Positions 1 through 64,000 of a stretch of 64,000 bases of DNA are shown here, one piece after another; position 1 is the first letter of the stretch; each line of letters opens with the position of its first letter. Source of the DNA: Candidatus Gottesmanbacteria bacterium RIFCSPHIGHO2_02_FULL_39_11 (lineage in GTDB: Bacteria; Patescibacteriota; Microgenomatia; 2-02-FULL-39-11). The position numbers and the translations under genes are program-made. The DNA is taken from assembly GCA_001779195.1 (NCBI GenBank), contig MFJL01000041.1, positions 16,881 through 80,880 on the forward strand, written 5' to 3'. Below the pieces are notes generated by a model that worked only from the letters and a program-made list of their open reading frames with translations, had not been told where the DNA came from and made no database searches.

Positions 1-1
1 T

Positions 2-1186
2 GCTATTTTTCTGGCTCTTTTGCCGAATTACTTCGGATATCTTCATATAAACATGAAGGATATTCCCAACGCGTTTTTTTTCTCGCTCTCTCTTTATCTT
101 TTTTATAAACTCACACAAAAACAAACCGTTAGACGGCTTATCTGGGCGGCAATTTCTTTTGCAGTTGCTTTTAATACGAAGATAAATTCCATTTTTATTC
201 CGGTTATTTGTGTAGTTTACTTTCTTTTAAGTCACTTACAGAAGATAGGGGAAATGAGGGGGATATTGGGAATATGGGAGAAGAATAAAAAGGTAATTTT
301 ATATTTTGTTCTTGCACCTCTTGTCGCTTTTCTTCTGTGGCTTCCTTTCTGGAAAAATCCTATTTCTAAACTCGCTGAGATTCCCCGGTTTTATTCCAAT
401 AATACGTATAGAATGCCTGTTTTATTTTTTGGAAAAGTTTACCACTCAGGAGTTAATATTCCTTTTGGGTATCCTTTTATTTATATAGCAATTACAACAC
501 CTCCAGTTATCTTAATAGGGTTTTTAATCGGACTGATGGTATTAGTTAAATCTGTTATTAAAGGTGAAAAGAGGGTCGAAAGCCTTTTTTTAATAGTATG
601 GTTCTTTCTTCCCCTTATCCGTTATTTCAGTCCCACAGCCGGTGCAATTGACGGAGTAAGACACTTTATGGAAGTAGTCTATCCTCTCTCTTGTATCGCG
701 GGAATAGGAGTTGAATCGGCAATAAGTTACCTAAGCGTCTTAGGTAACTTAAAAAAATTGGGAATAATAGGACTCATTCTGATCTGTCTTTTTGTTCCCA
801 TCATTCATTATCATCCATACGAAACAAGCTACTTTAATTTTCTCATCGGGGGAGTCAGAGGCGCATCTCTCCAATTTGACATAGATTTCTGGGGAACTCC
901 CCAAAAAGAAGCAATGGAATGGTTGAATAAAAACGCCGCACCTAATTCAAAAGTTCATATTGTCATGGCTCAGAGTTCTGCTGCGGTATACCTTCGGAGT
1001 GATATGTTAACATATGCCAATACACTGCCCTTTGGTCAAAGTGATTATGTTGTACTTCTAAACCGAGAATCATTTTTTTCTCTTTATGGAATTAATTCTT
1101 TTAAAGATAAAAAAATTAAAGATAATAAAGTTGTATTTAAAAAAGAAATAGACGGTATTCCTCTTGTATGGATTTTCAAAAAATAA
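2..1186 (+). CDS. GT-C family integral membrane glycosyltransferase (ArnT/PMT-like), 5'-truncated by the window edge. The open frame runs to position 2, and the listed start at 20 is a TTG.
   Basis: No in-frame stop upstream of 20. Many hydrophobic helices and a periplasmic-type C-terminal domain. Sits beside a divergent GT2 polyprenyl-phosphate-sugar synthase, the typical GtrB/GtrC-style pairing. Confidence 0.55.
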   Translation, partial: AIFLALLPNYFGYLHINMKDIPNAFFFSLSLYLFYKLTQKQTVRRLIWAAISFAVAFNTKINSIFIPVICVVYFLLSHLQKIGEMRGILGIWEKNKKVILYFVLAPLVAFLLWLPFWKNPISKLAEIPRFYSNNTYRMPVLFFGKVYHSGVNIPFGYPFIYIAITTPPVILIGFLIGLMVLVKSVIKGEKRVESLFLIVWFFLPLIRYFSPTAGAIDGVRHFMEVVYPLSCIAGIGVESAISYLSVLGNLKKLGIIGLILICLFVPIIHYHPYETSYFNFLIGGVRGASLQFDIDFWGTPQKEAMEWLNKNAAPNSKVHIVMAQSSAAVYLRSDMLTYANTLPFGQSDYVVLLNRESFFSLYGINSFKDKKIKDNKVVFKKEIDGIPLVWIFKK

Positions 1187-1898
1187 AAGGAATCCTCGGC
1201 AGGAAAAAAAAGTAATCCTTAAACGTTCTGATTTTATTCATTTTACTTTTTCCCCAAACCCGGGGGGTATAGATAATAGGAATCTCGGAAATTCTAAATC
1301 CGCTTTTGTGGGAAATTAAAATAAATTCCAGATACGCAGGATATCCTTTTTCTTTTAACATCTTGCGGATGGCAGATATCGTTTCTGATTTTATCAACCG
1401 GTATCCTGAGGTAGCATCAGATATCGGAAGATCTAAAATCACTTTTAGAAATAAGTTAATGCATCTGCTTATTACCCGTTTCCAAAGACGCTTATCATAA
1501 AATGCTCCTTTTTCAATAAACCGCGAACCGACTACGATATCTGATTTTTTTTCTTTCATATTCTTAAAAAAACTCTGGATTATCTTAGGATCATGGTTAA
1601 GATCAGCATCCATAGTCAAAACATGGGTTGTCGATTTATTTATTTTTTCAAAACCGGTCTTATAAGCCATTCCAATTCCCAAAGGCCTAGTGAAATAATC
1701 TGCTTTGATTTTTTTAGGATATTTTTTTTGAAGCTTTCTAATTTCCATTTTGCTTTTATCATTTCCCTGAATAATAAAAAAAAGCCGGTAAGAGCTGGTT
1801 ATCTTTTTCAGATTTTGAATAAGGTGTGTGGTAAGAGGTTTTAGGTTACCTGCTTCGTTGTATGCTGGGATGACGCACAGTATTTTTATTTTATCCAT
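1176..1898 (-). CDS. GT2 polyprenyl/dolichyl-phosphate sugar synthase (DPM1/GtrB-like)
   Basis: N-terminal CVIPAYNE motif, then VLTMDADLNHDP (the DAD motif) and a PRVWGKSKM tail, as in DPM synthase and GtrB. Confidence 0.8.
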   Translation of the reverse strand: MDKIKILCVIPAYNEAGNLKPLTTHLIQNLKKITSSYRLFFIIQGNDKSKMEIRKLQKKYPKKIKADYFTRPLGIGMAYKTGFEKINKSTTHVLTMDADLNHDPKIIQSFFKNMKEKKSDIVVGSRFIEKGAFYDKRLWKRVISRCINLFLKVILDLPISDATSGYRLIKSETISAIRKMLKEKGYPAYLEFILISHKSGFRISEIPIIYTPRVWGKSKMNKIRTFKDYFFFLPRIPFIF

Positions 1899-1949
1899 AA
1901 AAGTATAGCGTTTATGATAATATAGCGATACCGATCTGGCAAATATACT

Positions 1950-3161
1950 ATGAATATAGGAATGATTTCTTACTGGTCTTCTCCTCTTGCCAGAGTCGGG
2001 GTGTGGGAAGCGGGAGGGATGAATGTATATATTTCAGGACTTTCTCAGGGGTTAATTGATCTTGGTCATAAGGTTGATATATACACCAAATCTCCCAATT
2101 GCAAGGAAATAAAAATAACAAATGTTGTAAAAAATCTTCGAGTCATTCATATTCCCATATACGGGAATTTATACGCAGGAGTACCAACTTTTACTCATAA
2201 AATTGAAGAACTGATCCAAAAAGAAAATATATCCTACGATGTGTTTCATTCTCATTATTTTTACTCAGGTCTGATAGTCGAAAATTTAAAAAAAGACCAT
2301 ATTCCCTGGGTACATAATTCTCATTCATACGGAATTCTGAAAGCCAAAACTATAGGAATAATAGATAAAAAAAGAATTAAGTATGAAAAAGAGATATTTC
2401 AAAGAGCAGACGCACTCATTGTATCTACCTATGCAGAAAGAGAAGTAGTATTGGAAGAATATCCTAAGGCATCGGAAAAGATTTATCTCATATCTCCGGG
2501 AATTGACCATAACATATTTAAGCCTTTAGACAAATACAAATCCCGCCAAAAGCTGAACTTATCCAGAAATAAAATATATATATTATTTGTAGGTAGAATT
2601 GATCCGGTAAAGGGAATACCCTCTCTTATAACCGCAGTACAAAAACTATTGCAAAGTGAGCCAAATTTAAAAAGTAACCTGGAAGTCTTACTAATTGGCG
2701 GAGATATATCTTCTAAAAAATTCTGGAAGCAAAAAGAAGTAAAAATGATAAAAGATCTTATCCAAAAAGTAAATCTTTCTGGCAACATCAGATTTTTGGG
2801 AAGCAGATCAAACACGGTTCTACCTTATTACTACAGCGCCTGTGATATAGTAGTTCTTCCTTCTGTTTATGAATCCTTTGGGCTTGTTGTTCTGGAAGCT
2901 ATGGCCTGCCGCGCATGTGTCGTTGCTTCAAAAGCTGGAGGTCCCGAGTATCTGATACAGGACGGAAAAAACGGACTGTTATTTGACCGCGAAAATACAG
3001 CCCAGCTAAATAGGATTTTAAAAGATCTTATACATAATCCCGGCAAAAGAGAGAAAATAGGCAAAAATGCAGTTACCAGAAGCTTTGATTTCTGCTGGAG
3101 TACCCAAGCTGAAAAAGTGGTGTCTTTGTATGGAAAAATGATGAAACGAACTTCTTATTAA
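1950..3161 (+). CDS. GT4 family glycosyltransferase
   Basis: N-terminal GGMNVYISGLSQGL and C-terminal FGLVVLEAMACRACVVASKAGGPEYLIQDGKNGLLFD (the EX7E-type GT4 motif region). Confidence 0.8.
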   Translation: MNIGMISYWSSPLARVGVWEAGGMNVYISGLSQGLIDLGHKVDIYTKSPNCKEIKITNVVKNLRVIHIPIYGNLYAGVPTFTHKIEELIQKENISYDVFHSHYFYSGLIVENLKKDHIPWVHNSHSYGILKAKTIGIIDKKRIKYEKEIFQRADALIVSTYAEREVVLEEYPKASEKIYLISPGIDHNIFKPLDKYKSRQKLNLSRNKIYILFVGRIDPVKGIPSLITAVQKLLQSEPNLKSNLEVLLIGGDISSKKFWKQKEVKMIKDLIQKVNLSGNIRFLGSRSNTVLPYYYSACDIVVLPSVYESFGLVVLEAMACRACVVASKAGGPEYLIQDGKNGLLFDRENTAQLNRILKDLIHNPGKREKIGKNAVTRSFDFCWSTQAEKVVSLYGKMMKRTSY

Positions 3162-3186
3162 GAATTACCATATTGATAGGTAATCT

Positions 3187-3768
3187 ATGAAATCGACAAA
3201 ACTAATTCTGCTTAGACATGGACAAGTACATAATCCGAAAAGTATTTTATATGGAAGACTTCCCGGGTTTGGTTTATCTGCTAAAGGCCGCGAAGATGTA
3301 CTGAAAGCATACGAAAAATTGAAGAACGAATCTATTGACACAATTTTTATGAGTCCTCTTCTTCGTACCCGCCAGACAGCCAGTATTTTTGCTAAAAATT
3401 TGGGACTTGCGGTCCATACTGATAAAAGACTTATTGAAGTCAAATTATATTGTGAAGGAGTAAGTTTAACTGAGTTTAAATCTGATTTACAGCCTGATTT
3501 ATACTCGGAAGAAAACTATAAAAAAGGACAGGAAAGTGTAGAAGAAATCTCACAGCGCATGAACAGATTCCTATCTTTTATTAAAGAAAAATACCCCGGA
3601 AAAACGGTTCTTGCTGTTTCTCACGGGGATCCGATTATCATTCTCGAGTCTCAAGTTTTAAAGACTCCTTTTACCTGGGAATTTAAAAGAGACAACTATG
3701 TAAATACTGCCTACTATCGTATAATTGAAACAGGAAGGCATGATAAAAAATGGCACGTACGCATCTAG
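3187..3768 (+). CDS. histidine phosphatase family protein (phosphoglycerate mutase-like branch)
   Basis: LLRHGQ catalytic motif near the N-terminus, then RTRQTA and SHGDP. Confidence 0.75.
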   Translation: MKSTKLILLRHGQVHNPKSILYGRLPGFGLSAKGREDVLKAYEKLKNESIDTIFMSPLLRTRQTASIFAKNLGLAVHTDKRLIEVKLYCEGVSLTEFKSDLQPDLYSEENYKKGQESVEEISQRMNRFLSFIKEKYPGKTVLAVSHGDPIIILESQVLKTPFTWEFKRDNYVNTAYYRIIETGRHDKKWHVRI

Positions 3769-4394
3769 CAAAGTCTGTACTTTTTTTTCTAATTTTTCTT
3801 TTTTTAAGCTTTATTACCACCTGGGGAATTTTTGACCGGTTTGACTATTTCTCAATGATTTTTTTACAAAGGATAATTCCGCCGCTTTTTGATATTCCGT
3901 TTGCTCTTTTATCCTTCAGCGGATCAACTGAGATAACGGCTCTTCTTCTTCTGGTATTTTCTTATATTTTTTTCGCAAAGAGAAAAAAAATTCCATTCGG
4001 AATTATTCTTTTTGCCCTGATATTTTTAATTGAGGTAGCCGGAAAGATATTTATTTTCCAGGAACCACCTCCTATCTATCTTCAGAAAAAAGTGATTCCC
4101 TTTATCTTTCCAAGCAGCTCTTTTGTCTTTACACCTTTTTCCTACCCTTCCGGACACATGGCACGGATATGCTTTCTTGCAACTCTTTATTTGACTTACG
4201 CAGTGAAATTTATCCGTGAAAAAAAGAAAATGAAAATTATTTTAGTAGTCGGTATATTCTACCTTTTTATTATGACTGTCAGCCGGATTTATCTGGGGGC
4301 GCACTGGTTTTCGGATGTTTTGGGAGGTGCGATACTGGGCATTTCTTTGGGACTTCTGGCAAATGACCTAATATATGAAAAAAACATCGGATAA
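3750..4394 (+). CDS. PAP2 (type 2 phosphatidic acid / undecaprenyl-PP) phosphatase family membrane protein
   Basis: PSGH and SRIYLGAHWFSDV motifs. Multiple TM helices. Overlaps both neighbours. Confidence 0.75.
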   Translation: MARTHLAKSVLFFLIFLFLSFITTWGIFDRFDYFSMIFLQRIIPPLFDIPFALLSFSGSTEITALLLLVFSYIFFAKRKKIPFGIILFALIFLIEVAGKIFIFQEPPPIYLQKKVIPFIFPSSSFVFTPFSYPSGHMARICFLATLYLTYAVKFIREKKKMKIILVVGIFYLFIMTVSRIYLGAHWFSDVLGGAILGISLGLLANDLIYEKNIG

Positions 4395-5073
4395 ATTCAA
4401 CAATTGTATTAACTCATACCTATACATGGATATTTTGGGAGTTAGTATTAACTGCCCCTACTGGGCAAATCGGATGGAAAATGGAGTTGTAACCGTCCGG
4501 GGGTTTGAAGAGGGAAAAGGGGAGGCGAGTACTATTCAAAATGAAATAATGCGACTTGCAAGCGGGAGTAAAAAAGATAAACCTGAAGGAAAATTGGATT
4601 TTGAAAATATTACTTTTTTGGCAAGAAAAAACAGAATAGGAATTGACTGCTCAGGACTTATTTTCCGTATTATGGAGGCGGTTCTTGAAAAAAAAGATAT
4701 GGACATGATATTTCCTTTAGGAATCAGGAAAACGAATGCGGATATGCTTACCCGTAATTTATATTCACAAAAGATTGACTCTATAAAAGAAATCGCTGTT
4801 GGCGATCTTATACGGCTTAGTTCAGGACATCATGCAGTAATTATTACTCACATAGAAGGTGAGACCGTTAAGTATGTACATTCGTCCTCCCGTACGCAAA
4901 TATCAGGAGTACATACGGGAGAAATGGTTATTAATAAAGGAAGTGAAACAATTGAAAGCCAGGTATGGAAGGAAAAAACTTTTCGGGGCCAGAACTGGAA
5001 GGATAAATATTTTCACGGAGAAGAAGATGGAGTATACCGGAATAAATTCTTATACACTGCCTTAAACCCATGA
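4375..5073 (+). CDS. NlpC/P60-like papain-fold hydrolase. Start uncertain; ATG candidates at 4426 and 4471.
   Basis: Cys in IDCSGLI. His in GDLIRLSSGHHAVII, followed by KYVHSS as a likely third residue. Spacing is typical of NlpC/P60. Confidence 0.5.
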   Translation: MKKTSDKFNNCINSYLYMDILGVSINCPYWANRMENGVVTVRGFEEGKGEASTIQNEIMRLASGSKKDKPEGKLDFENITFLARKNRIGIDCSGLIFRIMEAVLEKKDMDMIFPLGIRKTNADMLTRNLYSQKIDSIKEIAVGDLIRLSSGHHAVIITHIEGETVKYVHSSSRTQISGVHTGEMVINKGSETIESQVWKEKTFRGQNWKDKYFHGEEDGVYRNKFLYTALNP

Positions 5074-6464
5074 TGAAAAAACCTTTTTCACTTGCCGAAT
5101 TTAGGAATAAATCCGTTCATATTGTAGGAGTCACCGGGTCTGAAGGAAGTGCAATCCTGAGATTATTAACACAGGAAAAGTTTAAAAATATTACGGTACA
5201 TGATTACAGTCCTTTGGAATATTCGGAGAGAAGCTTTAAAGTGTGGCACAAGGGTATACCATTGCGTGATCGGAATAACGCATTTAAAATATTTGCACAA
5301 GATATAAAAACAGTTAACAAAAACTTTGGAAATGATTATTTAAAGGAAATTGAATCCGGTGATATTATTTTTGCTCCTCAGTCGTGGAGACTGTATAAAA
5401 GGCAAAATGTCCCGTTGTTAGAAGCACATCAAAAAGGGATTCTATTTTGTTCATTAACTTCCCTGTATCTGGATTTGTCACCTGCAAAAGTTATTGCCGT
5501 TTGCGGAACCGTAGGCAAGGGAAGCGTATCCCACCTAATTTATGATGTTTTAAAAGGAAGTGGCAAGTCTGTGTACTATGGAGGAAATGACACGTGGAAT
5601 ATACAGTCTCTTGAGAATATTACTTCCCTTAGCAGAGAAGATTATTTAGTTCTTGAAGTTTCTCACCGGCAGCTTCAGGAAGGACTACAGAAGGGTCCCT
5701 TTATCGGCGTTCTTACCAATATTTATCCGAATCATTTGGATGAAACAGGCTTGGAGGAATACAAAAAACTGAAATATTCACTTTTTACCTCTCAACTATC
5801 TTCTGATTTTGCCGTACTCAACAATGACTATAAAGATATAAGTGATCTGGCAAAAGAAATAAAATCACAAGCAGTTTTTTTCAGCACTAAGGATTTAAAA
5901 TTGAACACAAAATATGTTCAAATTATTTATGATTATTTTATGAGGAATAAAAGTAATCATTTAATTGAAAATATAATAGCGACAGGCGCAGTACTTGAGT
6001 TATTGAACATTTCTGTTGAACAGACAATTAAAGAAATTTCCAGCTCAAAATCATTACAGGCAAGAATGCAAAAAATTGCAGAAAATGGAGAGATTGAATG
6101 GTATGACGATGTCAAAAGCACAACCCCGTGGGCAACACTAGCGCTTATTAATAAATTGGGTAATAATCTTATCCTTATTATGGGGGGGAAAACTAAGGGT
6201 ATTGATTACAAAGATGCACTAAAAGAAATACAGAAAAGAGTTTTAAAATTAATTATTTTAGAAAGCGAGTTAAGGAGCGAAGCTTCAAAGTATTTAATGC
6301 CGGGAAGCTACATGATTGCCGGTACGTTAAAAGATGCATTAGCCCTATCTTATAAAGAAGCAAAAAAGGGAACAAAAATTGCCGTATCTCCCGGAGCTGC
6401 TTTTTTTTATACCGATTTTATAAAAGGTAAAAGTTCAATAAGACAGATCTTATATAACTTGTAA
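5070..6464 (+). CDS. Mur ligase family protein, MurD-like
   Basis: N-terminal Rossmann-like VHIVGVTGSEGSA. P-loop VIAVCGTVGKGSV. C-terminal domain with DDVKSTTPWAT...IMGGKTKG, resembling MurD NDSKATN...GG. It is not in a cell-wall synthesis gene context, so it may be a paralog with a different substrate. Confidence 0.55.
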   Translation: MMKKPFSLAEFRNKSVHIVGVTGSEGSAILRLLTQEKFKNITVHDYSPLEYSERSFKVWHKGIPLRDRNNAFKIFAQDIKTVNKNFGNDYLKEIESGDIIFAPQSWRLYKRQNVPLLEAHQKGILFCSLTSLYLDLSPAKVIAVCGTVGKGSVSHLIYDVLKGSGKSVYYGGNDTWNIQSLENITSLSREDYLVLEVSHRQLQEGLQKGPFIGVLTNIYPNHLDETGLEEYKKLKYSLFTSQLSSDFAVLNNDYKDISDLAKEIKSQAVFFSTKDLKLNTKYVQIIYDYFMRNKSNHLIENIIATGAVLELLNISVEQTIKEISSSKSLQARMQKIAENGEIEWYDDVKSTTPWATLALINKLGNNLILIMGGKTKGIDYKDALKEIQKRVLKLIILESELRSEASKYLMPGSYMIAGTLKDALALSYKEAKKGTKIAVSPGAAFFYTDFIKGKSSIRQILYNL

Positions 6465-6475
6465 AGGACCGTCCC

Positions 6476-6664
6476 TTACTTTTCTTCTTCAATCGGGGTG
6501 ATGGTGAGAGGATCTAAATCTACAACTTCTGATTCACTGGCACATTTCTGACACTCATAAATTGTCCCAACTTTAATGGGATTTTGGATAACCATAGAGG
6601 AATTACACATCGGACATGCGATAATGATTGCGCTGGTAGAGTTTTTTTGAATATCGGCGATCAT
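6476..6664 (-). CDS. LysW/ArgW-like amino-group carrier protein (zinc-ribbon with an acidic tail)
   Basis: CPMC...ECQKC zinc ribbon. ESEVVDLDPLTITPIEEEK aligns with Thermus LysW (CPECG...CEDCG...ELEVVGLDPL...EEAEDWGE). The tail ends in EEEK rather than a terminal Glu. Confidence 0.6.
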   Translation of the reverse strand: MIADIQKNSTSAIIIACPMCNSSMVIQNPIKVGTIYECQKCASESEVVDLDPLTITPIEEEK

Positions 6665-6692
6665 AGGGTAAAATTAAACCACATTTCTATCT

Positions 6693-7541
6693 ATGAAGCA
6701 ACATAACATTACTATCGGTAATACTCAACTTGCAAATATTGAATCTGTCTATTTCAAATGCGAGTTTGAAAATCCGACCGGATCGGTAAAAGACAGATCC
6801 ATAATAAATCAGGTATTAAATGCTAAAAAGAGAGGATTTAAACTAGCCGTAATTTCCTCATCCGGAAATGCGGCAATTTCAGCCTCTAACTATTGTAAGG
6901 AAGCAAATATCAATTTAACCGCATTTGTTTCGTATCACATAAACTTGGGCAAACTTGAGAAACTTAAAGAATCAGGGACAGACATTATTCAAAGCCAAAA
7001 ACCCATAAGTGATGCGGCATCATTTTCTTTAAAAAATAATGCATATAATCTCAGACAGTCCCTTGATTCTGAGGCAGTATCAGGATATCAAAATATTTCT
7101 TATGAACTTTTAAAACAAATCCCAAATGCAGATGCCATCTTTATTCCGGTAAGTAGCGGGACAATGTTTGTAGGAATTGCCCGGGGATATATGGGATATG
7201 AAGGGCCAGCGTTACATGCGACGCAGACAGAAGCAGTTCACCCCATTTCTCAACAGTTCGATCGTGAGTTTTCTCCCAGTTCTGAAAGTATTGCTGATGG
7301 AATTGTTGCAAAAGTTACCACACGTGAGAGTGAAGTAATTGATCTTATTGAAAAGTCTGACGGGTTTGGATGGGTTATTGGGGATGATCAAATAAAAAAA
7401 GCACACCAGTATTTAAGAGCTTATGGTATTAGAACTTCCTACGAAGGTGCGATGGCTTTAGCAGCAGTTTGGAAAGCAAAAGAAAAAGGATATAGGTATA
7501 AAAGTCCGGTATGCATATTATCAGGAAGTTTTTATGGATAA
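6693..7541 (+). CDS. PLP-dependent fold-type II enzyme (ThrC/CysK/TrpB-like)
   Basis: FENPTGSVKDR, the PLP-lysine motif of the tryptophan-synthase-beta superfamily. Glycine-rich SSSGNAA loop. Short at 282 aa. Confidence 0.65.
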   Translation: MKQHNITIGNTQLANIESVYFKCEFENPTGSVKDRSIINQVLNAKKRGFKLAVISSSGNAAISASNYCKEANINLTAFVSYHINLGKLEKLKESGTDIIQSQKPISDAASFSLKNNAYNLRQSLDSEAVSGYQNISYELLKQIPNADAIFIPVSSGTMFVGIARGYMGYEGPALHATQTEAVHPISQQFDREFSPSSESIADGIVAKVTTRESEVIDLIEKSDGFGWVIGDDQIKKAHQYLRAYGIRTSYEGAMALAAVWKAKEKGYRYKSPVCILSGSFYG

Positions 7542-8854
7542 TGAATTTAATGAATAACAAAACATATATCCAATACCTTTTTAAAGATGATGATTTTTTT
7601 TATGTTACAACAGATGTAAAACGTGCATTAGGGCTTGAAGACATACTCCCTAATTTTCACGTTATTACATCTGTTTATGATCCTCTTATTCCGCTTCTTC
7701 GGAATAAAAATATACACGTTTTTTGTTTGGAAGAAGAAGTTGAAAAAGAGAATATGTCGGTTAAAAGTGCAAGGCAACTTTTTTTCCATCCTAAAGCCCA
7801 AAATTATATTCATAACCAGTCCAGTCGACCTAATATTCTTACTTTTAAGCCGGTTGAAGGAATGGGGGAAGAAAAGGGAGAGGATGGATATGAGTATATA
7901 GGAAACGGAAGAGAGCTTAATGAACAGTTTGAGGACAAGATAAACTTTTACCAGATATTAAAAGACAATTTTAAAGAGAATATGGTTCCCTCTATTATTG
8001 GACAGCTTGCAGAACTGACATACGGTAATATTAGAGATCAGTTAGGAGAGTCTCTCGTTATCCAATTCGGAAAAGGGTGGGCAGGAAATACCAGTTTCGA
8101 TGTAGAAAATGAAAGTGATTTTGAAAATTTGAAAAAAAGGTTTCCTCAAACGCATGTTCGAGTGAGCAAAAGAATTAACGGTAATACATTTTTGAATAAT
8201 TGCTGTATTTATAAAAATACAATATTTCACAGTTCTCCTGCAATTCAGATAAACGGAATTTCATGGCTAAATAAAAATCCTTTGGCAACTTCAGGAAGAG
8301 AATGGGGAAATAAGTTTTTAAGTTCAAAAGAGACAGAAGAAATAAGATTTCTTACCGAAAAAATGGGAAGGCTGCTTATTAAATCCACATACCGGGGATA
8401 CTTTGGACTGGATTTTATTGTGGATTCTGTAACCGGAAAGGTATACGTCTCAGAAATAAATGCACGCTTTACCGCTTCTTGCCCTTTCTATACAAAACTG
8501 GAATTAGGGAGTGAGATTCTGCCGTTATACGTCTATCATTTAGCTGAGTTTTTAGGAAAAGACATTAAAAAAGAATACAGAAGGTATGAGGGCATTGAGG
8601 GATGTGAGGTAAATGGAGAGTTAGACAAAATGTCAAATTTAAGAGTTGGAACATATAAAATAGAAGATGACGGGACATTTGATTTTGAAAATGACTCTTA
8701 TGATCCAGCAAAAATATTAAAAGACGAGGTAGTCTTAATTACAGACCCAAAAAATTCAGTGAAGATCCAAACTAATTATCCACTCCTTGCAAGTCCAGGG
8801 AAATTTCAGGAAAAGTTTGAGAAAATCATCAAAAAGGAGATTATAACGGGATAA
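7541..8854 (+). CDS. ATP-grasp ligase (LysX/RimK-like C-terminal domain with an N-terminal extension of about 170 aa)
   Basis: YRGYFGLDFIVDSVTGKVYVSEINARFTAS ATP-grasp motif. The start codon overlaps the upstream stop as TAATG. The ORF track start at 7511 would overlap the PLP gene by 31 nt. Confidence 0.65.
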   Translation: MNLMNNKTYIQYLFKDDDFFYVTTDVKRALGLEDILPNFHVITSVYDPLIPLLRNKNIHVFCLEEEVEKENMSVKSARQLFFHPKAQNYIHNQSSRPNILTFKPVEGMGEEKGEDGYEYIGNGRELNEQFEDKINFYQILKDNFKENMVPSIIGQLAELTYGNIRDQLGESLVIQFGKGWAGNTSFDVENESDFENLKKRFPQTHVRVSKRINGNTFLNNCCIYKNTIFHSSPAIQINGISWLNKNPLATSGREWGNKFLSSKETEEIRFLTEKMGRLLIKSTYRGYFGLDFIVDSVTGKVYVSEINARFTASCPFYTKLELGSEILPLYVYHLAEFLGKDIKKEYRRYEGIEGCEVNGELDKMSNLRVGTYKIEDDGTFDFENDSYDPAKILKDEVVLITDPKNSVKIQTNYPLLASPGKFQEKFEKIIKKEIITG

Positions 8855-8894
8855 TACTGTATCTGGTATAATTGTAAACTTATTAACAAGCACT

Positions 8895-9911
8895 ATGGAA
8901 GAACTTAAAAAAAGATTAACTGAACTTACCTCAAAGCTGGATATTCCGGGCAAAAAGAAGAAGGTAGAGGAAATTGAGACTCAGTCCTCAGACCCTGCAT
9001 TTTGGCAGGAGCAGGAAAAGTCAACCCGGATAATGAAGGAATTATCCCGACTTAATAAGCAGATAAAGCAGATTGAAAACTTAGAAATTTTGATCGAACT
9101 CGGAGATTTTAAGGAAGCAGAGAGCCAGATAGGACAACTTGAATTTGATCTCTATTTCTCAGGACCCCATGATGAACTCGGATGTATTCTCTCCATCCAT
9201 GCAGGTCAGGGAGGGACTGAAGCTATGGACTGGGCATCCATGCTTTTTCGCATGTATCTGAGATTTTGTGAGATACAGGGATGGAAGTATGAAATGGTTG
9301 ATGAAGTCGCGGGCGATGAGGCGGGAATTAAAAGTGCTGTTTTATCAATTGACGAGCCTTTGGCATATGGGTATTTAAAGGCGGAAAGGGGAGTGCACCG
9401 TCTCGTCCGTCAGTCACCTTTTAATGCAGATAAGCTTCGCCAAACTTCTTTTGCACTTATCGAGGTTTTGCCTATTTTTGAAGATACGGAAGAAGTTGAA
9501 ATAAAAGACGGAGATGTGGAATGGGAGTTTTTCAGAAGCGGGGGAAAAGGAGGACAGAATGTAAATAAAGTAGCAACGGCGGTTCGCCTTAAACATAAAG
9601 CAACCGGGCTAATTGTTGAGTGTCAGGAGCAAAGATATCAGGGGCAAAATAGAGAGACAGCACTGAAAATTCTGCGGGGGAAACTATGGCAGATGATGGA
9701 AGAGCAAAAAGTAAAAGATATATCGGAGTTAAAAGGAGAGCATAAAATGGCTTCCTGGGGGAATCAGATCCGCTCTTATGTACTCCACCCCTATCATTTG
9801 GTAAAAGATTTAAGAACGGGTTATGAGACAAGCGATACGAAGTCGGTCTTAGACGGTAACATTGAACCGTTTATCCTTGCCTACTTGAAAAAATTTTCAT
9901 CCGGCGTATAG
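8895..9911 (+). CDS. prfB: peptide chain release factor 2
   Basis: SPF tripeptide (QSPFNAD), GGQ motif (GGKGGQNVNKVATAVRL) and EQRYQGQNRE. One continuous ORF with no +1 frameshift site. Confidence 0.9.
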   Translation: MEELKKRLTELTSKLDIPGKKKKVEEIETQSSDPAFWQEQEKSTRIMKELSRLNKQIKQIENLEILIELGDFKEAESQIGQLEFDLYFSGPHDELGCILSIHAGQGGTEAMDWASMLFRMYLRFCEIQGWKYEMVDEVAGDEAGIKSAVLSIDEPLAYGYLKAERGVHRLVRQSPFNADKLRQTSFALIEVLPIFEDTEEVEIKDGDVEWEFFRSGGKGGQNVNKVATAVRLKHKATGLIVECQEQRYQGQNRETALKILRGKLWQMMEEQKVKDISELKGEHKMASWGNQIRSYVLHPYHLVKDLRTGYETSDTKSVLDGNIEPFILAYLKKFSSGV

Positions 9912-9919
9912 TTATAGGT

Positions 9920-10399
9920 ATGGAAAATAACCGTCAAAAAACATCAGTTAACCACCCCGCTGACGAGGAAAAAATGCTTCACGATCTGGAAAGCAGGAAA
10001 AATCCCGGAAAACAGGTGCTACTTGGAATTATTTTAATTGTTGTGGTGGGAATCGGAAGCGGATATGCCCTTTTTAAAGTAGTCGGAGCAAATAACTTAG
10101 AGAGCGGTATTTCCGGAAGTGCTTCCTCAGGATCAGTCAAAAAAGTGGTAGTGGGGGCAAAAGATCCCAGCAGTTTAAAAGACAGTGCACAAGGCGAGCT
10201 TCAAGAGGGAGGGATTGACGGAGAGGGCACTCATAAACTTCTTCGTCCCGGAGGAGAAAGTCAAACGGTCTATTTAAATTCATCAACACTTGATCTAACT
10301 CCCTTTGTAGGTAAAAAGGTCAAAGTATACGGTGAGACATTTGCAGGCAAAAAAGCAGGATGGCTTATGGATGTCGGTAAAGTAGAAGTTTTGCAATAA
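9920..10399 (+). CDS. hypothetical membrane-anchored protein (one N-terminal TM, Gly/Ser-rich linker, small C-terminal domain)
   Basis: ORF with a hydrophobic segment LLGIILIVVVGIGSGYALF. No recognisable family. Confidence 0.4.
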   Translation: MENNRQKTSVNHPADEEKMLHDLESRKNPGKQVLLGIILIVVVGIGSGYALFKVVGANNLESGISGSASSGSVKKVVVGAKDPSSLKDSAQGELQEGGIDGEGTHKLLRPGGESQTVYLNSSTLDLTPFVGKKVKVYGETFAGKKAGWLMDVGKVEVLQ

Positions 10400-10427
10400 T
10401 AAATTTTTTCCCTCAAAAATACGCGTT

Positions 10428-11105
10428 ATGATTCGTTTTGTTGGTATTTCAAAAACATATCCAAGCGGCAACATTGCTTTAAAAGATATTAACCTTTCAA
10501 TTGCGGACGGAGAATTTGTTTTTTTGATCGGATCATCCGGGGCCGGTAAGACAACCTTGCTTCGACTTTTAGACCGGGAACTTGCTCCTACCTCGGGGCA
10601 TGTGTATATAGATGATGTCAATATTTCATCACTTTCTAAGAATCGGGTGTATGAGTTTAGACGGAAGATGGGATTTGTGTTTCAGGACTTTAAACTTCTT
10701 TCCGACCGGACTGCTGCTGAAAATATAGGAGTGGTCCTTGAGATTATGGGCAGGAATAGGGGCGAGATTGAAAAAAAAGTAAAAGAAACGCTTCAATTTG
10801 TAGGTCTGACTGATAAAATGGATTATTTTCCGGTACAGTTATCTTTAGGTGAACAGCAGAGAGTAGCAATAGCCCGGGCAATTATAGGAGGAGCCAAAAT
10901 TTTACTTACGGATGAGCCTACCGGAAATCTGGACCCTAAAACATCTTGGGAAATTCTTAAGATTATCTCTGATATAAATAAATCTGGGACAACGGTTATA
11001 ATGGCAACCCATAACGCAGATATTGTAAACAGCATGAGAAAACGGGTCATCACCCTTAAAAAAGGTGAAGTTATAAAAGATGAAAAGAAAAGCAGATACG
11101 GGTAA
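10428..11105 (+). CDS. ftsE: cell division ATP-binding protein FtsE
   Basis: Walker A GSSGAGKTT, ABC signature LSLGEQQRVAIARA, Walker B LLTDEPTGNLD. Immediately upstream of ftsX. Confidence 0.9.
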   Translation: MIRFVGISKTYPSGNIALKDINLSIADGEFVFLIGSSGAGKTTLLRLLDRELAPTSGHVYIDDVNISSLSKNRVYEFRRKMGFVFQDFKLLSDRTAAENIGVVLEIMGRNRGEIEKKVKETLQFVGLTDKMDYFPVQLSLGEQQRVAIARAIIGGAKILLTDEPTGNLDPKTSWEILKIISDINKSGTTVIMATHNADIVNSMRKRVITLKKGEVIKDEKKSRYG

Positions 11106-11108
11106 CCT

Positions 11109-12017
11109 ATGACATCATCAGTTTCTTTTTTTAAGAGAATCAGGCGTACTCCATATCAGGCTTTGGCTGCTATTTTTATGATTTTTGTGACCCTTCTTGT
11201 GACCGGCGTATTTATTGTACTTGCGCTAGGATCCTCATCTCTTATTTCTTATTTTGAATCCAAACCTCAACTGACAGTATTTTTTAAAGATGAGAAAGAT
11301 AAGGAAAGCATAGACAGTCTTACTCAAAAGCTTAAAAATACGCAAAAAGTATCCACTGTACAATTTATTTCAAAAGAACAGGCGCTTGAAGTATATAAAG
11401 AACAGAATAAGAACGACCCTTTGCTTCTTGAGATGGTGACGGCGGAGATACTGCCTGCATCTTTGGAAATTTCGGCAACCAGCCCTGAATATTTAAGTGA
11501 ATTAAATGACATGGTAAAAAAAGAACCGGGAGTAGATGATGTCGTTTTTCAAAAAGATGTAGTCGATACTCTCATCACATGGACAACTATTCTTCGGAAA
11601 GTTGGAATTGTATTTATCATTTTTCTTCTTGTTGCAACACTTTTTATACTCCTGACAACAATCGGAATGAAAATTGCTTTGAGAAAAGAGGAAATCGAAG
11701 TTTTAAATCTAATTGGGGCTAGCAACTGGTATATAAGAAAACCTTTTATCAAAGAAGGACTTGTGTACGGACTGGGAGGAAGTATCGGTGCGTCTTTGGT
11801 AATCACCCTTTTTCTTCTCTATTTTGAGCCTTTTGCACAGTCTTTTTTAAGAGGCATACCGGATCTGACACTATTTAAATTAAACGAAGTCACGGTTTCC
11901 ATATGGCCTCCTAATATGTATTTTTATATTTTAATTTGGGCAGTAATCATGATAAGCGGAATGGTCATCGGTCTTTTGGGAAGCAGTATCGCATTGTCGA
12001 GGTATCTAAAAGACTAA
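11109..12017 (+). CDS. ftsX: cell division permease FtsX
   Basis: N-terminal TM, periplasmic domain, three C-terminal TM helices. Sits directly after ftsE. Confidence 0.85.
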   Translation: MTSSVSFFKRIRRTPYQALAAIFMIFVTLLVTGVFIVLALGSSSLISYFESKPQLTVFFKDEKDKESIDSLTQKLKNTQKVSTVQFISKEQALEVYKEQNKNDPLLLEMVTAEILPASLEISATSPEYLSELNDMVKKEPGVDDVVFQKDVVDTLITWTTILRKVGIVFIIFLLVATLFILLTTIGMKIALRKEEIEVLNLIGASNWYIRKPFIKEGLVYGLGGSIGASLVITLFLLYFEPFAQSFLRGIPDLTLFKLNEVTVSIWPPNMYFYILIWAVIMISGMVIGLLGSSIALSRYLKD

Positions 12018-12166
12018 ATCCGAAATAACTATTTAAATCCGAAACTCGAGATCCGATGCGAATTATAAATCTTAAATTTTAATATAGTTTCGAATTTCGT
12101 TTACCCTGGAAATTTCTTAAGAAATTTTCATGGGATATTCGAATTTAGAATTTTTTTACTGTATGT
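12018..12166. repeat. AT-rich intergenic repeat element containing AAATCCGAAA / TTTCGAATTTCG motifs. Related copy at 25320-25438.
   Basis: Shared strings AAATCCGAAAC, TTAA(A)TTTTAAT and GTTTCG(T/A)ATTT in both intergenic regions. Confidence 0.45.
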
Positions 12167-13378
12167 ATGAAGTCAATAAGATCCCTGCTTTTAAGCATAT
12201 TATTTATAATTTTTCTTCTCACCCCCGCTTATGTAATTTCTGCTTCCTGTCCGACAGATGATCCGTGTCGAGATCTTGGAAGCGCCTTTGAAAAAGTCTC
12301 CTGTTATACAGATACGGTCAATCGGTGTGCCAACGAACGGGAGAGTATGCAGGCGCAGATTGTGTATCTCTCAACCCGGATTGAACTTACTAAATCAAAA
12401 ATTGATTCCGCCAAACAAAAAGTAGAACAGCTTGAAAAAGAGATAACAACACTGGATGGCAAGATAACCAATCTTGAAAACTCTCTGACGAAAACTACCA
12501 ACCTTTTTATAGACAGAACCGCCGCCTCCTATAAATACGGAGGGGTGTCCTACCTCAGCTTAATTCTTTCGACACAAAAATTTTCTGATTTTTTTAATAG
12601 ATTCAAATATATTCAAACGGTCCAGACACATGACAGGCAAATCCTTTTTCAACTCCAAAACAGTAAAGAGAACTTTAAAGAACAGAAAACCCTGCGGGAA
12701 GAAAAAAAAGTTGAATTGGAACAAACTCAGGCACAACTCGTAAAAGACCAGGCAACCTTAGATCTGCAAAAAAGAGATAAAGAAGTTTTTCTCTCCGTCA
12801 CTAAAAATAGTGAGAAAATTTATCGTCAGAATCTGGAGGCAGCAGCGCGTGAAGCGGCTACCATTCAACAGGCAGCTTCTATATTATCAGCTGCCGGAGT
12901 ACCTAAGAAAGTTTCAAAAGGAGATGTGATTGGGCTTATGGGTAATACCGGGTTTTCAACCGGATCGCATCTGCACTTTTCCGTATATAATTTAAATGAA
13001 TCAGACCTGAATAAATTTAATTTTGATGTGGGATATGAAAATCCCTTTAATTTACTGACGTCCCGGGATATGCCGTTTAACAAAAACTCCTGTGATGATG
13101 TAGGCAACGATCTGACAAAAAATATAGGTTCCGGATCCTGGGAGTGGCCGATGGCAAACCCCAAAATTTCTCAATGTTTCGGACATACTCCTTTTTCCTC
13201 AGCCTATTATAAATCAGGGATTCATAACGGGGTTGATATGTATGATGATAAAAATTTAGCGATTAAAGCAGTTGATGAAGGGAATGCATATTTTTACCGG
13301 GGAGGGCAAAGTAAAGGAAACGGAGTATTTATTTTTCATGGTAACGGGAAGATGACTCTATATTGGCATCTGCAGTGA
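12167..13378 (+). CDS. M23 family metallopeptidase with an N-terminal coiled coil (EnvC-like)
   Basis: Long coiled-coil region (QLEKEITTLDGKITNLEN...). M23 motifs GNTGFSTGSHLHFSVY and HNGVDM. Follows ftsEX. Confidence 0.8.
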   Translation: MKSIRSLLLSILFIIFLLTPAYVISASCPTDDPCRDLGSAFEKVSCYTDTVNRCANERESMQAQIVYLSTRIELTKSKIDSAKQKVEQLEKEITTLDGKITNLENSLTKTTNLFIDRTAASYKYGGVSYLSLILSTQKFSDFFNRFKYIQTVQTHDRQILFQLQNSKENFKEQKTLREEKKVELEQTQAQLVKDQATLDLQKRDKEVFLSVTKNSEKIYRQNLEAAAREAATIQQAASILSAAGVPKKVSKGDVIGLMGNTGFSTGSHLHFSVYNLNESDLNKFNFDVGYENPFNLLTSRDMPFNKNSCDDVGNDLTKNIGSGSWEWPMANPKISQCFGHTPFSSAYYKSGIHNGVDMYDDKNLAIKAVDEGNAYFYRGGQSKGNGVFIFHGNGKMTLYWHLQ

Positions 13379-13403
13379 AATTTCACAATTTAACAATTTT
13401 ACA

Positions 13404-14261
13404 ATGATACAATTAAAATTCATTAAAAGAATTTTTGTTTTATTTTTATTAATTTTTTTTACACAGTATTCTTCAGTTTCTGCAGCGCCGTCCTCCATAA
13501 CTCTTTCTGATTTTTCGCCAAGCAGTATTACTGATGCCAATCAGGAAGTAAGTGTAAAAGTAAATCTATCAATTAATTCAGATGATGGGACGGTGTACTA
13601 TTTTCAGGGAGTTTTTTCAAAAGATAATACGATCAATTATTGCGGGTATACCTGGAATGGAACTGACTGGTTTTCCGGTCCCTCAACGGATGAAAGATGG
13701 AAGGAGTTTCTTTCCGTGACCATTTCCTCATCCTCAGCAACCACAACACTCAAGGCAAAGCTTGATACATCAGATTCCGGATGCAGGGAATCCGGAAGTT
13801 ATAAATTTAAAGTTCGAAGATTTACTGCAGGCGGTTCGCCTAATTTCGATGATCAAAATATTCAAACGGTGTCTGTTACGCTTCCTACTCTTACTCCTAC
13901 TCCTAACCCTACCAATACTCCCGCTCCTACGTCCTCTCCTTCCTTAACTCCGAATCCTACAAATACTCCTAAGGTACCCACAAATACTCCTAAACCTACC
14001 GTGAAAATATTACCCACGTCCCGCCCAACTATTTATTCAGATGGGGAAGGATTGGATAAGAGCTCAAGCTCAAGCTCTGAAGAGTTAAAAAGCGATACAA
14101 AAGTATTGGGAGAATCAACTAAGAATGATGAAAATGGATCAGGTTTATCAAAAAGCTCTCCTTATTTTTTCGTGTGGATTTTGATAGGACTCGGGACTGT
14201 ATGTTTTGCAGTCAGCGGGATCAGTATTTATAAGACGGTGAAGAAAGAGAAAAAGATATAG
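13404..14261 (+). CDS. secreted, cell-surface-anchored protein with a Pro/Thr-rich linker and a C-terminal TM helix plus basic tail
   Basis: Signal peptide. PTPNPTNTPAPT repeats. C-terminal FFVWILIGLGTVCFAVSGISIY followed by KTVKKEKKI. Confidence 0.55.
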   Translation: MIQLKFIKRIFVLFLLIFFTQYSSVSAAPSSITLSDFSPSSITDANQEVSVKVNLSINSDDGTVYYFQGVFSKDNTINYCGYTWNGTDWFSGPSTDERWKEFLSVTISSSSATTTLKAKLDTSDSGCRESGSYKFKVRRFTAGGSPNFDDQNIQTVSVTLPTLTPTPNPTNTPAPTSSPSLTPNPTNTPKVPTNTPKPTVKILPTSRPTIYSDGEGLDKSSSSSSEELKSDTKVLGESTKNDENGSGLSKSSPYFFVWILIGLGTVCFAVSGISIYKTVKKEKKI

Positions 14262-14306
14262 ATTGATATTGTTATCCTGACATGATAGGCTAAAACCTTA
14301 AATCTT

Positions 14307-14753
14307 ATGAAAACGATACTAACCGAAACAGCAGGCCAGACCCGAAAATTAGGGGTAAAAATAGGGGAGTCGATAAAGGGGGGAGAGGTGATTTTACTTT
14401 TCGGGCCCTTGGGAAGCGGAAAAACTACATTTGCGGGAGGTCTTGTCACATACCTTAGCGGAATAAAACGAGTCCTCTCCCCTACATATAATATTGTGCG
14501 ACAATATAATCCTAAAAATAACAACTCACTTCTTAGCCATATTTTTCATCTGGATTTATACCGGATCGACTCCCCTTCCCAAGTTCTCAATTTGGGAATA
14601 TGGGATTTATTAGGTCAAAAAAATATACTTATCGTTATTGAGTGGCCTGAGATTATCATTGATTTATTGCCCAAGAGAAGGATTGATATTAAGTTTAAAA
14701 CGATTGATGACGGAAAAAGAGAGATTAAAATTGAAGACTACCAAATTAAATAA
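14307..14753 (+). CDS. tsaE: tRNA threonylcarbamoyladenosine biosynthesis protein TsaE
   Basis: P-loop GPLGSGKTTF followed by SPTYNIV, the TsaE/YjeE SPT motif. Confidence 0.8.
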   Translation: MKTILTETAGQTRKLGVKIGESIKGGEVILLFGPLGSGKTTFAGGLVTYLSGIKRVLSPTYNIVRQYNPKNNNSLLSHIFHLDLYRIDSPSQVLNLGIWDLLGQKNILIVIEWPEIIIDLLPKRRIDIKFKTIDDGKREIKIEDYQIK

Positions 14754-14788
14754 AATGCGGACCGAGTTATAAACTCGCTCCGGCAAAA

Positions 14789-14869
14789 ATTTGTCATCCT
14801 GAGCTAAAGCGAAGGATCCCGTTGGCTCTACTTAAACCGATCGGGATTCTTCACTTCGTTCAGAATGAC
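14789..14869. repeat. palindromic intergenic element of the TTTGTCATCCTGAG...GAATGAC family (MITE/REP-like)
   Basis: TTTGTCATCCTGAGCTAAAGCGAAGGATCCCG ... CGGGATTCTTCACTTCGTTCAGAATGAC forms an imperfect long hairpin. The core is near-identical to the copy at 56733-56768. Confidence 0.6.
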
Positions 14870-14886
14870 GCATGCGAGTTTAAGTT

Positions 14887-15225
14887 ATGAACCTTCATAT
14901 TGACACTACACACCATAATGGAATTTTTATAAAAGTCTCAGATTCTGAAAAAGAATATTCCTTAAAAAAAGAAACAACGTCATGGGCTTCTCAGATACTT
15001 CTTCCCGCAATTGAGGAGTTGTTAAAAGCTCACTGTTTAACTTTTAAGGATATTTCATCCGTTACAGTTGGAACCGGACCGGGATCATATACGGGAATTA
15101 GAGTCGGAATTGCAGTTGCCCAGACGATTGCCTGGATATTGGATATTCCCTTAAACGGAAAGAAAAATAATACAGTTTCTCCTGTGTATGGAGAGAATGA
15201 TAAGTTTGGAGAGTTAAATGGTTAA
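14887..15225 (+). CDS. tsaB: tRNA threonylcarbamoyladenosine biosynthesis protein TsaB (short form, 112 aa)
   Basis: VGTGPGSYTGIRVGIAVAQ matches the TsaB/YeaZ GPGSFTGxRIG motif. Truncated relative to the roughly 220 aa homologs. Confidence 0.65.
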   Translation: MNLHIDTTHHNGIFIKVSDSEKEYSLKKETTSWASQILLPAIEELLKAHCLTFKDISSVTVGTGPGSYTGIRVGIAVAQTIAWILDIPLNGKKNNTVSPVYGENDKFGELNG

Positions 15226-15237
15226 ATTGTTTTATTG

Positions 15238-16752
15238 TTATATGGTTGGAATATGCGGTCCGATCAGAGAAGAAGATTTTCTTTTAAAAATAGCACTGAC
15301 TCGGTCTTCATACAGCAGTTCCCATCTGTTTTCGTTTACTAATGCCAACATTCTTTTGTAGATAGGTTTATGTGTAGAAATGTAAACTGTATCATAGGGG
15401 GATTTATTAATATCCAGAATGTTCTGTTCCAGATAAAAATTATTTTCAAATGCGCTGTAGTCTTTATTATCTCTCCAGAAGGACATGCGTCCGTCAACTG
15501 AGGGTTTAATCTTGGGATAATTCCATATAAGCCATCCTCCCCAGTCATAAAAAGTATAGAGATTTTTATACGGAACTTTTTTTAAAAATTCAGCCGATGC
15601 AAATGAACAGCTTGTATATCTGCAGTAATTTTCCCAACTTAAATTTCTTATTCCATAGGGAGTTACTAGTTTTAGATAAAGTGAGTAGATAATAATTCCA
15701 GAAAAAACAAGAAAGTAAATGATTTTTATGGTTTTTTGTGAAATGACGGAGATAATATTATCCAGATATTTAATAATGGGAATGGATAATAAAAGAAGAG
15801 TCCATGTATATCTGCGGGCGCTAAATGAGAGGAAAAATATTAAAACAAGGGGTAGGATTTCAGGAAGATACTCTCTGAGTTTTTTATTCTTAAAAAGAAT
15901 AAAAATGGAAACTCCTATATAAAGCCCCCAGGAGAGAAGCCTCCACCAATAGATAGTATAGGCATCAAATGAGGTCCACTCGACGATATATTGAGAAAGA
16001 GGATTTCCGAAGTGGTGAAGGGCTTCTCCGTAGATAGATATTCCGAAGGGATTTATGAGAGTTACAAATACTGAAACTAATAACGCAAGTAAAGGTAATA
16101 AGTAATAAAAAATTTTGTGTTTAATATTGGAAAAATATGAAGATGCTGAAACTAGTTCAGCATGACGAGGCAGTAAATTAATTACCAGATAAAATATAGA
16201 CCAAAGAAAGAAAAGTCCTAGTCCTTGGATAAATCCTCCGTGAAAGTTGACCCAAATAAGGAAAAGAAGCGGGAGGAAAAAAAGATATTTGACACTCCCC
16301 TTTTTAAATTTGCTGAAAATTAAATAGGCACAGCAGGTAAACATCAGAGTGACCAGTTGCGCGCGGAATGAGACTTTATTAAGAAGCTCCATAAAGTAGA
16401 GAGTAAGAGGAAAGAGAAAACTCTTTTGCCACCAGGTAAGGGATGCCGATTTTGATATAAAAAAAAGCGTTCCCACAACCGTTAGTGCTCCCAAGAGGGA
16501 AACTCCTAAAAATCCAAGATCGCGATATGCAAAATATGTCACACTATCTGAAAGCCAGGAGTGGTTTATCCAATGATAAGAATTCATTTCAGAGGAAAAA
16601 ATATTGTCTCTTAATATTTTTCCGTGAGTAAAGAAGTATTCTCCGTACTTTAAGTGCCACCCCAGATCAGAATCTATAGGCTGATAGAGAGAAAAAAGAA
16701 AGACAGAAATGTAGGGGAGAATATTAAGAATAATAGGGAAAAGCCGTTTCAT
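15238..16752 (-). CDS. polytopic integral membrane protein, GT-C-like putative glycosyltransferase
   Basis: 504 aa with more than 10 predicted TM helices. Loop-1 acidic motif DSDLGWHLKYGEYF. Hydrophilic C-terminal domain. Confidence 0.45.
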   Translation of the reverse strand: MKRLFPIILNILPYISVFLFSLYQPIDSDLGWHLKYGEYFFTHGKILRDNIFSSEMNSYHWINHSWLSDSVTYFAYRDLGFLGVSLLGALTVVGTLFFISKSASLTWWQKSFLFPLTLYFMELLNKVSFRAQLVTLMFTCCAYLIFSKFKKGSVKYLFFLPLLFLIWVNFHGGFIQGLGLFFLWSIFYLVINLLPRHAELVSASSYFSNIKHKIFYYLLPLLALLVSVFVTLINPFGISIYGEALHHFGNPLSQYIVEWTSFDAYTIYWWRLLSWGLYIGVSIFILFKNKKLREYLPEILPLVLIFFLSFSARRYTWTLLLLSIPIIKYLDNIISVISQKTIKIIYFLVFSGIIIYSLYLKLVTPYGIRNLSWENYCRYTSCSFASAEFLKKVPYKNLYTFYDWGGWLIWNYPKIKPSVDGRMSFWRDNKDYSAFENNFYLEQNILDINKSPYDTVYISTHKPIYKRMLALVNENRWELLYEDRVSAIFKRKSSSLIGPHIPTI

Positions 16753-16864
16753 GGAAAGAGAGTATACAGGAAAAAATCCTAAAGTCCAAAGTATGTTTTA
16801 TAACTGCCTCTTGACACACGGTTAAAAAAATTCCTATAGTGATATAGATCATTAATAATTTCAT

Positions 16865-16917
16865 TTGCTGGCCGCAACCGGAGGCAATCACCTAAATAAA
16901 GGGATTGCTTTTTTTAT
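16865..16917 (+). ncRNA. conserved box TTGCTGGCCGCAACCGGAGGCAATC plus hairpin and U-tract. Candidate small RNA 3' end or attenuator. Paralogous to 19008-19070.
   Basis: About 25 nt shared with 19015-19040. Followed by the GCAATC...GATTGC stem and TTTTTTT. No upstream plus-strand gene, so it is not an ordinary gene terminator. Confidence 0.3.
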
Positions 16918-17215
16918 AAGTTTTTTGTGATTCATCTGCCCGATGAAGTTTTGTTGTCGACTATTGAATTTATAATGAAAATCTGCCCACTGCCCAATTC
17001 TGGCACTTTAGCCTTTTTTAAAAGGGAGAGTGTCTTTTTTTGTGCAGATCTTGTCGAGCTTGCGAGACATAGAGATGCATACCCTGAAAATTTTTTTAAA
17101 TTGCAAAGCAATTTGGAAAAATTTACACAGTAAATTTTTAAAAAATTTTTAGGGTAAGAAATACTGAGACTCACTTTGTTCGTCAAGTATTTCTAACGAA
17201 AGGAGGTGAAAATTT

Positions 17216-17815
17216 ATGAAAAAAAATATATTAGGAGTTATGTTGGGTACCGGTATGCTTTTTGTTTCTGTTCTTCCTGTATTTGCAGCAACTGACAGTT
17301 TCAACATAGCAACCGGATATCGCAGTACTAATAAAAGTAGGATTTTGAATAAAACCACAGCCGATGTTGATGTATTTAATCATGCACATGTGACAAATAA
17401 CATCACAACCAAAAGTGAGAGTGGTAAGAATGATCAAAATTACAACACGTTAGTTTTAGGAACCGGAATTGTTACAGATCCTGCGAGTTCTTCCACAACT
17501 CTAACCAATGGAGTCAATTCTACAGGAGTTTTGGTTGATCAAACCTCTCCTGAGTGCGGATGTGATTTATCTGCCGGAAATAGTTTAACCGGAGCTAAAT
17601 CTCACAATTATGCCAGTGTGAAAAATATTAAAGACGCGGATGTCACTGTTATAAACAGCGCATACGTTTCAAATACAGTATACACTGCTTCTGACACAGG
17701 ACATAACGACTCAAACGGCAATACAGTTGGCGGCAGTATCTCAACAGGCACAGCAACCTCAAGGACAAATGTGACAAATGATGTAAATACGACAACTGTT
17801 GTTGTAGCTCAATAA
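17216..17815 (+). CDS. secreted Asn/Thr/Gly-rich repeat protein (paralog family A, short member)
   Basis: Signal peptide. Repeat units such as TGHNDSNGNTVGGSISTGTATSRTNVTNDVNTTTVVV. Leader TTCTAACGAAAGGAGGTGAAAAT is identical to the one upstream of 19188. Confidence 0.7.
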   Translation: MKKNILGVMLGTGMLFVSVLPVFAATDSFNIATGYRSTNKSRILNKTTADVDVFNHAHVTNNITTKSESGKNDQNYNTLVLGTGIVTDPASSSTTLTNGVNSTGVLVDQTSPECGCDLSAGNSLTGAKSHNYASVKNIKDADVTVINSAYVSNTVYTASDTGHNDSNGNTVGGSISTGTATSRTNVTNDVNTTTVVVAQ

Positions 17816-17847
17816 TTCGTTTCATCAAGAAAGAAACGGGTTACAAA

Positions 17848-17881
17848 AAGGCGTGAGTATAAAAAACTTACGCCTTTTTTG
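17848..17881 (+). terminator. rho-independent terminator after the 17216 gene
   Basis: AAGGCGTGAGT-ATAAAAA-ACTTACGCCTT stem-loop followed by TTTTTT. Confidence 0.6.
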
Positions 17882-17992
17882 CGGCTAATATGCTCCGTAT
17901 GAATTAATTGATATAGTTTGTTATCTTGACATACATTAATTAGGATTGTAATATCGCTGTCACATTCATGAGTATTAATTAGCGCATTATAT

Positions 17993-18637
17993 ATGGATAA
18001 AAACGCAGCCGAAAATGATTTAAATTCTACTGGTGTTAATATAACCAAACCTGTGCACAAAAGAAGACTCTCTTTATTTTTAAAGGCATATAAAAAATTT
18101 TTAATAGTAATTGTTATAGTAATAATAGGACTATTTCTTATTTCAAAAATTTCAACCCCCAAAAATTCCACCAATTCACCTTCTTCTGTTCGTTCGGTTA
18201 CTACAAGAGTTGATAGAAGCTATGACTTTAGTGCATTAAATAATCAGGGGAAGCCAATTCCGACGACTACTGCGAGTCCCAGCCGGATAAAGCTCACCAT
18301 TACCAATGCTGAAAAAACAAGCCAGGTGCTGGTAGGTGATAAAACATTCAGCGCTAAAAACAATAAATTGTTTTTAATTCTAAATTTGGAACTTAGAAAC
18401 GACAGAGCAACTCCTGCAAATATCATTCCGGGCGATCTTATTCGTATGACATACGGAGGTGATGAGAGCCGCAAATTTGCGCCTGACCTTCATAATAATT
18501 TGGTGCCTGTGGCTGCTATATCAACCAAAATTGATCGGGTGGGTTTTGTAGTACCGGATAATGAAAAGATGTTTAAAATATACATAGGAGAATTGGAAGG
18601 AAAGAAAGATATTGTCACAATAGCATTTGGGTCTTGA
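17993..18637 (+). CDS. hypothetical membrane-anchored protein (N-terminal TM, extracytoplasmic domain)
   Basis: ORF with the TM segment FLIVIVIVIIGLFLI. No family recognised. Confidence 0.4.
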   Translation: MDKNAAENDLNSTGVNITKPVHKRRLSLFLKAYKKFLIVIVIVIIGLFLISKISTPKNSTNSPSSVRSVTTRVDRSYDFSALNNQGKPIPTTTASPSRIKLTITNAEKTSQVLVGDKTFSAKNNKLFLILNLELRNDRATPANIIPGDLIRMTYGGDESRKFAPDLHNNLVPVAAISTKIDRVGFVVPDNEKMFKIYIGELEGKKDIVTIAFGS

Positions 18638-18753
18638 CAATATATTTTAAAATTAGTTATAGTGAAATGAGACTGCCTCGTTTTGTTTATGCGTTAACTT
18701 CTGCCCCCGCATAAATTAATCATATTTTCTGTCCAAATTTATATTTAAAATAT

Positions 18754-18930
18754 AATGGCTGATTACCAGTCATCTATGAATACTCAACTTCTTCTTGATG
18801 AGCTGAAAAAAGCTTTGGCAAATGTACGTCCCTACGGATCTATCGAAATTATTGTACAAAATAATCAAATCACCCAGATAACAGCACGAAATATAAGGAA
18901 GACAACAGGAATTGCAATTGACCAGTTATA
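18754..18930 (+). CDS. small YezD/DUF2292-like protein (58 aa, below the ORF-track cutoff)
   Basis: Translation MADYQSSMNTQLLLDELKKALANVRPYGSIEIIVQNNQITQITARNIRKTTG. The GS.EI.VQ(N/D).....I pattern resembles the YezD family. Confidence 0.4.
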
Positions 18931-19007
18931 GAAAAAACGTTCTTCGTTTTTCGTGATTCGTATTTCGTTAGGACGAAGAACGAACAACGATAAACGAATA
19001 ACGGCAT

Positions 19008-19070
19008 AAAATTTGTTGCTGACCGCAAGCGGAGGCAAGAATCTTTATAAAAAGATTCTTGCCTTTTTTT
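19008..19070 (+). terminator. conserved box TTGCTGACCGCAAGCGGAGGCAAGAATC embedded in a rho-independent terminator
   Basis: GGCAAGAATCTTT-ATAAA-AAGATTCTTGCC followed by TTTTTTT. The 5' box is shared with 16865-16890. Confidence 0.55.
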
Positions 19071-19187
19071 GTGGGAGGAGAATAAAAAAATCATTCTTCG
19101 ATTATAAGAGGACGTAAGAATTTGTATTTCCTCATTAAATAATTCGAAAACAAATTCTAACGAAAGGAGGTGAAAATAATTAAATAT

Positions 19188-20387
19188 ATGAAAAAATTCG
19201 CAACAATAGTTGGAACTGCTGCTCTTTTTGGAGCCGCAATGCTTCCAGCTTTAGCAACAGGTAATAACTGTTCAAACGATACCACCGGTCCTTTCTCAAA
19301 CAACACATGTACAGTAAACAACACAAGTAATGTGCAAGTGAGTAACTACAATGACGCTAAAATAACAAATGATGTTGAATCAAACGTCAATACCGGGCAC
19401 AATAGCGCAAGCTATAACACTCTCGGAGGTGATATCGTCACAGGAAACGCTACTTCTAATACCGTCGTATCAACCGTTGCCAATATTAATACTACTAACG
19501 TAGTAGGTGGTGCAGCAGCAGGTCCAAACACCGGCTCAAACCACATTACTGGTCCCGGTTCTATATGGGGAGGAAGTGACGGAAACAATGCAGTATATAT
19601 CAACAATGACCAAAACGTTAACGTTGATAATCAAAACACCGCCGTCGTTTATAACGACGTCGATGCATCTTCCAACACTGGATATAACAGAGCTAAAGCT
19701 AACACTGGTCCTGCATTTATCAAAAGCGGTAATGGAGTACTCGGCGTAACCGTCGGGACCCACGTCAATGATAACTGGACACAGGTTACAACTGGAGCTG
19801 GTTCAACTGGAGGAAATACAGCAGGAAACAGTATCACCGGACCTTTCTCAGACAATATCGTCACATTAAATAACAGCAGCGATATCAGTGTAAGAAATTA
19901 CAATGATATGTTCGTTAAAAATGATGTTGACGCAAGTGTTGAGACCGGAGATAACAAAGCTTCTTACAACACTCTCGGAGGCGACATCGTCACCGGGGGC
20001 GCACGTGGGATAGTTGGAGTAAATACAGAAGGAAATATAAATACTACTTCTGTACAACAAGCTCTAGGAGGATTTGCCAACAACGGCAATAACTCAACCA
20101 CCGGACCTGGATCAGAAAATAATACCTATGTTAACAACGATCAGATCATAAGTGTAGACAACGCAAATAATAAGTGTTGGTCTCATAATGCTGACAGTAT
20201 TAATTGGGGTAGAAATTGCTATCCGTGGGATCTAGGGGTCGAAAATTTTGTTGACGCATCTTCCGAAACCGGAGACAATCGAGCCAACGGTAATACCGCT
20301 GGTGGATTTGTCAACGCAACTTTGGCAGATTTGTGGCAGAGTGTCGTGACTCATATCAACGATACTATGACTACAGTCACACAGTAA
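19188..20387 (+). CDS. secreted Asn/Thr/Gly-rich repeat protein (paralog family A)
   Basis: The track start 19170 is a GTG inside the Shine-Dalgarno sequence; the real ATG is at 19188. Signal peptide. Repeats TGHNSASYNTLGGDIVTGNATSN and ETGDNKASYNTLGGDIVTGGARG. Conserved leader. Confidence 0.7.
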   Translation: MKKFATIVGTAALFGAAMLPALATGNNCSNDTTGPFSNNTCTVNNTSNVQVSNYNDAKITNDVESNVNTGHNSASYNTLGGDIVTGNATSNTVVSTVANINTTNVVGGAAAGPNTGSNHITGPGSIWGGSDGNNAVYINNDQNVNVDNQNTAVVYNDVDASSNTGYNRAKANTGPAFIKSGNGVLGVTVGTHVNDNWTQVTTGAGSTGGNTAGNSITGPFSDNIVTLNNSSDISVRNYNDMFVKNDVDASVETGDNKASYNTLGGDIVTGGARGIVGVNTEGNINTTSVQQALGGFANNGNNSTTGPGSENNTYVNNDQIISVDNANNKCWSHNADSINWGRNCYPWDLGVENFVDASSETGDNRANGNTAGGFVNATLADLWQSVVTHINDTMTTVTQ

Positions 20388-20479
20388 CCGTTTTCTTTCT
20401 TGGCAGGCCCCGACTATCAAGTCGAGGGCCTCCAAGAAGGAACGAGATTAACAAAAGCTCAAAGCTAAAAGTTTAAAAA

Positions 20480-22846
20480 ATGACGACAAAATCACCCATA
20501 AATAAATTACACAGACTTATTAGCAGTTTTCTTATTGCTATTCTTCTTTTTGAAAGAATGTTTTCTTTTACTACCCTTTCTGCATATGCGGATGATCCCT
20601 CACCGACAAGTGCTCCTCAAGAACAGAATGCTCCGCCTCCGCCTCCGTCAGTACCGACAGCTCCTCCTCCGGCTCCTACTGTGCCTCCGGTAGATGCAGT
20701 ACCCACCGTTCCTCCTCCGGGCGGATCAGATGAACCTCCTTCCAATCAGTCTCCTCCGGTTCCAACATCAGCACCTACTGGTGAGGCCCAACCGACTATT
20801 TCTCCTAATGATCCGGTTCCGACTATTGTACCGGTAGGATATGTATCTCCGACGGGTAATCCTACTACTACTACATCGAGCGGAGCCTTGGCGGATTCAA
20901 TGGCAACGGGCGATGCGCAAGAAGGGAACGGAAGTACCTACTCGAAAGACGAATCCGTAAACGATCCAGCCAATACCAATACCGGTGCTTTTTCACAAAA
21001 TCAGGCAACAGAAGATCTAAATAAAAATTTAGAACAGGTTTCTAAAAACCTGGCAGATCTTAATAATAAAATTAATCAGTTATCCAATACCGGATTTAAT
21101 GTAGCAACCCTTAATACATTATCCGGAAATGTTTTTACGGGAGATGCCAATGCCTCAACAAATCTTTTTAACAAACTAAACAGCAATGTCACGGGTGAGG
21201 GAGGATTTGTCACTCAAAATATATACGGAAATCAGAGCGGGGACATCGTATTTCAACTAGCTGAGAGTAGTGCAACTGGAACATTTGACAGTGTCAGTCC
21301 AACAGTTACCAAAAATGCAACAACGGGAGCGGAATCTGACAATACTGCTACAACTAGCAACGGATTTACCGTCAAAGAAGCAAACGGAAATGACGCAACG
21401 ATAAATAATGATATAACTTTAAATGCCATTTCCGGAGAAAATAAAGCAGTATTAAATACCGGAAACGGTGTTGTAAAAACAGGAGATGCAAATGCACTCG
21501 CAAATATAATTAACCTTGCCAACACCAATCTGAATGTAGCAGAGTGGCTTTTCGGAGTAATTAATATTTATGGCACCCTAACCGGGAATATTATACTTCC
21601 CGATGGAACATCTGTTCTTGCCTCATCAATTACATCAAATTCACCTGTTTCAACCACAAGTAATTCACAAACCGGAGCCGGATCTGACAACACAGCTGTC
21701 TACCAAACTTCAGATACGTCCGAATTTAAAAACGTAAATACGGCAACGGTGGCAACCAATGTTGATGTAACCTCCAATACCGGAAATAACGCCAGTAACG
21801 GAAATACAAGTGGAGGAAGTGTAACCACCGGGGATGCAAATTCAGATGTAAACAGTACAACTGTTGCCAATACAAATGTAGATGATCCTGAGGGAACCGT
21901 ATGGATTGTCATGGTAAACGAGTTGGGGAAATGGATAGGAAAAATTATCGGAGCGCCATCTGAGGCTACCACGGCATCAAGTCTTCCCGCAACTATAACA
22001 ACTGGAGGAGAAGGACAGGCAACATATACCGACAGCACAACTAATTCACAAACCGGTGCAGGGTCATCAAATGACGCGCAAAATTCACAAAGTGCTAAAG
22101 AGACAACAGAGAACACAAACACTGCAGATATTAAGAATAACATAACCGTAAATGCAGATTCCGGAAACAATGCCGCAAACTACAATACCGGGGCAGGAAT
22201 AGTTGAAACCGGGGATGCAAATGCGGGAGTAAATATATTAAATCTTTCAAACCTTAACGTAAAAGCCAAGAAAGTAGTGGTGTTATTTATAAACGTCTTG
22301 GGAGATTTTATAGGAAACGTGGTAACTCCCGGACAGCCGAATGAACACGTAATAGCTGATAATTCTCAGCCGCAGACTACACCTACTCCTGATACAAGGA
22401 TTGGGGGTGCTGTATCTTCTGATCCGACACCAACTCCCACTGATGAGGTTGCAGTAAATTATGTTATTAACCAAACTGTTGTGAATATAAATCCGGTACA
22501 GACGGTTGTCAGTTACCTTACAAACAGCACGGATCAAACCGGAGAAGAGGCGTATGGAAATTCAGGCAGGATATTTACATATGCAACGGACGCTATCTAC
22601 TTTGCTGAGGTAAACCCGAATATTATTCCTACCAAGTCGCCACTTCGGGGCGTGTATCTTTCCCCTTCTTTTCTGAAAGCAACCGAGTCCACCCTCCCTG
22701 GTATGCTTCTGGGGGGAGTGTCTCTGAAAGTAAATGAACGATGGCTTTCTGTACTTCCGGTTGCAGTACTCTTGGTTATCTTAAGACGCAGACGAAAAAT
22801 CGACTTTTCAAAATATCTAAACATGCTTTTTGACATTGTACTGTAA
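20480..22846 (+). CDS. large secreted surface protein: Pro-rich N-terminal region plus the family-A repeat domain, C-terminal hydrophobic segment and RRRRK tail
   Basis: Signal peptide. PPPPSVPTAPPPAPTVPP region. Repeats NTGNGVVKTGDANALANIINLANTNLNV recurring about four times. C-terminal LPVAVLLVILRRRRK. Confidence 0.7.
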   Translation: MTTKSPINKLHRLISSFLIAILLFERMFSFTTLSAYADDPSPTSAPQEQNAPPPPPSVPTAPPPAPTVPPVDAVPTVPPPGGSDEPPSNQSPPVPTSAPTGEAQPTISPNDPVPTIVPVGYVSPTGNPTTTTSSGALADSMATGDAQEGNGSTYSKDESVNDPANTNTGAFSQNQATEDLNKNLEQVSKNLADLNNKINQLSNTGFNVATLNTLSGNVFTGDANASTNLFNKLNSNVTGEGGFVTQNIYGNQSGDIVFQLAESSATGTFDSVSPTVTKNATTGAESDNTATTSNGFTVKEANGNDATINNDITLNAISGENKAVLNTGNGVVKTGDANALANIINLANTNLNVAEWLFGVINIYGTLTGNIILPDGTSVLASSITSNSPVSTTSNSQTGAGSDNTAVYQTSDTSEFKNVNTATVATNVDVTSNTGNNASNGNTSGGSVTTGDANSDVNSTTVANTNVDDPEGTVWIVMVNELGKWIGKIIGAPSEATTASSLPATITTGGEGQATYTDSTTNSQTGAGSSNDAQNSQSAKETTENTNTADIKNNITVNADSGNNAANYNTGAGIVETGDANAGVNILNLSNLNVKAKKVVVLFINVLGDFIGNVVTPGQPNEHVIADNSQPQTTPTPDTRIGGAVSSDPTPTPTDEVAVNYVINQTVVNINPVQTVVSYLTNSTDQTGEEAYGNSGRIFTYATDAIYFAEVNPNIIPTKSPLRGVYLSPSFLKATESTLPGMLLGGVSLKVNERWLSVLPVAVLLVILRRRRKIDFSKYLNMLFDIVL

Positions 22847-22901
22847 TCTGCTTTTGCCCACTATCTGTCGTTATTAAACTGCCATTTTCATAAGGAGGGT
22901 T

Positions 22902-23381
22902 ATGAAAAAAATAATTGCAGTTCTATCTGCATTCTTTTTATTTTTCTTCTTCTGGGGACTTTTTACTCAAACTGTGTCACAAACAGAAGCTGACTGGTGG
23001 GTGCGTCCGACTGAACGGGAAGCACAGCCCACACGTGAGCCGCGGGTTAGTTTGGCACCCCGGACTCCCAGTCCTACTGATTCTCCTACACCCAAGCCTA
23101 CAGGCAGTTCTCCGTCCGACCAGAATCCCTGTGCGCCGGGACAATCATTTACCGGTACCAACTGCGGATGGTCACCGGGAATTTCTGAATACAAACATGA
23201 TCCGGAAGGAAGCAGTAGCCAGGCAGTCGGATATGGAATCGGAGGACCGGATGTACTAGGACTTTCCTATACGGGAAGCGTGAGTTCAAATAAGATTAGC
23301 AGTTCTGATGTAATCTTTCTCTTAGGAGTTCTATGTCTACTCGTATACACAAAGTCAAAACTCAGGGCAAAGATAAGGTAA
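22902..23381 (+). CDS. small secreted Pro-rich protein with a C-terminal sortase-type sorting signal (LSYTG + hydrophobic + basic tail)
   Basis: Signal peptide. C-terminal GLSYTGSVSSNKISSSDVIFLLGVLCLLVYTKSKLRAKIR. Overlaps the sortase gene start. Confidence 0.55.
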   Translation: MKKIIAVLSAFFLFFFFWGLFTQTVSQTEADWWVRPTEREAQPTREPRVSLAPRTPSPTDSPTPKPTGSSPSDQNPCAPGQSFTGTNCGWSPGISEYKHDPEGSSSQAVGYGIGGPDVLGLSYTGSVSSNKISSSDVIFLLGVLCLLVYTKSKLRAKIR

Positions 23382-23971
23382 AAAAAGCCCGCCTGACCTT
23401 TTTAATTATAGGAATTGTACTTCTTGTTCTGGGATTTTTGATACAAAATAGTTCTTTTATTTTTTCAAAACCTCGCGCCATCGTAGCCAAGTCAAATGGT
23501 TATACGCCTCTCTTATCCTATAATCCGGTCAAAATAGACCCTCTTTTTATCCAGTCTCAGACTTTGCCAAAGTTAATTCGGGATATTCCTACAAAAATTA
23601 TTATTCCCTCAGTTGGGATTGATGTAGGAGTTAAAAAAGCAAAAATTATAAACGGTTACTGGGAAGTTTTTGAAGATACTGCCGGATGGGGAGAAGGATC
23701 AGCTGCACCCGATGAAGCAGGAAACGTTGTAATGTTTGCTCACGCACGGGAAGGGTTATTTTTACCCCTTAGAAACGTAAAATCAGGGCAAAAAGTTTAT
23801 ATTCTGACTGGTAATATATTTTATACGTATGAAATTAAAGAGGTTCAGGAAGTAAATCCGACAGATACGGAGGTTATTAAACCGACACAAGATGCAATTT
23901 TAACCCTGTATACTTGTTCGGGATTTGCAGACAGCAAAAGGCTTATCGTAAAGGCAAAAAAGATTATCTGA
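23333..23971 (+). CDS. sortase family transpeptidase
   Basis: N-terminal TM anchor. His in MFAHAREG. Catalytic Cys in the LTLYTCSG motif (TLxTC). Confidence 0.75.
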   Translation: MSTRIHKVKTQGKDKVKKARLTFLIIGIVLLVLGFLIQNSSFIFSKPRAIVAKSNGYTPLLSYNPVKIDPLFIQSQTLPKLIRDIPTKIIIPSVGIDVGVKKAKIINGYWEVFEDTAGWGEGSAAPDEAGNVVMFAHAREGLFLPLRNVKSGQKVYILTGNIFYTYEIKEVQEVNPTDTEVIKPTQDAILTLYTCSGFADSKRLIVKAKKII

Positions 23972-24134
23972 ATCTTTCCACTATTCCCCCGGCCGGATTC
24001 CACCATTCTGGCCGCATTCATTTACCACAGTGGTCGTACGGATTATACTATATTTTTCCCTTGCATGACTTCGTTCTTTCTGACACAATAAATATACTAA
24101 AAAACTCAAGTTTATGTGTTGTTTTTCAGTATAT

Positions 24135-24179
24135 CCCCCTCTAATCCTTCCCGATTGAATCGGGATCGGAAAGAGGGGT
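24135..24179 (+). promoter_or_regulatory. GC-rich nested hairpin immediately upstream of the CAP gene
   Basis: CCCCTCT-aatcc-TTCCCGATT-ga-ATCGGGA-tcgga-AGAGGGG. No U-tract, so not a classic terminator. Confidence 0.3.
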
Positions 24180-24189
24180 AAAAAAGTCT

Positions 24190-25068
24190 ATGAACCGGTT
24201 TATTTTTCCTATCCAGCATTATTTTTTTCCGCATCATTCAAACAACTACAAGGCAAAATCGCTCCATCTTTCTTCTTTGCTTTTTTATGTCGCTTTGCTT
24301 CTTCTGGTACAGTTTACTGTCAAAACATTTAGAAAAGATTATCCTGAGATTTTGGGATACGCAAAAGATGTAAATATTAACAGGATATTAACCCTCGTTA
24401 ATCAAAAGAGACAGGAGGCGGGACTTTCTCCCCTTGCTCTCTCACCGCTTCTAACAACATCAGCAACCAATAAGGGGAATGATATGTTTGGCAATAATTA
24501 CTGGGCTCATATATCTCCCTCCGGCAAAACTCCGTGGGAGTTTATAAGGGAGACAGGATATGATTATGACTATGCCGGGGAGAATTTAGCTAAAAGCTTT
24601 GATAGTTCAGATCAGGTGGTTGATGCCTGGATGAATTCTCCGACACATCGGACAAATCTACTTAAACCTGAGTATACCGAGATGGGACTTGCTGTTATCA
24701 ACGGCAAGCTTCTGGGTGAGGAGACAACTCTTGTAGTTCAGGAATTCGGAACACGAACTTTATCTGATACCGTTGCCCAAATTACACCTGAGGCGATTGT
24801 GCCTACACAAGCGGTTGCAGTTGTCCTGCCTCCGAACAGCTTCTCCGCAACGACCATTAATACGGTTCCAAAAGTTGTCGTCTATACTCCTCTTAAGTCA
24901 ATCTCCATCCTCACAGCCGAGTTTCTCCTAGTCGTTCTTTTCTTAGACGGGATTTATATGTGGAAATTTAAGCCTCATAGGCTTTCTTCACGGACTCTTG
25001 CCCATATTATATTTATAGGTGCTTTAATTGGTGCAATGGGAGCAACCGGAATAGGAGCCATACTATGA
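24190..25068 (+). CDS. CAP/SCP/PR1-like domain protein (YkwD-like) with C-terminal TM segments
   Basis: HISPSGKTPWEF, GENLAKSF and VVDAWMNSPTHRTNLLKPEYTEMGLAV are typical CAP-domain blocks. Confidence 0.7.
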   Translation: MNRFIFPIQHYFFPHHSNNYKAKSLHLSSLLFYVALLLLVQFTVKTFRKDYPEILGYAKDVNINRILTLVNQKRQEAGLSPLALSPLLTTSATNKGNDMFGNNYWAHISPSGKTPWEFIRETGYDYDYAGENLAKSFDSSDQVVDAWMNSPTHRTNLLKPEYTEMGLAVINGKLLGEETTLVVQEFGTRTLSDTVAQITPEAIVPTQAVAVVLPPNSFSATTINTVPKVVVYTPLKSISILTAEFLLVVLFLDGIYMWKFKPHRLSSRTLAHIIFIGALIGAMGATGIGAIL

Positions 25069-25319
25069 AAGTCCACAAACATACTCCCGATTACCTCATA
25101 CTTCTTCTGGTAGTTTTAATCAGTCTCGTGTTTTTTATCGCAAATATTTCAAATCCAATGAGACAGTATGAGATTATTATCTCTTTAAGCTTTCTTTATA
25201 TTGCTTGGGGAATTTTCCACCACGCCCGAAATCATGATTTGCACCTGAAAGTTGTGGTAGAATACGTTGTCATAGCAGTTATTGGCATACTCTTACTAAG
25301 AGGAGCCATTTTTCATTAA
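25065..25319 (+). CDS. small hypothetical membrane protein (2-3 TM)
   Basis: Overlapping ORF, hydrophobic throughout. Confidence 0.4.
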   Translation: MKVHKHTPDYLILLLVVLISLVFFIANISNPMRQYEIIISLSFLYIAWGIFHHARNHDLHLKVVVEYVVIAVIGILLLRGAIFH

Positions 25320-25438
25320 ATTCGAAACACGAAATCCGAAACAATATTATTAAAATCTGAGATACGAACCAGTTAATTTAATGTTTAAATTTGTTTCGTA
25401 TTTTTGATATTTAGGATTTCGGATTTATTTACATAATT
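25320..25438. repeat. AT-rich intergenic repeat element (AAATCCGAAAC ... GATTTCGGATTT inverted pair). Related to 12018-12166.
   Basis: Inverted AAATCCGAAA / TTTCGGATTT arms. Shares internal strings with the 12 kb copy. Confidence 0.45.
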
Positions 25439-26173
25439 ATGAAAGGTGTAATTTTAGCTGGGGGACTTGCAACCCGACTTTATCCGCTTACTTACGCTAC
25501 AAACAAGCATCTTCTGCCAATTTTTGATCGGCCGATGATTTTTTATCCTATAAACACTCTGGTTAAAGCAGGAATTACGGAGGTTCTTATTGTGACAAGC
25601 GGTCCTCATGCGGGTCATTTTTTACGGGTCTTAAAAAACGGGAAAGAGTTAGGAGTTACGCACCTTGAGTATGCATATCAGGAAAGGGCAAACGGAGGTA
25701 TTGCCGATGCTCTAAAACTTGCTGAGGATTTTGCGGATAACGACCCCATCACCGTAATTTTAGGAGATAACACAACGGATGCGGATATAAAAAAAAGCGT
25801 TGATAATTTTAAAGACGGGGCCTTAATTTTCCTGAAAAAAATTGAGAATAAAAAAGAACTGTCACGCTTTGGAGTTCCCGAATTTGGAGAGCCGGATAAG
25901 TCAAAAGTAATTTCGCTTGAAGAAAAACCAAAAAATCCTAAGAGCAAATTTGCAGTGTGCGGGTTGTATATGTATGACAAACATGTTTTTGATCTCATAC
26001 GTAAATGCACGCCCTCAGCCCGGGATGAGCTTGAAATTACGGATGTAAATAATTTGTATATTAAAGAGGGCAAACTCTCCTGGGAAGAATTAAAAGGATT
26101 TTGGTCTGATACCGGTACATTTGATACGCTTTATGCAGCAAATAAATATTGGGCAAAGAAAGCGGGGATATGA
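25439..26173 (+). CDS. rmlA: glucose-1-phosphate thymidylyltransferase-like sugar nucleotidyltransferase (short form)
   Basis: MKGVILAGGLATRLYPLTYATNKHLLPI N-terminal signature. First gene of an rml-type block. Confidence 0.75.
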   Translation: MKGVILAGGLATRLYPLTYATNKHLLPIFDRPMIFYPINTLVKAGITEVLIVTSGPHAGHFLRVLKNGKELGVTHLEYAYQERANGGIADALKLAEDFADNDPITVILGDNTTDADIKKSVDNFKDGALIFLKKIENKKELSRFGVPEFGEPDKSKVISLEEKPKNPKSKFAVCGLYMYDKHVFDLIRKCTPSARDELEITDVNNLYIKEGKLSWEELKGFWSDTGTFDTLYAANKYWAKKAGI

Positions 26174-27162
26174 AACTTCTGGTTACAGGCGGTGCCGGTT
26201 TTATAGGAAGCAATTTTATCCTCTACTGGATTTCTCACTATCCGAATGATGCGATCGTTAACCTGGATAAATTGACGTACGCGGGAAATTTAGAAAACCT
26301 CAAAAGTATTGAAAAAAATCAAAATTATACGTTTATCCGGGGGGATATTTGTGACTGCGATGTTGTTGAAAAAGCGATGCAGGGAGTTGATACGATTGTC
26401 CATTTTGCGGCTGAGAGCCATGTGGACCGGTCAATTACAGAACCAAGTGATTTTATCAAAACAAATATCACCGGTACTTATACTCTTTTGGAATCTGCAT
26501 TAAAAAACCATGTTAAACGCTTCCACCATATCTCAACAGATGAAGTATTCGGATCTTTAGAATTAGATTCCCTGGAAAAATTTGATGAAAATACCCCTTA
26601 TGATCCGAGCTCTCCATACTCAGCATCAAAAGCATCATCTGATCATTTAGTAAGAGCGTATTTTAGAACGTATCAATTGCCTATTACCATTTCAAACTGC
26701 TCAAATAACTTTGGCCCTTTTCAGTATCCTGAAAAATTGATTCCCCTTACCATTACCAATTTGATGGAGGGTAAGAAAGTGCCGGTATACGGAGACGGGA
26801 AAAACGTAAGGGACTGGTTATATGTAGAGGATCACTGCCGGGCAATTGACCTTATTTTGCAAAAAGGAAAAGTCGGGGAGACATACACAATCGGAGGAAT
26901 GACACAGGATGTTTCAAATATCGAAATTGTCGGAAAAATAATAACCCTTATGGATGAGGATAAGGGTAAAATTGAATTTGTCACAGACAGAAAAGGACAT
27001 GACAGAAGGTATGCAGTAGACTGGAAAAAAATTGAGGGTGAACTGGGATGGAAACCCGTTTCCGATTTTGACACATGGCTTGCCAAAACTATTGATTGGT
27101 ACAGAAAAAACGAAAATTGGTGGCAACCACTTAAAAATCAAAAATGGATAAATCAATCTTGA
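26170..27162 (+). CDS. rmlB: dTDP-glucose 4,6-dehydratase
   Basis: ATGA overlap with the rmlA stop. MKLLVTGGAGFIGSNF. YSASKASSDHLVRAY (YxxxK). Confidence 0.8.
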   Translation: MKLLVTGGAGFIGSNFILYWISHYPNDAIVNLDKLTYAGNLENLKSIEKNQNYTFIRGDICDCDVVEKAMQGVDTIVHFAAESHVDRSITEPSDFIKTNITGTYTLLESALKNHVKRFHHISTDEVFGSLELDSLEKFDENTPYDPSSPYSASKASSDHLVRAYFRTYQLPITISNCSNNFGPFQYPEKLIPLTITNLMEGKKVPVYGDGKNVRDWLYVEDHCRAIDLILQKGKVGETYTIGGMTQDVSNIEIVGKIITLMDEDKGKIEFVTDRKGHDRRYAVDWKKIEGELGWKPVSDFDTWLAKTIDWYRKNENWWQPLKNQKWINQS

Positions 27163-28013
27163 CAACCGGTTTTAACGGGATGGTGGGGTCCCGTTTCTTG
27201 GAGCTATTTCCGGATTATACCGTTCTCAATCTCGGTAAATCGGATGGAGTTGATATCACCGATTATGAAAAAATCATTAACTATTTTGAAGAGTCAAAAG
27301 CTCCTACGGTTGTCCATATGGCCGGAAAAACGGATGTTGATTCCTGTGAGGATGATAAATTGTTTGGGGAGGGTGGCGAAGCATGGAGAGTAAATGTGGA
27401 AGGTACTCGAAATATTGTCAAAGCCTCTCAAAAAACAGGGAAACGTCTCATCTATATCTCAACAGACTTTGTTTTTAACGGAACAAAAGATTTTTATACA
27501 GAAGAAGACGTACCTGATCCGGTGAACTGGTACGGATACACAAAATACGAAGGAGAGCTCTCTGTCGCATCATCCGGAATTGGCTATTCTATTTTGCGCA
27601 TATCATATCCGTACCGGGCGTATTATCCGAAGAAAAAAGACTTTGTCAGAAGAATTTTGGAAAAAATGACGAACAAGGAAAAAATTTACGCTCTTTCTGA
27701 TCATATATACACTCCCACCTTTATTGACGATATCGCACAGGGTATCAACCTGTTTCTGGAAAAAAACATAGAGGGAACCTATCACTTAGTAGGAAGGGAA
27801 AGTTTATCGGTTATAGAGGGAATAACCACAATTGGGGGTGTGTTTGGTCTAAATCCACAGCTTGTTCCCATTACCCGGGAACAGTACTTTAAAGACCGGG
27901 CATACCGTCCATTTAAGTTGGGACTTAAAAGTGATAAAATAAGAAATCTTGATTTAAAGATGAATTCATTTAGCGAGGGGCTGGAAAAAGTTAAAAAACA
28001 GTTATCCATTTAA
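27144..28013 (+). CDS. rmlD: dTDP-4-dehydrorhamnose reductase-like NAD(P)-dependent oxidoreductase
   Basis: ILTTGFNGMVGSRF Rossmann motif, YGYTKYEGE (YxxxK). About 290 aa. Follows rmlB. Confidence 0.7.
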   Translation: MDKSILTTGFNGMVGSRFLELFPDYTVLNLGKSDGVDITDYEKIINYFEESKAPTVVHMAGKTDVDSCEDDKLFGEGGEAWRVNVEGTRNIVKASQKTGKRLIYISTDFVFNGTKDFYTEEDVPDPVNWYGYTKYEGELSVASSGIGYSILRISYPYRAYYPKKKDFVRRILEKMTNKEKIYALSDHIYTPTFIDDIAQGINLFLEKNIEGTYHLVGRESLSVIEGITTIGGVFGLNPQLVPITREQYFKDRAYRPFKLGLKSDKIRNLDLKMNSFSEGLEKVKKQLSI

Positions 28014-28018
28014 AATAT

Positions 28019-29314
28019 ATGAAAATAGGTTTTATCGGACACGGATACGTGGGACTGGTTACTGCTTCTGTATTTGCGGATTTAGGAAATACTGTTTATG
28101 TTGCCGGCAGAACAAAGGAAAAAATTGAGAAACTCAAAAAAGGAATAAGCCCTTTTTATGAGCCGGGACTGGATGAAATGGTTAAAAGAAACGTAAATGC
28201 CGGGCGTATTAAATTTACTCTGGATATTTCCGAAGTTGTAAAATCCTCTAAAATTATTTTTATTTGCGTCGGGACTCCTCCTAAGGAGACGGGTGAGGCT
28301 GATCTTTCATCCGTTTTTAAAGTAGCGGAGGATATCGGAAAGTCACTGGATCACTATGCCGTTATCGTAACCAAAAGTACGGTTCCGGTTGGCACAAATA
28401 GAAAAGTAGCTGAAATTTTAAGAAAAAATCTAAAGCCGGGAGTAAGTTTTGATATTGCCTCCTGTCCTGAATTTCTGCGGGAAGGAACCGCAATTTCAGA
28501 TACAACCAGTCCCGATAGAATTGTAATAGGCAGCGATTCTTCCAAAGCTCGGGATTTGCTTCTGGATCTTCACAAAGCGATTCCGGGGCATAGGATTACC
28601 TCGACAATTGAAACTGCAGAAATGATTAAATATGCATCCAACTCCCTTCTTGCAACCAAAATTTCGTTTGCCAATGCGATGTCATTTCTCTGTGATGCAG
28701 TTCATGCGGATGTGGAAGCAGTTCTGGATGGAATGGGACTGGATAAACGCTTAGGCCGCCAGTTTTTATATCCGGGAGTAGGATTTGGAGGAAGCTGTTT
28801 TCCTAAAGATGTCAAAGCACTTGTTGCCATTGCCCGAGAGCACGGGTACGACTTTGAGCTTTTACGTGCAGTTAACCACATCAATACCTATGCCAAGAAA
28901 AAATTTGTGGATACTATCATTGAAAAGCTTGGTGGAGTTAAAGGAAAAACGATTGGAATTTGGGGCCTTTCTTTTAAAGCCAACACGGATGATATGAGAG
29001 AAGCATCCAGTATCGACATTATAAACGGACTTTTGGAGAAGGGCGCTAAAATAAAAGCATTTGATCCAATTGCGACTGAAACGGCCAAAAAAGTGCTTCC
29101 CGAAAAAGTGCAGTTTTGTTCAAGTCCCACTGAGGCTGCCAAAGATGTAGATGGGCTTGCCCTTATCACCGAGTGGAACGAATTTAAACAAATCGATTTA
29201 TCTGAAGTAAAAAAAGTAATGAAGGGGAATTTTATTTTTGACGGACGAAACATATATGATCCGGAAAAAGTTAAAGCTCTTGGATTTAATTATAAAGGAA
29301 TTGGAAGGGAATAA
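28019..29314 (+). CDS. ugd: UDP-glucose 6-dehydrogenase family protein
   Basis: MKIGFIGHGYVGLVTA. Catalytic GFGGSCFPKDV. Confidence 0.85.
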   Translation: MKIGFIGHGYVGLVTASVFADLGNTVYVAGRTKEKIEKLKKGISPFYEPGLDEMVKRNVNAGRIKFTLDISEVVKSSKIIFICVGTPPKETGEADLSSVFKVAEDIGKSLDHYAVIVTKSTVPVGTNRKVAEILRKNLKPGVSFDIASCPEFLREGTAISDTTSPDRIVIGSDSSKARDLLLDLHKAIPGHRITSTIETAEMIKYASNSLLATKISFANAMSFLCDAVHADVEAVLDGMGLDKRLGRQFLYPGVGFGGSCFPKDVKALVAIAREHGYDFELLRAVNHINTYAKKKFVDTIIEKLGGVKGKTIGIWGLSFKANTDDMREASSIDIINGLLEKGAKIKAFDPIATETAKKVLPEKVQFCSSPTEAAKDVDGLALITEWNEFKQIDLSEVKKVMKGNFIFDGRNIYDPEKVKALGFNYKGIGRE

Positions 29315-29316
29315 TC

Positions 29317-30300
29317 ATGAAAGATGATCCTATTATGAAACAAAATAAAAAAATTGCACTTATTACCGGAATTACCGGATTTGCGGGAAGCCATCTGGCT
29401 GAACTTCTATTAAAAGAGGATGTAGAAGTGCACGGCATTCAGAGATGGAGAAGTAAAAGCGATAATATTGAAGCTATAAAAGATAAAATTCAGTTTCATG
29501 AAGCAGATTTGCTCGATGCTCATTCGCTCTATACGGTGATTGATGAGGTAAAACCGAACTATATCTTCCATCTGGCAGCCCAGTCCTATGTACAGTCTTC
29601 ATGGGCATCTCCTTCCAATACGCTGGAAGTTAACATTATCGGCACGGTCCATCTATTTGAAGCCGTTCGAAAAAGCGGACTTCCTCTTGCTATCCAAATT
29701 GCGTGCAGTAGCGAAGAATACGGAAAAGTGATGCCTGATGAAGTTCCCATTTCAGAGGGTAATCCTTTGCGTCCTCTTTCTCCCTACGCAGTTTCCAAAC
29801 TTGCAATGGATTATTTGGGCTATCAGTATTTTGAAAGCTACGGAATTAAAATAATCAGGACCCGGGGATTTAATCATACCGGTCCAAGGCGGGGCGATGT
29901 TTTTGCTGAATCGACATTTGCCAAACAGATTGCGGAAATTGAAAAAGGAAAGAAAGAGCCGGTTGTGTATGTAGGAAATCTGGATGCAAAGCGTGATTAT
30001 ACCGATGTTCGGGATATGGTGCGGGCATATTATTTATCGGTTGAAAAATGCAAACCCGGAGAAGTATATAATATTGCAACCGGAAAAGCGTGGAAAATTG
30101 GAGAAGTGCTAAATCTGCTTTTATCGAAAAGCCTCGTTAAAATAGCAATTAAAGAAGATCCGACACGTATGCGTCCCTCGGATGTTGAAGTGCTTGTGGG
30201 GGATTCAACCAAATTCAGAAACGCAACCGGTTGGAAGCCGGTTATTCCTTTTGAAAAAACAATGGAAGATCTTCTTAATTATTGGAGAGAGAAGGTATAA
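29317..30300 (+). CDS. NAD-dependent sugar-nucleotide dehydratase, GDP-mannose 4,6-dehydratase-like
   Basis: ALITGITGFAGSHLAE, YAVSKLAMDY, RGFNHTGPRRG (compare GMD FNHESPRRG). Confidence 0.6.
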   Translation: MKDDPIMKQNKKIALITGITGFAGSHLAELLLKEDVEVHGIQRWRSKSDNIEAIKDKIQFHEADLLDAHSLYTVIDEVKPNYIFHLAAQSYVQSSWASPSNTLEVNIIGTVHLFEAVRKSGLPLAIQIACSSEEYGKVMPDEVPISEGNPLRPLSPYAVSKLAMDYLGYQYFESYGIKIIRTRGFNHTGPRRGDVFAESTFAKQIAEIEKGKKEPVVYVGNLDAKRDYTDVRDMVRAYYLSVEKCKPGEVYNIATGKAWKIGEVLNLLLSKSLVKIAIKEDPTRMRPSDVEVLVGDSTKFRNATGWKPVIPFEKTMEDLLNYWREKV

Positions 30301-30413
30301 TAATTATCCAATTAACCAATTTCTAATTATCCAATTAACCAAAAAAACATTTGTTTAATTTTAAATTGGTTTATTGGGTAATTGGTATTTATTGGATAAT
30401 TGGATAATTATCA
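30301..30413. repeat. complex AT-rich palindrome: two direct TAATTATCCAATTAACCAA units facing inverted TTGGATAATTGGATAATTA units
   Basis: The direct 19-mer occurs at 30301 and 30325. Its reverse complement occurs as 3-4 degenerate copies at 30367-30413. It directly abuts the uxs start. Confidence 0.55.
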
Positions 30414-30414
30414 A

Positions 30415-31380
30415 ATGAATACCTTACCTATTTCTATCGTTACTGGAGGAGCTGGATTTATAGGCTCTAACTTGTGTTCAGAGCTTTTAAGGCGCGGGCA
30501 TTTTGTATACTGTGTCGATAATCTTATAACCGGAAGTGAGAAGAATATAAAACCGCTTCTTTTAAATCCCAACTTTGCGTTTTTAAAGCATGATGTTATA
30601 AATCCACTTCCGGACTCCTTTAAAAAAAAACTTAACCCCCCCTTATTTATTTTTCATTTAGCATCTCCTGCATCTCCTCCTAAATATAAAAAATGGTCTA
30701 TAGAAACCATGCGCGTCAATTCCGTAGGAACGTATAATATGCTCAATTTAGCAAGCGATTATCTGTACTCCCGGTTTTTGCTGGCTTCAACTTCTGAGGT
30801 TTACGGAAATCCGGAGGTGCATCCCCAGAAGGAAAACTACAACGGAAACGTAAATCCCCTTGGTACCAGAGCTTGTTACGATGAAAGCAAAAGATTTGCG
30901 GAAAGTCTGACCATGGAATTTTTAAGAAAGAAAAATACGGCAGTCCGCATTGTCAGAATTTTTAATACATACGGGCCGAACATGGAGAAAAGTGACGGGA
31001 GAGTAGTTTCAAATTTTATTAATCAGGCACTTTCCGGACAGAGTTTAACCCTATATGGGGACGGTTCTCAGACACGGTCTTTGTGCTATGTCTCTGATTT
31101 AGTAGAAGGAATTATTAAGATGATCCAGAAAGATAATATTAATGGGGAAGTAATTAATTTAGGAAATCCGAATGAAATGAAAGTCCGCGAAATTGCTGAA
31201 ATAATATTAAAACTTACCAAGTCAAATTCCCAAATCATTAAATCAGGTGAGAAAGATGCAGATGATCCAAAGAGGAGAAAACCTGATATTTCAAAAGCAA
31301 AAAAGATATTAGGATGGGAACCGCATGTCAGCGTGGAGGAAGGACTGCTAAAAACAATTGAGTATTTTAAGAATATATGA
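30415..31380 (+). CDS. UDP-glucuronate decarboxylase (UDP-xylose synthase)
   Basis: GGAGFIGSNLCSELL. LLASTSEVYGNPEVHPQKENYNGNVNPLGTRACYDESKRFAE is near-invariant in UXS/ArnA-decarboxylase enzymes. The track start 30400 is a TTG inside the palindrome; ATG is at 30415. Confidence 0.8.
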   Translation: MNTLPISIVTGGAGFIGSNLCSELLRRGHFVYCVDNLITGSEKNIKPLLLNPNFAFLKHDVINPLPDSFKKKLNPPLFIFHLASPASPPKYKKWSIETMRVNSVGTYNMLNLASDYLYSRFLLASTSEVYGNPEVHPQKENYNGNVNPLGTRACYDESKRFAESLTMEFLRKKNTAVRIVRIFNTYGPNMEKSDGRVVSNFINQALSGQSLTLYGDGSQTRSLCYVSDLVEGIIKMIQKDNINGEVINLGNPNEMKVREIAEIILKLTKSNSQIIKSGEKDADDPKRRKPDISKAKKILGWEPHVSVEEGLLKTIEYFKNI

Positions 31381-32537
31381 AAATAGTACACATCATTCCT
31401 ACATTTAACGAAAAAGAAAATATAGAACGCATGGTTACGGTTCTTACTGAAGTTGCCAAAAAAACTCCTCAAGATATCCATGAAATTTTATTTGTGGATG
31501 ACTATTCTCCGGACGGAAGCGGCGAGCTGGTGAAAAAACTGCAGAAAAAAAACAGCAAAGTTCATCTCATTGAGAAGAAAAAAGAAGGCTTGGGGAAAGC
31601 TCTTATCATGGGATACGATTATGCCATACGAAAACTTCACGCGGATATTGTAATTCCAAACGATGCTGATTTTCAGTGGGATCCGGAGGATATTCCTTCC
31701 CTTATTAAAAAATTGAATGAAGGATATGATGTAGTAGTTGCTTCCCGGCATGTTGCGGGAGGAAAAGTGGTCGGATGGAATTGGTTTAGGAATCTAAATC
31801 ATCAACTTTCAAATTCACTCCTTGCATGGTGGGTAGCAGGAGTAAAAGAGGTGCATGATCATGCGGGAAACTTCAAAGCAATCCGGGTAAAAGGAATTTT
31901 GGATAAGATTTCACTTCATAAAATGCAGAATGCCGGTTTTTCATTTCAGCTTCATATTCTATATGAGCTTTCAAAAACGGGAGCAAAATTTACGGAGGTA
32001 CCGGTAATTTTTCATGAAAGAAGATTCGGTAAATCAAAGATCGGATTTAACCGGTATTACGTACGGGATGTTTTTGAATATATAAAAAGCAGCATCAGCA
32101 TCCGGTATGATAGGTCTGCAAGTTTTTTTAAATACTGCATGGTCGGTGGAACCGGATTTTTGGTACAAACATTTATTTCCCATTTTTTGATTTTAACCGG
32201 TCTTCCTGCAGGAGCATCCGTTGCACTCGGGGCTGAAGGCTCTATTATTTCAAATTTTCTCTTTAATAATTTTTGGACGTTTAAACATGCCAAAATTGAA
32301 GAGGGAAAACTGTTTAAAAAATTTCTTCATTTTAACGGAGTCTCACTGGGTGCCATTCTTATACAATCGGTTGTAGTAACGGTGGGCACACATTTTTTTG
32401 GGACATCATCCTGGTTTATCTTTATGGTTTTGTCCATTGTACTTATTGTTATTCCATACAGTTACCTTATGTATAATTTTTTTATATGGAAGACAAAAAA
32501 AGTTCCGGATTTCAAAAAATACTTTTTGAATAATTGA
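31377..32537 (+). CDS. GT2 polyprenyl-phosphate sugar synthase fused to a C-terminal GtrA-like membrane domain
   Basis: IIPTFNEKENI ... VDDYSPDGS ... DADFQWDPED, then four TM helices (FFKYCMVGGTGFLVQ...). Confidence 0.75.
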   Translation: MKIVHIIPTFNEKENIERMVTVLTEVAKKTPQDIHEILFVDDYSPDGSGELVKKLQKKNSKVHLIEKKKEGLGKALIMGYDYAIRKLHADIVIPNDADFQWDPEDIPSLIKKLNEGYDVVVASRHVAGGKVVGWNWFRNLNHQLSNSLLAWWVAGVKEVHDHAGNFKAIRVKGILDKISLHKMQNAGFSFQLHILYELSKTGAKFTEVPVIFHERRFGKSKIGFNRYYVRDVFEYIKSSISIRYDRSASFFKYCMVGGTGFLVQTFISHFLILTGLPAGASVALGAEGSIISNFLFNNFWTFKHAKIEEGKLFKKFLHFNGVSLGAILIQSVVVTVGTHFFGTSSWFIFMVLSIVLIVIPYSYLMYNFFIWKTKKVPDFKKYFLNN

Positions 32538-34033
32538 CCCGCAATTTTTTTACTATGCGCTTATCCTCTCTACTTATCTTAATTATTCTGATATTATCCG
32601 CATTCCTCAGGCTTTACCATATTCGGGAGTATATGACTTTTTTAGGAGACGAAGGACGGGATATGCTGGTTGTTAAACGGATGATTGTAAATGGCGAATT
32701 TACACTTTTAGGTCCCATCACATCGATCGGAAGAATGTATATGGGACCGGTGTATTACTACATGATTTCTCCATTTTTAGCTCTGTGGAACTTTGATCCC
32801 GTCGGGCCCTCTATTATGGTTGCGGTTCTTTCCATAGCAACCGTGTACCTGATATATTTTTTTTGTAAAAAATTTTTCTCCGCGCGAAGTGCCCTTATTG
32901 CCGCACTTTTCTATGCGATCTCGCCTCTTACTGTACTTTACGGACGCGCTTCCTGGAATCCGAATGTGGTCCCCTTTTTTTCCATGCTTTTTATTCTTTC
33001 CCTCTCAATCGCTTCCATAAAGAAGAAATATCCTCTTTTAATACTGGCAGGCTTCTCTTTAGGAATTCTCATTCAGCTTCATTATGTCACTCTCCTTTTG
33101 GGTCTTACCCTGATTTTAACTTTTCTCTTATTAATCCGTCCCTGGCCTCCTCTAAAATATCTGATTGCTTTGGCCCTGTCTTTTATTTTGGGATATTCTC
33201 CTTTTTTGCTTTTTGAACTTCGGCACAAGTTTGTAAATACCCAAAATACAGTACGGTTTATTCTGGAGAATAAAAAAGAAGATGTTTCCATTCCCTTATA
33301 TATATCAATTACGGCAATCGTGCAGGATGTAACTGTGCGCCTTTTTTGGAGGCTTTTAATTGTTCAAAGCGCTGAGCTCTCCAAAGTATTTATTTTATCT
33401 ATAGGAGGAATTATTTTTTGGATATTTAAAACAAAAAAAATCGGGAAAAACAGCAGGACGGCACTTTTGATAATTCTTATTTGGTTTCTTTCAGGTCTTA
33501 TTTTATTCAGTCTTTACCGGGGGATAACCTATGACTATTATTTTGGTTCCTTATTTCCGATTCCTTTTATCATCTTGGGAATCTCCATATCTTTTTTATG
33601 GAAGCTTAAAAATAGTGCCCTTAAGATAGTCTGTTTCGGATTTCTTCTGTACCTTATTATTGTAAATACTCTTCACTCTCCTCTTCAGAGTAAACCTAAT
33701 AATATTCTCACAACAACGGAAAAAGTTTCCCAATTTGTTTTTAACCGGGTAAACAACCGTCCATATAATTTTGCTCTTATGGCCCTTCATAATTCCGATC
33801 ATGCCTATCGTTATTTTTTTGATTTATGGGGAAATCCTCCGATTACGATCCAAAATCCCGCTCTGGATCCGGAAAGAAAAAGTGTTGCTCCGGAATTATG
33901 GGTGATATGCGAGGATAAGGATTGTAAGCCATTGGGAAATCCTCTATGGGAAATAGCGGGATTTGGGCCGGCTGAGATTGAAGAGGAATGGAAAATTGCG
34001 CAGGTTACTGTTTTTAAATTAGTTCACTTATGA
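32534..34033 (+). CDS. GT-C family membrane glycosyltransferase (ArnT/PMT-like)
   Basis: Polytopic. Loop-1 acidic motif FLGDEGRDMLVVKRM. C-terminal soluble domain. Confidence 0.6.
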   Translation: MTRNFFTMRLSSLLILIILILSAFLRLYHIREYMTFLGDEGRDMLVVKRMIVNGEFTLLGPITSIGRMYMGPVYYYMISPFLALWNFDPVGPSIMVAVLSIATVYLIYFFCKKFFSARSALIAALFYAISPLTVLYGRASWNPNVVPFFSMLFILSLSIASIKKKYPLLILAGFSLGILIQLHYVTLLLGLTLILTFLLLIRPWPPLKYLIALALSFILGYSPFLLFELRHKFVNTQNTVRFILENKKEDVSIPLYISITAIVQDVTVRLFWRLLIVQSAELSKVFILSIGGIIFWIFKTKKIGKNSRTALLIILIWFLSGLILFSLYRGITYDYYFGSLFPIPFIILGISISFLWKLKNSALKIVCFGFLLYLIIVNTLHSPLQSKPNNILTTTEKVSQFVFNRVNNRPYNFALMALHNSDHAYRYFFDLWGNPPITIQNPALDPERKSVAPELWVICEDKDCKPLGNPLWEIAGFGPAEIEEEWKIAQVTVFKLVHL

Positions 34034-34794
34034 GAAAAATAGAACTTAGTATTATTGTTCCCTGTTATAACGAGGAAAGAAATATCCGTCTGGGAGTTCT
34101 GGACCATATAGATGCCTATTTAAGAAAAGTAAAATATTCATATGAAGTTATTATTGTTGATGATGGATCAACAGATGAAACTCTTCACTTACTTACCGAT
34201 TTTATTTCCGAACATCCGAAATTTAAGGTTATTAAATCCCGTCACGGAGGAAAAGCACTGGCGGTTATTTCAGGAATGAATGAGGGAAAGGGAGATTATC
34301 TTCTTTTTTGCGATATGGATCAGGCTACCCCTCTTCCGGAATGGGAGAAACTGCATCCGTTTTTCGAGAAGAATTATGATGTAGTAATCGGCTCCCGAAG
34401 AGATATCCGGCAAGGGGCACCGCGGTTTCGCGTAATCATGGCAAAGGGTTTTATGATATTAAGAAACATTATTCTAGACTTAGGGATCACAGATACCCAG
34501 TGTGGTTTTAAGGCATTTAAGAGTGATGCTGCAAGAACTATACTCAATCGGCTGGTTTATTATAAAGGGGAGAGAAGCGTGAGGGGCTCAACGGTAACTG
34601 CTGGATTTGATGTAGAACTTCTTTTTATCGCAAAAGAGTTAGGGTATAAGATTAGTGAGGTACCGATTGACTGGCATTATCAGGAGACGAGACGCGTAAG
34701 TCCCGTTAAGGATTCTTTAGAGGGGTTTGCCGCTCTTCTTCGGATAAAATTTAACAGTCTGAGGGGGTATTATAGTAAAAAAACTCAGATCTAA
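34030..34794 (+). CDS. GT2 polyprenyl-phosphate glycosyltransferase (DPM1/GtrB-like)
   Basis: IIVPCYNEERNI, VDDGSTDET, FCDMDQATP. Confidence 0.8.
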   Translation: MRKIELSIIVPCYNEERNIRLGVLDHIDAYLRKVKYSYEVIIVDDGSTDETLHLLTDFISEHPKFKVIKSRHGGKALAVISGMNEGKGDYLLFCDMDQATPLPEWEKLHPFFEKNYDVVIGSRRDIRQGAPRFRVIMAKGFMILRNIILDLGITDTQCGFKAFKSDAARTILNRLVYYKGERSVRGSTVTAGFDVELLFIAKELGYKISEVPIDWHYQETRRVSPVKDSLEGFAALLRIKFNSLRGYYSKKTQI

Positions 34795-34841
34795 TCGGCT
34801 CCCGACTAAATAGGGAGCGGAAAGATGGGTATATAAAGTAA

Positions 34842-35993
34842 ATGAAAAAAGATATTCTGTTTTATATTATTACCTTGTTTTACTCTGTTTCTCTTGTCCT
34901 TTTTTCCGTTTATTCCTATTCTCAAATTGATTTAAATCTGACGCTTTGGGGAAATCCCGTGTATCAGAGTTTTCAGAACCACATGATTTATTTGGGTTAT
35001 TTTAACCGCCCGCTTTCATTCTGGATTTTTATCTCTTTAGTTGTCTGCTTTTTTGCATGCTACATTTTTTTTCTAAAACTGGCACTTGGGAAAAAAATAT
35101 CAGAAGGAAAAGTTCTATTTCTTATTCTGTTTTCCAGCGGTCTTCTCTTTTTTTCATATCCGGCATTTTCTTCTGATATTTTTAATTACATGTTTGATGC
35201 GCGTATTGTAACTAAATATCATCTAAATCCTTATGAGTACAAGCCCTTGGATTTTTCATCTGATTTATGGCTTCGGTTTATGAGATGGACACACAGGACT
35301 TATCCCTATGGACCTCTCTGGCTTATTCTCACGGTTCCTCTCTCACTCTTAGGAATGGAAAAATTTGTGCTGACACTTTTACTATTTAAATTTTCTTTTT
35401 TTCTTTTGCATCTCTCAAATACATTTCTTATATATAAAATCGTTAAGGGAATGAAAAAGGATTTGGCATTTTTTTCATCTTTATTTTATGCTCTTAATCC
35501 CTTAATTCTAATTGAATCTGTTACCAGTCCTCATAATGATTCCATAATGCTGACTCTTCTTTTACTCTCTTTTTATTTTATAAATAAAAAAAAGAATATA
35601 ATTTCCTTGGCATTTTTGTTTTTATCAGGAGCTGTCAAATTCAGTACGTGGATTTTGGCACCGTTATTTATTTTTAAACTATTCAGAAAAAACCTGGTTT
35701 ATATTTCGGCGCTGGCCTTAATCATTCCTCTTATTGTTCAAATTGTTAACCGAGAACCCTATCCGTGGTACTTTGTTCCCCTGTTGGGAATTATTAGTTT
35801 ATTCACCAATTATTTTTATCTGCAGGTTGCGGCAATTGTTTTTTCTTTTATGGAAGTTTTTCAGTATGCTCCGTATCTTCTCTTAGGGGTATATACTACG
35901 GAAGTTGCTGAGATTAAAACATATATTTTTTACATATCTTTATACATTATTTTTATATGCGTATTTTTGTATAAAATAAAAACCAGAAGGTAA
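34842..35993 (+). CDS. GT87/DUF2029-like polytopic membrane protein (PimE-like mannosyltransferase family)
   Basis: SSDIFNYMFDARIVTKYHLNPYEY matches the conserved DUF2029 block (...D...Y..aR......NPY). Confidence 0.5.
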   Translation: MKKDILFYIITLFYSVSLVLFSVYSYSQIDLNLTLWGNPVYQSFQNHMIYLGYFNRPLSFWIFISLVVCFFACYIFFLKLALGKKISEGKVLFLILFSSGLLFFSYPAFSSDIFNYMFDARIVTKYHLNPYEYKPLDFSSDLWLRFMRWTHRTYPYGPLWLILTVPLSLLGMEKFVLTLLLFKFSFFLLHLSNTFLIYKIVKGMKKDLAFFSSLFYALNPLILIESVTSPHNDSIMLTLLLLSFYFINKKKNIISLAFLFLSGAVKFSTWILAPLFIFKLFRKNLVYISALALIIPLIVQIVNREPYPWYFVPLLGIISLFTNYFYLQVAAIVFSFMEVFQYAPYLLLGVYTTEVAEIKTYIFYISLYIIFICVFLYKIKTRR

Positions 35994-35995
35994 CT

Positions 35996-37498
35996 ATGAT
36001 AAAAAAAATCATTCAAAATAATAATTTTTTGTTCATTTTTATACTCAGCGGGTTAACTTTTATTACCCGCATAATTAATTTACTTAACATACCTATATTT
36101 ACTGATGAAGCGATATACATTCGCTGGGCGCAAATTGGACTTGCAGACCGTGCACAATGGTTTATTTCCCTTACAGATGGTAAACAGCCTCTTTTGACAT
36201 GGCTTATGTATCCGACCCTTTTATTTTTTAAGGATCCTCTTGTTGCAGGAAGGCTTGTATCCGTATTGTCGGGATCTGTCTCTGTTGTTGCTCTCTATTT
36301 GATCGGAAAAGAGATTTTTAACCGGAGGGTAGGTATTATTTCAAGTTTTATTTATATCTTTTCTCCCTTTACTATGGTTTATGACAGACTTGCCGTAATG
36401 GATAGCTTGCTTGCATGCTGTATAGTGTGGGCGCTTTATTTTCAAATAAAACTGGTTAAAAAACCCGATATTAAAAATGCTCTTATTGCAGGAATTGTAT
36501 CCGGATTAGGTTTAATTACCAAATCTTCTGCCATGTTTACACTATATCTCTTGCCTGCCGGTTTAATTCTATATCCGTTTGGAAACAAAAAATTTTTTAA
36601 AAATACGTTCCGGTGGGTTCTATTTGCTGGTATTGTTTTTGTCATAGGAGAGGTAATTTATAATTCTCTTCGGGTGTCTCCCTGGTTTTATATCATAAAA
36701 CTTAAAAATTATTCATTTATTTATACAGTTAAAGAATTTATCTCCTCGCCCTTTCAGTTTTTTATCCCTAATCTAAACGGACTGGTTGGATGGTTTTTAG
36801 AATATGCAACACTTCCCATAATTGGCGCCATAATTTTAGGAATAATTTTCGGAATATTTTCCCGTAAAAAAGAAATTTTACTGTTATTTCTCTGGTTTAT
36901 ATTCCCATTTTTATCTCTGGGCGCATTCGGGAAAGTTATTTTCCCCCGGTTTATTTTGTTCATGACACTTCCATTATTTGTTATCGCCGCATACGGATTA
37001 ACTAAAGTAATTCAATTATTCAAAACTACAATGATACAAATCATTGTAGTATTTCTTTTTCTTGTGTATCCTCTATATCAATCAATTGTATTGATGGTTG
37101 ACCCGGTGTATGCCTCTATTCCCCAAACTGACCGCAATCAATTTTTTGATGACTGGCCCTCAGGATACGGGGTAACGGAAGTTATTTCATTTTTGGAAAG
37201 CAAAGCTAAAAGTGAAAAAGTTGTTATTGGAACCGAAGGAACATTCGGGCTCTTCCCGGCAGTTTTTGAAATATATCTTCAGAATAATCCCAATGTAGAG
37301 ATACACGGATTCTGGCCGGTAAGTGAAGTGCCTCCGCTTCTTATAGAAAAGGCAAAAACAACATCTACTTATTTAGTTTTTAAAGATACTCAAAAGGTTC
37401 CCGATACCTGGTCTTTGAAGCTTGTCTCCAAATACAGAAGGGGAATCGGAAATACGTATCTGCTTTTTTATCAGGTAATTCCCAAACAAGCGGTATGA
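35996..37498 (+). CDS. GT-C family glycosyltransferase (PMT/ArnT, GT39/83-like)
   Basis: PIFTDEAIYIRWAQ loop-1 DE motif. More than 10 TM helices, then a C-terminal periplasmic domain. Confidence 0.65.
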   Translation: MIKKIIQNNNFLFIFILSGLTFITRIINLLNIPIFTDEAIYIRWAQIGLADRAQWFISLTDGKQPLLTWLMYPTLLFFKDPLVAGRLVSVLSGSVSVVALYLIGKEIFNRRVGIISSFIYIFSPFTMVYDRLAVMDSLLACCIVWALYFQIKLVKKPDIKNALIAGIVSGLGLITKSSAMFTLYLLPAGLILYPFGNKKFFKNTFRWVLFAGIVFVIGEVIYNSLRVSPWFYIIKLKNYSFIYTVKEFISSPFQFFIPNLNGLVGWFLEYATLPIIGAIILGIIFGIFSRKKEILLLFLWFIFPFLSLGAFGKVIFPRFILFMTLPLFVIAAYGLTKVIQLFKTTMIQIIVVFLFLVYPLYQSIVLMVDPVYASIPQTDRNQFFDDWPSGYGVTEVISFLESKAKSEKVVIGTEGTFGLFPAVFEIYLQNNPNVEIHGFWPVSEVPPLLIEKAKTTSTYLVFKDTQKVPDTWSLKLVSKYRRGIGNTYLLFYQVIPKQAV

Positions 37499-39108
37499 AG
37501 CAACATGCTTTTTTTCTTTCTTTTATAGTTATAGCCTGTTTTTTAATAACGCAGCCCTTTTTTAAGGAAGGGTACTTCCCAACAGATGACGGTGAGTGGG
37601 CAATTGTCCGATTGGCTGAAATGAAAAGTGAGATAAAAGATCTCCAAATTCCTCCCCGGTGGTCCGGGTTTTTAAATCACGGGTACGGGTATCCCCTTTT
37701 TAATTTTGTTTATCCTTTTCCTTATTATTTAGGACTTATTCCAAATCTTCTGGGATTTAATCTGACAGAAAGCATCAAAATTTTGTTTGTTTTAAGCATT
37801 TTTTTATCCGGAACGGGCATGTATCTTTTAGGAAAATATTTGAAAGATGAATGGACGGGAATTATTGCCTCAATTTTTTATCTGGTCATTCCCTACCGGA
37901 TTGCAAATCTATACGAGCGTGGTTCACTCGGAGAAGTATTAAGCGGGGGAATTTTTCCCTTTTTAGTTTTATTTTCTATTTTATTTATTAGGAAGGGAAG
38001 TAACATATTTTATTTGTTAAGTTCTTTATTTTTATTTTTTATTTTGCTGAGCCATAATGTTTCTGCGTTATTTTTTATACCTGTTTTAATCATCATATCC
38101 GCTCTTGAATTATTTGGGGGTAAAAAGGAAAAATATGTGATAATAAGAAGAACTTTTTTTATTTTAGTTTCAGGCTTTACCCTTTCATCTTATTTTATTA
38201 TTCCCGCCATTCTTGAAAAGAAAAATATTTTATTGTCTGTAATTCCCCTTACCCATATTTCAGAATATTTTTTATCTTTTTCTTCAATCGTAGGAGTAAC
38301 CGTTTCAAAAGAGAGACCTCTTTTTCAGATAGGTATTTTTCATGCTCTTTCCTTTTGCCTCGTATTATTAGTCGGCAAGGTTAATAAAAAACTATACTCG
38401 ATTAGCATTCTTTCAATTCTTCTTTTCTTCTATATTCTTATGATGACCCCTATTTTACGGCCTCTGTGGAATCTTCCGTTTCTATCATCCATTGATTTTC
38501 CATGGAGACTTTTAGGTCCAATTTCATTTCTTATATCATTTATTCTTATTTTTTTGGCTGAATCAAAACAGATAAAAATTGTTTTAACTGTTCTTGCAGT
38601 TTTCTCTTTATTATGGGTTTTGCCGTATGTAAAAATAAATACTTTATTTGTCAAAAATGATACGTACTATACAAGTAATGATGCAACAACTACTTCAACT
38701 GATGAACTGATGCCTGTGTGGGTTTTAGAAAAACCTACGGAAAGATACCAGAATAAAATAGAATTTCTGAAGGGTTTGGGAAACATTCATCTTAGGGATC
38801 AGAAATCAAACTACTTAAAAGCAACCATAGATACAAGTATGAATTCCCAGGTCCAGGTAAATACCATTTATTACCCCGGGTGGGAATATAAAATAAACGG
38901 AGTTATTATCAAACCTATACTTACTAATAAGAACGGAACTGTAATATTTAATCTATCCCGGGGATATAATATGCTGGAGGGAACATTTAAGGAGACACCG
39001 TTACGATTGGTTTCCGACTTAATAAGTATATTTTCTGCTATTGGTATATTATTAACAGTCATTTGGTTAAGCAGGAAAAACGTTGTGAGAAAATATTCTA
39101 AGCAGTAA
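37495..39108 (+). CDS. GT-C-like polytopic membrane protein, tandem paralog 1
   Basis: FFKEGYFPTDDGEWAIVRLAEM ... GYGYPLFNF, shared with the next gene. Confidence 0.5.
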   Translation: MKQHAFFLSFIVIACFLITQPFFKEGYFPTDDGEWAIVRLAEMKSEIKDLQIPPRWSGFLNHGYGYPLFNFVYPFPYYLGLIPNLLGFNLTESIKILFVLSIFLSGTGMYLLGKYLKDEWTGIIASIFYLVIPYRIANLYERGSLGEVLSGGIFPFLVLFSILFIRKGSNIFYLLSSLFLFFILLSHNVSALFFIPVLIIISALELFGGKKEKYVIIRRTFFILVSGFTLSSYFIIPAILEKKNILLSVIPLTHISEYFLSFSSIVGVTVSKERPLFQIGIFHALSFCLVLLVGKVNKKLYSISILSILLFFYILMMTPILRPLWNLPFLSSIDFPWRLLGPISFLISFILIFLAESKQIKIVLTVLAVFSLLWVLPYVKINTLFVKNDTYYTSNDATTTSTDELMPVWVLEKPTERYQNKIEFLKGLGNIHLRDQKSNYLKATIDTSMNSQVQVNTIYYPGWEYKINGVIIKPILTNKNGTVIFNLSRGYNMLEGTFKETPLRLVSDLISIFSAIGILLTVIWLSRKNVVRKYSKQ

Positions 39109-39111
39109 CGT

Positions 39112-40611
39112 ATGAAAATTCTTTTGTCTCTTACTATTATTCTAGTTATTTCCTTCTTTTCAATCCGTCCCTTATTAATTGAGGGGTATTTTCCCATGCA
39201 TGATGATACCCAGCCCTCCCGCGTCTATGAAATGTCACAGCAGTTAAAAGAGAGACAATTTCCGGTTCGGTGGGTTGCCGATCTGGGATACGGATACGGG
39301 TATCCTCTTTTTAATTTTTACGCACCTCTTCCTTACTACATCGGTTCACTGTTTAATCTATCCGGATTTAATTCGATAGATTCAGCAAAAATTATGATGG
39401 GGATCGGGATGCTTCTTGCGGGGACTACCATGTTTTTTCTGGCAAAAGAGCTGGGTGGATATATATTAGGAATAACCGCATCACTTTTGTATCAGTTTGC
39501 GCCGTATCATGCATTGGATTTATACGTCAGAGGTGCAGTAGGAGAGGTATATGCTTATGCGCTTTTGCCTATAGCTGTACTTGGAGCAGTTCTTATTTTC
39601 AAATCAAAATATAAGAAAGGAATGATTATATACGCGTTGGGTACTTTTCTTGTATTGACATCGCATAATATTCTCGGAATGATTTTTCTTTATTTTTCAT
39701 TTTTTGTTTTAGTTTTCTCATTCATTTTTTTTCTAGCAAAAAAAGTATCAAAAAAAATGGTAATAAGCTTATTAAAAGGACTGTTACTGGGCGTTGGTCT
39801 TTCTTCGTTTTTTATTCTTCCTGCATTTTTGGAAAAAGATCTTACAAAAGTTTCGTCTCTTACAATGAAAGGAAGTAATTTTTCCGATCACTTTGTATAC
39901 CTTAATCAGTTATGGGATTTTCCCTGGGGATACGGAGGATCAGCACCGGGACTTGACGATGGTTTATCTTTTAAAATAGGAAAGATAAATATTCTTATTT
40001 CTTTATTTGCAGTAATGATCTTTATCCATTTCGTTTTAAATAATAAAAGGAAAAAAGAAAACAAATTAAATGTAGTATTCTATATATTAGTGTTATTAAC
40101 TTTCATCTCCATATTCCTCACTGTTGATATATCGCAAACTCTTTGGGAAGTTCTTCCTAACTTTTTTTATATTCAATATCCCTGGAGATTTTTAAATTTT
40201 ATTTTGCTTTTTTTATGCATGATTACTTCTTTGGGATTATCCGAATCTACACGACTATTAAAGCTCTCAATATTAATAATTGCCGTGATCGCAATAATTA
40301 CAACTCATTTTAAATACTTTCAGCCGCAGTATATATATCCTCTGGATGAGCAAAAATATATTTCCCAAAAATCACTAAACTGGGATATTTCTAAAATTTC
40401 AGATGAATACCTACCTTCCTCCTTTATTCCTCCTAAATCATACAGTGAATTATTAAATGACCCACGTACAACAGATATTACAAATAACCCGGGACAAAAA
40501 ATTAATTCTCCCATCCGTTCCGTTTCAAATGCTATTTCACTTTTATCGTTTGTTTTGCTGACACTGATAGCCGGCTGGAGTAGAAAGAAGGATATTGTTA
40601 GTATTGACTAA
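39112..40611 (+). CDS. GT-C-like polytopic membrane protein, tandem paralog 2
   Basis: LLIEGYFPMHDDTQPSRVYEM ... GYGYPLFNF. Paralog of 37495-39108. Confidence 0.5.
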   Translation: MKILLSLTIILVISFFSIRPLLIEGYFPMHDDTQPSRVYEMSQQLKERQFPVRWVADLGYGYGYPLFNFYAPLPYYIGSLFNLSGFNSIDSAKIMMGIGMLLAGTTMFFLAKELGGYILGITASLLYQFAPYHALDLYVRGAVGEVYAYALLPIAVLGAVLIFKSKYKKGMIIYALGTFLVLTSHNILGMIFLYFSFFVLVFSFIFFLAKKVSKKMVISLLKGLLLGVGLSSFFILPAFLEKDLTKVSSLTMKGSNFSDHFVYLNQLWDFPWGYGGSAPGLDDGLSFKIGKINILISLFAVMIFIHFVLNNKRKKENKLNVVFYILVLLTFISIFLTVDISQTLWEVLPNFFYIQYPWRFLNFILLFLCMITSLGLSESTRLLKLSILIIAVIAIITTHFKYFQPQYIYPLDEQKYISQKSLNWDISKISDEYLPSSFIPPKSYSELLNDPRTTDITNNPGQKINSPIRSVSNAISLLSFVLLTLIAGWSRKKDIVSID

Positions 40612-40666
40612 ATGTGTTATTTTCTGAGCATCGGTATAAATAAGAATGCTCCGTATATAAAAAATA

Positions 40667-41410
40667 ATGAAGAAATCAGTTGAAATAGTTATTCCGGCAT
40701 ATAACGAAGAAAAACAGCTTAGAGAAAGCGTTCTAAAACTGGCAACATTTTTAAATACTGAGCTTAGAAAATTTATTTGGAAAATTACTATTGCAGATAA
40801 TGCTTCAACAGATGGGACACTGGGTGTTGCCAAAGAGTTGACAAAGGAAAATAAAAATATACACGTTCTTCATTTGGATTTAAAAGGAAGAGGTCGGGCT
40901 GTAAAAAAAGCATGGAAAGAGAGCAGTGCCGACTATGTCGGGTATACTGATGTTGACCTTTCAACGGATTTAAAAAGTCTTCTTAATTTATTAGACGGAC
41001 TTGAAAAAGGGTATGATATTTCAATCGGATCCCGATTATTGCCTGGTGCAAAAGTAGTCGGGAGAACTCTAAGACGCGAAATTATGTCGAGGGTTTATAA
41101 TATCATAATTAAGATTTTTTTCCAGACTCATTTCTCAGATGCGCAATGCGGGTTTAAGTTTGTAAATAAAAGAGTAATGAAAGAACTGTTGCCGTATATC
41201 CGGGATGATGCATGGTTTTTTGACAGCGAGATGCTCATTGTCGGAGAGAAACTGGGATTTAAAATTTATGAAAAAGCAGTGCACTGGGTGGATGATCCGG
41301 GTTCAACGGTGAGAGTCATGGGGACAGTAAAAGGAGATCTTTTAGGATTGTGGCGGCTTTTTAAAGATAGACCGTGGAATCAAATTAGAAAAATTGCACC
41401 AGAGGTCTGA
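40667..41410 (+). CDS. GT2 polyprenyl-phosphate glycosyltransferase (DPM1/GtrB-like)
   Basis: VIPAYNEEKQL, ADNASTDGT, YTDVDLSTD. Confidence 0.8.
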   Translation: MKKSVEIVIPAYNEEKQLRESVLKLATFLNTELRKFIWKITIADNASTDGTLGVAKELTKENKNIHVLHLDLKGRGRAVKKAWKESSADYVGYTDVDLSTDLKSLLNLLDGLEKGYDISIGSRLLPGAKVVGRTLRREIMSRVYNIIIKIFFQTHFSDAQCGFKFVNKRVMKELLPYIRDDAWFFDSEMLIVGEKLGFKIYEKAVHWVDDPGSTVRVMGTVKGDLLGLWRLFKDRPWNQIRKIAPEV

Positions 41411-41416
41411 TTTTTT

Positions 41417-42448
41417 ATGAATAAAAAAATTTTAATCATAGGAGGTGCAGGATTTATAGGATCTAATGCCTCTCACTATTTTTCCAAAAAAGGGTATGAA
41501 GTTACGGTTTTTGATAATTTATATCGGATAGGAACAGATAAAAATTTAAACTGGCTTAAAGAAACTCATCCCCAAATAAAATTTATTAAAGGGGACATCC
41601 GTAAATATGCTGATCTTAAAGATGCTGTCAAAGGGTTTGATGTGGTTATCCATCTGGCTGCTCAAGTTGCGGTAACTACTTCCGTTGTTGATCCCCGAAC
41701 TGATTTTGAAATAAATGCGTTGGGAGCTTTTAATGTTTTAGAAGCCGTTCGGGAAAACGGAGAAAAGCCTTTTGTCATTTTCTCATCGACAAATAAAGTA
41801 TACGGCGGAATGGAAGAAATAAAAATTGTGGAAAAAAACGGACAGTACGCGTATAAGGATTTTCCAGGGGGAATTTCAGAAAAAAGTACTATAGATTTTC
41901 ACTCTCCTTACGGATGTTCAAAAGGATGTGCGGATCAGTACGTTAGAGATTACTTCAGAATCTATGATATTCCGACGGTTGTTTTTCGTCAGTCATGTAT
42001 ATACGGTCCTCGTCAGTTTGGGATAGAAGATCAGGGATGGTTAGCATGGTTTATTATCGCAACCACTCTCTCGAAATTCATTTCCGTTTACGGGGATGGA
42101 AAACAGGTTCGGGATGTTTTATATGTTGATGATTTGGTGCGAGCATATGATTTGGCAATTGAAAATATGAGAAATGTGAAAGGAAAAATATATAATATAG
42201 GAGGAGGACCCGGCAATACCCTTTCTGTCTGGAAGCAGTTCGGAGGAATTCTTGAAAAATTATTTGGAAAAAAACTAAATCCAAAATGGGGACCCTCCCG
42301 GCCGGGAGATCAAAAAGTATATATAAGCGATATCTCAAAAATAAAAAAAGAATTAAATTGGACTCCACAAGTGAAAGTGGAAGAAGGGATAGAAAAACTT
42401 TTCAACTGGGTGCAGGAAAATAAAGAATTGTTTAAAGACTTTATATAA
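41417..42448 (+). CDS. NAD-dependent epimerase/dehydratase (CDP-paratose 2-epimerase-like)
   Basis: ILIIGGAGFIGSN, SSTNKVYGG, YGCSKGCADQYVRDY. Confidence 0.65.
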   Translation: MNKKILIIGGAGFIGSNASHYFSKKGYEVTVFDNLYRIGTDKNLNWLKETHPQIKFIKGDIRKYADLKDAVKGFDVVIHLAAQVAVTTSVVDPRTDFEINALGAFNVLEAVRENGEKPFVIFSSTNKVYGGMEEIKIVEKNGQYAYKDFPGGISEKSTIDFHSPYGCSKGCADQYVRDYFRIYDIPTVVFRQSCIYGPRQFGIEDQGWLAWFIIATTLSKFISVYGDGKQVRDVLYVDDLVRAYDLAIENMRNVKGKIYNIGGGPGNTLSVWKQFGGILEKLFGKKLNPKWGPSRPGDQKVYISDISKIKKELNWTPQVKVEEGIEKLFNWVQENKELFKDFI

Positions 42449-42453
42449 TTCAT

Positions 42454-42513
42454 TTGTCATCCCGGGCTTGACCCGGGATCCATGATAGATTCCCGCCTTC
42501 GCGGGAATGACAA
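42454..42513. repeat. palindromic intergenic element TTTGTCATCCC-[CCCGGG hairpin]-[TTCCCGC hairpin]-GGGAATGACAAA (same family as 14789 and 56733)
   Basis: Outer inverted arms TTTGTCATCCC / GGGAATGACAAA. Two internal GC-rich hairpins. Fills the gap between two epimerase genes. Confidence 0.6.
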
Positions 42514-42525
42514 AAAAACAACAGT

Positions 42526-43647
42526 ATGAAGTATAAAAAAATATTAGTTACCGGAGGCGCAGGATTTATCGGCTCTCATCTAGTTGACGGGCTTATTAAA
42601 AAAGGATATAGAGTTCGTGTCATGGATAATCTGTTTAAGCAAATTCATCCGAGTGGAAAACTTCCCGATTATTTCAACAAAAAAGCGGAATTTTTTAAAG
42701 GGGATGTCACGAAACGTGAAGGCTGGAAAACGGCATTGAAAGAGATTGATGTGGTGTATCATCTGGCATCGGCTGTAGGGGTGGGGCAGAGCATGTATGA
42801 AGTTGAGCATTACGTAAAAGTAAATAGTCTGGGTACTGCATTGTTTTTGGATATTTTAGCAAATGAAAACCATTCTGTACAAAAAATAATTGTAGCCGCT
42901 TCTATGAGTTCTTACGGGGAAGGGACATACCATTTCGAAGGAAAAGGATTATTCCAGCCGCCTCTTCGAAATGAAAAAGATTTAAAAAAAGGAGACTATA
43001 ATGTTTATTATCCGGGCACACGCATTATGGGAGAGCCCCGGGCAACATCTGAGGACGTCAAGCAAAATTCAAACTCCATCTATGCAATCGGGAAGAAAAA
43101 TCAGGAAGAAATGATTCTTGTCTTCGGAAAAGCATATGGCATTCCTTCTGTTGCCATGAGATATTTTAATGTATACGGACCCCGCCAGAGTCTCTCAAAT
43201 CCGTATAACGGTGTCGTTGCCATATTTCAAAGCAGGGTAAAAAATAACAAGCTGCCCATAATTAATGAAGACGGGACGCAGACGCGGGATTTTATTCATG
43301 TAACAGACGTCACAGCGGCAAATATCAAAGCGATGGAAGAAGATAGTGCAAATTACGAAGTTTTTAATGTGGGATCGGGAAATCCGATTTCAATTTCCGA
43401 AGTTGCCCGGATTTTAATACAGTTAAACGGTAAGAAATTTAAATCCGATATTACGGGTAAAATAAGAAAGCTGGATGTCAAACACTGTTTTGCGGATATA
43501 ACAAAAATCAAAAAACTTTTAGGATGGAATCCTACAATCCGTTTTGAAGAAGGACTTAAAGAAGTATTAAAATGGAGTGAGGGCGAGAAGGCCGAAGATA
43601 AATTAGATTTTGCACTTTCGCAGCTTGAAAAACGCGGACTTAGATGA
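42526..43647 (+). CDS. NAD-dependent epimerase/dehydratase family protein (UDP-sugar 4-epimerase-like with an insertion)
   Basis: ILVTGGAGFIGSHLVDGL. YAIGKKNQEEM (YxxxK). Confidence 0.6.
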   Translation: MKYKKILVTGGAGFIGSHLVDGLIKKGYRVRVMDNLFKQIHPSGKLPDYFNKKAEFFKGDVTKREGWKTALKEIDVVYHLASAVGVGQSMYEVEHYVKVNSLGTALFLDILANENHSVQKIIVAASMSSYGEGTYHFEGKGLFQPPLRNEKDLKKGDYNVYYPGTRIMGEPRATSEDVKQNSNSIYAIGKKNQEEMILVFGKAYGIPSVAMRYFNVYGPRQSLSNPYNGVVAIFQSRVKNNKLPIINEDGTQTRDFIHVTDVTAANIKAMEEDSANYEVFNVGSGNPISISEVARILIQLNGKKFKSDITGKIRKLDVKHCFADITKIKKLLGWNPTIRFEEGLKEVLKWSEGEKAEDKLDFALSQLEKRGLR

Positions 43648-44387
43648 AAATCTCCTTTATTATACCTTTCCATAACGAAGAAAAGAACTGTATCCTCATG
43701 CTTAAACGGGTCTCTGAATATGCGGATAAAACCGGATTAAATTATGAAATTGTCCCCATAGATGATAGAAGCGCGGATAAAACTACTGAACTTATTAAAT
43801 CATTTTCCGAAAAAAATAACTGTGTATTTCCCCTATTTAGAAAAATAGATTCAGAGGAAAAAGGAAATACCATGGGAAAATCTCTTATTGAAGCAACCAA
43901 AAAATCAAAAGGAGACATTATTATTTGGACCATGGGAGATATGGCTGATGATACCAAAACATACAGAGAGATTATAGAGAAAATTGAAAAAGGGTATGAT
44001 ATGGTATTCGGATCCCGGTATATGCCGGGAGGGTCGCGGGGAAATTTAGATCCATTTAAGGCCTTTTTCAGTTCATGGGGAACTATGCTTGCGCGGGTTT
44101 TATTTTCAGTTCCGGTTCATGATATTACAAATGCTTTTCGGGGATTTAGACGAAGTGTATTTGATTCGATAACGCTTACCTCTTCCGGGTTTGCCATCTC
44201 TCCTGAATTTGCAATAAAAGCTCATCTCTCAGGATTTAAGTTAGGCGAAATTCCGACGGTTTATACCAATCGGGTGGAAGGAGTCTCAAGCTTTAAGCTT
44301 TTTAAAATGATTAGAAGCTACTTATCTTTATTTTTAAATTTATTTTATCAATACAAAATCAGAAGAATTAAATACGCGTTATCATGA
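43644..44387 (+). CDS. GT2 polyprenyl-phosphate glycosyltransferase-like
   Basis: FIIPFHNEEKN, IDDRSADKT, GSRYMPGG. Confidence 0.7.
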   Translation: MKISFIIPFHNEEKNCILMLKRVSEYADKTGLNYEIVPIDDRSADKTTELIKSFSEKNNCVFPLFRKIDSEEKGNTMGKSLIEATKKSKGDIIIWTMGDMADDTKTYREIIEKIEKGYDMVFGSRYMPGGSRGNLDPFKAFFSSWGTMLARVLFSVPVHDITNAFRGFRRSVFDSITLTSSGFAISPEFAIKAHLSGFKLGEIPTVYTNRVEGVSSFKLFKMIRSYLSLFLNLFYQYKIRRIKYALS

Positions 44388-44479
44388 GATTTTAAAGAAA
44401 CTTAATAATATCATTTATATATGGAAAAAAAAAGGAGCTTGAGCAAAGAATCAGACAGATAGAGGAGAGAAATAAAGGT

Positions 44480-44695
44480 GTGGAATTAAATAAAGCCTGG
44501 GAAACAAGTTATACACGGAGAGTTTTAGTTGCGCTTTTTACATACTTGGTAATTGTTTTGTATCTAAAGTTTATCGTTGGTATTGATCCATGGATTAATG
44601 CTATTGTTCCGACTGTCGGTTTTCTGCTTTCAACACTTACCCTACGTTTTTTTAAAGAAATGTGGAAACAATTCCTATATAAAAAAAATAAATAA
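44480..44695 (+). CDS. small hypothetical membrane protein (GTG start)
   Basis: Two TM helices. SD GAGGAGAG upstream. Confidence 0.35.
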   Translation: MELNKAWETSYTRRVLVALFTYLVIVLYLKFIVGIDPWINAIVPTVGFLLSTLTLRFFKEMWKQFLYKKNK

Positions 44696-44705
44696 GTTTA
44701 TATTT

Positions 44706-45911
44706 TTATTTTTTAATCCACTCTTTTTTCAATTTTAAAAAGTTATTTTCTTCAATTGAATTTCTGATTTCTTCCATCACACTCCCAAAAAATGAAAGAT
44801 TGTGAATTGTTGCCAGACGGTATCCCAATAGTTCACGGGACTTAAATAAGTGATGAATATATGAGCGGGTAAAATTACTGCATGTATAGCATCTGCAGCC
44901 CCGGCTTAAAATATTATTATCCAGTTTAAATTCTGACTTAGTTATGTCATATCGATACTTTTTTGAAAGTCCCATTTCTTTTGAAAAAATATACCCAAGC
45001 CGTCCCATACGGGTGGGGATTACGCAGTCCAATGTGTCAATTCCGCGCTGTATGCTTTCAAATATATCTTCGATTTCTCCGATGCCCAAAAAATGAACGG
45101 GTCTTTCAGAGTAATTCAGTATCGGAAGTGTCCAGTCCAGAACTTTAAATACAAATTCGCGGGGCTCTTTTGCATTTGCAACGCTTCCAATTGCGAATCC
45201 TTCAACATCTTTTGATTTGATAAAACGGGCAGACTCCATCCTTAAATCTTCAAATATTGAACCCTGAACAACTCCGTATAAAGCCTGAGAGAGATTTATT
45301 TTATTTTTATTATTTTTGTGCTGCTCTATGCATACCTCAAGCCAGGCATGCGTTCTTTTTAAAGCCTCTTTGGCATAATTGTGTTTTATCGGATAAAACG
45401 TACATTCGTCAAATGACATCATGATGTCAGACCCTAATTCCTGTTGAGCTTCAATTGATTCTTTGGGACCTAAAAATATTTTTTTTCCGTCCCAGGCCGA
45501 GGTAAATTCAATTCCATCTTCCAAAATTTTTACCAGAGTCTTCTCATTGAATTGGGTTTTCTCATTACCCGCTTTGGTTTGCTTTCTCGGTCCATTTTCT
45601 CCGAGTGAAAATGCCTGAAATCCTCCCGAGTCTGTCATCACAGATCCTTCCCAGTTCATAAATTTATGCACGCCTCCTGCATTTTTCACCACATCAATAC
45701 CCGGACGAAACATCATGTGATACGTATTTACAAAAAAGACATCAATTGAGCATGCCTTAATTTCCTCAGGGGTTAGAGACTTGATAGTTGCCGCAGTTCC
45801 GCAGGAAACAAATCCCGGGGTTCTTATTTTCCCATGTGATGTAGTTATGATTCCAGTTCGTGCGTTTGAGTTTTTGTCGCGGTGGTGAATTTTGAAATTG
45901 AATTTGTCCAT
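44706..45911 (-). CDS. tgt: queuine tRNA-ribosyltransferase (tRNA-guanine transglycosylase)
   Basis: Catalytic MTDSGGFQ. Zinc site CRCYTCSNFTRSYIHHL. TIM-barrel length. Confidence 0.9.
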   Translation of the reverse strand: MDKFNFKIHHRDKNSNARTGIITTSHGKIRTPGFVSCGTAATIKSLTPEEIKACSIDVFFVNTYHMMFRPGIDVVKNAGGVHKFMNWEGSVMTDSGGFQAFSLGENGPRKQTKAGNEKTQFNEKTLVKILEDGIEFTSAWDGKKIFLGPKESIEAQQELGSDIMMSFDECTFYPIKHNYAKEALKRTHAWLEVCIEQHKNNKNKINLSQALYGVVQGSIFEDLRMESARFIKSKDVEGFAIGSVANAKEPREFVFKVLDWTLPILNYSERPVHFLGIGEIEDIFESIQRGIDTLDCVIPTRMGRLGYIFSKEMGLSKKYRYDITKSEFKLDNNILSRGCRCYTCSNFTRSYIHHLFKSRELLGYRLATIHNLSFFGSVMEEIRNSIEENNFLKLKKEWIKK

Positions 45912-45946
45912 AACTGCTATGGATTCCCGCTTTGCGGGAATGACAA
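45903..45946. repeat. degenerate copy of the TTTGTC...TTCCCGC-hairpin-GGGAATGACAA element
   Basis: TTTGTCCATAACTGCTATGGATTCCCGCTTTGCGGGAATGACAA. Sits between the divergent tgt and ogt starts. Confidence 0.5.
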
Positions 45947-45951
45947 CACGT

Positions 45952-46293
45952 ATGTTGGAATTTTACATGATCGGGCTTATAATTACTAATATGGGAACTT
46001 TTCAAAAAATCAATGATATAGTTGCCAAAATTCCTCAGGGAAAAGTAGCAACATACGGGCAAATCGCAAAGCTTGCAGGAGTTTCAAGTCCGAAAATTGT
46101 CGGATTTGCACTTCACGTAAACAAAGATCCGATCGCTGTCCCCTGTCACAGAGTAGTAAACCGGTTTGGGCACTTAGCATCAGGATACGCAATGGGAGGA
46201 AAGGACAAACAGAAGAAACGTTTGGAAGATGAAGGCGTTAAAATAGATTCGGATAATAAAGTTGATTTAGATAAATACCTCTGGGTACCATGA
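45952..46293 (+). CDS. ogt: methylated-DNA-protein-cysteine methyltransferase, C-terminal-domain-only form. Start uncertain (45952, 45967 or 45991).
   Basis: GTFQKINDIVAKIPQGKVATYGQIA ... PCHRVV (the PCHR active site). Confidence 0.75.
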   Translation: MLEFYMIGLIITNMGTFQKINDIVAKIPQGKVATYGQIAKLAGVSSPKIVGFALHVNKDPIAVPCHRVVNRFGHLASGYAMGGKDKQKKRLEDEGVKIDSDNKVDLDKYLWVP

Positions 46294-46460
46294 AAACCTT
46301 CACCATAAAAGGGAAAGAATTTATCCCGGCAAGCCATGAAGATGCAACTCTTGTTTGTCCCGACTCACATTTGCAGATGGTTAATTGGGCAAAAATTCCT
46401 GCCGGGAAACATTTCAATCTCATTGTCATGAAGATATGGATGAGATTTTATAATAATTGA
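46290..46460 (+). CDS. small ORF (56 aa) translationally coupled to ogt by an ATGA overlap. Hypothetical.
   Basis: Translation MKTFTIKGKEFIPASHEDATLVCPDSHLQMVNWAKIPAGKHFNLIVMKIWMRFYNN. The ATG overlaps the ogt TGA stop. Below the ORF-track cutoff. Confidence 0.3.
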   Translation: MKTFTIKGKEFIPASHEDATLVCPDSHLQMVNWAKIPAGKHFNLIVMKIWMRFYNN

Positions 46461-46593
46461 AGGGGAATGCGAGATAGATATTGGGCGCGAGAAGAAGGTA
46501 ATGGGAAAAGGAGACGGGGTAGTCGTACCGTTAAAATCAATTGTTTTTATTTAGCAATGGGGTTTAGTCTTGGTAAAGGCGGAAAGACGGTAA

Positions 46594-48012
46594 ATGTTAA
46601 ATAAATCATTGCTCAGGGCAAACAAGTCCGGGATGATAGAGAGTAATATGAATAAGAAAATTATTCTCATTCTTTTTTTAATCAATTCTCTACTTGTACT
46701 CTTTCTGTATCGCAACTCTTTTTCTTCCTATTTTTTTCAGGACGACTGGTTTACACTAAAAATCAGTTCGGCAAAAAATATCGGTGACTTCTTAAATTTT
46801 TTTATCCCAAGAACTGATGTTATCTATTACCGTCCTTTAGGAATGCAGGTTTATTTTTTCATTCTTCAATTGTTATTCGGCCTGAAATCATTCCCTTTTC
46901 ATGCCACTGCTTTTATTACCCATATTGCTAATTCCGGTTTAATTTTTCTGATTTCTTTATTTCTTACTAAGAATAAAATTCAATCTGTTCTAATTTCTAT
47001 CCTGTATGCGTCATCCGCTGTTCACTTTACTCCTTTTTACTGGGCTTCTACATATCCGTTTATTTTAGGACCGGGACTTACTTTTCTGTCTTTCTATTCT
47101 TTCTTAATCTATGACAAAGCTGGTCATAACAAGTGGCTTCTACTCTCAGGTATGGCTTATGTATCGGCAATTTTTACAAATGAGATGGCAATTGTTTTTC
47201 CAGTGTTAGCGTTTTTATATGCGTTGTTATTTTCACCAAAAAGAATAAAAAGTACATTTATTTTTTTTATTATTTCACTTTTATTTTTAGGAAGACTTAT
47301 TTTTTTCCGTCCTCCAACGGTGGGGACGTATGCATTTGCTGTAAACAGAACCAGTTTTTACAACCTCCTGGGATTTGGCATGTGGACTTTCAATTGGCCG
47401 GAGGATATGAAAGCTCAGATGGTAAGTCTCGGGAAGTTTAACCCTGTTTTTATTTCCGAGTTTTATTCTTATTACACGCGGTTTATGACAAGTTTTGGAA
47501 TACTCTTTATCTCTCTTTTTATCATTCCTTTTATTTATACGATTATTAAAAAAACAAAAAATAATACTATGGTTAAAATTATTATTTTTGGTTCTCTGTG
47601 GTACTTCGCCGGACTTTTTCCCGTATTGTTTTTTCCGAATCATACATTCAGCTACTATTTACCCATTTCTCTATTCGGATTTCTGATTTTATCAACTTCA
47701 TTTCTATTTAAAGCAATTAAATCATCACAATTAAAAATTGCATTATCATCAGTTGTACTGGGGGCCTGGCTTATCTCATCTGAGGCATCAACCGATTTTA
47801 ATCAAAAAATTCACTGGGCGCCAAGAAGGGCTAAACGATCACAGGAACTTACACTAACAATTGCTGAGAAAAAAAGACAGCAGCCTGACAGAGAATATTT
47901 TTATATTTTTCCGGCTTCTGAGAATAAATTAGCCTTAAACGACCAGGATGGCTTACAGGTATATTTTAAGGATAAAAACATGAAAACGATATATGCATAC
48001 GGGGAAAATTGA
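46594..48012 (+). CDS. polytopic membrane protein, GT-C-like putative glycosyltransferase. Alternative start 46648.
   Basis: More than 10 TM helices. Acidic loop motif YFFQDDWFTLK. Hydrophilic C-terminal domain. Confidence 0.45.
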   Translation: MLNKSLLRANKSGMIESNMNKKIILILFLINSLLVLFLYRNSFSSYFFQDDWFTLKISSAKNIGDFLNFFIPRTDVIYYRPLGMQVYFFILQLLFGLKSFPFHATAFITHIANSGLIFLISLFLTKNKIQSVLISILYASSAVHFTPFYWASTYPFILGPGLTFLSFYSFLIYDKAGHNKWLLLSGMAYVSAIFTNEMAIVFPVLAFLYALLFSPKRIKSTFIFFIISLLFLGRLIFFRPPTVGTYAFAVNRTSFYNLLGFGMWTFNWPEDMKAQMVSLGKFNPVFISEFYSYYTRFMTSFGILFISLFIIPFIYTIIKKTKNNTMVKIIIFGSLWYFAGLFPVLFFPNHTFSYYLPISLFGFLILSTSFLFKAIKSSQLKIALSSVVLGAWLISSEASTDFNQKIHWAPRRAKRSQELTLTIAEKKRQQPDREYFYIFPASENKLALNDQDGLQVYFKDKNMKTIYAYGEN

Positions 48013-48071
48013 CGTAATGGCTATATTCTGGTATTCATCCGTTAACCTGCAATAAATAGTATAATTAGGAG

Positions 48072-49529
48072 ATGGAAAAGGTGGACGTTTCAGAAATCAA
48101 AAGAAAGATATTAAGCGGAGTTTTTGCCCTCACCTCACGAACCCTTATTCTTCAAGTTGTCTCCGTTATATCCCAGACTCTCCTTACAGTCATCCTGACT
48201 CCTGCTGTTTTTGGAACGTATTATATTGCTACAGCATTTACTGACTTTTTTAACTATTTCGCAGACATCGGCCTTGCCGCAGCCCTTATTCAAAAAAAGG
48301 ATGAACCGACTTTAAAAGACCTCAGAACTGTTTTTACCGTTCAGCAGATGCTGATTACCGTTTTGGTTGTTTTAGGTCTTATTTTTTCAGATACAGTAGG
48401 AAATTTTTATCATTTGGATGCGGGAGGAATATTTTTAGTGAGAGCTCTTTTAATCTCATTTTTTCTTTCATCACTTAAAACCATTCCCTCAATTCTTCTG
48501 GAAAGAAGGCTTAATTTTAATCTACTTGTGGTTCCTCAACTTTTTGAAAGTATTGTGTTTAATATTTTAGTTATCCTGTTTGCCCTAAACGGAATGGGAG
48601 TATACAGTTTTGCGTGGGCCGCAATTGCCCGGGGAATTGTCGGAGTTGTTACCATATATATAATCAGTCCCTGGAGTATCGGGTTTGATTTGTCAATAAA
48701 AGAATTAAAAAAGCTTCTTTCATACGGAGTTCCGATTCAAGCAAATTCATTTTTGGCCCTTATTAAAGATAATTTGATGACATTATTCTTAGGAAGGGTA
48801 TTAAATCTCACTCAAGTGGGATACATCGGCTGGGCAAAAAAAACGTCAGAACTCGTTCTGAGGCTCTTTATGGACAATGTTATACGGGTCACCTTCCCGG
48901 CATATTCGCGCCTTCAAGAGCACCTGGAAATTCTGGCAAAAGCAGTTGAGAGGTCATTTTTTTTCCTTGCATTTTTTATTTTTCCTACATCGGCAGCCCT
49001 CATCCTCTTTATGCATCCTCTTATGGAAATTGTTCCCCGGTATTCCAAATGGGAGCCGGCGCTTTTATCCTTTTATCTTTTCAGCTTCGCGAGCCTTTGG
49101 GCAGCATTTTCAACAGCCGCTATTAATGCCCTTAATGCAATCGGAAAAATAAAATGGACACTTATACTTATGGTGTTATGGACGGCAATTACCTGGATAG
49201 GAATTCCAATACTTATTCATCTGGTTGGGTTTAACGGTGCTGCCATAACTGCTGCAATTATTGCAGCAACAGGGATACTTCCCATAATTCTTCTTAAAAG
49301 GAAAATTAATTATGATGCGCTTGGTCCCCTTCTAAAACCGTTAACTGCTACTTTTCTTATGATAGTTCTTATTTCGTTCTTTTTATCCCAGATTCATTCA
49401 GTTATATCATTTGGAACTTTGCTTGTAGTGTTTATTTTAGGGTATGCTTTAATTAGCTTTATCTGGATGAAGAGTGATATTAAACCCTATGTACTTCCTA
49501 TACTAAATAAAATAATTAAAAATAAATAA
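48072..49529 (+). CDS. wzx: polysaccharide/oligosaccharide flippase (MOP superfamily, Wzx-like)
   Basis: 485 aa with 12-14 TM helices. Wzx-like N-terminal block. Confidence 0.7.
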   Translation: MEKVDVSEIKRKILSGVFALTSRTLILQVVSVISQTLLTVILTPAVFGTYYIATAFTDFFNYFADIGLAAALIQKKDEPTLKDLRTVFTVQQMLITVLVVLGLIFSDTVGNFYHLDAGGIFLVRALLISFFLSSLKTIPSILLERRLNFNLLVVPQLFESIVFNILVILFALNGMGVYSFAWAAIARGIVGVVTIYIISPWSIGFDLSIKELKKLLSYGVPIQANSFLALIKDNLMTLFLGRVLNLTQVGYIGWAKKTSELVLRLFMDNVIRVTFPAYSRLQEHLEILAKAVERSFFFLAFFIFPTSAALILFMHPLMEIVPRYSKWEPALLSFYLFSFASLWAAFSTAAINALNAIGKIKWTLILMVLWTAITWIGIPILIHLVGFNGAAITAAIIAATGILPIILLKRKINYDALGPLLKPLTATFLMIVLISFFLSQIHSVISFGTLLVVFILGYALISFIWMKSDIKPYVLPILNKIIKNK

Positions 49530-49533
49530 TTTT

Positions 49534-50433
49534 ATGATCTCAGCGGTTATAAACACATACAACGAAGAGAAAAATATCAAAAAATGCCTTTCTTCCTTAT
49601 TGTGGGCGGATGAGATTATTGTTGTTGACATGGGATCAACTGATAAAACAAGGGAAATTGCAGAAGAGTTCGGAGCAAAGGTTTACGAACATAACTATGT
49701 AGGATTTGTAGAGCCTGCACGGAATTTCGGTATTGAAAAAGCTCACGGAGAATGGGTATTTATTTTAGACGCCGATGAAAGAGTTTCTCAAATTCTTTCT
49801 AAACTCCTTTTGGAAAAAAGCAGGCAAAAAGATATAAATTATTTTCGGGTGGCGAGGAAAAACATCATTTTTGACAAGTGGATAAAACATGCCGGTTGGT
49901 GGCCGGACTATCAAATCAGGTTTTTCAGAAAAGGAAGTGTGAGTTGGGTTGAGAAAATTCACGGTATTCCCTTTACGGTAGGAAACGGATTTGATATGGA
50001 GGCAAGTGAAGATCTCTCCATTATTCATAATAATTATCAAAGCATCACTCAGTATCTTACCCGGATGGATAGATACACTTCCATAATGGCAAAAGAATTG
50101 TCAGATTCCGGTTATTACTTCTCAGTATCAGATGTTTTCGGCAAACCCGTTTCCGAATTTTTAAACCGCTTTTTTGCCCAGGAGGGATACAAAGATGGGC
50201 TTCACGGGCTCTCTCTTTCTCTTTTGCAAGCTTTCTCAGAGCTTATTGTTTATCTTAAAGTCTGGGAAAGTATCGGATTTAAGCCGCATACATTTTCAAT
50301 TGATGATTTAGGCAGAAAAGGCAGGTCAATTGCTGAAAGCATGAATTACTGGCTCATTAATGAACAGCTCAAAAAAGATCCCTCATATCCCCGTAAATTT
50401 ATCATAAAACTTAAAAATAAACTTAGAATATGA
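49534..50433 (+). CDS. GT2 family glycosyltransferase
   Basis: MISAVINTYNEEKNI, VVDMGSTDKT, ILDADERV. Confidence 0.75.
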   Translation: MISAVINTYNEEKNIKKCLSSLLWADEIIVVDMGSTDKTREIAEEFGAKVYEHNYVGFVEPARNFGIEKAHGEWVFILDADERVSQILSKLLLEKSRQKDINYFRVARKNIIFDKWIKHAGWWPDYQIRFFRKGSVSWVEKIHGIPFTVGNGFDMEASEDLSIIHNNYQSITQYLTRMDRYTSIMAKELSDSGYYFSVSDVFGKPVSEFLNRFFAQEGYKDGLHGLSLSLLQAFSELIVYLKVWESIGFKPHTFSIDDLGRKGRSIAESMNYWLINEQLKKDPSYPRKFIIKLKNKLRI

Positions 50434-51335
50434 ACAGAATTGCACTTATCATTCCTCATTACGCCAATGTGTCAGACACGTATGAGTGTCTGGAATCGCT
50501 TAAAAAGCAAAGTATATATTCTCAATTTAAAATATATCTGACTTTTATATCGGAAGAAGAATTTGAAAGTGATAATTTTATAAAACAGAATCCTCATGTA
50601 GTTCCCGTAAAGCTTTCCTCAAATTTAGGATTTGCCGGCTCCTGTAATGTTGGCCTTAAAAAAGCTCTTGAGGGAAACTCGGATATTTTTATTACGTTAA
50701 ACAACGATATTATTCTTGATAAATACTGTATTGACAGTCTTGTCATGCATGCCGCTTCACTTTCAAACGGAGCGATAATATCTCCCAAAATTTATTTTTA
50801 TACAGGCCAGGAATATCATAAGGACAGGTACCAAGAGAAAGATTTGGGAAAGGTGATTTGGTATGCAGGAGGAAAACTGGATGTTAAAAACGTATACGCA
50901 TCCCACCGCGGAGTTGATGAGCCTGATTGCGGCCAATTTGATATTCCCGAGGAAACTGATTTTGCAACCGGCTGCTGTATGGTAATTACAAAAAAAGTCA
51001 TCGAAACGGTGGGTTTTTTTGATGAGAAATATTTTTTATATTACGAAGATGTAGATTACTCTATGCGCTGTAAAGATAGAGATTTAGGAGTGCTATACTA
51101 TCCTAAAGCACGTCTCTGGCACAAAAACGCAAGCGCAAGCGGAAAGCCGGGGTCGGCACTTCATGAATATTACCTTACCCGAAACCGGCTTTATTTTGGA
51201 AACAAATATGCTCCCACACGGACAAAACTGGCATTATTCCGGGAAAGCGTTCAGATGCTCGCGAGTGCTGGTGTAAAAGCAAAGGCTGTGAAAGATTATT
51301 ACTTCGGATATATGGGGAAAAGGGAAATCATATGA
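50430..51335 (+). CDS. GT2 family glycosyltransferase (rhamnosyltransferase-like)
   Basis: IIPHYANVSDT, GFAGSCNVGL, YYEDVDYSMR. Confidence 0.7.
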   Translation: MNRIALIIPHYANVSDTYECLESLKKQSIYSQFKIYLTFISEEEFESDNFIKQNPHVVPVKLSSNLGFAGSCNVGLKKALEGNSDIFITLNNDIILDKYCIDSLVMHAASLSNGAIISPKIYFYTGQEYHKDRYQEKDLGKVIWYAGGKLDVKNVYASHRGVDEPDCGQFDIPEETDFATGCCMVITKKVIETVGFFDEKYFLYYEDVDYSMRCKDRDLGVLYYPKARLWHKNASASGKPGSALHEYYLTRNRLYFGNKYAPTRTKLALFRESVQMLASAGVKAKAVKDYYFGYMGKREII

Positions 51336-52111
51336 AAAAAAATCTAAGCGCAGTTATTATTACGAGAAATGATAGCGATGATTTAGAAGACTGCATAAAA
51401 GAGTTATCCTTCGCCGATGAAATAATTGTTATTGACAATAACTCAACCGATGATACGGCAAAAATAGCCAAATCGTTAAAAGCTATGGTTTACAATGTTG
51501 GAGGACTTGATTTTTCGTATTTGCGAAATATCGGAAAAGAAAAATCGGAAGGGGAGTGGATTTTATATATTGATACGGATGAAAGGATCACAAAAGAGCT
51601 GAAAAATGAAATTGTATCATTCCTTAAAAAACCTGGCGATTATATGGCAGGGCTTTTTATCAGGAAAAATTTCTTTTTCGGAAGTCCCTGGAATCATTCG
51701 GACCGGATGACCAGACTCATGAAAAAAGAAGCCCTTATCGGATGGCACGGGCAGCTTCATGAAACTCCTCATGTAAGGGGCAATGTCTATACATTTAAAA
51801 ATCCGCTCTTACACTATACTCATGATAATTTAACCCAAATGGTTAGTAAGACAAATGAGTGGTCTGAAATTGAAGCACAACTTAGGTATCAGAATAATCA
51901 TCCTCATATCGTCGGGTGGCGCTTAATACGAGTTATGATTACGGCATTCTTTCAATCCTATATTCGGGAGGGAGGATGGAAGTGCAAAACGGTGGGGGTG
52001 GTAGAAAGTATTTATCAATCTTTTAGTATGTTTATTACTTATGCAAAATTATGGGAAAAACAAAATCGCGCGCTGATTGAAGAAAAAGACTATGATAAGC
52101 CGAACTCCTAA
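51332..52111 (+). CDS. GT2 family glycosyltransferase
   Basis: LSAVIITRNDSDDL, VIDNNSTDDT, YIDTDERI. Confidence 0.7.
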   Translation: MKKNLSAVIITRNDSDDLEDCIKELSFADEIIVIDNNSTDDTAKIAKSLKAMVYNVGGLDFSYLRNIGKEKSEGEWILYIDTDERITKELKNEIVSFLKKPGDYMAGLFIRKNFFFGSPWNHSDRMTRLMKKEALIGWHGQLHETPHVRGNVYTFKNPLLHYTHDNLTQMVSKTNEWSEIEAQLRYQNNHPHIVGWRLIRVMITAFFQSYIREGGWKCKTVGVVESIYQSFSMFITYAKLWEKQNRALIEEKDYDKPNS

Positions 52112-53177
52112 ACCTCTTAAAATCGGCATGTACAGTCCCTATCTTTCTATTTTAGGAGGTGGGGAACGTTACTTTCTCTCAATTGCTGAAATTTTATCCC
52201 AAAAAGAGAACGTCACCATTTTTTTTGATAAAAGTATTTCCCCGAAAGTTAAAGACACCCTCGGAATTAATCTGGACAAAGTATCTTTTGAATCAGAGAA
52301 AAAAATTTCTTCATCTTCTGCGATATCAAAATTTAAGCTTCTGTTAAAAATGGACGCATTTTTCTACATGACGGATGGGAGCGTTTTTTTGCCCGGTGCC
52401 AAACGGAATTTTCTTATTATCCAGTCTCCTGGTCATATGCCGGGGATTACCATTTCCCAAACGATTAAAACAGCCGGATGGAAAGTGTTGTGCTACTCGC
52501 AATTTATGAAAAGTATTCTTGAGAATCGTCTTAAAAAACCGGCAACCATACTCTCTCCGGGAATTGATACTCTGGTGTATCACACGACTACGAAAACGAA
52601 ACAGCCGATTATTCTCACAGTCGGCAGATTTTTTTCCTACCCCCATGACAAAAAACAAAAAATACTCATAGAAACTTTTAAAGAACACTCTCTTACTCTT
52701 TTTAAAGGATGGAGACTTATAGTTGCCGGAGGACTTACGGAAAAAAGCGGTGAGAAGGTTTTGGAAGATCTACAAGAATGTGCCTCCGGGTATCCCATCG
52801 ATTTTAAAGTAAATGTATCTTTTCTGGAGCTAATCAAAATTTATAAAAAGTCAACCATTTATTGGCATGCAGCCGGGTACGGAGAGGATCTGTACAGCCA
52901 TCCGGAGAGGGCAGAGCATTTTGGAATTACAACGCTTGAGGCGATGGCGGCAGGATGTGTGCCGGTTGTATATGACGGGGGTGGACAGAGGGATATCGTA
53001 GAAAATGGGGTAAACGGGTATCTCTGGCGAGAACCTCTTGATCTTGTCAAACACACGATGCATATTTTAGACCATGAGGAAACGTATCTAAGTCTTGTGG
53101 GAAACGCGTTTAAAAAAGCAGAAGAATATTCACAGCCGAATTTTTATGAAAAAGTTGTCAAGCTTCTTCACAGATAG
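52077..53177 (+). CDS. GT4 family glycosyltransferase. Start may be 52092 or 52128.
   Basis: EHFGITTLEAMAAGCVPVVYDGGGQRDIVENGVNGYLW. Confidence 0.75.
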   Translation: MKKKTMISRTPKPLKIGMYSPYLSILGGGERYFLSIAEILSQKENVTIFFDKSISPKVKDTLGINLDKVSFESEKKISSSSAISKFKLLLKMDAFFYMTDGSVFLPGAKRNFLIIQSPGHMPGITISQTIKTAGWKVLCYSQFMKSILENRLKKPATILSPGIDTLVYHTTTKTKQPIILTVGRFFSYPHDKKQKILIETFKEHSLTLFKGWRLIVAGGLTEKSGEKVLEDLQECASGYPIDFKVNVSFLELIKIYKKSTIYWHAAGYGEDLYSHPERAEHFGITTLEAMAAGCVPVVYDGGGQRDIVENGVNGYLWREPLDLVKHTMHILDHEETYLSLVGNAFKKAEEYSQPNFYEKVVKLLHR

Positions 53178-55389
53178 AAAGATATTTTTGTTTTTGGTGG
53201 GTTTAGGAGGAATATTTTTTTATCCATTTTTTATTTTCGGAAAAATTCCCATTCCCTCAGATGCCTTGGTGGGATTATATTATCCCTTCCGGGATACTCT
53301 AAATACCCGGTACCCGAACGGTTATCCGTATAAAAATCCGCTAATTACTGATCCTGTCCGTCAACAATATGTCTGGAGGGAGCTCTCAGTTGATGCGTTT
53401 AGAAAGGGGAAACTTCCCCTGTGGAATCCCTATTCATTCGCAGGTACTCCGCTTCTTGCCAATTTTCAGTCTGCTTCTTTTTATCCCTTAAATATATTAT
53501 TTTTTATTTTTTCATTTCCTTTTGCCTGGGGAATTCTAGTTTCCCTTCAGCCAACCCTCTCATTGATTTTTATGTATTTTTATCTTCGGGAGTTAAAAAT
53601 TACAAAAGCAGCATCCGTTGTCGGGAGTCTGGCTTTTTCATTTTCAGGCTTTTCCATTTCATGGCTTACGTGGAACACCGTGGGCCATACCGTTCTTTGG
53701 CTTCCCCTTATACTTCTCTCTGGTGAAAAAATTATTAAAAACACTTCCCTGAAATGGTCTCTTGTTCTTCTTTTTTCTCTGTGCTCATCTTTTTTTGCCG
53801 GTCATCTGCAGACGTTTTTCTATATAGGAGTTTTTTCACTGATTTACTTTGTTGCTAAATTAATTAATGGTATTCGTCATCCTGGATTTATTTACCCGGA
53901 AAATCCTTATGACGTACGGAAAAAATTAATAGTCTTTTTTATTTTTGTAATTCTTTTCACTGCCATCACCTCCGTCCAATGGATTCCGACTCTTGGTTTT
54001 ATTTCACAAAGTGCCAGAAATGCAGATCAGGCTAACTGGCAGAAGGAAGGATGGTTTGTGCCTCCTCAAAATCTGTTGCAGTTTTTTGCTCCTGATTTTT
54101 TCGGAAACCCAGCAACCGGTAATTATTACGGAGTCTGGAATTACGGTGAATTTATCGGATATATAGGAATGATTCCACTATTCTTTGCCCTGTATGCTGC
54201 TCTGAAATTAAAAGATAAAAAATCTATTTTCTTTGTATCCATTATTATGGTATCCATTGTTTTAATCACCGATAATCCTGTTTCTGAAATTCCTTACCGG
54301 TTAAATATCCCATATATTGGGACAAGTCAGCCCACACGGCTTATGTCTCTTATTGATTTTTCCCTCGCTGTTCTTGCCTCTTTAGGAGTAGACCAGCTCA
54401 GGAGCAACACAAAGCAGAAAAGATCTGTCTTATTCTCAATTGCAATAATACTAATGCTATTAGGAATTTGGACATTTTCCAGAAATCCGGTTGCCCGGAA
54501 TAATTTATATCTCTCCATTTTCCTGGGGCTTATTATCATTCTTACCACACAGGCATATCGTATACGGCCCTCCAAAATAGTATTGCCCGTATATTTACTG
54601 GTTACCGTTTTTGATCTTTTTCGTTTTGGGTGGAAGTTTACACCATTCACAAGTACCGATCTTTTGTATCCTCAAAGTTCCCTATTAAGTTATTTAGAGG
54701 ATAACTCACACAATTACCGGGTTATGGCAAATGACAGAAGGATTTTGCCTCCCAATGTATCCTCCCATTACAAAATTCAGGATGTTTCAGGATATGATCC
54801 TCTGTATTTACTCTCATACAATAAGTTTGTTTCTTCCTGGAACAGCAACAGCCTGAATTTGAAGCCAAGCGCATTTAACCGGATCGTAACTCCTCAAAAT
54901 TACGAGTCGCCCGTAAGCGATCTTTTAGGCATTAAATATCTTCTCAGTCTTACACCGGTTCAGTCTTTAAAATGGGAGTATGTTATGAGGGACGGGGAGA
55001 CATATCTTTATCAAAATAAAGATGTATTGCCCCGGGCGTATTTGGCACAAACCGTTTTCCAAAAAGAGACGGATCAGGATGTAATGAGAGAAGTTTTAAA
55101 TAATAAAAATTCAGATTCTGCTTTCTCAACCGAAAATATTACACTCGGGTCAAAATCTCTTACACCCAGTGAGTCAGCAGTAATTGAAAATTATGAAGAA
55201 AACGATATTCGTATTAAAGTTATATCAGGTGATACGCGAATGTTGGTATTAACTGATCCCTACTACAAAACGTGGAAAGCTTTCGTAGATGAAAAAGAAA
55301 CACAAATATTCAAAGTAAACTTTTTATTCAGAGGCGTTGTAATTCCATCAGGTGAACATATAATAGAATTTAAAAATTATTTGTTCTAG
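53149..55389 (+). CDS. YfhO-family GT-C membrane protein
   Basis: About 745 aa. N-terminal polytopic domain plus a large C-terminal extracytoplasmic domain, the YfhO architecture. The track start 53095 overlaps the preceding gene, so 53149 ATG is preferred. Confidence 0.55.
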   Translation, partial: KKLSSFFTDRKIFLFLVGLGGIFFYPFFIFGKIPIPSDALVGLYYPFRDTLNTRYPNGYPYKNPLITDPVRQQYVWRELSVDAFRKGKLPLWNPYSFAGTPLLANFQSASFYPLNILFFIFSFPFAWGILVSLQPTLSLIFMYFYLRELKITKAASVVGSLAFSFSGFSISWLTWNTVGHTVLWLPLILLSGEKIIKNTSLKWSLVLLFSLCSSFFAGHLQTFFYIGVFSLIYFVAKLINGIRHPGFIYPENPYDVRKKLIVFFIFVILFTAITSVQWIPTLGFISQSARNADQANWQKEGWFVPPQNLLQFFAPDFFGNPATGNYYGVWNYGEFIGYIGMIPLFFALYAALKLKDKKSIFFVSIIMVSIVLITDNPVSEIPYRLNIPYIGTSQPTRLMSLIDFSLAVLASLGVDQLRSNTKQKRSVLFSIAIILMLLGIWTFSRNPVARNNLYLSIFLGLIIILTTQAYRIRPSKIVLPVYLLVTVFDLFRFGWKFTPFTSTDLLYPQSSLLSYLEDNSHNYRVMANDRRILPPNVSSHYKIQDVSGYDPLYLLSYNKFVSSWNSNSLNLKPSAFNRIVTPQNYESPVSDLLGIKYLLSLTPVQSLKWEYVMRDGETYLYQNKDVLPRAYLAQTVFQKETDQDVMREVLNNKNSDSAFSTENITLGSKSLTPSESAVIENYEENDIRIKVISGDTRMLVLTDPYYKTWKAFVDEKETQIFKVNFLFRGVVIPSGEHIIEFKNYLF

Positions 55390-55423
55390 TTTTTTTGTTA
55401 TCTGTCAAATATTATTTGTTCAT

Positions 55424-56440
55424 ATGGATCTAAGTATCATTATCCCCAACTTTAACGGAAAAAAACTTTTAGAAAATAATCTTCCGAAAGTTTTAGAAGC
55501 AGGAAAAGATTGTGAAATAATTATTGTTGATGATGCATCAACAGATGGAAGCGTAGAATTTCTCAAAAAAGAATTTCCTCAAATAAAAGTTTTACAAACA
55601 TCTTATCATCCTGAACTTGTTTACTCGGAAAATTCGTTAGAATTGTTCCGAGATTCAGGATCTTCTTCAAACAAGGGCTTTTCTGCCTCCGTTAATCTTG
55701 GCGTTAGCCATGCCAAGTCTGACTTTGTTTTTCTCCTAAACAGTGACTGCTATCCTGAAAAAGGGAGTATTGAGAAAGTGATAAAGTTATTTGAAGATCG
55801 CAATTTATTTGCTGTGGGATTTGCACAGAAAAATTTAGAAGATGGAAAAACAGTCATTCGGGGAAGGGCCTTAGGGAAATTTGAAAAAGGATTTTTTGTT
55901 CATTCATACGGAAGTCCTGATAAAACAACCACTCAATGGGTGGGAGGTGGGGCGGGAGTTTTCAAAAAATCACTATGGGATCGTTTAGGAGGAATGGATG
56001 AAATTTATAATCCTTTTTATTGGGAGGATATAGATCTCTCATACCGTGCGTTAAAATCAGGGTATTCCATCCGGTTTGTTCCGGATGCATATGTTGTCCA
56101 CGAGCAAAGTAAAGGAACCATACGCAGCCATTATTCAGATTCCTATATTAAGTCCATTTCTTATAGAAATCAGATCTTATTTGTGTGGCTGAATATATCA
56201 GATCCCTACCTTTTATTAAGTCATTTCTTTTATTATCCCTATGAAGTCATTAAATCCTGGGTTAGGTTAGTGTGGTATGTCGTAAGTCGTAGGAAGAACA
56301 AAATCAGATCTTCTTCAGATCTTTCTTTTATAAAAGCTGATATCGCCTCAGAACTGAAATTCTTTTTGGCACTCGGAAAAAGATTTCAAAGAAAAAAAAT
56401 GTGGAAGAAAAAAGATAAAGAATGTTTTGTGAAGAACTAG
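55424..56440 (+). CDS. GT2 family glycosyltransferase
   Basis: LSIIIPNFNGKKLL, VDDASTDGS, YWEDIDLSYR. Confidence 0.75.
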   Translation: MDLSIIIPNFNGKKLLENNLPKVLEAGKDCEIIIVDDASTDGSVEFLKKEFPQIKVLQTSYHPELVYSENSLELFRDSGSSSNKGFSASVNLGVSHAKSDFVFLLNSDCYPEKGSIEKVIKLFEDRNLFAVGFAQKNLEDGKTVIRGRALGKFEKGFFVHSYGSPDKTTTQWVGGGAGVFKKSLWDRLGGMDEIYNPFYWEDIDLSYRALKSGYSIRFVPDAYVVHEQSKGTIRSHYSDSYIKSISYRNQILFVWLNISDPYLLLSHFFYYPYEVIKSWVRLVWYVVSRRKNKIRSSSDLSFIKADIASELKFFLALGKRFQRKKMWKKKDKECFVKN

Positions 56441-56846
56441 AAGTCATCCCAAAACCTCTTTTGCGAACTCGAGCGGGATTGCTTCGCTACGCTCGCAATG
56501 GCGGGTATTGAGATGAGTTCTAGATCAAATTTATTATCTAAGGAATTTGTACACAACTCAGAGGGGATATCAGAAATAGTATATCCATAGCTGTGGTCAT
56601 TTTCTACGCGAACTTATACCTCTGGAATAAAATTCCACTCTGTCATACTGTTATATCAGTGTTGTTCCCGCGCAGGCCTGCCTGCGCAGACAGGCGGGAA
56701 TCCATCGTTAAATTTTGTTACCCTATTTTATTTTTGTCATCCTGAGGTCTCCCGAAGGATCCCGTCCGATACCAGAAGCCTTTAAAAGAAATAGTTAGGA
56801 AATATAAAATCTCTTGTATACACTAAATATCTGATATACTCAAATT
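56441..56846. repeat. repeat-rich spacer holding at least three palindromic elements of the GTCATCC family. It separates the glycan cluster from the defense island.
   Basis: At 56441: AAGTCATCCC...CTCGAGCGGGATTGCTTCGCTACGCTCGCAATGGCGGG. At 56665-56703: TTCCCGCGCAGGCCTGCCTGCGCAGACAGGCGGGAATCC. At 56733-56768: TTTGTCATCCTGAGGTCTCCCGAAGGATCCCGTCCG. All GC-rich compared with the surrounding sequence. Confidence 0.55.
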
Positions 56847-57284
56847 ATGACTCAGCTTTTCACCACCGGTTATCAAGGGGAAACCATACATGAATTTATT
56901 CAAAAAATCACTACAAAAAATATAGAAGCAATTATTGATATCAGAGAAAATCCCACAAGCAGAAAACCAGGGTTTAGTAAAAACGCGCTTCAGAGACGAC
57001 TTGATTCTGTTGGTATAGATTACTATCATTTTCAGGAATTAGGAACCCCAAAACCCCTTCGTAATCTTTTAGCACATAGTCAAAACTATAATCAGTTTTT
57101 TGAAGAATATAAACAATTTTTACCGGAGTTTCAGGATGCTCTTGATGATATTATCGAGATAGGCAGTAATAAAAGAATTTGTCTATTGTGTTTTGAAAAA
57201 GATCCACATTATTGTCATCGAAAAATTGTCGCGAATCTTATCTCTTTCTACACCGGCAGAGATATTTCAGTCGTTCATATATAA
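56847..57284 (+). CDS. DUF488 (YeaO-like) family protein
   Basis: MTQLFTTGYQGETIHEFIQKI ... IDIRENPTSRKPGFSKNAL ... ICLLCFEKDPHYCHR, characteristic of DUF488. Confidence 0.65.
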   Translation: MTQLFTTGYQGETIHEFIQKITTKNIEAIIDIRENPTSRKPGFSKNALQRRLDSVGIDYYHFQELGTPKPLRNLLAHSQNYNQFFEEYKQFLPEFQDALDDIIEIGSNKRICLLCFEKDPHYCHRKIVANLISFYTGRDISVVHI

Positions 57285-57291
57285 TGTCTCC

Positions 57292-58083
57292 ATGGAATGG
57301 AGAGACGAAGAAATATTAATGCTTGTAAAAGTCTATCCCACACCAAGTAAGAAATATGGTGAAACCGTTTGTTCAGCAGGCATAACCCGTCATGGAAAAT
57401 GGATAAGAGTTTATCCTGTTCCATATCGTGATCTTCCTCCCAGTCAACAGTTTGTTAAATTTCAATGGATTAGGGCTAGGATTACACAAGCTAAAGAAAA
57501 ACTTAGCAGACCGGAAAGTCACAAAATAGATCTTAATAGTATAAAGTTATTAGAAAAAATTCCGGCAGGTGATAAATGGGGTGAGAGAGAAAACTATTTC
57601 TTACCTTATGTCAGTAAATCTTTAGAGGTACTTTTTGAAAATCAAAAAATCCACAACGTATCTCTTGGCGCATTTAAACCTAAGAAAGTAAAAGATTTTA
57701 TTATCGAACCCTCTGAAGATGAATGGGACTTAGGTCAAAAGGGAATACTCAGCCAAACAAGTCTCTTTAACGACAGACGTGCGACTTTAGAAAAAACACC
57801 TTACCGTTTTAGATATAAATTTACCTGTAATGACGATCGCTGTGTGGGACATAACATGATAATTCTTGACTGGGAAGTCTTTGAAAGCTACCGGAGATGG
57901 AAAAGAATTTATAAGGATGGGAAATTGACATTGGAAAAACTTAAGGAAAAATGGTTGACCTACTTTTTTCAAAAAAGAGAATCTTATTTTGTTGTCGGTA
58001 CCGAATCTGAGTTCGGAAAATTCATGATTCTTTCCATAATCAGTCCAAAACGCAAAGAGTCACAACTCAGATTTGGTTTTTAG
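57292..58083 (+). CDS. hypothetical protein (264 aa), no recognisable family. Coupled to the DUF488 gene. A TTG alternative at 57193 would overlap the DUF488 gene by 92 nt.
   Basis: ORF begins 8 nt after the DUF488 stop. Hydrophilic. Cys/His cluster CNDDRCVGHNM. Confidence 0.4.
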   Translation: MEWRDEEILMLVKVYPTPSKKYGETVCSAGITRHGKWIRVYPVPYRDLPPSQQFVKFQWIRARITQAKEKLSRPESHKIDLNSIKLLEKIPAGDKWGERENYFLPYVSKSLEVLFENQKIHNVSLGAFKPKKVKDFIIEPSEDEWDLGQKGILSQTSLFNDRRATLEKTPYRFRYKFTCNDDRCVGHNMIILDWEVFESYRRWKRIYKDGKLTLEKLKEKWLTYFFQKRESYFVVGTESEFGKFMILSIISPKRKESQLRFGF

Positions 58084-58112
58084 TAGGGTAAACAACGACA
58101 TAATAGTATCTG

Positions 58113-58155
58113 AATTTCTTGTGGATAAGTACTATAATCCACGTATAAGGTTTTT
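58113..58155 (+). repeat. direct repeat copy 1 (GAATTTCTTGTGGATAAGTACTATAATCCACGTATA). Copy 2 is at 59616-59658.
   Basis: About 43 nt with about 88% identity between the copies. Contains a TATAAT -10-like hexamer and TGTGGATAA. Confidence 0.6.
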
Positions 58156-58165
58156 TTATTTATGG

Positions 58166-58255
58166 ATGAAAGAGTTGATGAGTGAATTTACAAGTTTAGC
58201 TGAAGAGGCGCGCAAACTAGAAAAGAAAATAGTTGAGGGTTGGAAAAGTATTTAA
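58166..58255 (+). pseudogene. 3'-terminal remnant of a type I RM hsdM gene
   Basis: MKELMSEFTSLAEEARKLEKKIVEGWKSI parallels the C-terminus of the intact HsdM at 61210-61299 (MKELTEEFRTLTKEAHELEKKIEEDWEKII). Confidence 0.6.
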
Positions 58256-58302
58256 TCATGGCAAATTCGCCATAATTAAATATTAATATCTTAGCTAAAA
58301 AT

Positions 58303-59319
58303 ATGAAAAACTCACAGCCTCAATCTCAAATAATTATCTATAAAGCAGAAACTGGCGAGACTAAAATCGACGTGCGTTTTGATGGGGACACGGTCTGGTT
58401 GAGTCAGGATGAAATGGCTCGATTGTTTGACAAAGGCCGTTCAACTATTGCAGAACATATTGCTAAAGTATTTAAGGAAAAAGAACTAGTCGAGGGATCA
58501 GTATGTCGGGAATTCCGACGTACTGGCGCTGATGAAAAAGAATATCAGGTAAAATATTACAATCTCGATGTTATTATCTCCGTTGGTTACCGAGTCAAGT
58601 CACTCCGTGGTACTCAATTTCGTATTTGGGCAACCAAGCGTCTGCGCGAATATATCGTCAAAGGTTTTGTGATGGATGATGAGAGACTGAAAAACCCCGA
58701 TCTGCCGTTTGATTATTTTGAAGAACTCACTCGTCGTATTGCTGATATCCGCACTTCAGAAAAAAGATTTTATAGAAAAATTACAGACATCTATGCTACC
58801 AGTGTCGATTATGACCCGACAGACAAACAGAGTATTCTCTTTTTCAAAACGGTCCAAAACAAAATGCATTATGCAATTACCGGAAGTACTGCGGCGGAGA
58901 TAGTAGCCAGTAGAGTGGATAGTAAAAAACCAAATGTGGGACTGACAAACTTCAGGGGTAATAAACCAACAAAAGAAGAAGTAGTGATCGCCAAAAATTA
59001 TTTGAGTGAACAAGAGCTTCTTGTTTTAAATAATCTTGTCGAGCAATATCTCGTATTTGCGCAAGGACAGGCCATACAAAGAGTGCCAATGTATATGAAA
59101 GACTGGATTGGTAAACTCCATGCATTTTTACAGATTAATAATAAAGATATTTTGAAAGATGCAGGAAGAATCTCTCACGAGTTGGCTACAGAAATAGCCG
59201 AAAGGAATTTTGATGAATACAAGAGAAATGAAGTAAAAAAATTAGATAATAATTTTGATTTGGCTGCTTTACACGCGCTTGAAATTGCAAAGAAAAAGAA
59301 AGGGGAGGATAAAAAATGA
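58303..59319 (+). CDS. RhuM family virulence/defense-island protein
   Basis: IIYKAETGETKIDVRFDGDTVWLSQDEMARLFDKGRSTIAEHI ... YNLDVIISVGYRVKSLRGTQFRIWATKRLREYIVKGF, a strong match to the RhuM family core. Confidence 0.8.
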   Translation: MKNSQPQSQIIIYKAETGETKIDVRFDGDTVWLSQDEMARLFDKGRSTIAEHIAKVFKEKELVEGSVCREFRRTGADEKEYQVKYYNLDVIISVGYRVKSLRGTQFRIWATKRLREYIVKGFVMDDERLKNPDLPFDYFEELTRRIADIRTSEKRFYRKITDIYATSVDYDPTDKQSILFFKTVQNKMHYAITGSTAAEIVASRVDSKKPNVGLTNFRGNKPTKEEVVIAKNYLSEQELLVLNNLVEQYLVFAQGQAIQRVPMYMKDWIGKLHAFLQINNKDILKDAGRISHELATEIAERNFDEYKRNEVKKLDNNFDLAALHALEIAKKKKGEDKK

Positions 59320-59381
59320 CTATGCAATTTTAAAAAATGCAAAATTACTTCATGGAAATAGGCCTGTCAAGAAAACTCTTC

Positions 59382-59528
59382 TGTCATCCTGAAATCGTCT
59401 ACCCTGAGTCTTATCGAAGGGTTTCAGGATCTTCTTTTTGTCATTCTAGCTTGTCCAGAATCTGTGTTGTTTCCATGTCATCCTGAATTTGCTTGTACTG
59501 AGCTTGTCGAACGTATCCAGAATCTGTC
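59382..59528. repeat. cluster of three imperfect palindromic GTCATYCTGA...CCAGAATCTG elements
   Basis: TGTCATCCTGAAA...TTTCAGGATC, then TTTGTCATTCTAGCTTGTCCAGAATCTG, then TGTCATCCTGAATTTG...TCCAGAATCTG. Confidence 0.5.
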
Positions 59529-59615
59529 TTTCCTTTTTCTTTCTCTCTTCTTTTGCTTTCCTCCTCTAAACCTCTAAACCTTTCTCCATAAAGAAAAATT
59601 GAATACGTATCGGAA

Positions 59616-59658
59616 TTTCTTGTGAATAAGCAGTATAATCCACGTATACAAGTTAGGA
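59616..59658 (+). repeat. direct repeat copy 2 (GAATTTCTTGTGAATAAGCAGTATAATCCACGTATA), about 60 nt upstream of hsdM. Probable promoter region.
   Basis: See copy 1. The TATAAT hexamer is retained. Confidence 0.55.
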
Positions 59659-59721
59659 GCCTTCAACCAATTAAGAAGATAAAACAAACAAATTAGTATT
59701 TTGCTGACTTATAATAAATAT

Positions 59722-61299
59722 ATGAATACACACAGTAGTCAACTTCAGGAACAATTGTGGGCAGCAGCTGAGCACATGCGTGCAAATAGCAGTCTAAAGC
59801 TGAACGAAATCTCAGAGCCAATTTTAGGTCTTATTTTTCTCAAATTTGCTGATGTATGTTTTCAAAGAGCTACAAAAGAGCTAGAAAAAGATAGATTATC
59901 CATAAAATCTTCAAGACAAAGACCTCTTATTTCAGATGACTATAAAGCAATGGGAGTTATTTATATTCCGAAAGAAGCATCATACTCATATCTTATTAGT
60001 CTCCCGGAAAATGAAAATCTAGGAAAAACAATAAACGGTGCCATGAAAACAATTGAGGAAGAAAATCGTGAGCTTGCTGGAGTATTACCCCAAGATTATA
60101 CCAATATTTCTAGGAAAGCTGATGAAAATAACCGAATACTTATATCGCTACTAAAAAGCTTTAATCAAATTCCTGATGATATTGAAGGGGACTCTTTTGG
60201 TGAAATATATGAATACTTTCTGGGGAATTTCGCTCTTTCTGAAGGAAGAAATGGAGGAGAATTCTTTACAGCACAATCAATAGTAAAGCTTTTAGTTGAA
60301 ATTATTGAACCCTATCATGGAAGGATTTATGATCCTGCTTGCGGAAGCGGGGGCATGTTTGTACATTCTGCTCATTTTGTGGCTGAACATATAAAAAATA
60401 AATCTCATGTGATGGACGAAGTGGCAATCTATGGACAAGAGAAAACAGACTCTACCGTCAAAATTGCCAAAATGAATCTCTCAATTCATGGACTTTCAGG
60501 AAAAATTATCCAAGCAAACTCATTTTACGAAGATGTATATGAAAGTGTCGGAAAATTTGATTTTGTGCTTGCAAACCCTCCTTTTAATGTAAAAGGGAAA
60601 GATAAAAGAGGACAATTGGTCATAGATCCCGCTCGACTTCATGGGGATCCCAGGTATTATTTCGGTCTTCCTCTTACAGGTAAAAAAGAGATAAGTAATG
60701 CTAATTATCTCTGGATTCAGATCTTTACCAGCGCATTGTCATCAAAAGGGCGTGCCGGATTTGTTATGGCTAATTCTGCAACGGATGCAGGTAATGCGGA
60801 AAAGGGAATTAGGGAAAAACTAATTGAAGAGGGAATTGTGGATGTTATTATCTCAACTCCTCCCAATATGTTTCTTAACGTTACTCTTTCATCAACGTTA
60901 TGGTTTTTAGATAAAGGTAAAAAAAGCACGGATAGACAAAATAAAATTTTGTTTATTAACTCCCAAGATATTTTTACTCCTGTTGATCGCGCACACAATA
61001 GATGGACGGATGAACAAATCCAAGAAATCGCTGGAATTGTTCGGCGATATCGAAGTGAAGAAGGAAACGAAAAATATAAAGATATAAAAGGCAGGTGCAA
61101 AGTTGCAACTCTTGATGAAATTAAGGCCAATGATTATTCGCTAAATCCTGGAAGATATATAGAAATAGTTGAAAAAGAAATGGATGATGTGGAGTTTGAA
61201 GCAAGAATGAAAGAATTAACTGAAGAATTCAGAACTCTAACCAAAGAAGCTCACGAGCTTGAAAAGAAAATAGAGGAAGATTGGGAGAAAATTATATGA
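59722..61299 (+). CDS. hsdM: type I restriction-modification system DNA methyltransferase subunit M
   Basis: Motif I IYDPACGSGGMF. Motif IV LANPPFNVKG. N-terminal HsdM_N-like helical domain. The track start 59701 is a TTG; ATG is at 59722. Confidence 0.9.
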   Translation: MNTHSSQLQEQLWAAAEHMRANSSLKLNEISEPILGLIFLKFADVCFQRATKELEKDRLSIKSSRQRPLISDDYKAMGVIYIPKEASYSYLISLPENENLGKTINGAMKTIEEENRELAGVLPQDYTNISRKADENNRILISLLKSFNQIPDDIEGDSFGEIYEYFLGNFALSEGRNGGEFFTAQSIVKLLVEIIEPYHGRIYDPACGSGGMFVHSAHFVAEHIKNKSHVMDEVAIYGQEKTDSTVKIAKMNLSIHGLSGKIIQANSFYEDVYESVGKFDFVLANPPFNVKGKDKRGQLVIDPARLHGDPRYYFGLPLTGKKEISNANYLWIQIFTSALSSKGRAGFVMANSATDAGNAEKGIREKLIEEGIVDVIISTPPNMFLNVTLSSTLWFLDKGKKSTDRQNKILFINSQDIFTPVDRAHNRWTDEQIQEIAGIVRRYRSEEGNEKYKDIKGRCKVATLDEIKANDYSLNPGRYIEIVEKEMDDVEFEARMKELTEEFRTLTKEAHELEKKIEEDWEKII

Positions 61300-61328
61300 A
61301 AAAGTAGTCGGATAAGGTGAATTGTTTA

Positions 61329-61358
61329 TTGACTTTTTATTCTGTTATAGTGTAATAT
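61329..61358 (+). promoter_or_regulatory. sigma-70-like promoter candidate for the ATPase gene (TTGACT, 18 nt spacer, TAATAT)
   Basis: Hexamers read directly from the sequence. Ends about 30 nt upstream of the 61390 start. Confidence 0.3.
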
Positions 61359-61389
61359 ATGTGCATGATCATTATTTTAGCCTTATTAC

Positions 61390-62862
61390 ATGACGGAAAT
61401 TGATGTCCAACTACTCGCCCAACTTCGCACCTGGAATCCCTGGTGGCAACAAGGTAGAGAAGGAATTGATAGGTATAAAGATCCTTCTTATAAGCGTGAG
61501 CTCTATACTAACATCTGTAATCAGTATAAAGACGGCAACCAGATCGTAAGCATCATAGGGATGCGTCAGGTAGGAAAATCTACTTTGATGCGCCAAGTGA
61601 TCAAAAATTTACTTGACTCTGGAGTTGATCCTAAGACAATTCTCTATATTTCATTCGATGATCCATTCGTTCGGGTTAAATACGATAAGAAAAAAATATT
61701 CGACATCATAGTTGAGATTTTCCTGCAGGGATTGATTCAGGAGGACCTGGATGTATATAAGGGCACATTGTATTTTTTTCTGGATGAGATCCACCAGCTT
61801 CCCAACTGGGAAAAAACACTGAAAACTTACTATGATCGATCATTTCCCATTCGGTATATGGTCAGCGGATCATCATCGATCCAGTTGCAGTCGAAAAATA
61901 AAGAGAGTTTACTCGGAAGGATATCCGAATATGTTCTTTGGCCATTTTCATTCCGTGAATATCTCGAGTTTCATGAGAATAAGGATAAGCAGATACAAGG
62001 TGTGATACAGGAAGCCCGAGAAGTTTTTACGAAATATAACACCACATTTGATATACACACAATATATGAATCATTACAAGATCTCTACAAAAAAGCATTT
62101 GTGTGGAGTAAGCAACCTATCCAGTCCAATCTTCAAAAATTTATAGTCTGTGGCGGGTTCCCGAGAGCTTGGCAGCAGCTTGATTTTATATCCCGGCAGC
62201 GGATCTTGTGGGAACAGCATGTCGGGAAAGTGATTTTTGAAGATCTGGTACAGGTAGCAAATATCCGTAAACCGCGAGACCTCGAGTTTTTGTTCACCTA
62301 CATCATCGAAAACAACGGCAAAGAAGTGAAACTGGGTGAGATGAAACATAACTTAAATATTCATTGGGAAACACTCGATAGATATCTCAGCTATCTTATC
62401 CGTACGTTTCTTATTTTTCGCGTCGAGCGGACGAAGACGAAGCGTCTCCTGCAGAAAAGAAGATCGGGGAATGTGAAGTTCTACCTTACTGACGTAGCAC
62501 TGCGAAACGCATTTTATAACCGTACTGAAGATGTTTTTTTTGATTCCGAAGAGATGTCCTTTATTGCGGAAAATCTTGTCTGCACGGCAATCGAGCGTTG
62601 GCTACGTGGGCCTAAGAAAGAAGAGCAGGTATCCTTTTATAAAGACAGGAGCGGAGAAGTGGACTTTATATTTAAAGGACCAAATAATATCACGCCAATC
62701 GAAGTCAAATGGAGATCCGACATGCCGCCCTTGAAAACATTACTAAAACTAGAAACATCCTGGAGCACGACGCAAAGTCTTCTCATTACGAGAGATCAGG
62801 AACTTGACTTACGGGGAGGCAGACTCTCGATCCCTTTATGGTTTTTCCTATTATGTTTTTAA
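61390..62862 (+). CDS. AAA-family ATP-binding protein of the DUF4143/COG1373 type, embedded between hsdM and hsdS
   Basis: Walker A IIGMRQVGKSTL. Walker B-like FFLDEIHQL. About 490 aa with the typical length and architecture. Confidence 0.7.
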   Translation: MTEIDVQLLAQLRTWNPWWQQGREGIDRYKDPSYKRELYTNICNQYKDGNQIVSIIGMRQVGKSTLMRQVIKNLLDSGVDPKTILYISFDDPFVRVKYDKKKIFDIIVEIFLQGLIQEDLDVYKGTLYFFLDEIHQLPNWEKTLKTYYDRSFPIRYMVSGSSSIQLQSKNKESLLGRISEYVLWPFSFREYLEFHENKDKQIQGVIQEAREVFTKYNTTFDIHTIYESLQDLYKKAFVWSKQPIQSNLQKFIVCGGFPRAWQQLDFISRQRILWEQHVGKVIFEDLVQVANIRKPRDLEFLFTYIIENNGKEVKLGEMKHNLNIHWETLDRYLSYLIRTFLIFRVERTKTKRLLQKRRSGNVKFYLTDVALRNAFYNRTEDVFFDSEEMSFIAENLVCTAIERWLRGPKKEEQVSFYKDRSGEVDFIFKGPNNITPIEVKWRSDMPPLKTLLKLETSWSTTQSLLITRDQELDLRGGRLSIPLWFFLLCF

Positions 62863-62875
62863 CGAAAAATATTTT

Positions 62876-64000
62876 ATGACAACCTGGACAAAACAAAAAT
62901 TGGGAGATTGTCTCAGTTTCAGAACCGGCAAACTTAATTCAAATGCTGCAATTAAGAATGGAATGTATCCATTCTTTACATGCTCTCAAGAAGTATACAA
63001 AACGAATACATGGAGTTTTGATACTGAATGTGTGCTTTTGGGGGGAAATAATGCTGATGCAATTTACCCCCTTTTTTATTTTAAGGGTAAGTTTGATGCT
63101 TATCAAAGGACCTATGTTATAGAATCTAAAAATAATAACAATATACGGTTTTTTTATTACGTTTTGCGTAAAAAGCTTGAAGACCTTCGAAATCAATCAA
63201 CAGGAGCTACTACAAAGTTTTTAACACTAAAAATCTTAAACAACCTTCAGATAACCACTCCAAATGAATTTATACAATCTCAAATGGTTGCTGTTCTCTC
63301 CTGTTATGATGACCTAATCGAAAACAACGAGAAGCGAATAAGGATTTTAGAGGAAATGGCGCAGAGGCTTTATACAGAATGGTTTGTAAAATTCAAATTC
63401 CCGCTTGCCCGCCGTAGCCTTAGCGAAGGACGGGGACATGAAAAAGTGAAAATGCTTGAAAGCGGAACAGAATATGGAATGATTCCTGAAGGATGGAAGG
63501 TAGTTTTAATGAAGGATGTTGCAGAAATAGTGGACTGTTTGCATTCAAAGAAACCAGAACGAATTAGAAGCGGAACTCATATATTATTACAGTTAAATAA
63601 TATTTTAGAAAACGGTCTTATAGATATATTAGATAAGTACATAATAAGTGAGGATGATTATCAGAAATGGATAAAAAATATTGAATTACGGAAGGGAGAC
63701 TGCGTAATAACAAATGTTGGACGAATTGCAGCAACAGCACAAATTTCTGGTGAAATCAGGTTAGCAGCCGGTAGAAATATGACTGCAATAAGACCTAAAA
63801 GAATTCCTGATTCATTCTTAATTCAATATCTAAAATCTCCTCACATTGAGAGAGAAGTCAAAATGAAAATTGATGCGGGGGCTATTATGGGAAGCTTGAA
63901 TGTTAAAAGTATCTATATATTGAAAATACTCTTACCTGATGATAGCACACTAGAGAATTTTTCAGTAATAGCTTCTTCTTGGAGAGAAGAAATGAATATA
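62876..64000 (+). CDS. hsdS: type I restriction-modification system specificity subunit S, 3'-truncated by the window edge. Not in the ORF track because no stop is reached.
   Basis: Translated by hand from ATG 62876: MTTWTKQKLGDCLSFRTGKLNSNAAIKNGMYPFFTCSQEVYKTN...GGNNADAIYPLFYFKGKFDAYQRTYVIESKNNN...RFFYYVL. Central coiled spacer NEKRIRILEEMAQRLYTEWFVKFKFP, then a second TRD (GMIPEGWKVVLMKDVAEIVDCLHSKKPE...). Confidence 0.85.
   Translation, partial: MTTWTKQKLGDCLSFRTGKLNSNAAIKNGMYPFFTCSQEVYKTNTWSFDTECVLLGGNNADAIYPLFYFKGKFDAYQRTYVIESKNNNNIRFFYYVLRKKLEDLRNQSTGATTKFLTLKILNNLQITTPNEFIQSQMVAVLSCYDDLIENNEKRIRILEEMAQRLYTEWFVKFKFPLARRSLSEGRGHEKVKMLESGTEYGMIPEGWKVVLMKDVAEIVDCLHSKKPERIRSGTHILLQLNNILENGLIDILDKYIISEDDYQKWIKNIELRKGDCVITNVGRIAATAQISGEIRLAAGRNMTAIRPKRIPDSFLIQYLKSPHIEREVKMKIDAGAIMGSLNVKSIYILKILLPDDSTLENFSVIASSWREEMNI

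Follow-up and report, generated by a model that had tools for sequence, protein, structure and literature searches.

The locus at the end of the window (the whole stretch of 64,000 nucleotides that was analysed) is probably a complete type I restriction-modification (RM) operon with cargo genes both in and beside it, which is the best explanation of the region as a whole. It adds one example to the well-described pattern of RM-plus-cargo loci and is no new kind of system. The organism, Candidatus Gottesmanbacteria of the CPR/Microgenomates, is an uncultured groundwater bacterium, and its defence island of about 11 kb is chromosomal and lies inside a cell-envelope glycosyltransferase gene cluster. 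The window breaks off within hsdS, and the sequence beyond its end was taken from the recovered source contig, L001 (ENA ERZ4903137 k141_3161789, 136 kb), which shows 2 mismatches in 12,611 overlapping bases, at 54453 and 54459, both outside the locus, and does not differ from the window anywhere in the locus itself. Because this contig carries the whole of hsdS and an intact hsdR, the system can be regarded as complete; the same arrangement with hsdR occurs in two further assemblies (L002 and L003). The features, with the evidence for each in brackets, are as follows.

56847..57284, + strand: DUF488 protein, PADLOC PDC-M19A (Pfam DUF488 E 5e-32; PDC-M19A E 5e-44)
57292..58083, + strand: PDC-M19B protein, 263 aa (PADLOC PDC-M19B E 4e-65; phrog_25907 E 2e-52)
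58106..58147, + strand: 42-nt element, copy 1, with a perfect TATAAT at 58133-58138 (direct repeat D1)
58166..58255, + strand: hsdM 3' remnant, 29 codons (58166-58252) and stop (58253-58255) (tblastn)
58303..59319, + strand: RhuM-family protein, 338 aa, PADLOC PDC-S05, predicted toxin/effector (PF13310 E 1.9e-105)
59320..59606, no strand: non-coding spacer with GC-rich REP-like repeats (repeats D2, D4, D7)
59607..59648, + strand: 42-nt element, copy 2, with TATAAT at 59634-59639, putative hsdM promoter (direct repeat)
59722..61299, + strand: hsdM, type I m6A methyltransferase subunit, 525 aa, intact (HsdM_N and N6_Mtase, E 9.7e-84)
61320..61389, + strand: conserved upstream region of the ATPase cassette (promoter scan, orthologue conservation)
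61390..62862, + strand: AAA_14 and DUF4143 ATPase-nuclease, 490 aa, PADLOC PDC-S01 (AAA_14 E 6e-36; DUF4143 E 5e-28)
62876..64000, + strand: hsdS specificity subunit, of whose 403 codons the first 375 precede the end of the window (Methylase_S E 2.8e-24)
63404..63433, + strand: in-frame 30-nt GC-rich palindromic insertion in hsdS, LARRSLSEGR, aa 177-186 (homologue comparison)
12700-13302 of L001: 200-aa ORF between hsdS and hsdR (source contig)

Domain searches, tblastn and the ORFs bear out the gene order and gene identities given by a sequence-only reading of the window, in which the hsdM remnant, RhuM, hsdM, the ATPase and hsdS all lie on the + strand. That reading also placed the start of hsdS correctly in the window (ATG at 62876, open to 64000). 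Its remark that the window holds no hsdR is accurate, but only because the window ends: of the two possibilities it allowed, that hsdR lies beyond 64000 or is absent, the first is the true one, and extending the contig, the check it had proposed, showed that an intact hsdR, 1049 aa long, begins 693 nt beyond the last position of the window.

The cargo is most readily appreciated against 80 related loci whose HsdM proteins are 49-82% identical to this one. Their order is M-(0 to ~3 kb)-S-(0 to ~3 kb)-R. The cargo varies greatly, both gaps holding defence-type genes that differ between loci, among them SoFic/Fic, AAA_21/AAA_15, YhcG (PDC-S02), UvrD, Schlafen, DUF3800, DUF3644, DUF4435, PIN and RhuM. 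The PDC families were themselves defined through embedding in type I RM, BREX and DISARM loci (bioRxiv 10.1101/2024.01.29.577857). This literature, the PADLOC matches and the 80-locus comparison together support the earlier proposal, which took RhuM and the ATPase for defence cargo embedded in the RM locus, and such genes presumably serve as additional or back-up anti-phage effectors. Since promoter-like and terminator-like sites were no more frequent in consensus scans than the chance rate, we infer the operon structure from spacing and conservation only.

RhuM, the hsdM remnant and the 42-nt element

The RhuM protein matches PDC-S05 over its full length (E 4e-134) and resembles the PF13310/PDC-S05 family also in its type I RM association (Anantharaman et al. 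2013); it has no fused Doc/Fic domain. RhuM has been predicted as a toxin in R-M operons (PMC3710099), and a PDC-S05 gene lowered the plating of T7/T5 about 1000-fold (10.1101/2024.09.26.614923). The protein encoded here would be a toxin, perhaps set off once restriction has been bypassed, and would act as an additional or back-up effector against phage. Its position differs: in relatives RhuM occupies the slot between M and S (L009, L018 and L049), whereas here it stands upstream of hsdM, behind a fragment of an hsdM tail.

That fragment, which encodes MKELMSEFTSLAEEARKLEKKIVEGWKSI and lacks any upstream hsdM body, is 59% identical in amino acids to the C-terminal 29 residues of the resident HsdM (E 3e-8 in a tblastn search of the locus), and its nearest matches are the tails of RhuM-linked hsdM genes, with one of which (L018) it has ELMSEFTSL in common. 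The 47 nt from remnant to RhuM resemble the hsdM-RhuM gap of L009. Most likely, RhuM arrived with the last ~30 codons of the hsdM that it formerly followed. Scars of this kind are recurrent, duplicate hsdM tails being found after the cargo, at the start of hsdS, in L008, L018 and L057 (E 5e-6 to 5e-11).

Both the remnant and the intact hsdM are preceded by a copy of a 42-nt element, the two copies being 90% identical (2 matches in the window against 0 expected). We infer that the element is a promoter: copy 2 is regarded as the putative hsdM promoter because only 82 nt separate its TATAAT from the downstream ATG of hsdM, and copy 1 may be the promoter now driving RhuM, which would thereby have come to stand behind a local copy of the upstream element of the resident hsdM. 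Neither 87 related loci nor JGI metagenome contigs contain the element. The spacer between RhuM and copy 2 contains a hairpin (59386-59431) with a T-run after it, as well as GC-rich repeats, TGTCATCCTGA... at 59382 and 59476; the REP-like motif occurs 8 times in the window against 0.9 expected, and the overall structure of the spacer fold is not significant (z 0.47).

The shared upstream element could alternatively mean that the remnant was never imported with RhuM, and is the leftover of another type I system (P-hsdM'-RhuM-hsdS'-hsdR') that stood in tandem with the present one and decayed where it was, the gene order hsdM-RhuM-hsdS-hsdR being known from L009 and L018. We find this doubtful. 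Two separate clean deletions would be required, and the 59320-59606 spacer contains no detectable fragment of hsdS or hsdR. Moreover, the protein tails are 59% identical as against 90% for the non-coding 42-nt copies, a disparity that fits recent local duplication beside a foreign tail, and the element is not kept even in loci with 80% identical HsdM.

The ATPase cassette in the M-S slot

The gene interposed between hsdM and hsdS matches PADLOC PDC-S01 over its full length (E 1.7e-64), a family reported to rank fourth in frequency among prokaryotic defence types (PMC12988326). It shares with PDC-S01 (AAA_14 plus DUF4143, COG1373; assigned through "guilt-by-embedding") the two-domain architecture, the setting in a type I RM locus and the conservation of Walker A/B and PD-(D/E)xK residues; DUF4143 is a member of the PD-(D/E)XK superfamily (PMC3424549). 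Walker A (G57, G62, K63, T65), Walker B (D132, E133) and the nuclease residues (E394, D425, E438, K440) are invariant in 45 homologues. The AF2 model (pLDDT 90.5) finds its best solved folds in RFC, ORC/Cdc6 and Apaf-1. The protein would be an NTP-switched nuclease, contributing an additional or back-up activity against phage; its defence role is that of a candidate only, because the tested PDC-S01 representative was not among the candidates protecting E. coli against T4, T5 or T7 in one published test (10.1101/2024.09.26.614923).

Gene and promoter-like region together form a self-contained mobile cassette. The ~70 nt upstream of the gene, which include a promoter-like TTGACT-18-TAATAT at 61329-61358, are kept in orthologues from both RM and non-RM contexts (L088, L090, L091 and L092), and the gene has a GC content of 0.41 as against 0.35 for hsdM/S/R. 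In a protein look-up, 5 of the 6 contexts of its closest orthologues (72-85% identical) were devoid of any RM genes, so that orthologues of this ATPase, unlike the embedding pattern of PDC-S01, reside mostly outside RM loci.

The intimate placement of the gene, 13 nt from hsdS, and the repetition of the M-ATPase-S order with a similar gap after hsdM (~90-100 nt) in L019, a Nanoarchaeota MAG, and in L092/L093 might instead point to a functional accessory subunit of the type I enzyme rather than independent cargo. Such a subunit could detect that restriction has been blocked, in the manner of PrrC with EcoprrI, or join in DNA cleavage; PrrC, an effector that a type I enzyme keeps silent, sets a precedent. 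We think this improbable, given the preponderance of orthologues without RM genes and the conserved promoter-like region that the gene possesses for itself. In PrrC and RloC an ABC-type ATPase is joined to a HEPN RNase, whereas the present protein combines an ORC/RFC/STAND-like AAA+ ATPase with a fused PD-(D/E)xK DNase-type domain and has no ABC-ATPase or HEPN domain in domain and fold comparisons. The likeness to these systems is therefore positional only, a single effector gene nested in a type I operon; as independent cargo, the nested ATPase could, as with PrrC/RloC, serve as a fallback defence once restriction has been blocked.

Core subunits of the type I system

The hsdM ORF is open from 59701, and its likely start is the ATG at 59722, HsdM homologues aligning from residue 1 of the 525-aa form. 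The protein matches PADLOC MTase_I (E 4e-185) and has motif I, DPACGSGG, at residue 204 and NPPF at 285. HsdS shows Methylase_S matches in two stretches. HsdR comprises HSDR_N, SWI2_SNF2, T1R_D3 and T1RH-like_C domains, scores 518 bits against TIGR00348 (cutoff 285), and carries D..ELK at 154-172, GSGKS at 307 and DEAH at 403. By analogy with characterised type I enzymes, HsdM and HsdS would assemble as M2S1, methylating a bipartite target at N6-adenine, and the addition of two HsdR would allow the complex to translocate and cut unmodified DNA.

The best-studied solved relative, EcoR124I (type IC), has three subunits with the same domains: HsdM_N and N6_Mtase in HsdM, an HsdS with two TRDs, and in HsdR a PD-(D/E)xK nuclease, an SF2 motor and a C-terminal helical domain. 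Sequence similarity to it is low (E 3e-38 for the M protein and 2e-35 for HsdR); EcoKI M is matched at 1e-9 only, and HsdM reaches 122 bits against a TIGR00497 equivalog cutoff of 243. The present locus departs from EcoR124I in its M-x-S-x-R order, with foreign genes in both gaps, and in the 10-aa insertion in HsdS. The latter splits a conserved F[KR]FPGHE motif where the central conserved region meets TRD2, a motif uninterrupted in 30 of 33 HsdS homologues; its 30-nt sequence occurs once in the window.

This foreign insertion, together with the hsdM fragment and the interposed genes, could be read as the marks of an inactive RM system being dismantled, and in a related locus sharing the ATPase, L092/L093, hsdM is indeed split and hsdR truncated. 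Such decay is nonetheless quite improbable here: hsdM, hsdS and hsdR are full-length with intact catalytic motifs, the insertion is in frame and falls where L057 (with 10 aa inserted independently at this very site) and L038 also tolerate inserts, and the spacing of 1-13 nt between genes from the ATPase through hsdR is that of a working operon. The sequence-only reading had envisaged a decayed locus in which hsdS was truncated or frameshifted and hsdR was nowhere to be found; the 403-aa hsdS and 1049-aa hsdR on L001 refute it. The same contig, with its nuclease, Walker A and DEAH motifs in hsdR, and the matching arrangement in L002 and L003 likewise refute that reading's other suggestion, prompted by a 64-kb window with no hsdR anywhere in it, of an orphan M/S methyltransferase without a restriction subunit.

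Neighbouring genes

The PDC-M19 pair, the 200-aa gene, the duplicated 42-nt element and the hsdS insertion were all absent from the sequence-only reading. The 200-aa ORF occupies the S-R slot, 1 nt from hsdS on one side and from hsdR (13304-16453 of L001) on the other, and has a GC content of 0.30 as against 0.35 for hsdM/S/R. It has no Pfam match and belongs to a rare family (53 representatives in 1.84 billion). Its fold is like the LanB elimination domain, and it was compared with the LanB/SpaB C-terminal (glutamate-elimination) domain and with thiopeptide pyridine synthases; it is about two-thirds the size of the former and has no RiPP precursor or partner enzyme nearby. Directly upstream of the remnant and RhuM, PDC-M19A and PDC-M19B constitute a two-gene candidate defence pair. 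PDC-M19B has no Pfam or NCBIfam match; its ORF is open from 57193, and the start at 57292 is taken from the gene call on L001.

The core type I restriction-modification system

The features that the sequence-only reading had listed at this locus were all recovered on the + strand by ORF listing, frame translations, and Pfam and PADLOC scans, including an hsdS start at 62876 whose reading frame has not closed when the window ends. A search for exact matches to the ATPase protein encoded between hsdM and hsdS returned a 136-kb ENA contig, L001 (ERZ4903137 k141_3161789), and two further assemblies; NCBI lists the identical ATPase for a Candidatus Gottesmanbacteria MAG, where it is annotated as hypothetical. 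L001 overlaps window positions 51390-64000 with two mismatches, and since both lie in a YfhO gene (54453/54459), it can stand in for the sequence beyond the window.

Table. Features of the locus (window coordinates unless L001 is named)
56847-58083, same strand, adjacent: DUF488 (PDC-M19A) and PDC-M19B pair (PADLOC E 5e-44 and 4e-65)
58166-58255, +: hsdM 3' remnant, a 29-codon tail
58303-59319, +: RhuM (PF13310, E 1.9e-105, profile positions 1-248 of 252)
59722-61299, +: hsdM, HsdM_N (PF12161) and N6_Mtase (PF02384)
61390-62862, +: AAA_14 and DUF4143 ATPase (PF13173, E 6e-36; PF13635, E 5e-28)
From 62876 to beyond the window end, +: hsdS, 403 aa on L001, two Methylase_S stretches
63404-63433, +: 30-nt in-frame palindromic insertion in hsdS, 67% GC, encoding LARRSLSEGR
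L001 12700-13302 (89-691 nt beyond position 64000): 200-aa ORF, 1 nt from hsdS and 1 nt from hsdR
L001, 1 nt after the 200-aa ORF: hsdR, 1049 aa, HSDR_N, SWI2_SNF2/ResIII, T1R_D3 and T1RH-like_C

The earlier suggestion that hsdR might lie beyond position 64000 proved correct, an intact copy being present on L001 just past the window. HsdM contains AdoMet motif I (DPACGSGG, residue 204) and the catalytic NPPF (residue 285); its ORF opens at 59701, and alignments to homologues begin at the ATG of 59722. HsdS has two target-recognition domains split by conserved regions, of which the central and C-terminal ones align with homologues save for a 10-aa in-frame insertion. Its TRD2 closely resembles that of the HsdS in a MAG-derived relative, L021 (53-58% identical overall), and one half-site is expected to be common to both. 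HsdR, which scores 518 bits against TIGR00348 (cutoff 285), possesses nuclease, SF2 motor and C-terminal assembly domains, with the motifs D..ELK, GSGKS and DEAH. Because all three subunits are full length and catalytic motifs are found throughout, the system is complete, and both alternatives raised earlier fall away: a methyltransferase-only or orphan M/S system is incompatible with the complete hsdS and intact hsdR, as is a decayed locus. The locus is thus a complete type I RM system in which candidate defence genes are embedded; the system is predicted to carry out bipartite m6A methylation and ATP-dependent cleavage at a distance from its site. Among solved structures its subunits are nearer to those of EcoR124I (type IC) than to EcoKI. 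A phase-variable hsdS shufflon was also considered and rejected, the locus having no extra hsdS copies, recombinase or long inverted repeats.

Candidate defence genes within the operon

The view of RhuM and the ATPase as RM-embedded defence cargo, put forward in the earlier reading, is supported by PADLOC matches, the literature and independent comparative data. RhuM matches PDC-S05 (E 4e-134) and is a full-length Virulence_RhuM protein; the ATPase matches PDC-S01 (PDLC04787) along its length (E 1.7e-64, residues 33-486). The PDC families were drawn from genes nested inside type I RM, BREX and DISARM loci (bioRxiv 10.1101/2024.01.29.577857). For RhuM, a role as a toxin domain of R-M operons has been put forward (PMC3710099), DUF4143/COG1373 is a PD-(D/E)XK family (PMC3424549), and PDC-S01, an ATPase-nuclease fusion, is described as ranking fourth in abundance among defence types (PMC12988326). 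A published screen saw a ~1000-fold drop in T7/T5 plating with a PDC-S05 gene, and PDC-S01, tested there against T4/T5/T7, was missing from the set that gave protection (10.1101/2024.09.26.614923).

Scanning GTDB genomes for relatives of HsdM yielded 80 loci (49-82% identity) from CPR, other bacteria and archaea. When the window proteins were mapped onto these, the layout was M-(cargo)-S-(cargo)-R, the gaps measuring 0 to ~3 kb. The 95 gap ORFs scanned include SoFic/Fic, AAA_21/AAA_15, YhcG-DUF1016 (PDC-S02), UvrD and Schlafen-AlbA2, as well as DUF3800, DUF3644, DUF4435, DUF6602, PIN and RhuM; this variable, defence-type content in the gaps of relatives supports the cargo interpretation. Type I RM systems with embedded candidate defence genes are an already known pattern, and current understanding is left unchanged. 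What the locus adds is a clean, complete CPR example of the type I RM operon as a platform for defence cargo, useful as comparative material on embedded defence genes and CPR immunity, and a few small leads on cargo movement, namely an apparent promoter-plus-gene cassette for the ATPase, a rare small gene in the S-R slot, and, in at least four lineages, hsdM-tail duplications at the edges of the cargo.

In the ATPase, residues G57, G62, K63, T65, D132, E133, E394, D425, E438 and K440 are invariant among 45 homologues of 31-84% identity, and the catalytic set comprises Walker A, Walker B and E394/D425/E438-x-K440. In its confident AF2 model (pLDDT 90.5), an AAA+ module and a helical/winged-helix region are accompanied by an alpha/beta domain at the C-terminus, which holds the PD-(D/E)xK residues. 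In fold, the protein comes nearest to the solved RFC, ORC/Cdc6 and Apaf-1/NLR ATPases, all at low TM-scores, and none of the solved structures is a close relative; PDB sequence searches with the ATPase and RhuM gave no matches. We infer that the protein is an NTP-switched nuclease and an independent effector. Identity with PrrC or RloC, in which an ABC-type ATPase is fused to a HEPN RNase, was rejected, there being no ABC or HEPN match in a protein with an AAA+ fold of the ORC/RFC/STAND type and a C-terminal PD-(D/E)xK domain.

A PrrC-like dependence of the ATPase on the RM complex is possible, but less likely than independent action. An hsdM followed after ~90-100 nt by the ATPase gene is seen again in L019, a Nanoarchaeota MAG whose ATPase is 46% identical, and in two further contigs (L092/L093; 58% identical) where the surrounding RM system is decayed, and the closest orthologues (72-85% identical) occupy unrelated genomic positions, next to nusA, Fic and Phd, a YcaO cluster, a SNF2 helicase, or within a small-gene island by a YfhO-glycosyltransferase cluster. 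About 70 nt 5' of the gene (61320-61389), including TTGACT-18-TAATAT (61329-61358), are conserved in four contigs with orthologues (L088, L090, L091 and L092), in RM and non-RM contexts alike. The ATPase gene appears, as judged from sequence conservation, to travel with its own putative promoter as a promoter-plus-gene cassette; its GC content is 0.41, versus 0.35 for hsdM/S/R. HsdM proteins of 52-71% identity are also encoded by archaeal MAGs, comprising L019 and four assigned to Methanophagales and Methanoperedens (L046, L050, L053 and L063). Together with the M-ATPase junction in L019, these archaeal relatives point to a probable transfer of this RM lineage across domains.

RhuM and duplicated hsdM tails

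The hsdM remnant lies 47 nt from RhuM, a distance that resembles the hsdM-RhuM gap in a related locus (L009). In a within-locus search it matched the tail of the resident HsdM at 59% aa identity (E 3e-8), and it has the sequence ELMSEFTSL in common with the tail of a RhuM-linked hsdM in another relative (L018). When each related locus was searched with its own HsdM tail, significant duplicates were found in three, each ending at the hsdS start and following a cargo gene.

Table. Duplicate hsdM 3' tails in related loci
L008 4229-4288: after Fic
L018 12664-12753: after RhuM
L057 10869-10952: after YhcG

Such duplicates may be read as scars that cargo leaves when exchanged, a 3' piece of hsdM having either travelled with it or stayed at the site.

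The remnant is preceded by a 42-nt element (58106-58147) that is 90% identical to a copy at 59607-59648, 74 nt upstream of hsdM, and both copies contain a perfect TATAAT (58133 and 59634). The element was found in none of 87 related loci, with up to nine substitutions allowed, nor in JGI metagenome contigs, which gives the pair the look of a local duplication. Consensus scans for promoters and terminators returned sites no commoner than chance, and folding of the spacer at 59320-59700 gave no significant structure (z 0.47). Most likely, RhuM would have been brought in together with the 3' end of an hsdM to which it was formerly linked, and its expression would now depend on a duplicate of the promoter region of the resident hsdM. 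The main rival to such importation makes the remnant a leftover of a decayed second tandem system, a history we consider rather unlikely. The remnant is more diverged from the resident tail than the 42-nt copies are from each other.

The S-R slot, the HsdS insertion and the surrounding island

The 200-aa ORF between hsdS and hsdR (GC 0.30) had no match in Pfam, NCBIfam, PHROGs or PADLOC. Its predicted fold appears closest to LanB elimination domains; the sequence gave no Pfam match to Lant_dehydr_C/SpaB_C (PF14028) at E <= 0.1, and a weak precomputed PF14028 match exists in just one homologue. The family is rare, with 15 homologues in a word-indexed search and 53 representatives among 1.84 billion in a full profile search, and these occur in varied contexts, one adjoining an Eco47II/Dcm/Vsr module.

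The palindromic insertion in hsdS splits an F[KR]FPGHE motif that is contiguous in most homologues (30 of 33 are without an insert). An independent 10-aa insert occupies the same HsdS site in L057, and one of 12 aa is found four residues further on in L038; the insertion leaves the frame intact and probably sits in a loop. It is distinctly improbable that the 200-aa protein represents an undescribed accessory or defence component of CPR type I RM and that the insertion at the junction of the HsdS central region and TRD2, recurring independently at this site in another lineage, represents a new route by which small repeats alter type I specificity.

The island as a whole spans from ~56.8 kb to 3.8 kb beyond the window end and is flanked by glycosyltransferase, YfhO and PMT_2 genes. 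It is extended by the PDC-M19 pair, whose adjacent A and B components form a complete PADLOC candidate directly upstream of the hsdM remnant. On another contig (L090; ENA ERZ21828276 contig-100_692), a 72%-identical ATPase orthologue resides in a different small-gene island, adjoining a YfhO-GT1-GT2-GT2 cluster that resembles the one flanking the Gottesmanbacteria island. The YfhO-glycosyltransferase site may be a hotspot of island insertion. Neither RNA genes nor a tRNA-linked integration site turned up in an Rfam scan covering all of the window or in a tRNA scan. Elsewhere in the window are four large ORFs of 447-788 aa without a Pfam match at E <= 1e-5 (20480-22846; 15238-16752, - strand; 7511-8854; 46594-48012).

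The genome is AT-rich, and GC-rich, REP-like palindromic motifs (TGTCATCCTGA..., CGAAGGA..., GCGCAGGCCTGCCTGCGCAG) occur in its intergenic regions, with 8 occurrences against 0.9 expected.

Table. Sites of REP-like motifs in the window
14270-14802
48188
55604
56440-56760
59380-59530

The TGTCATCCTGA motifs were rejected as markers of the island borders, since they are present in other intergenic regions of the window too. REP-like motifs also give rise to spurious short ORFs.
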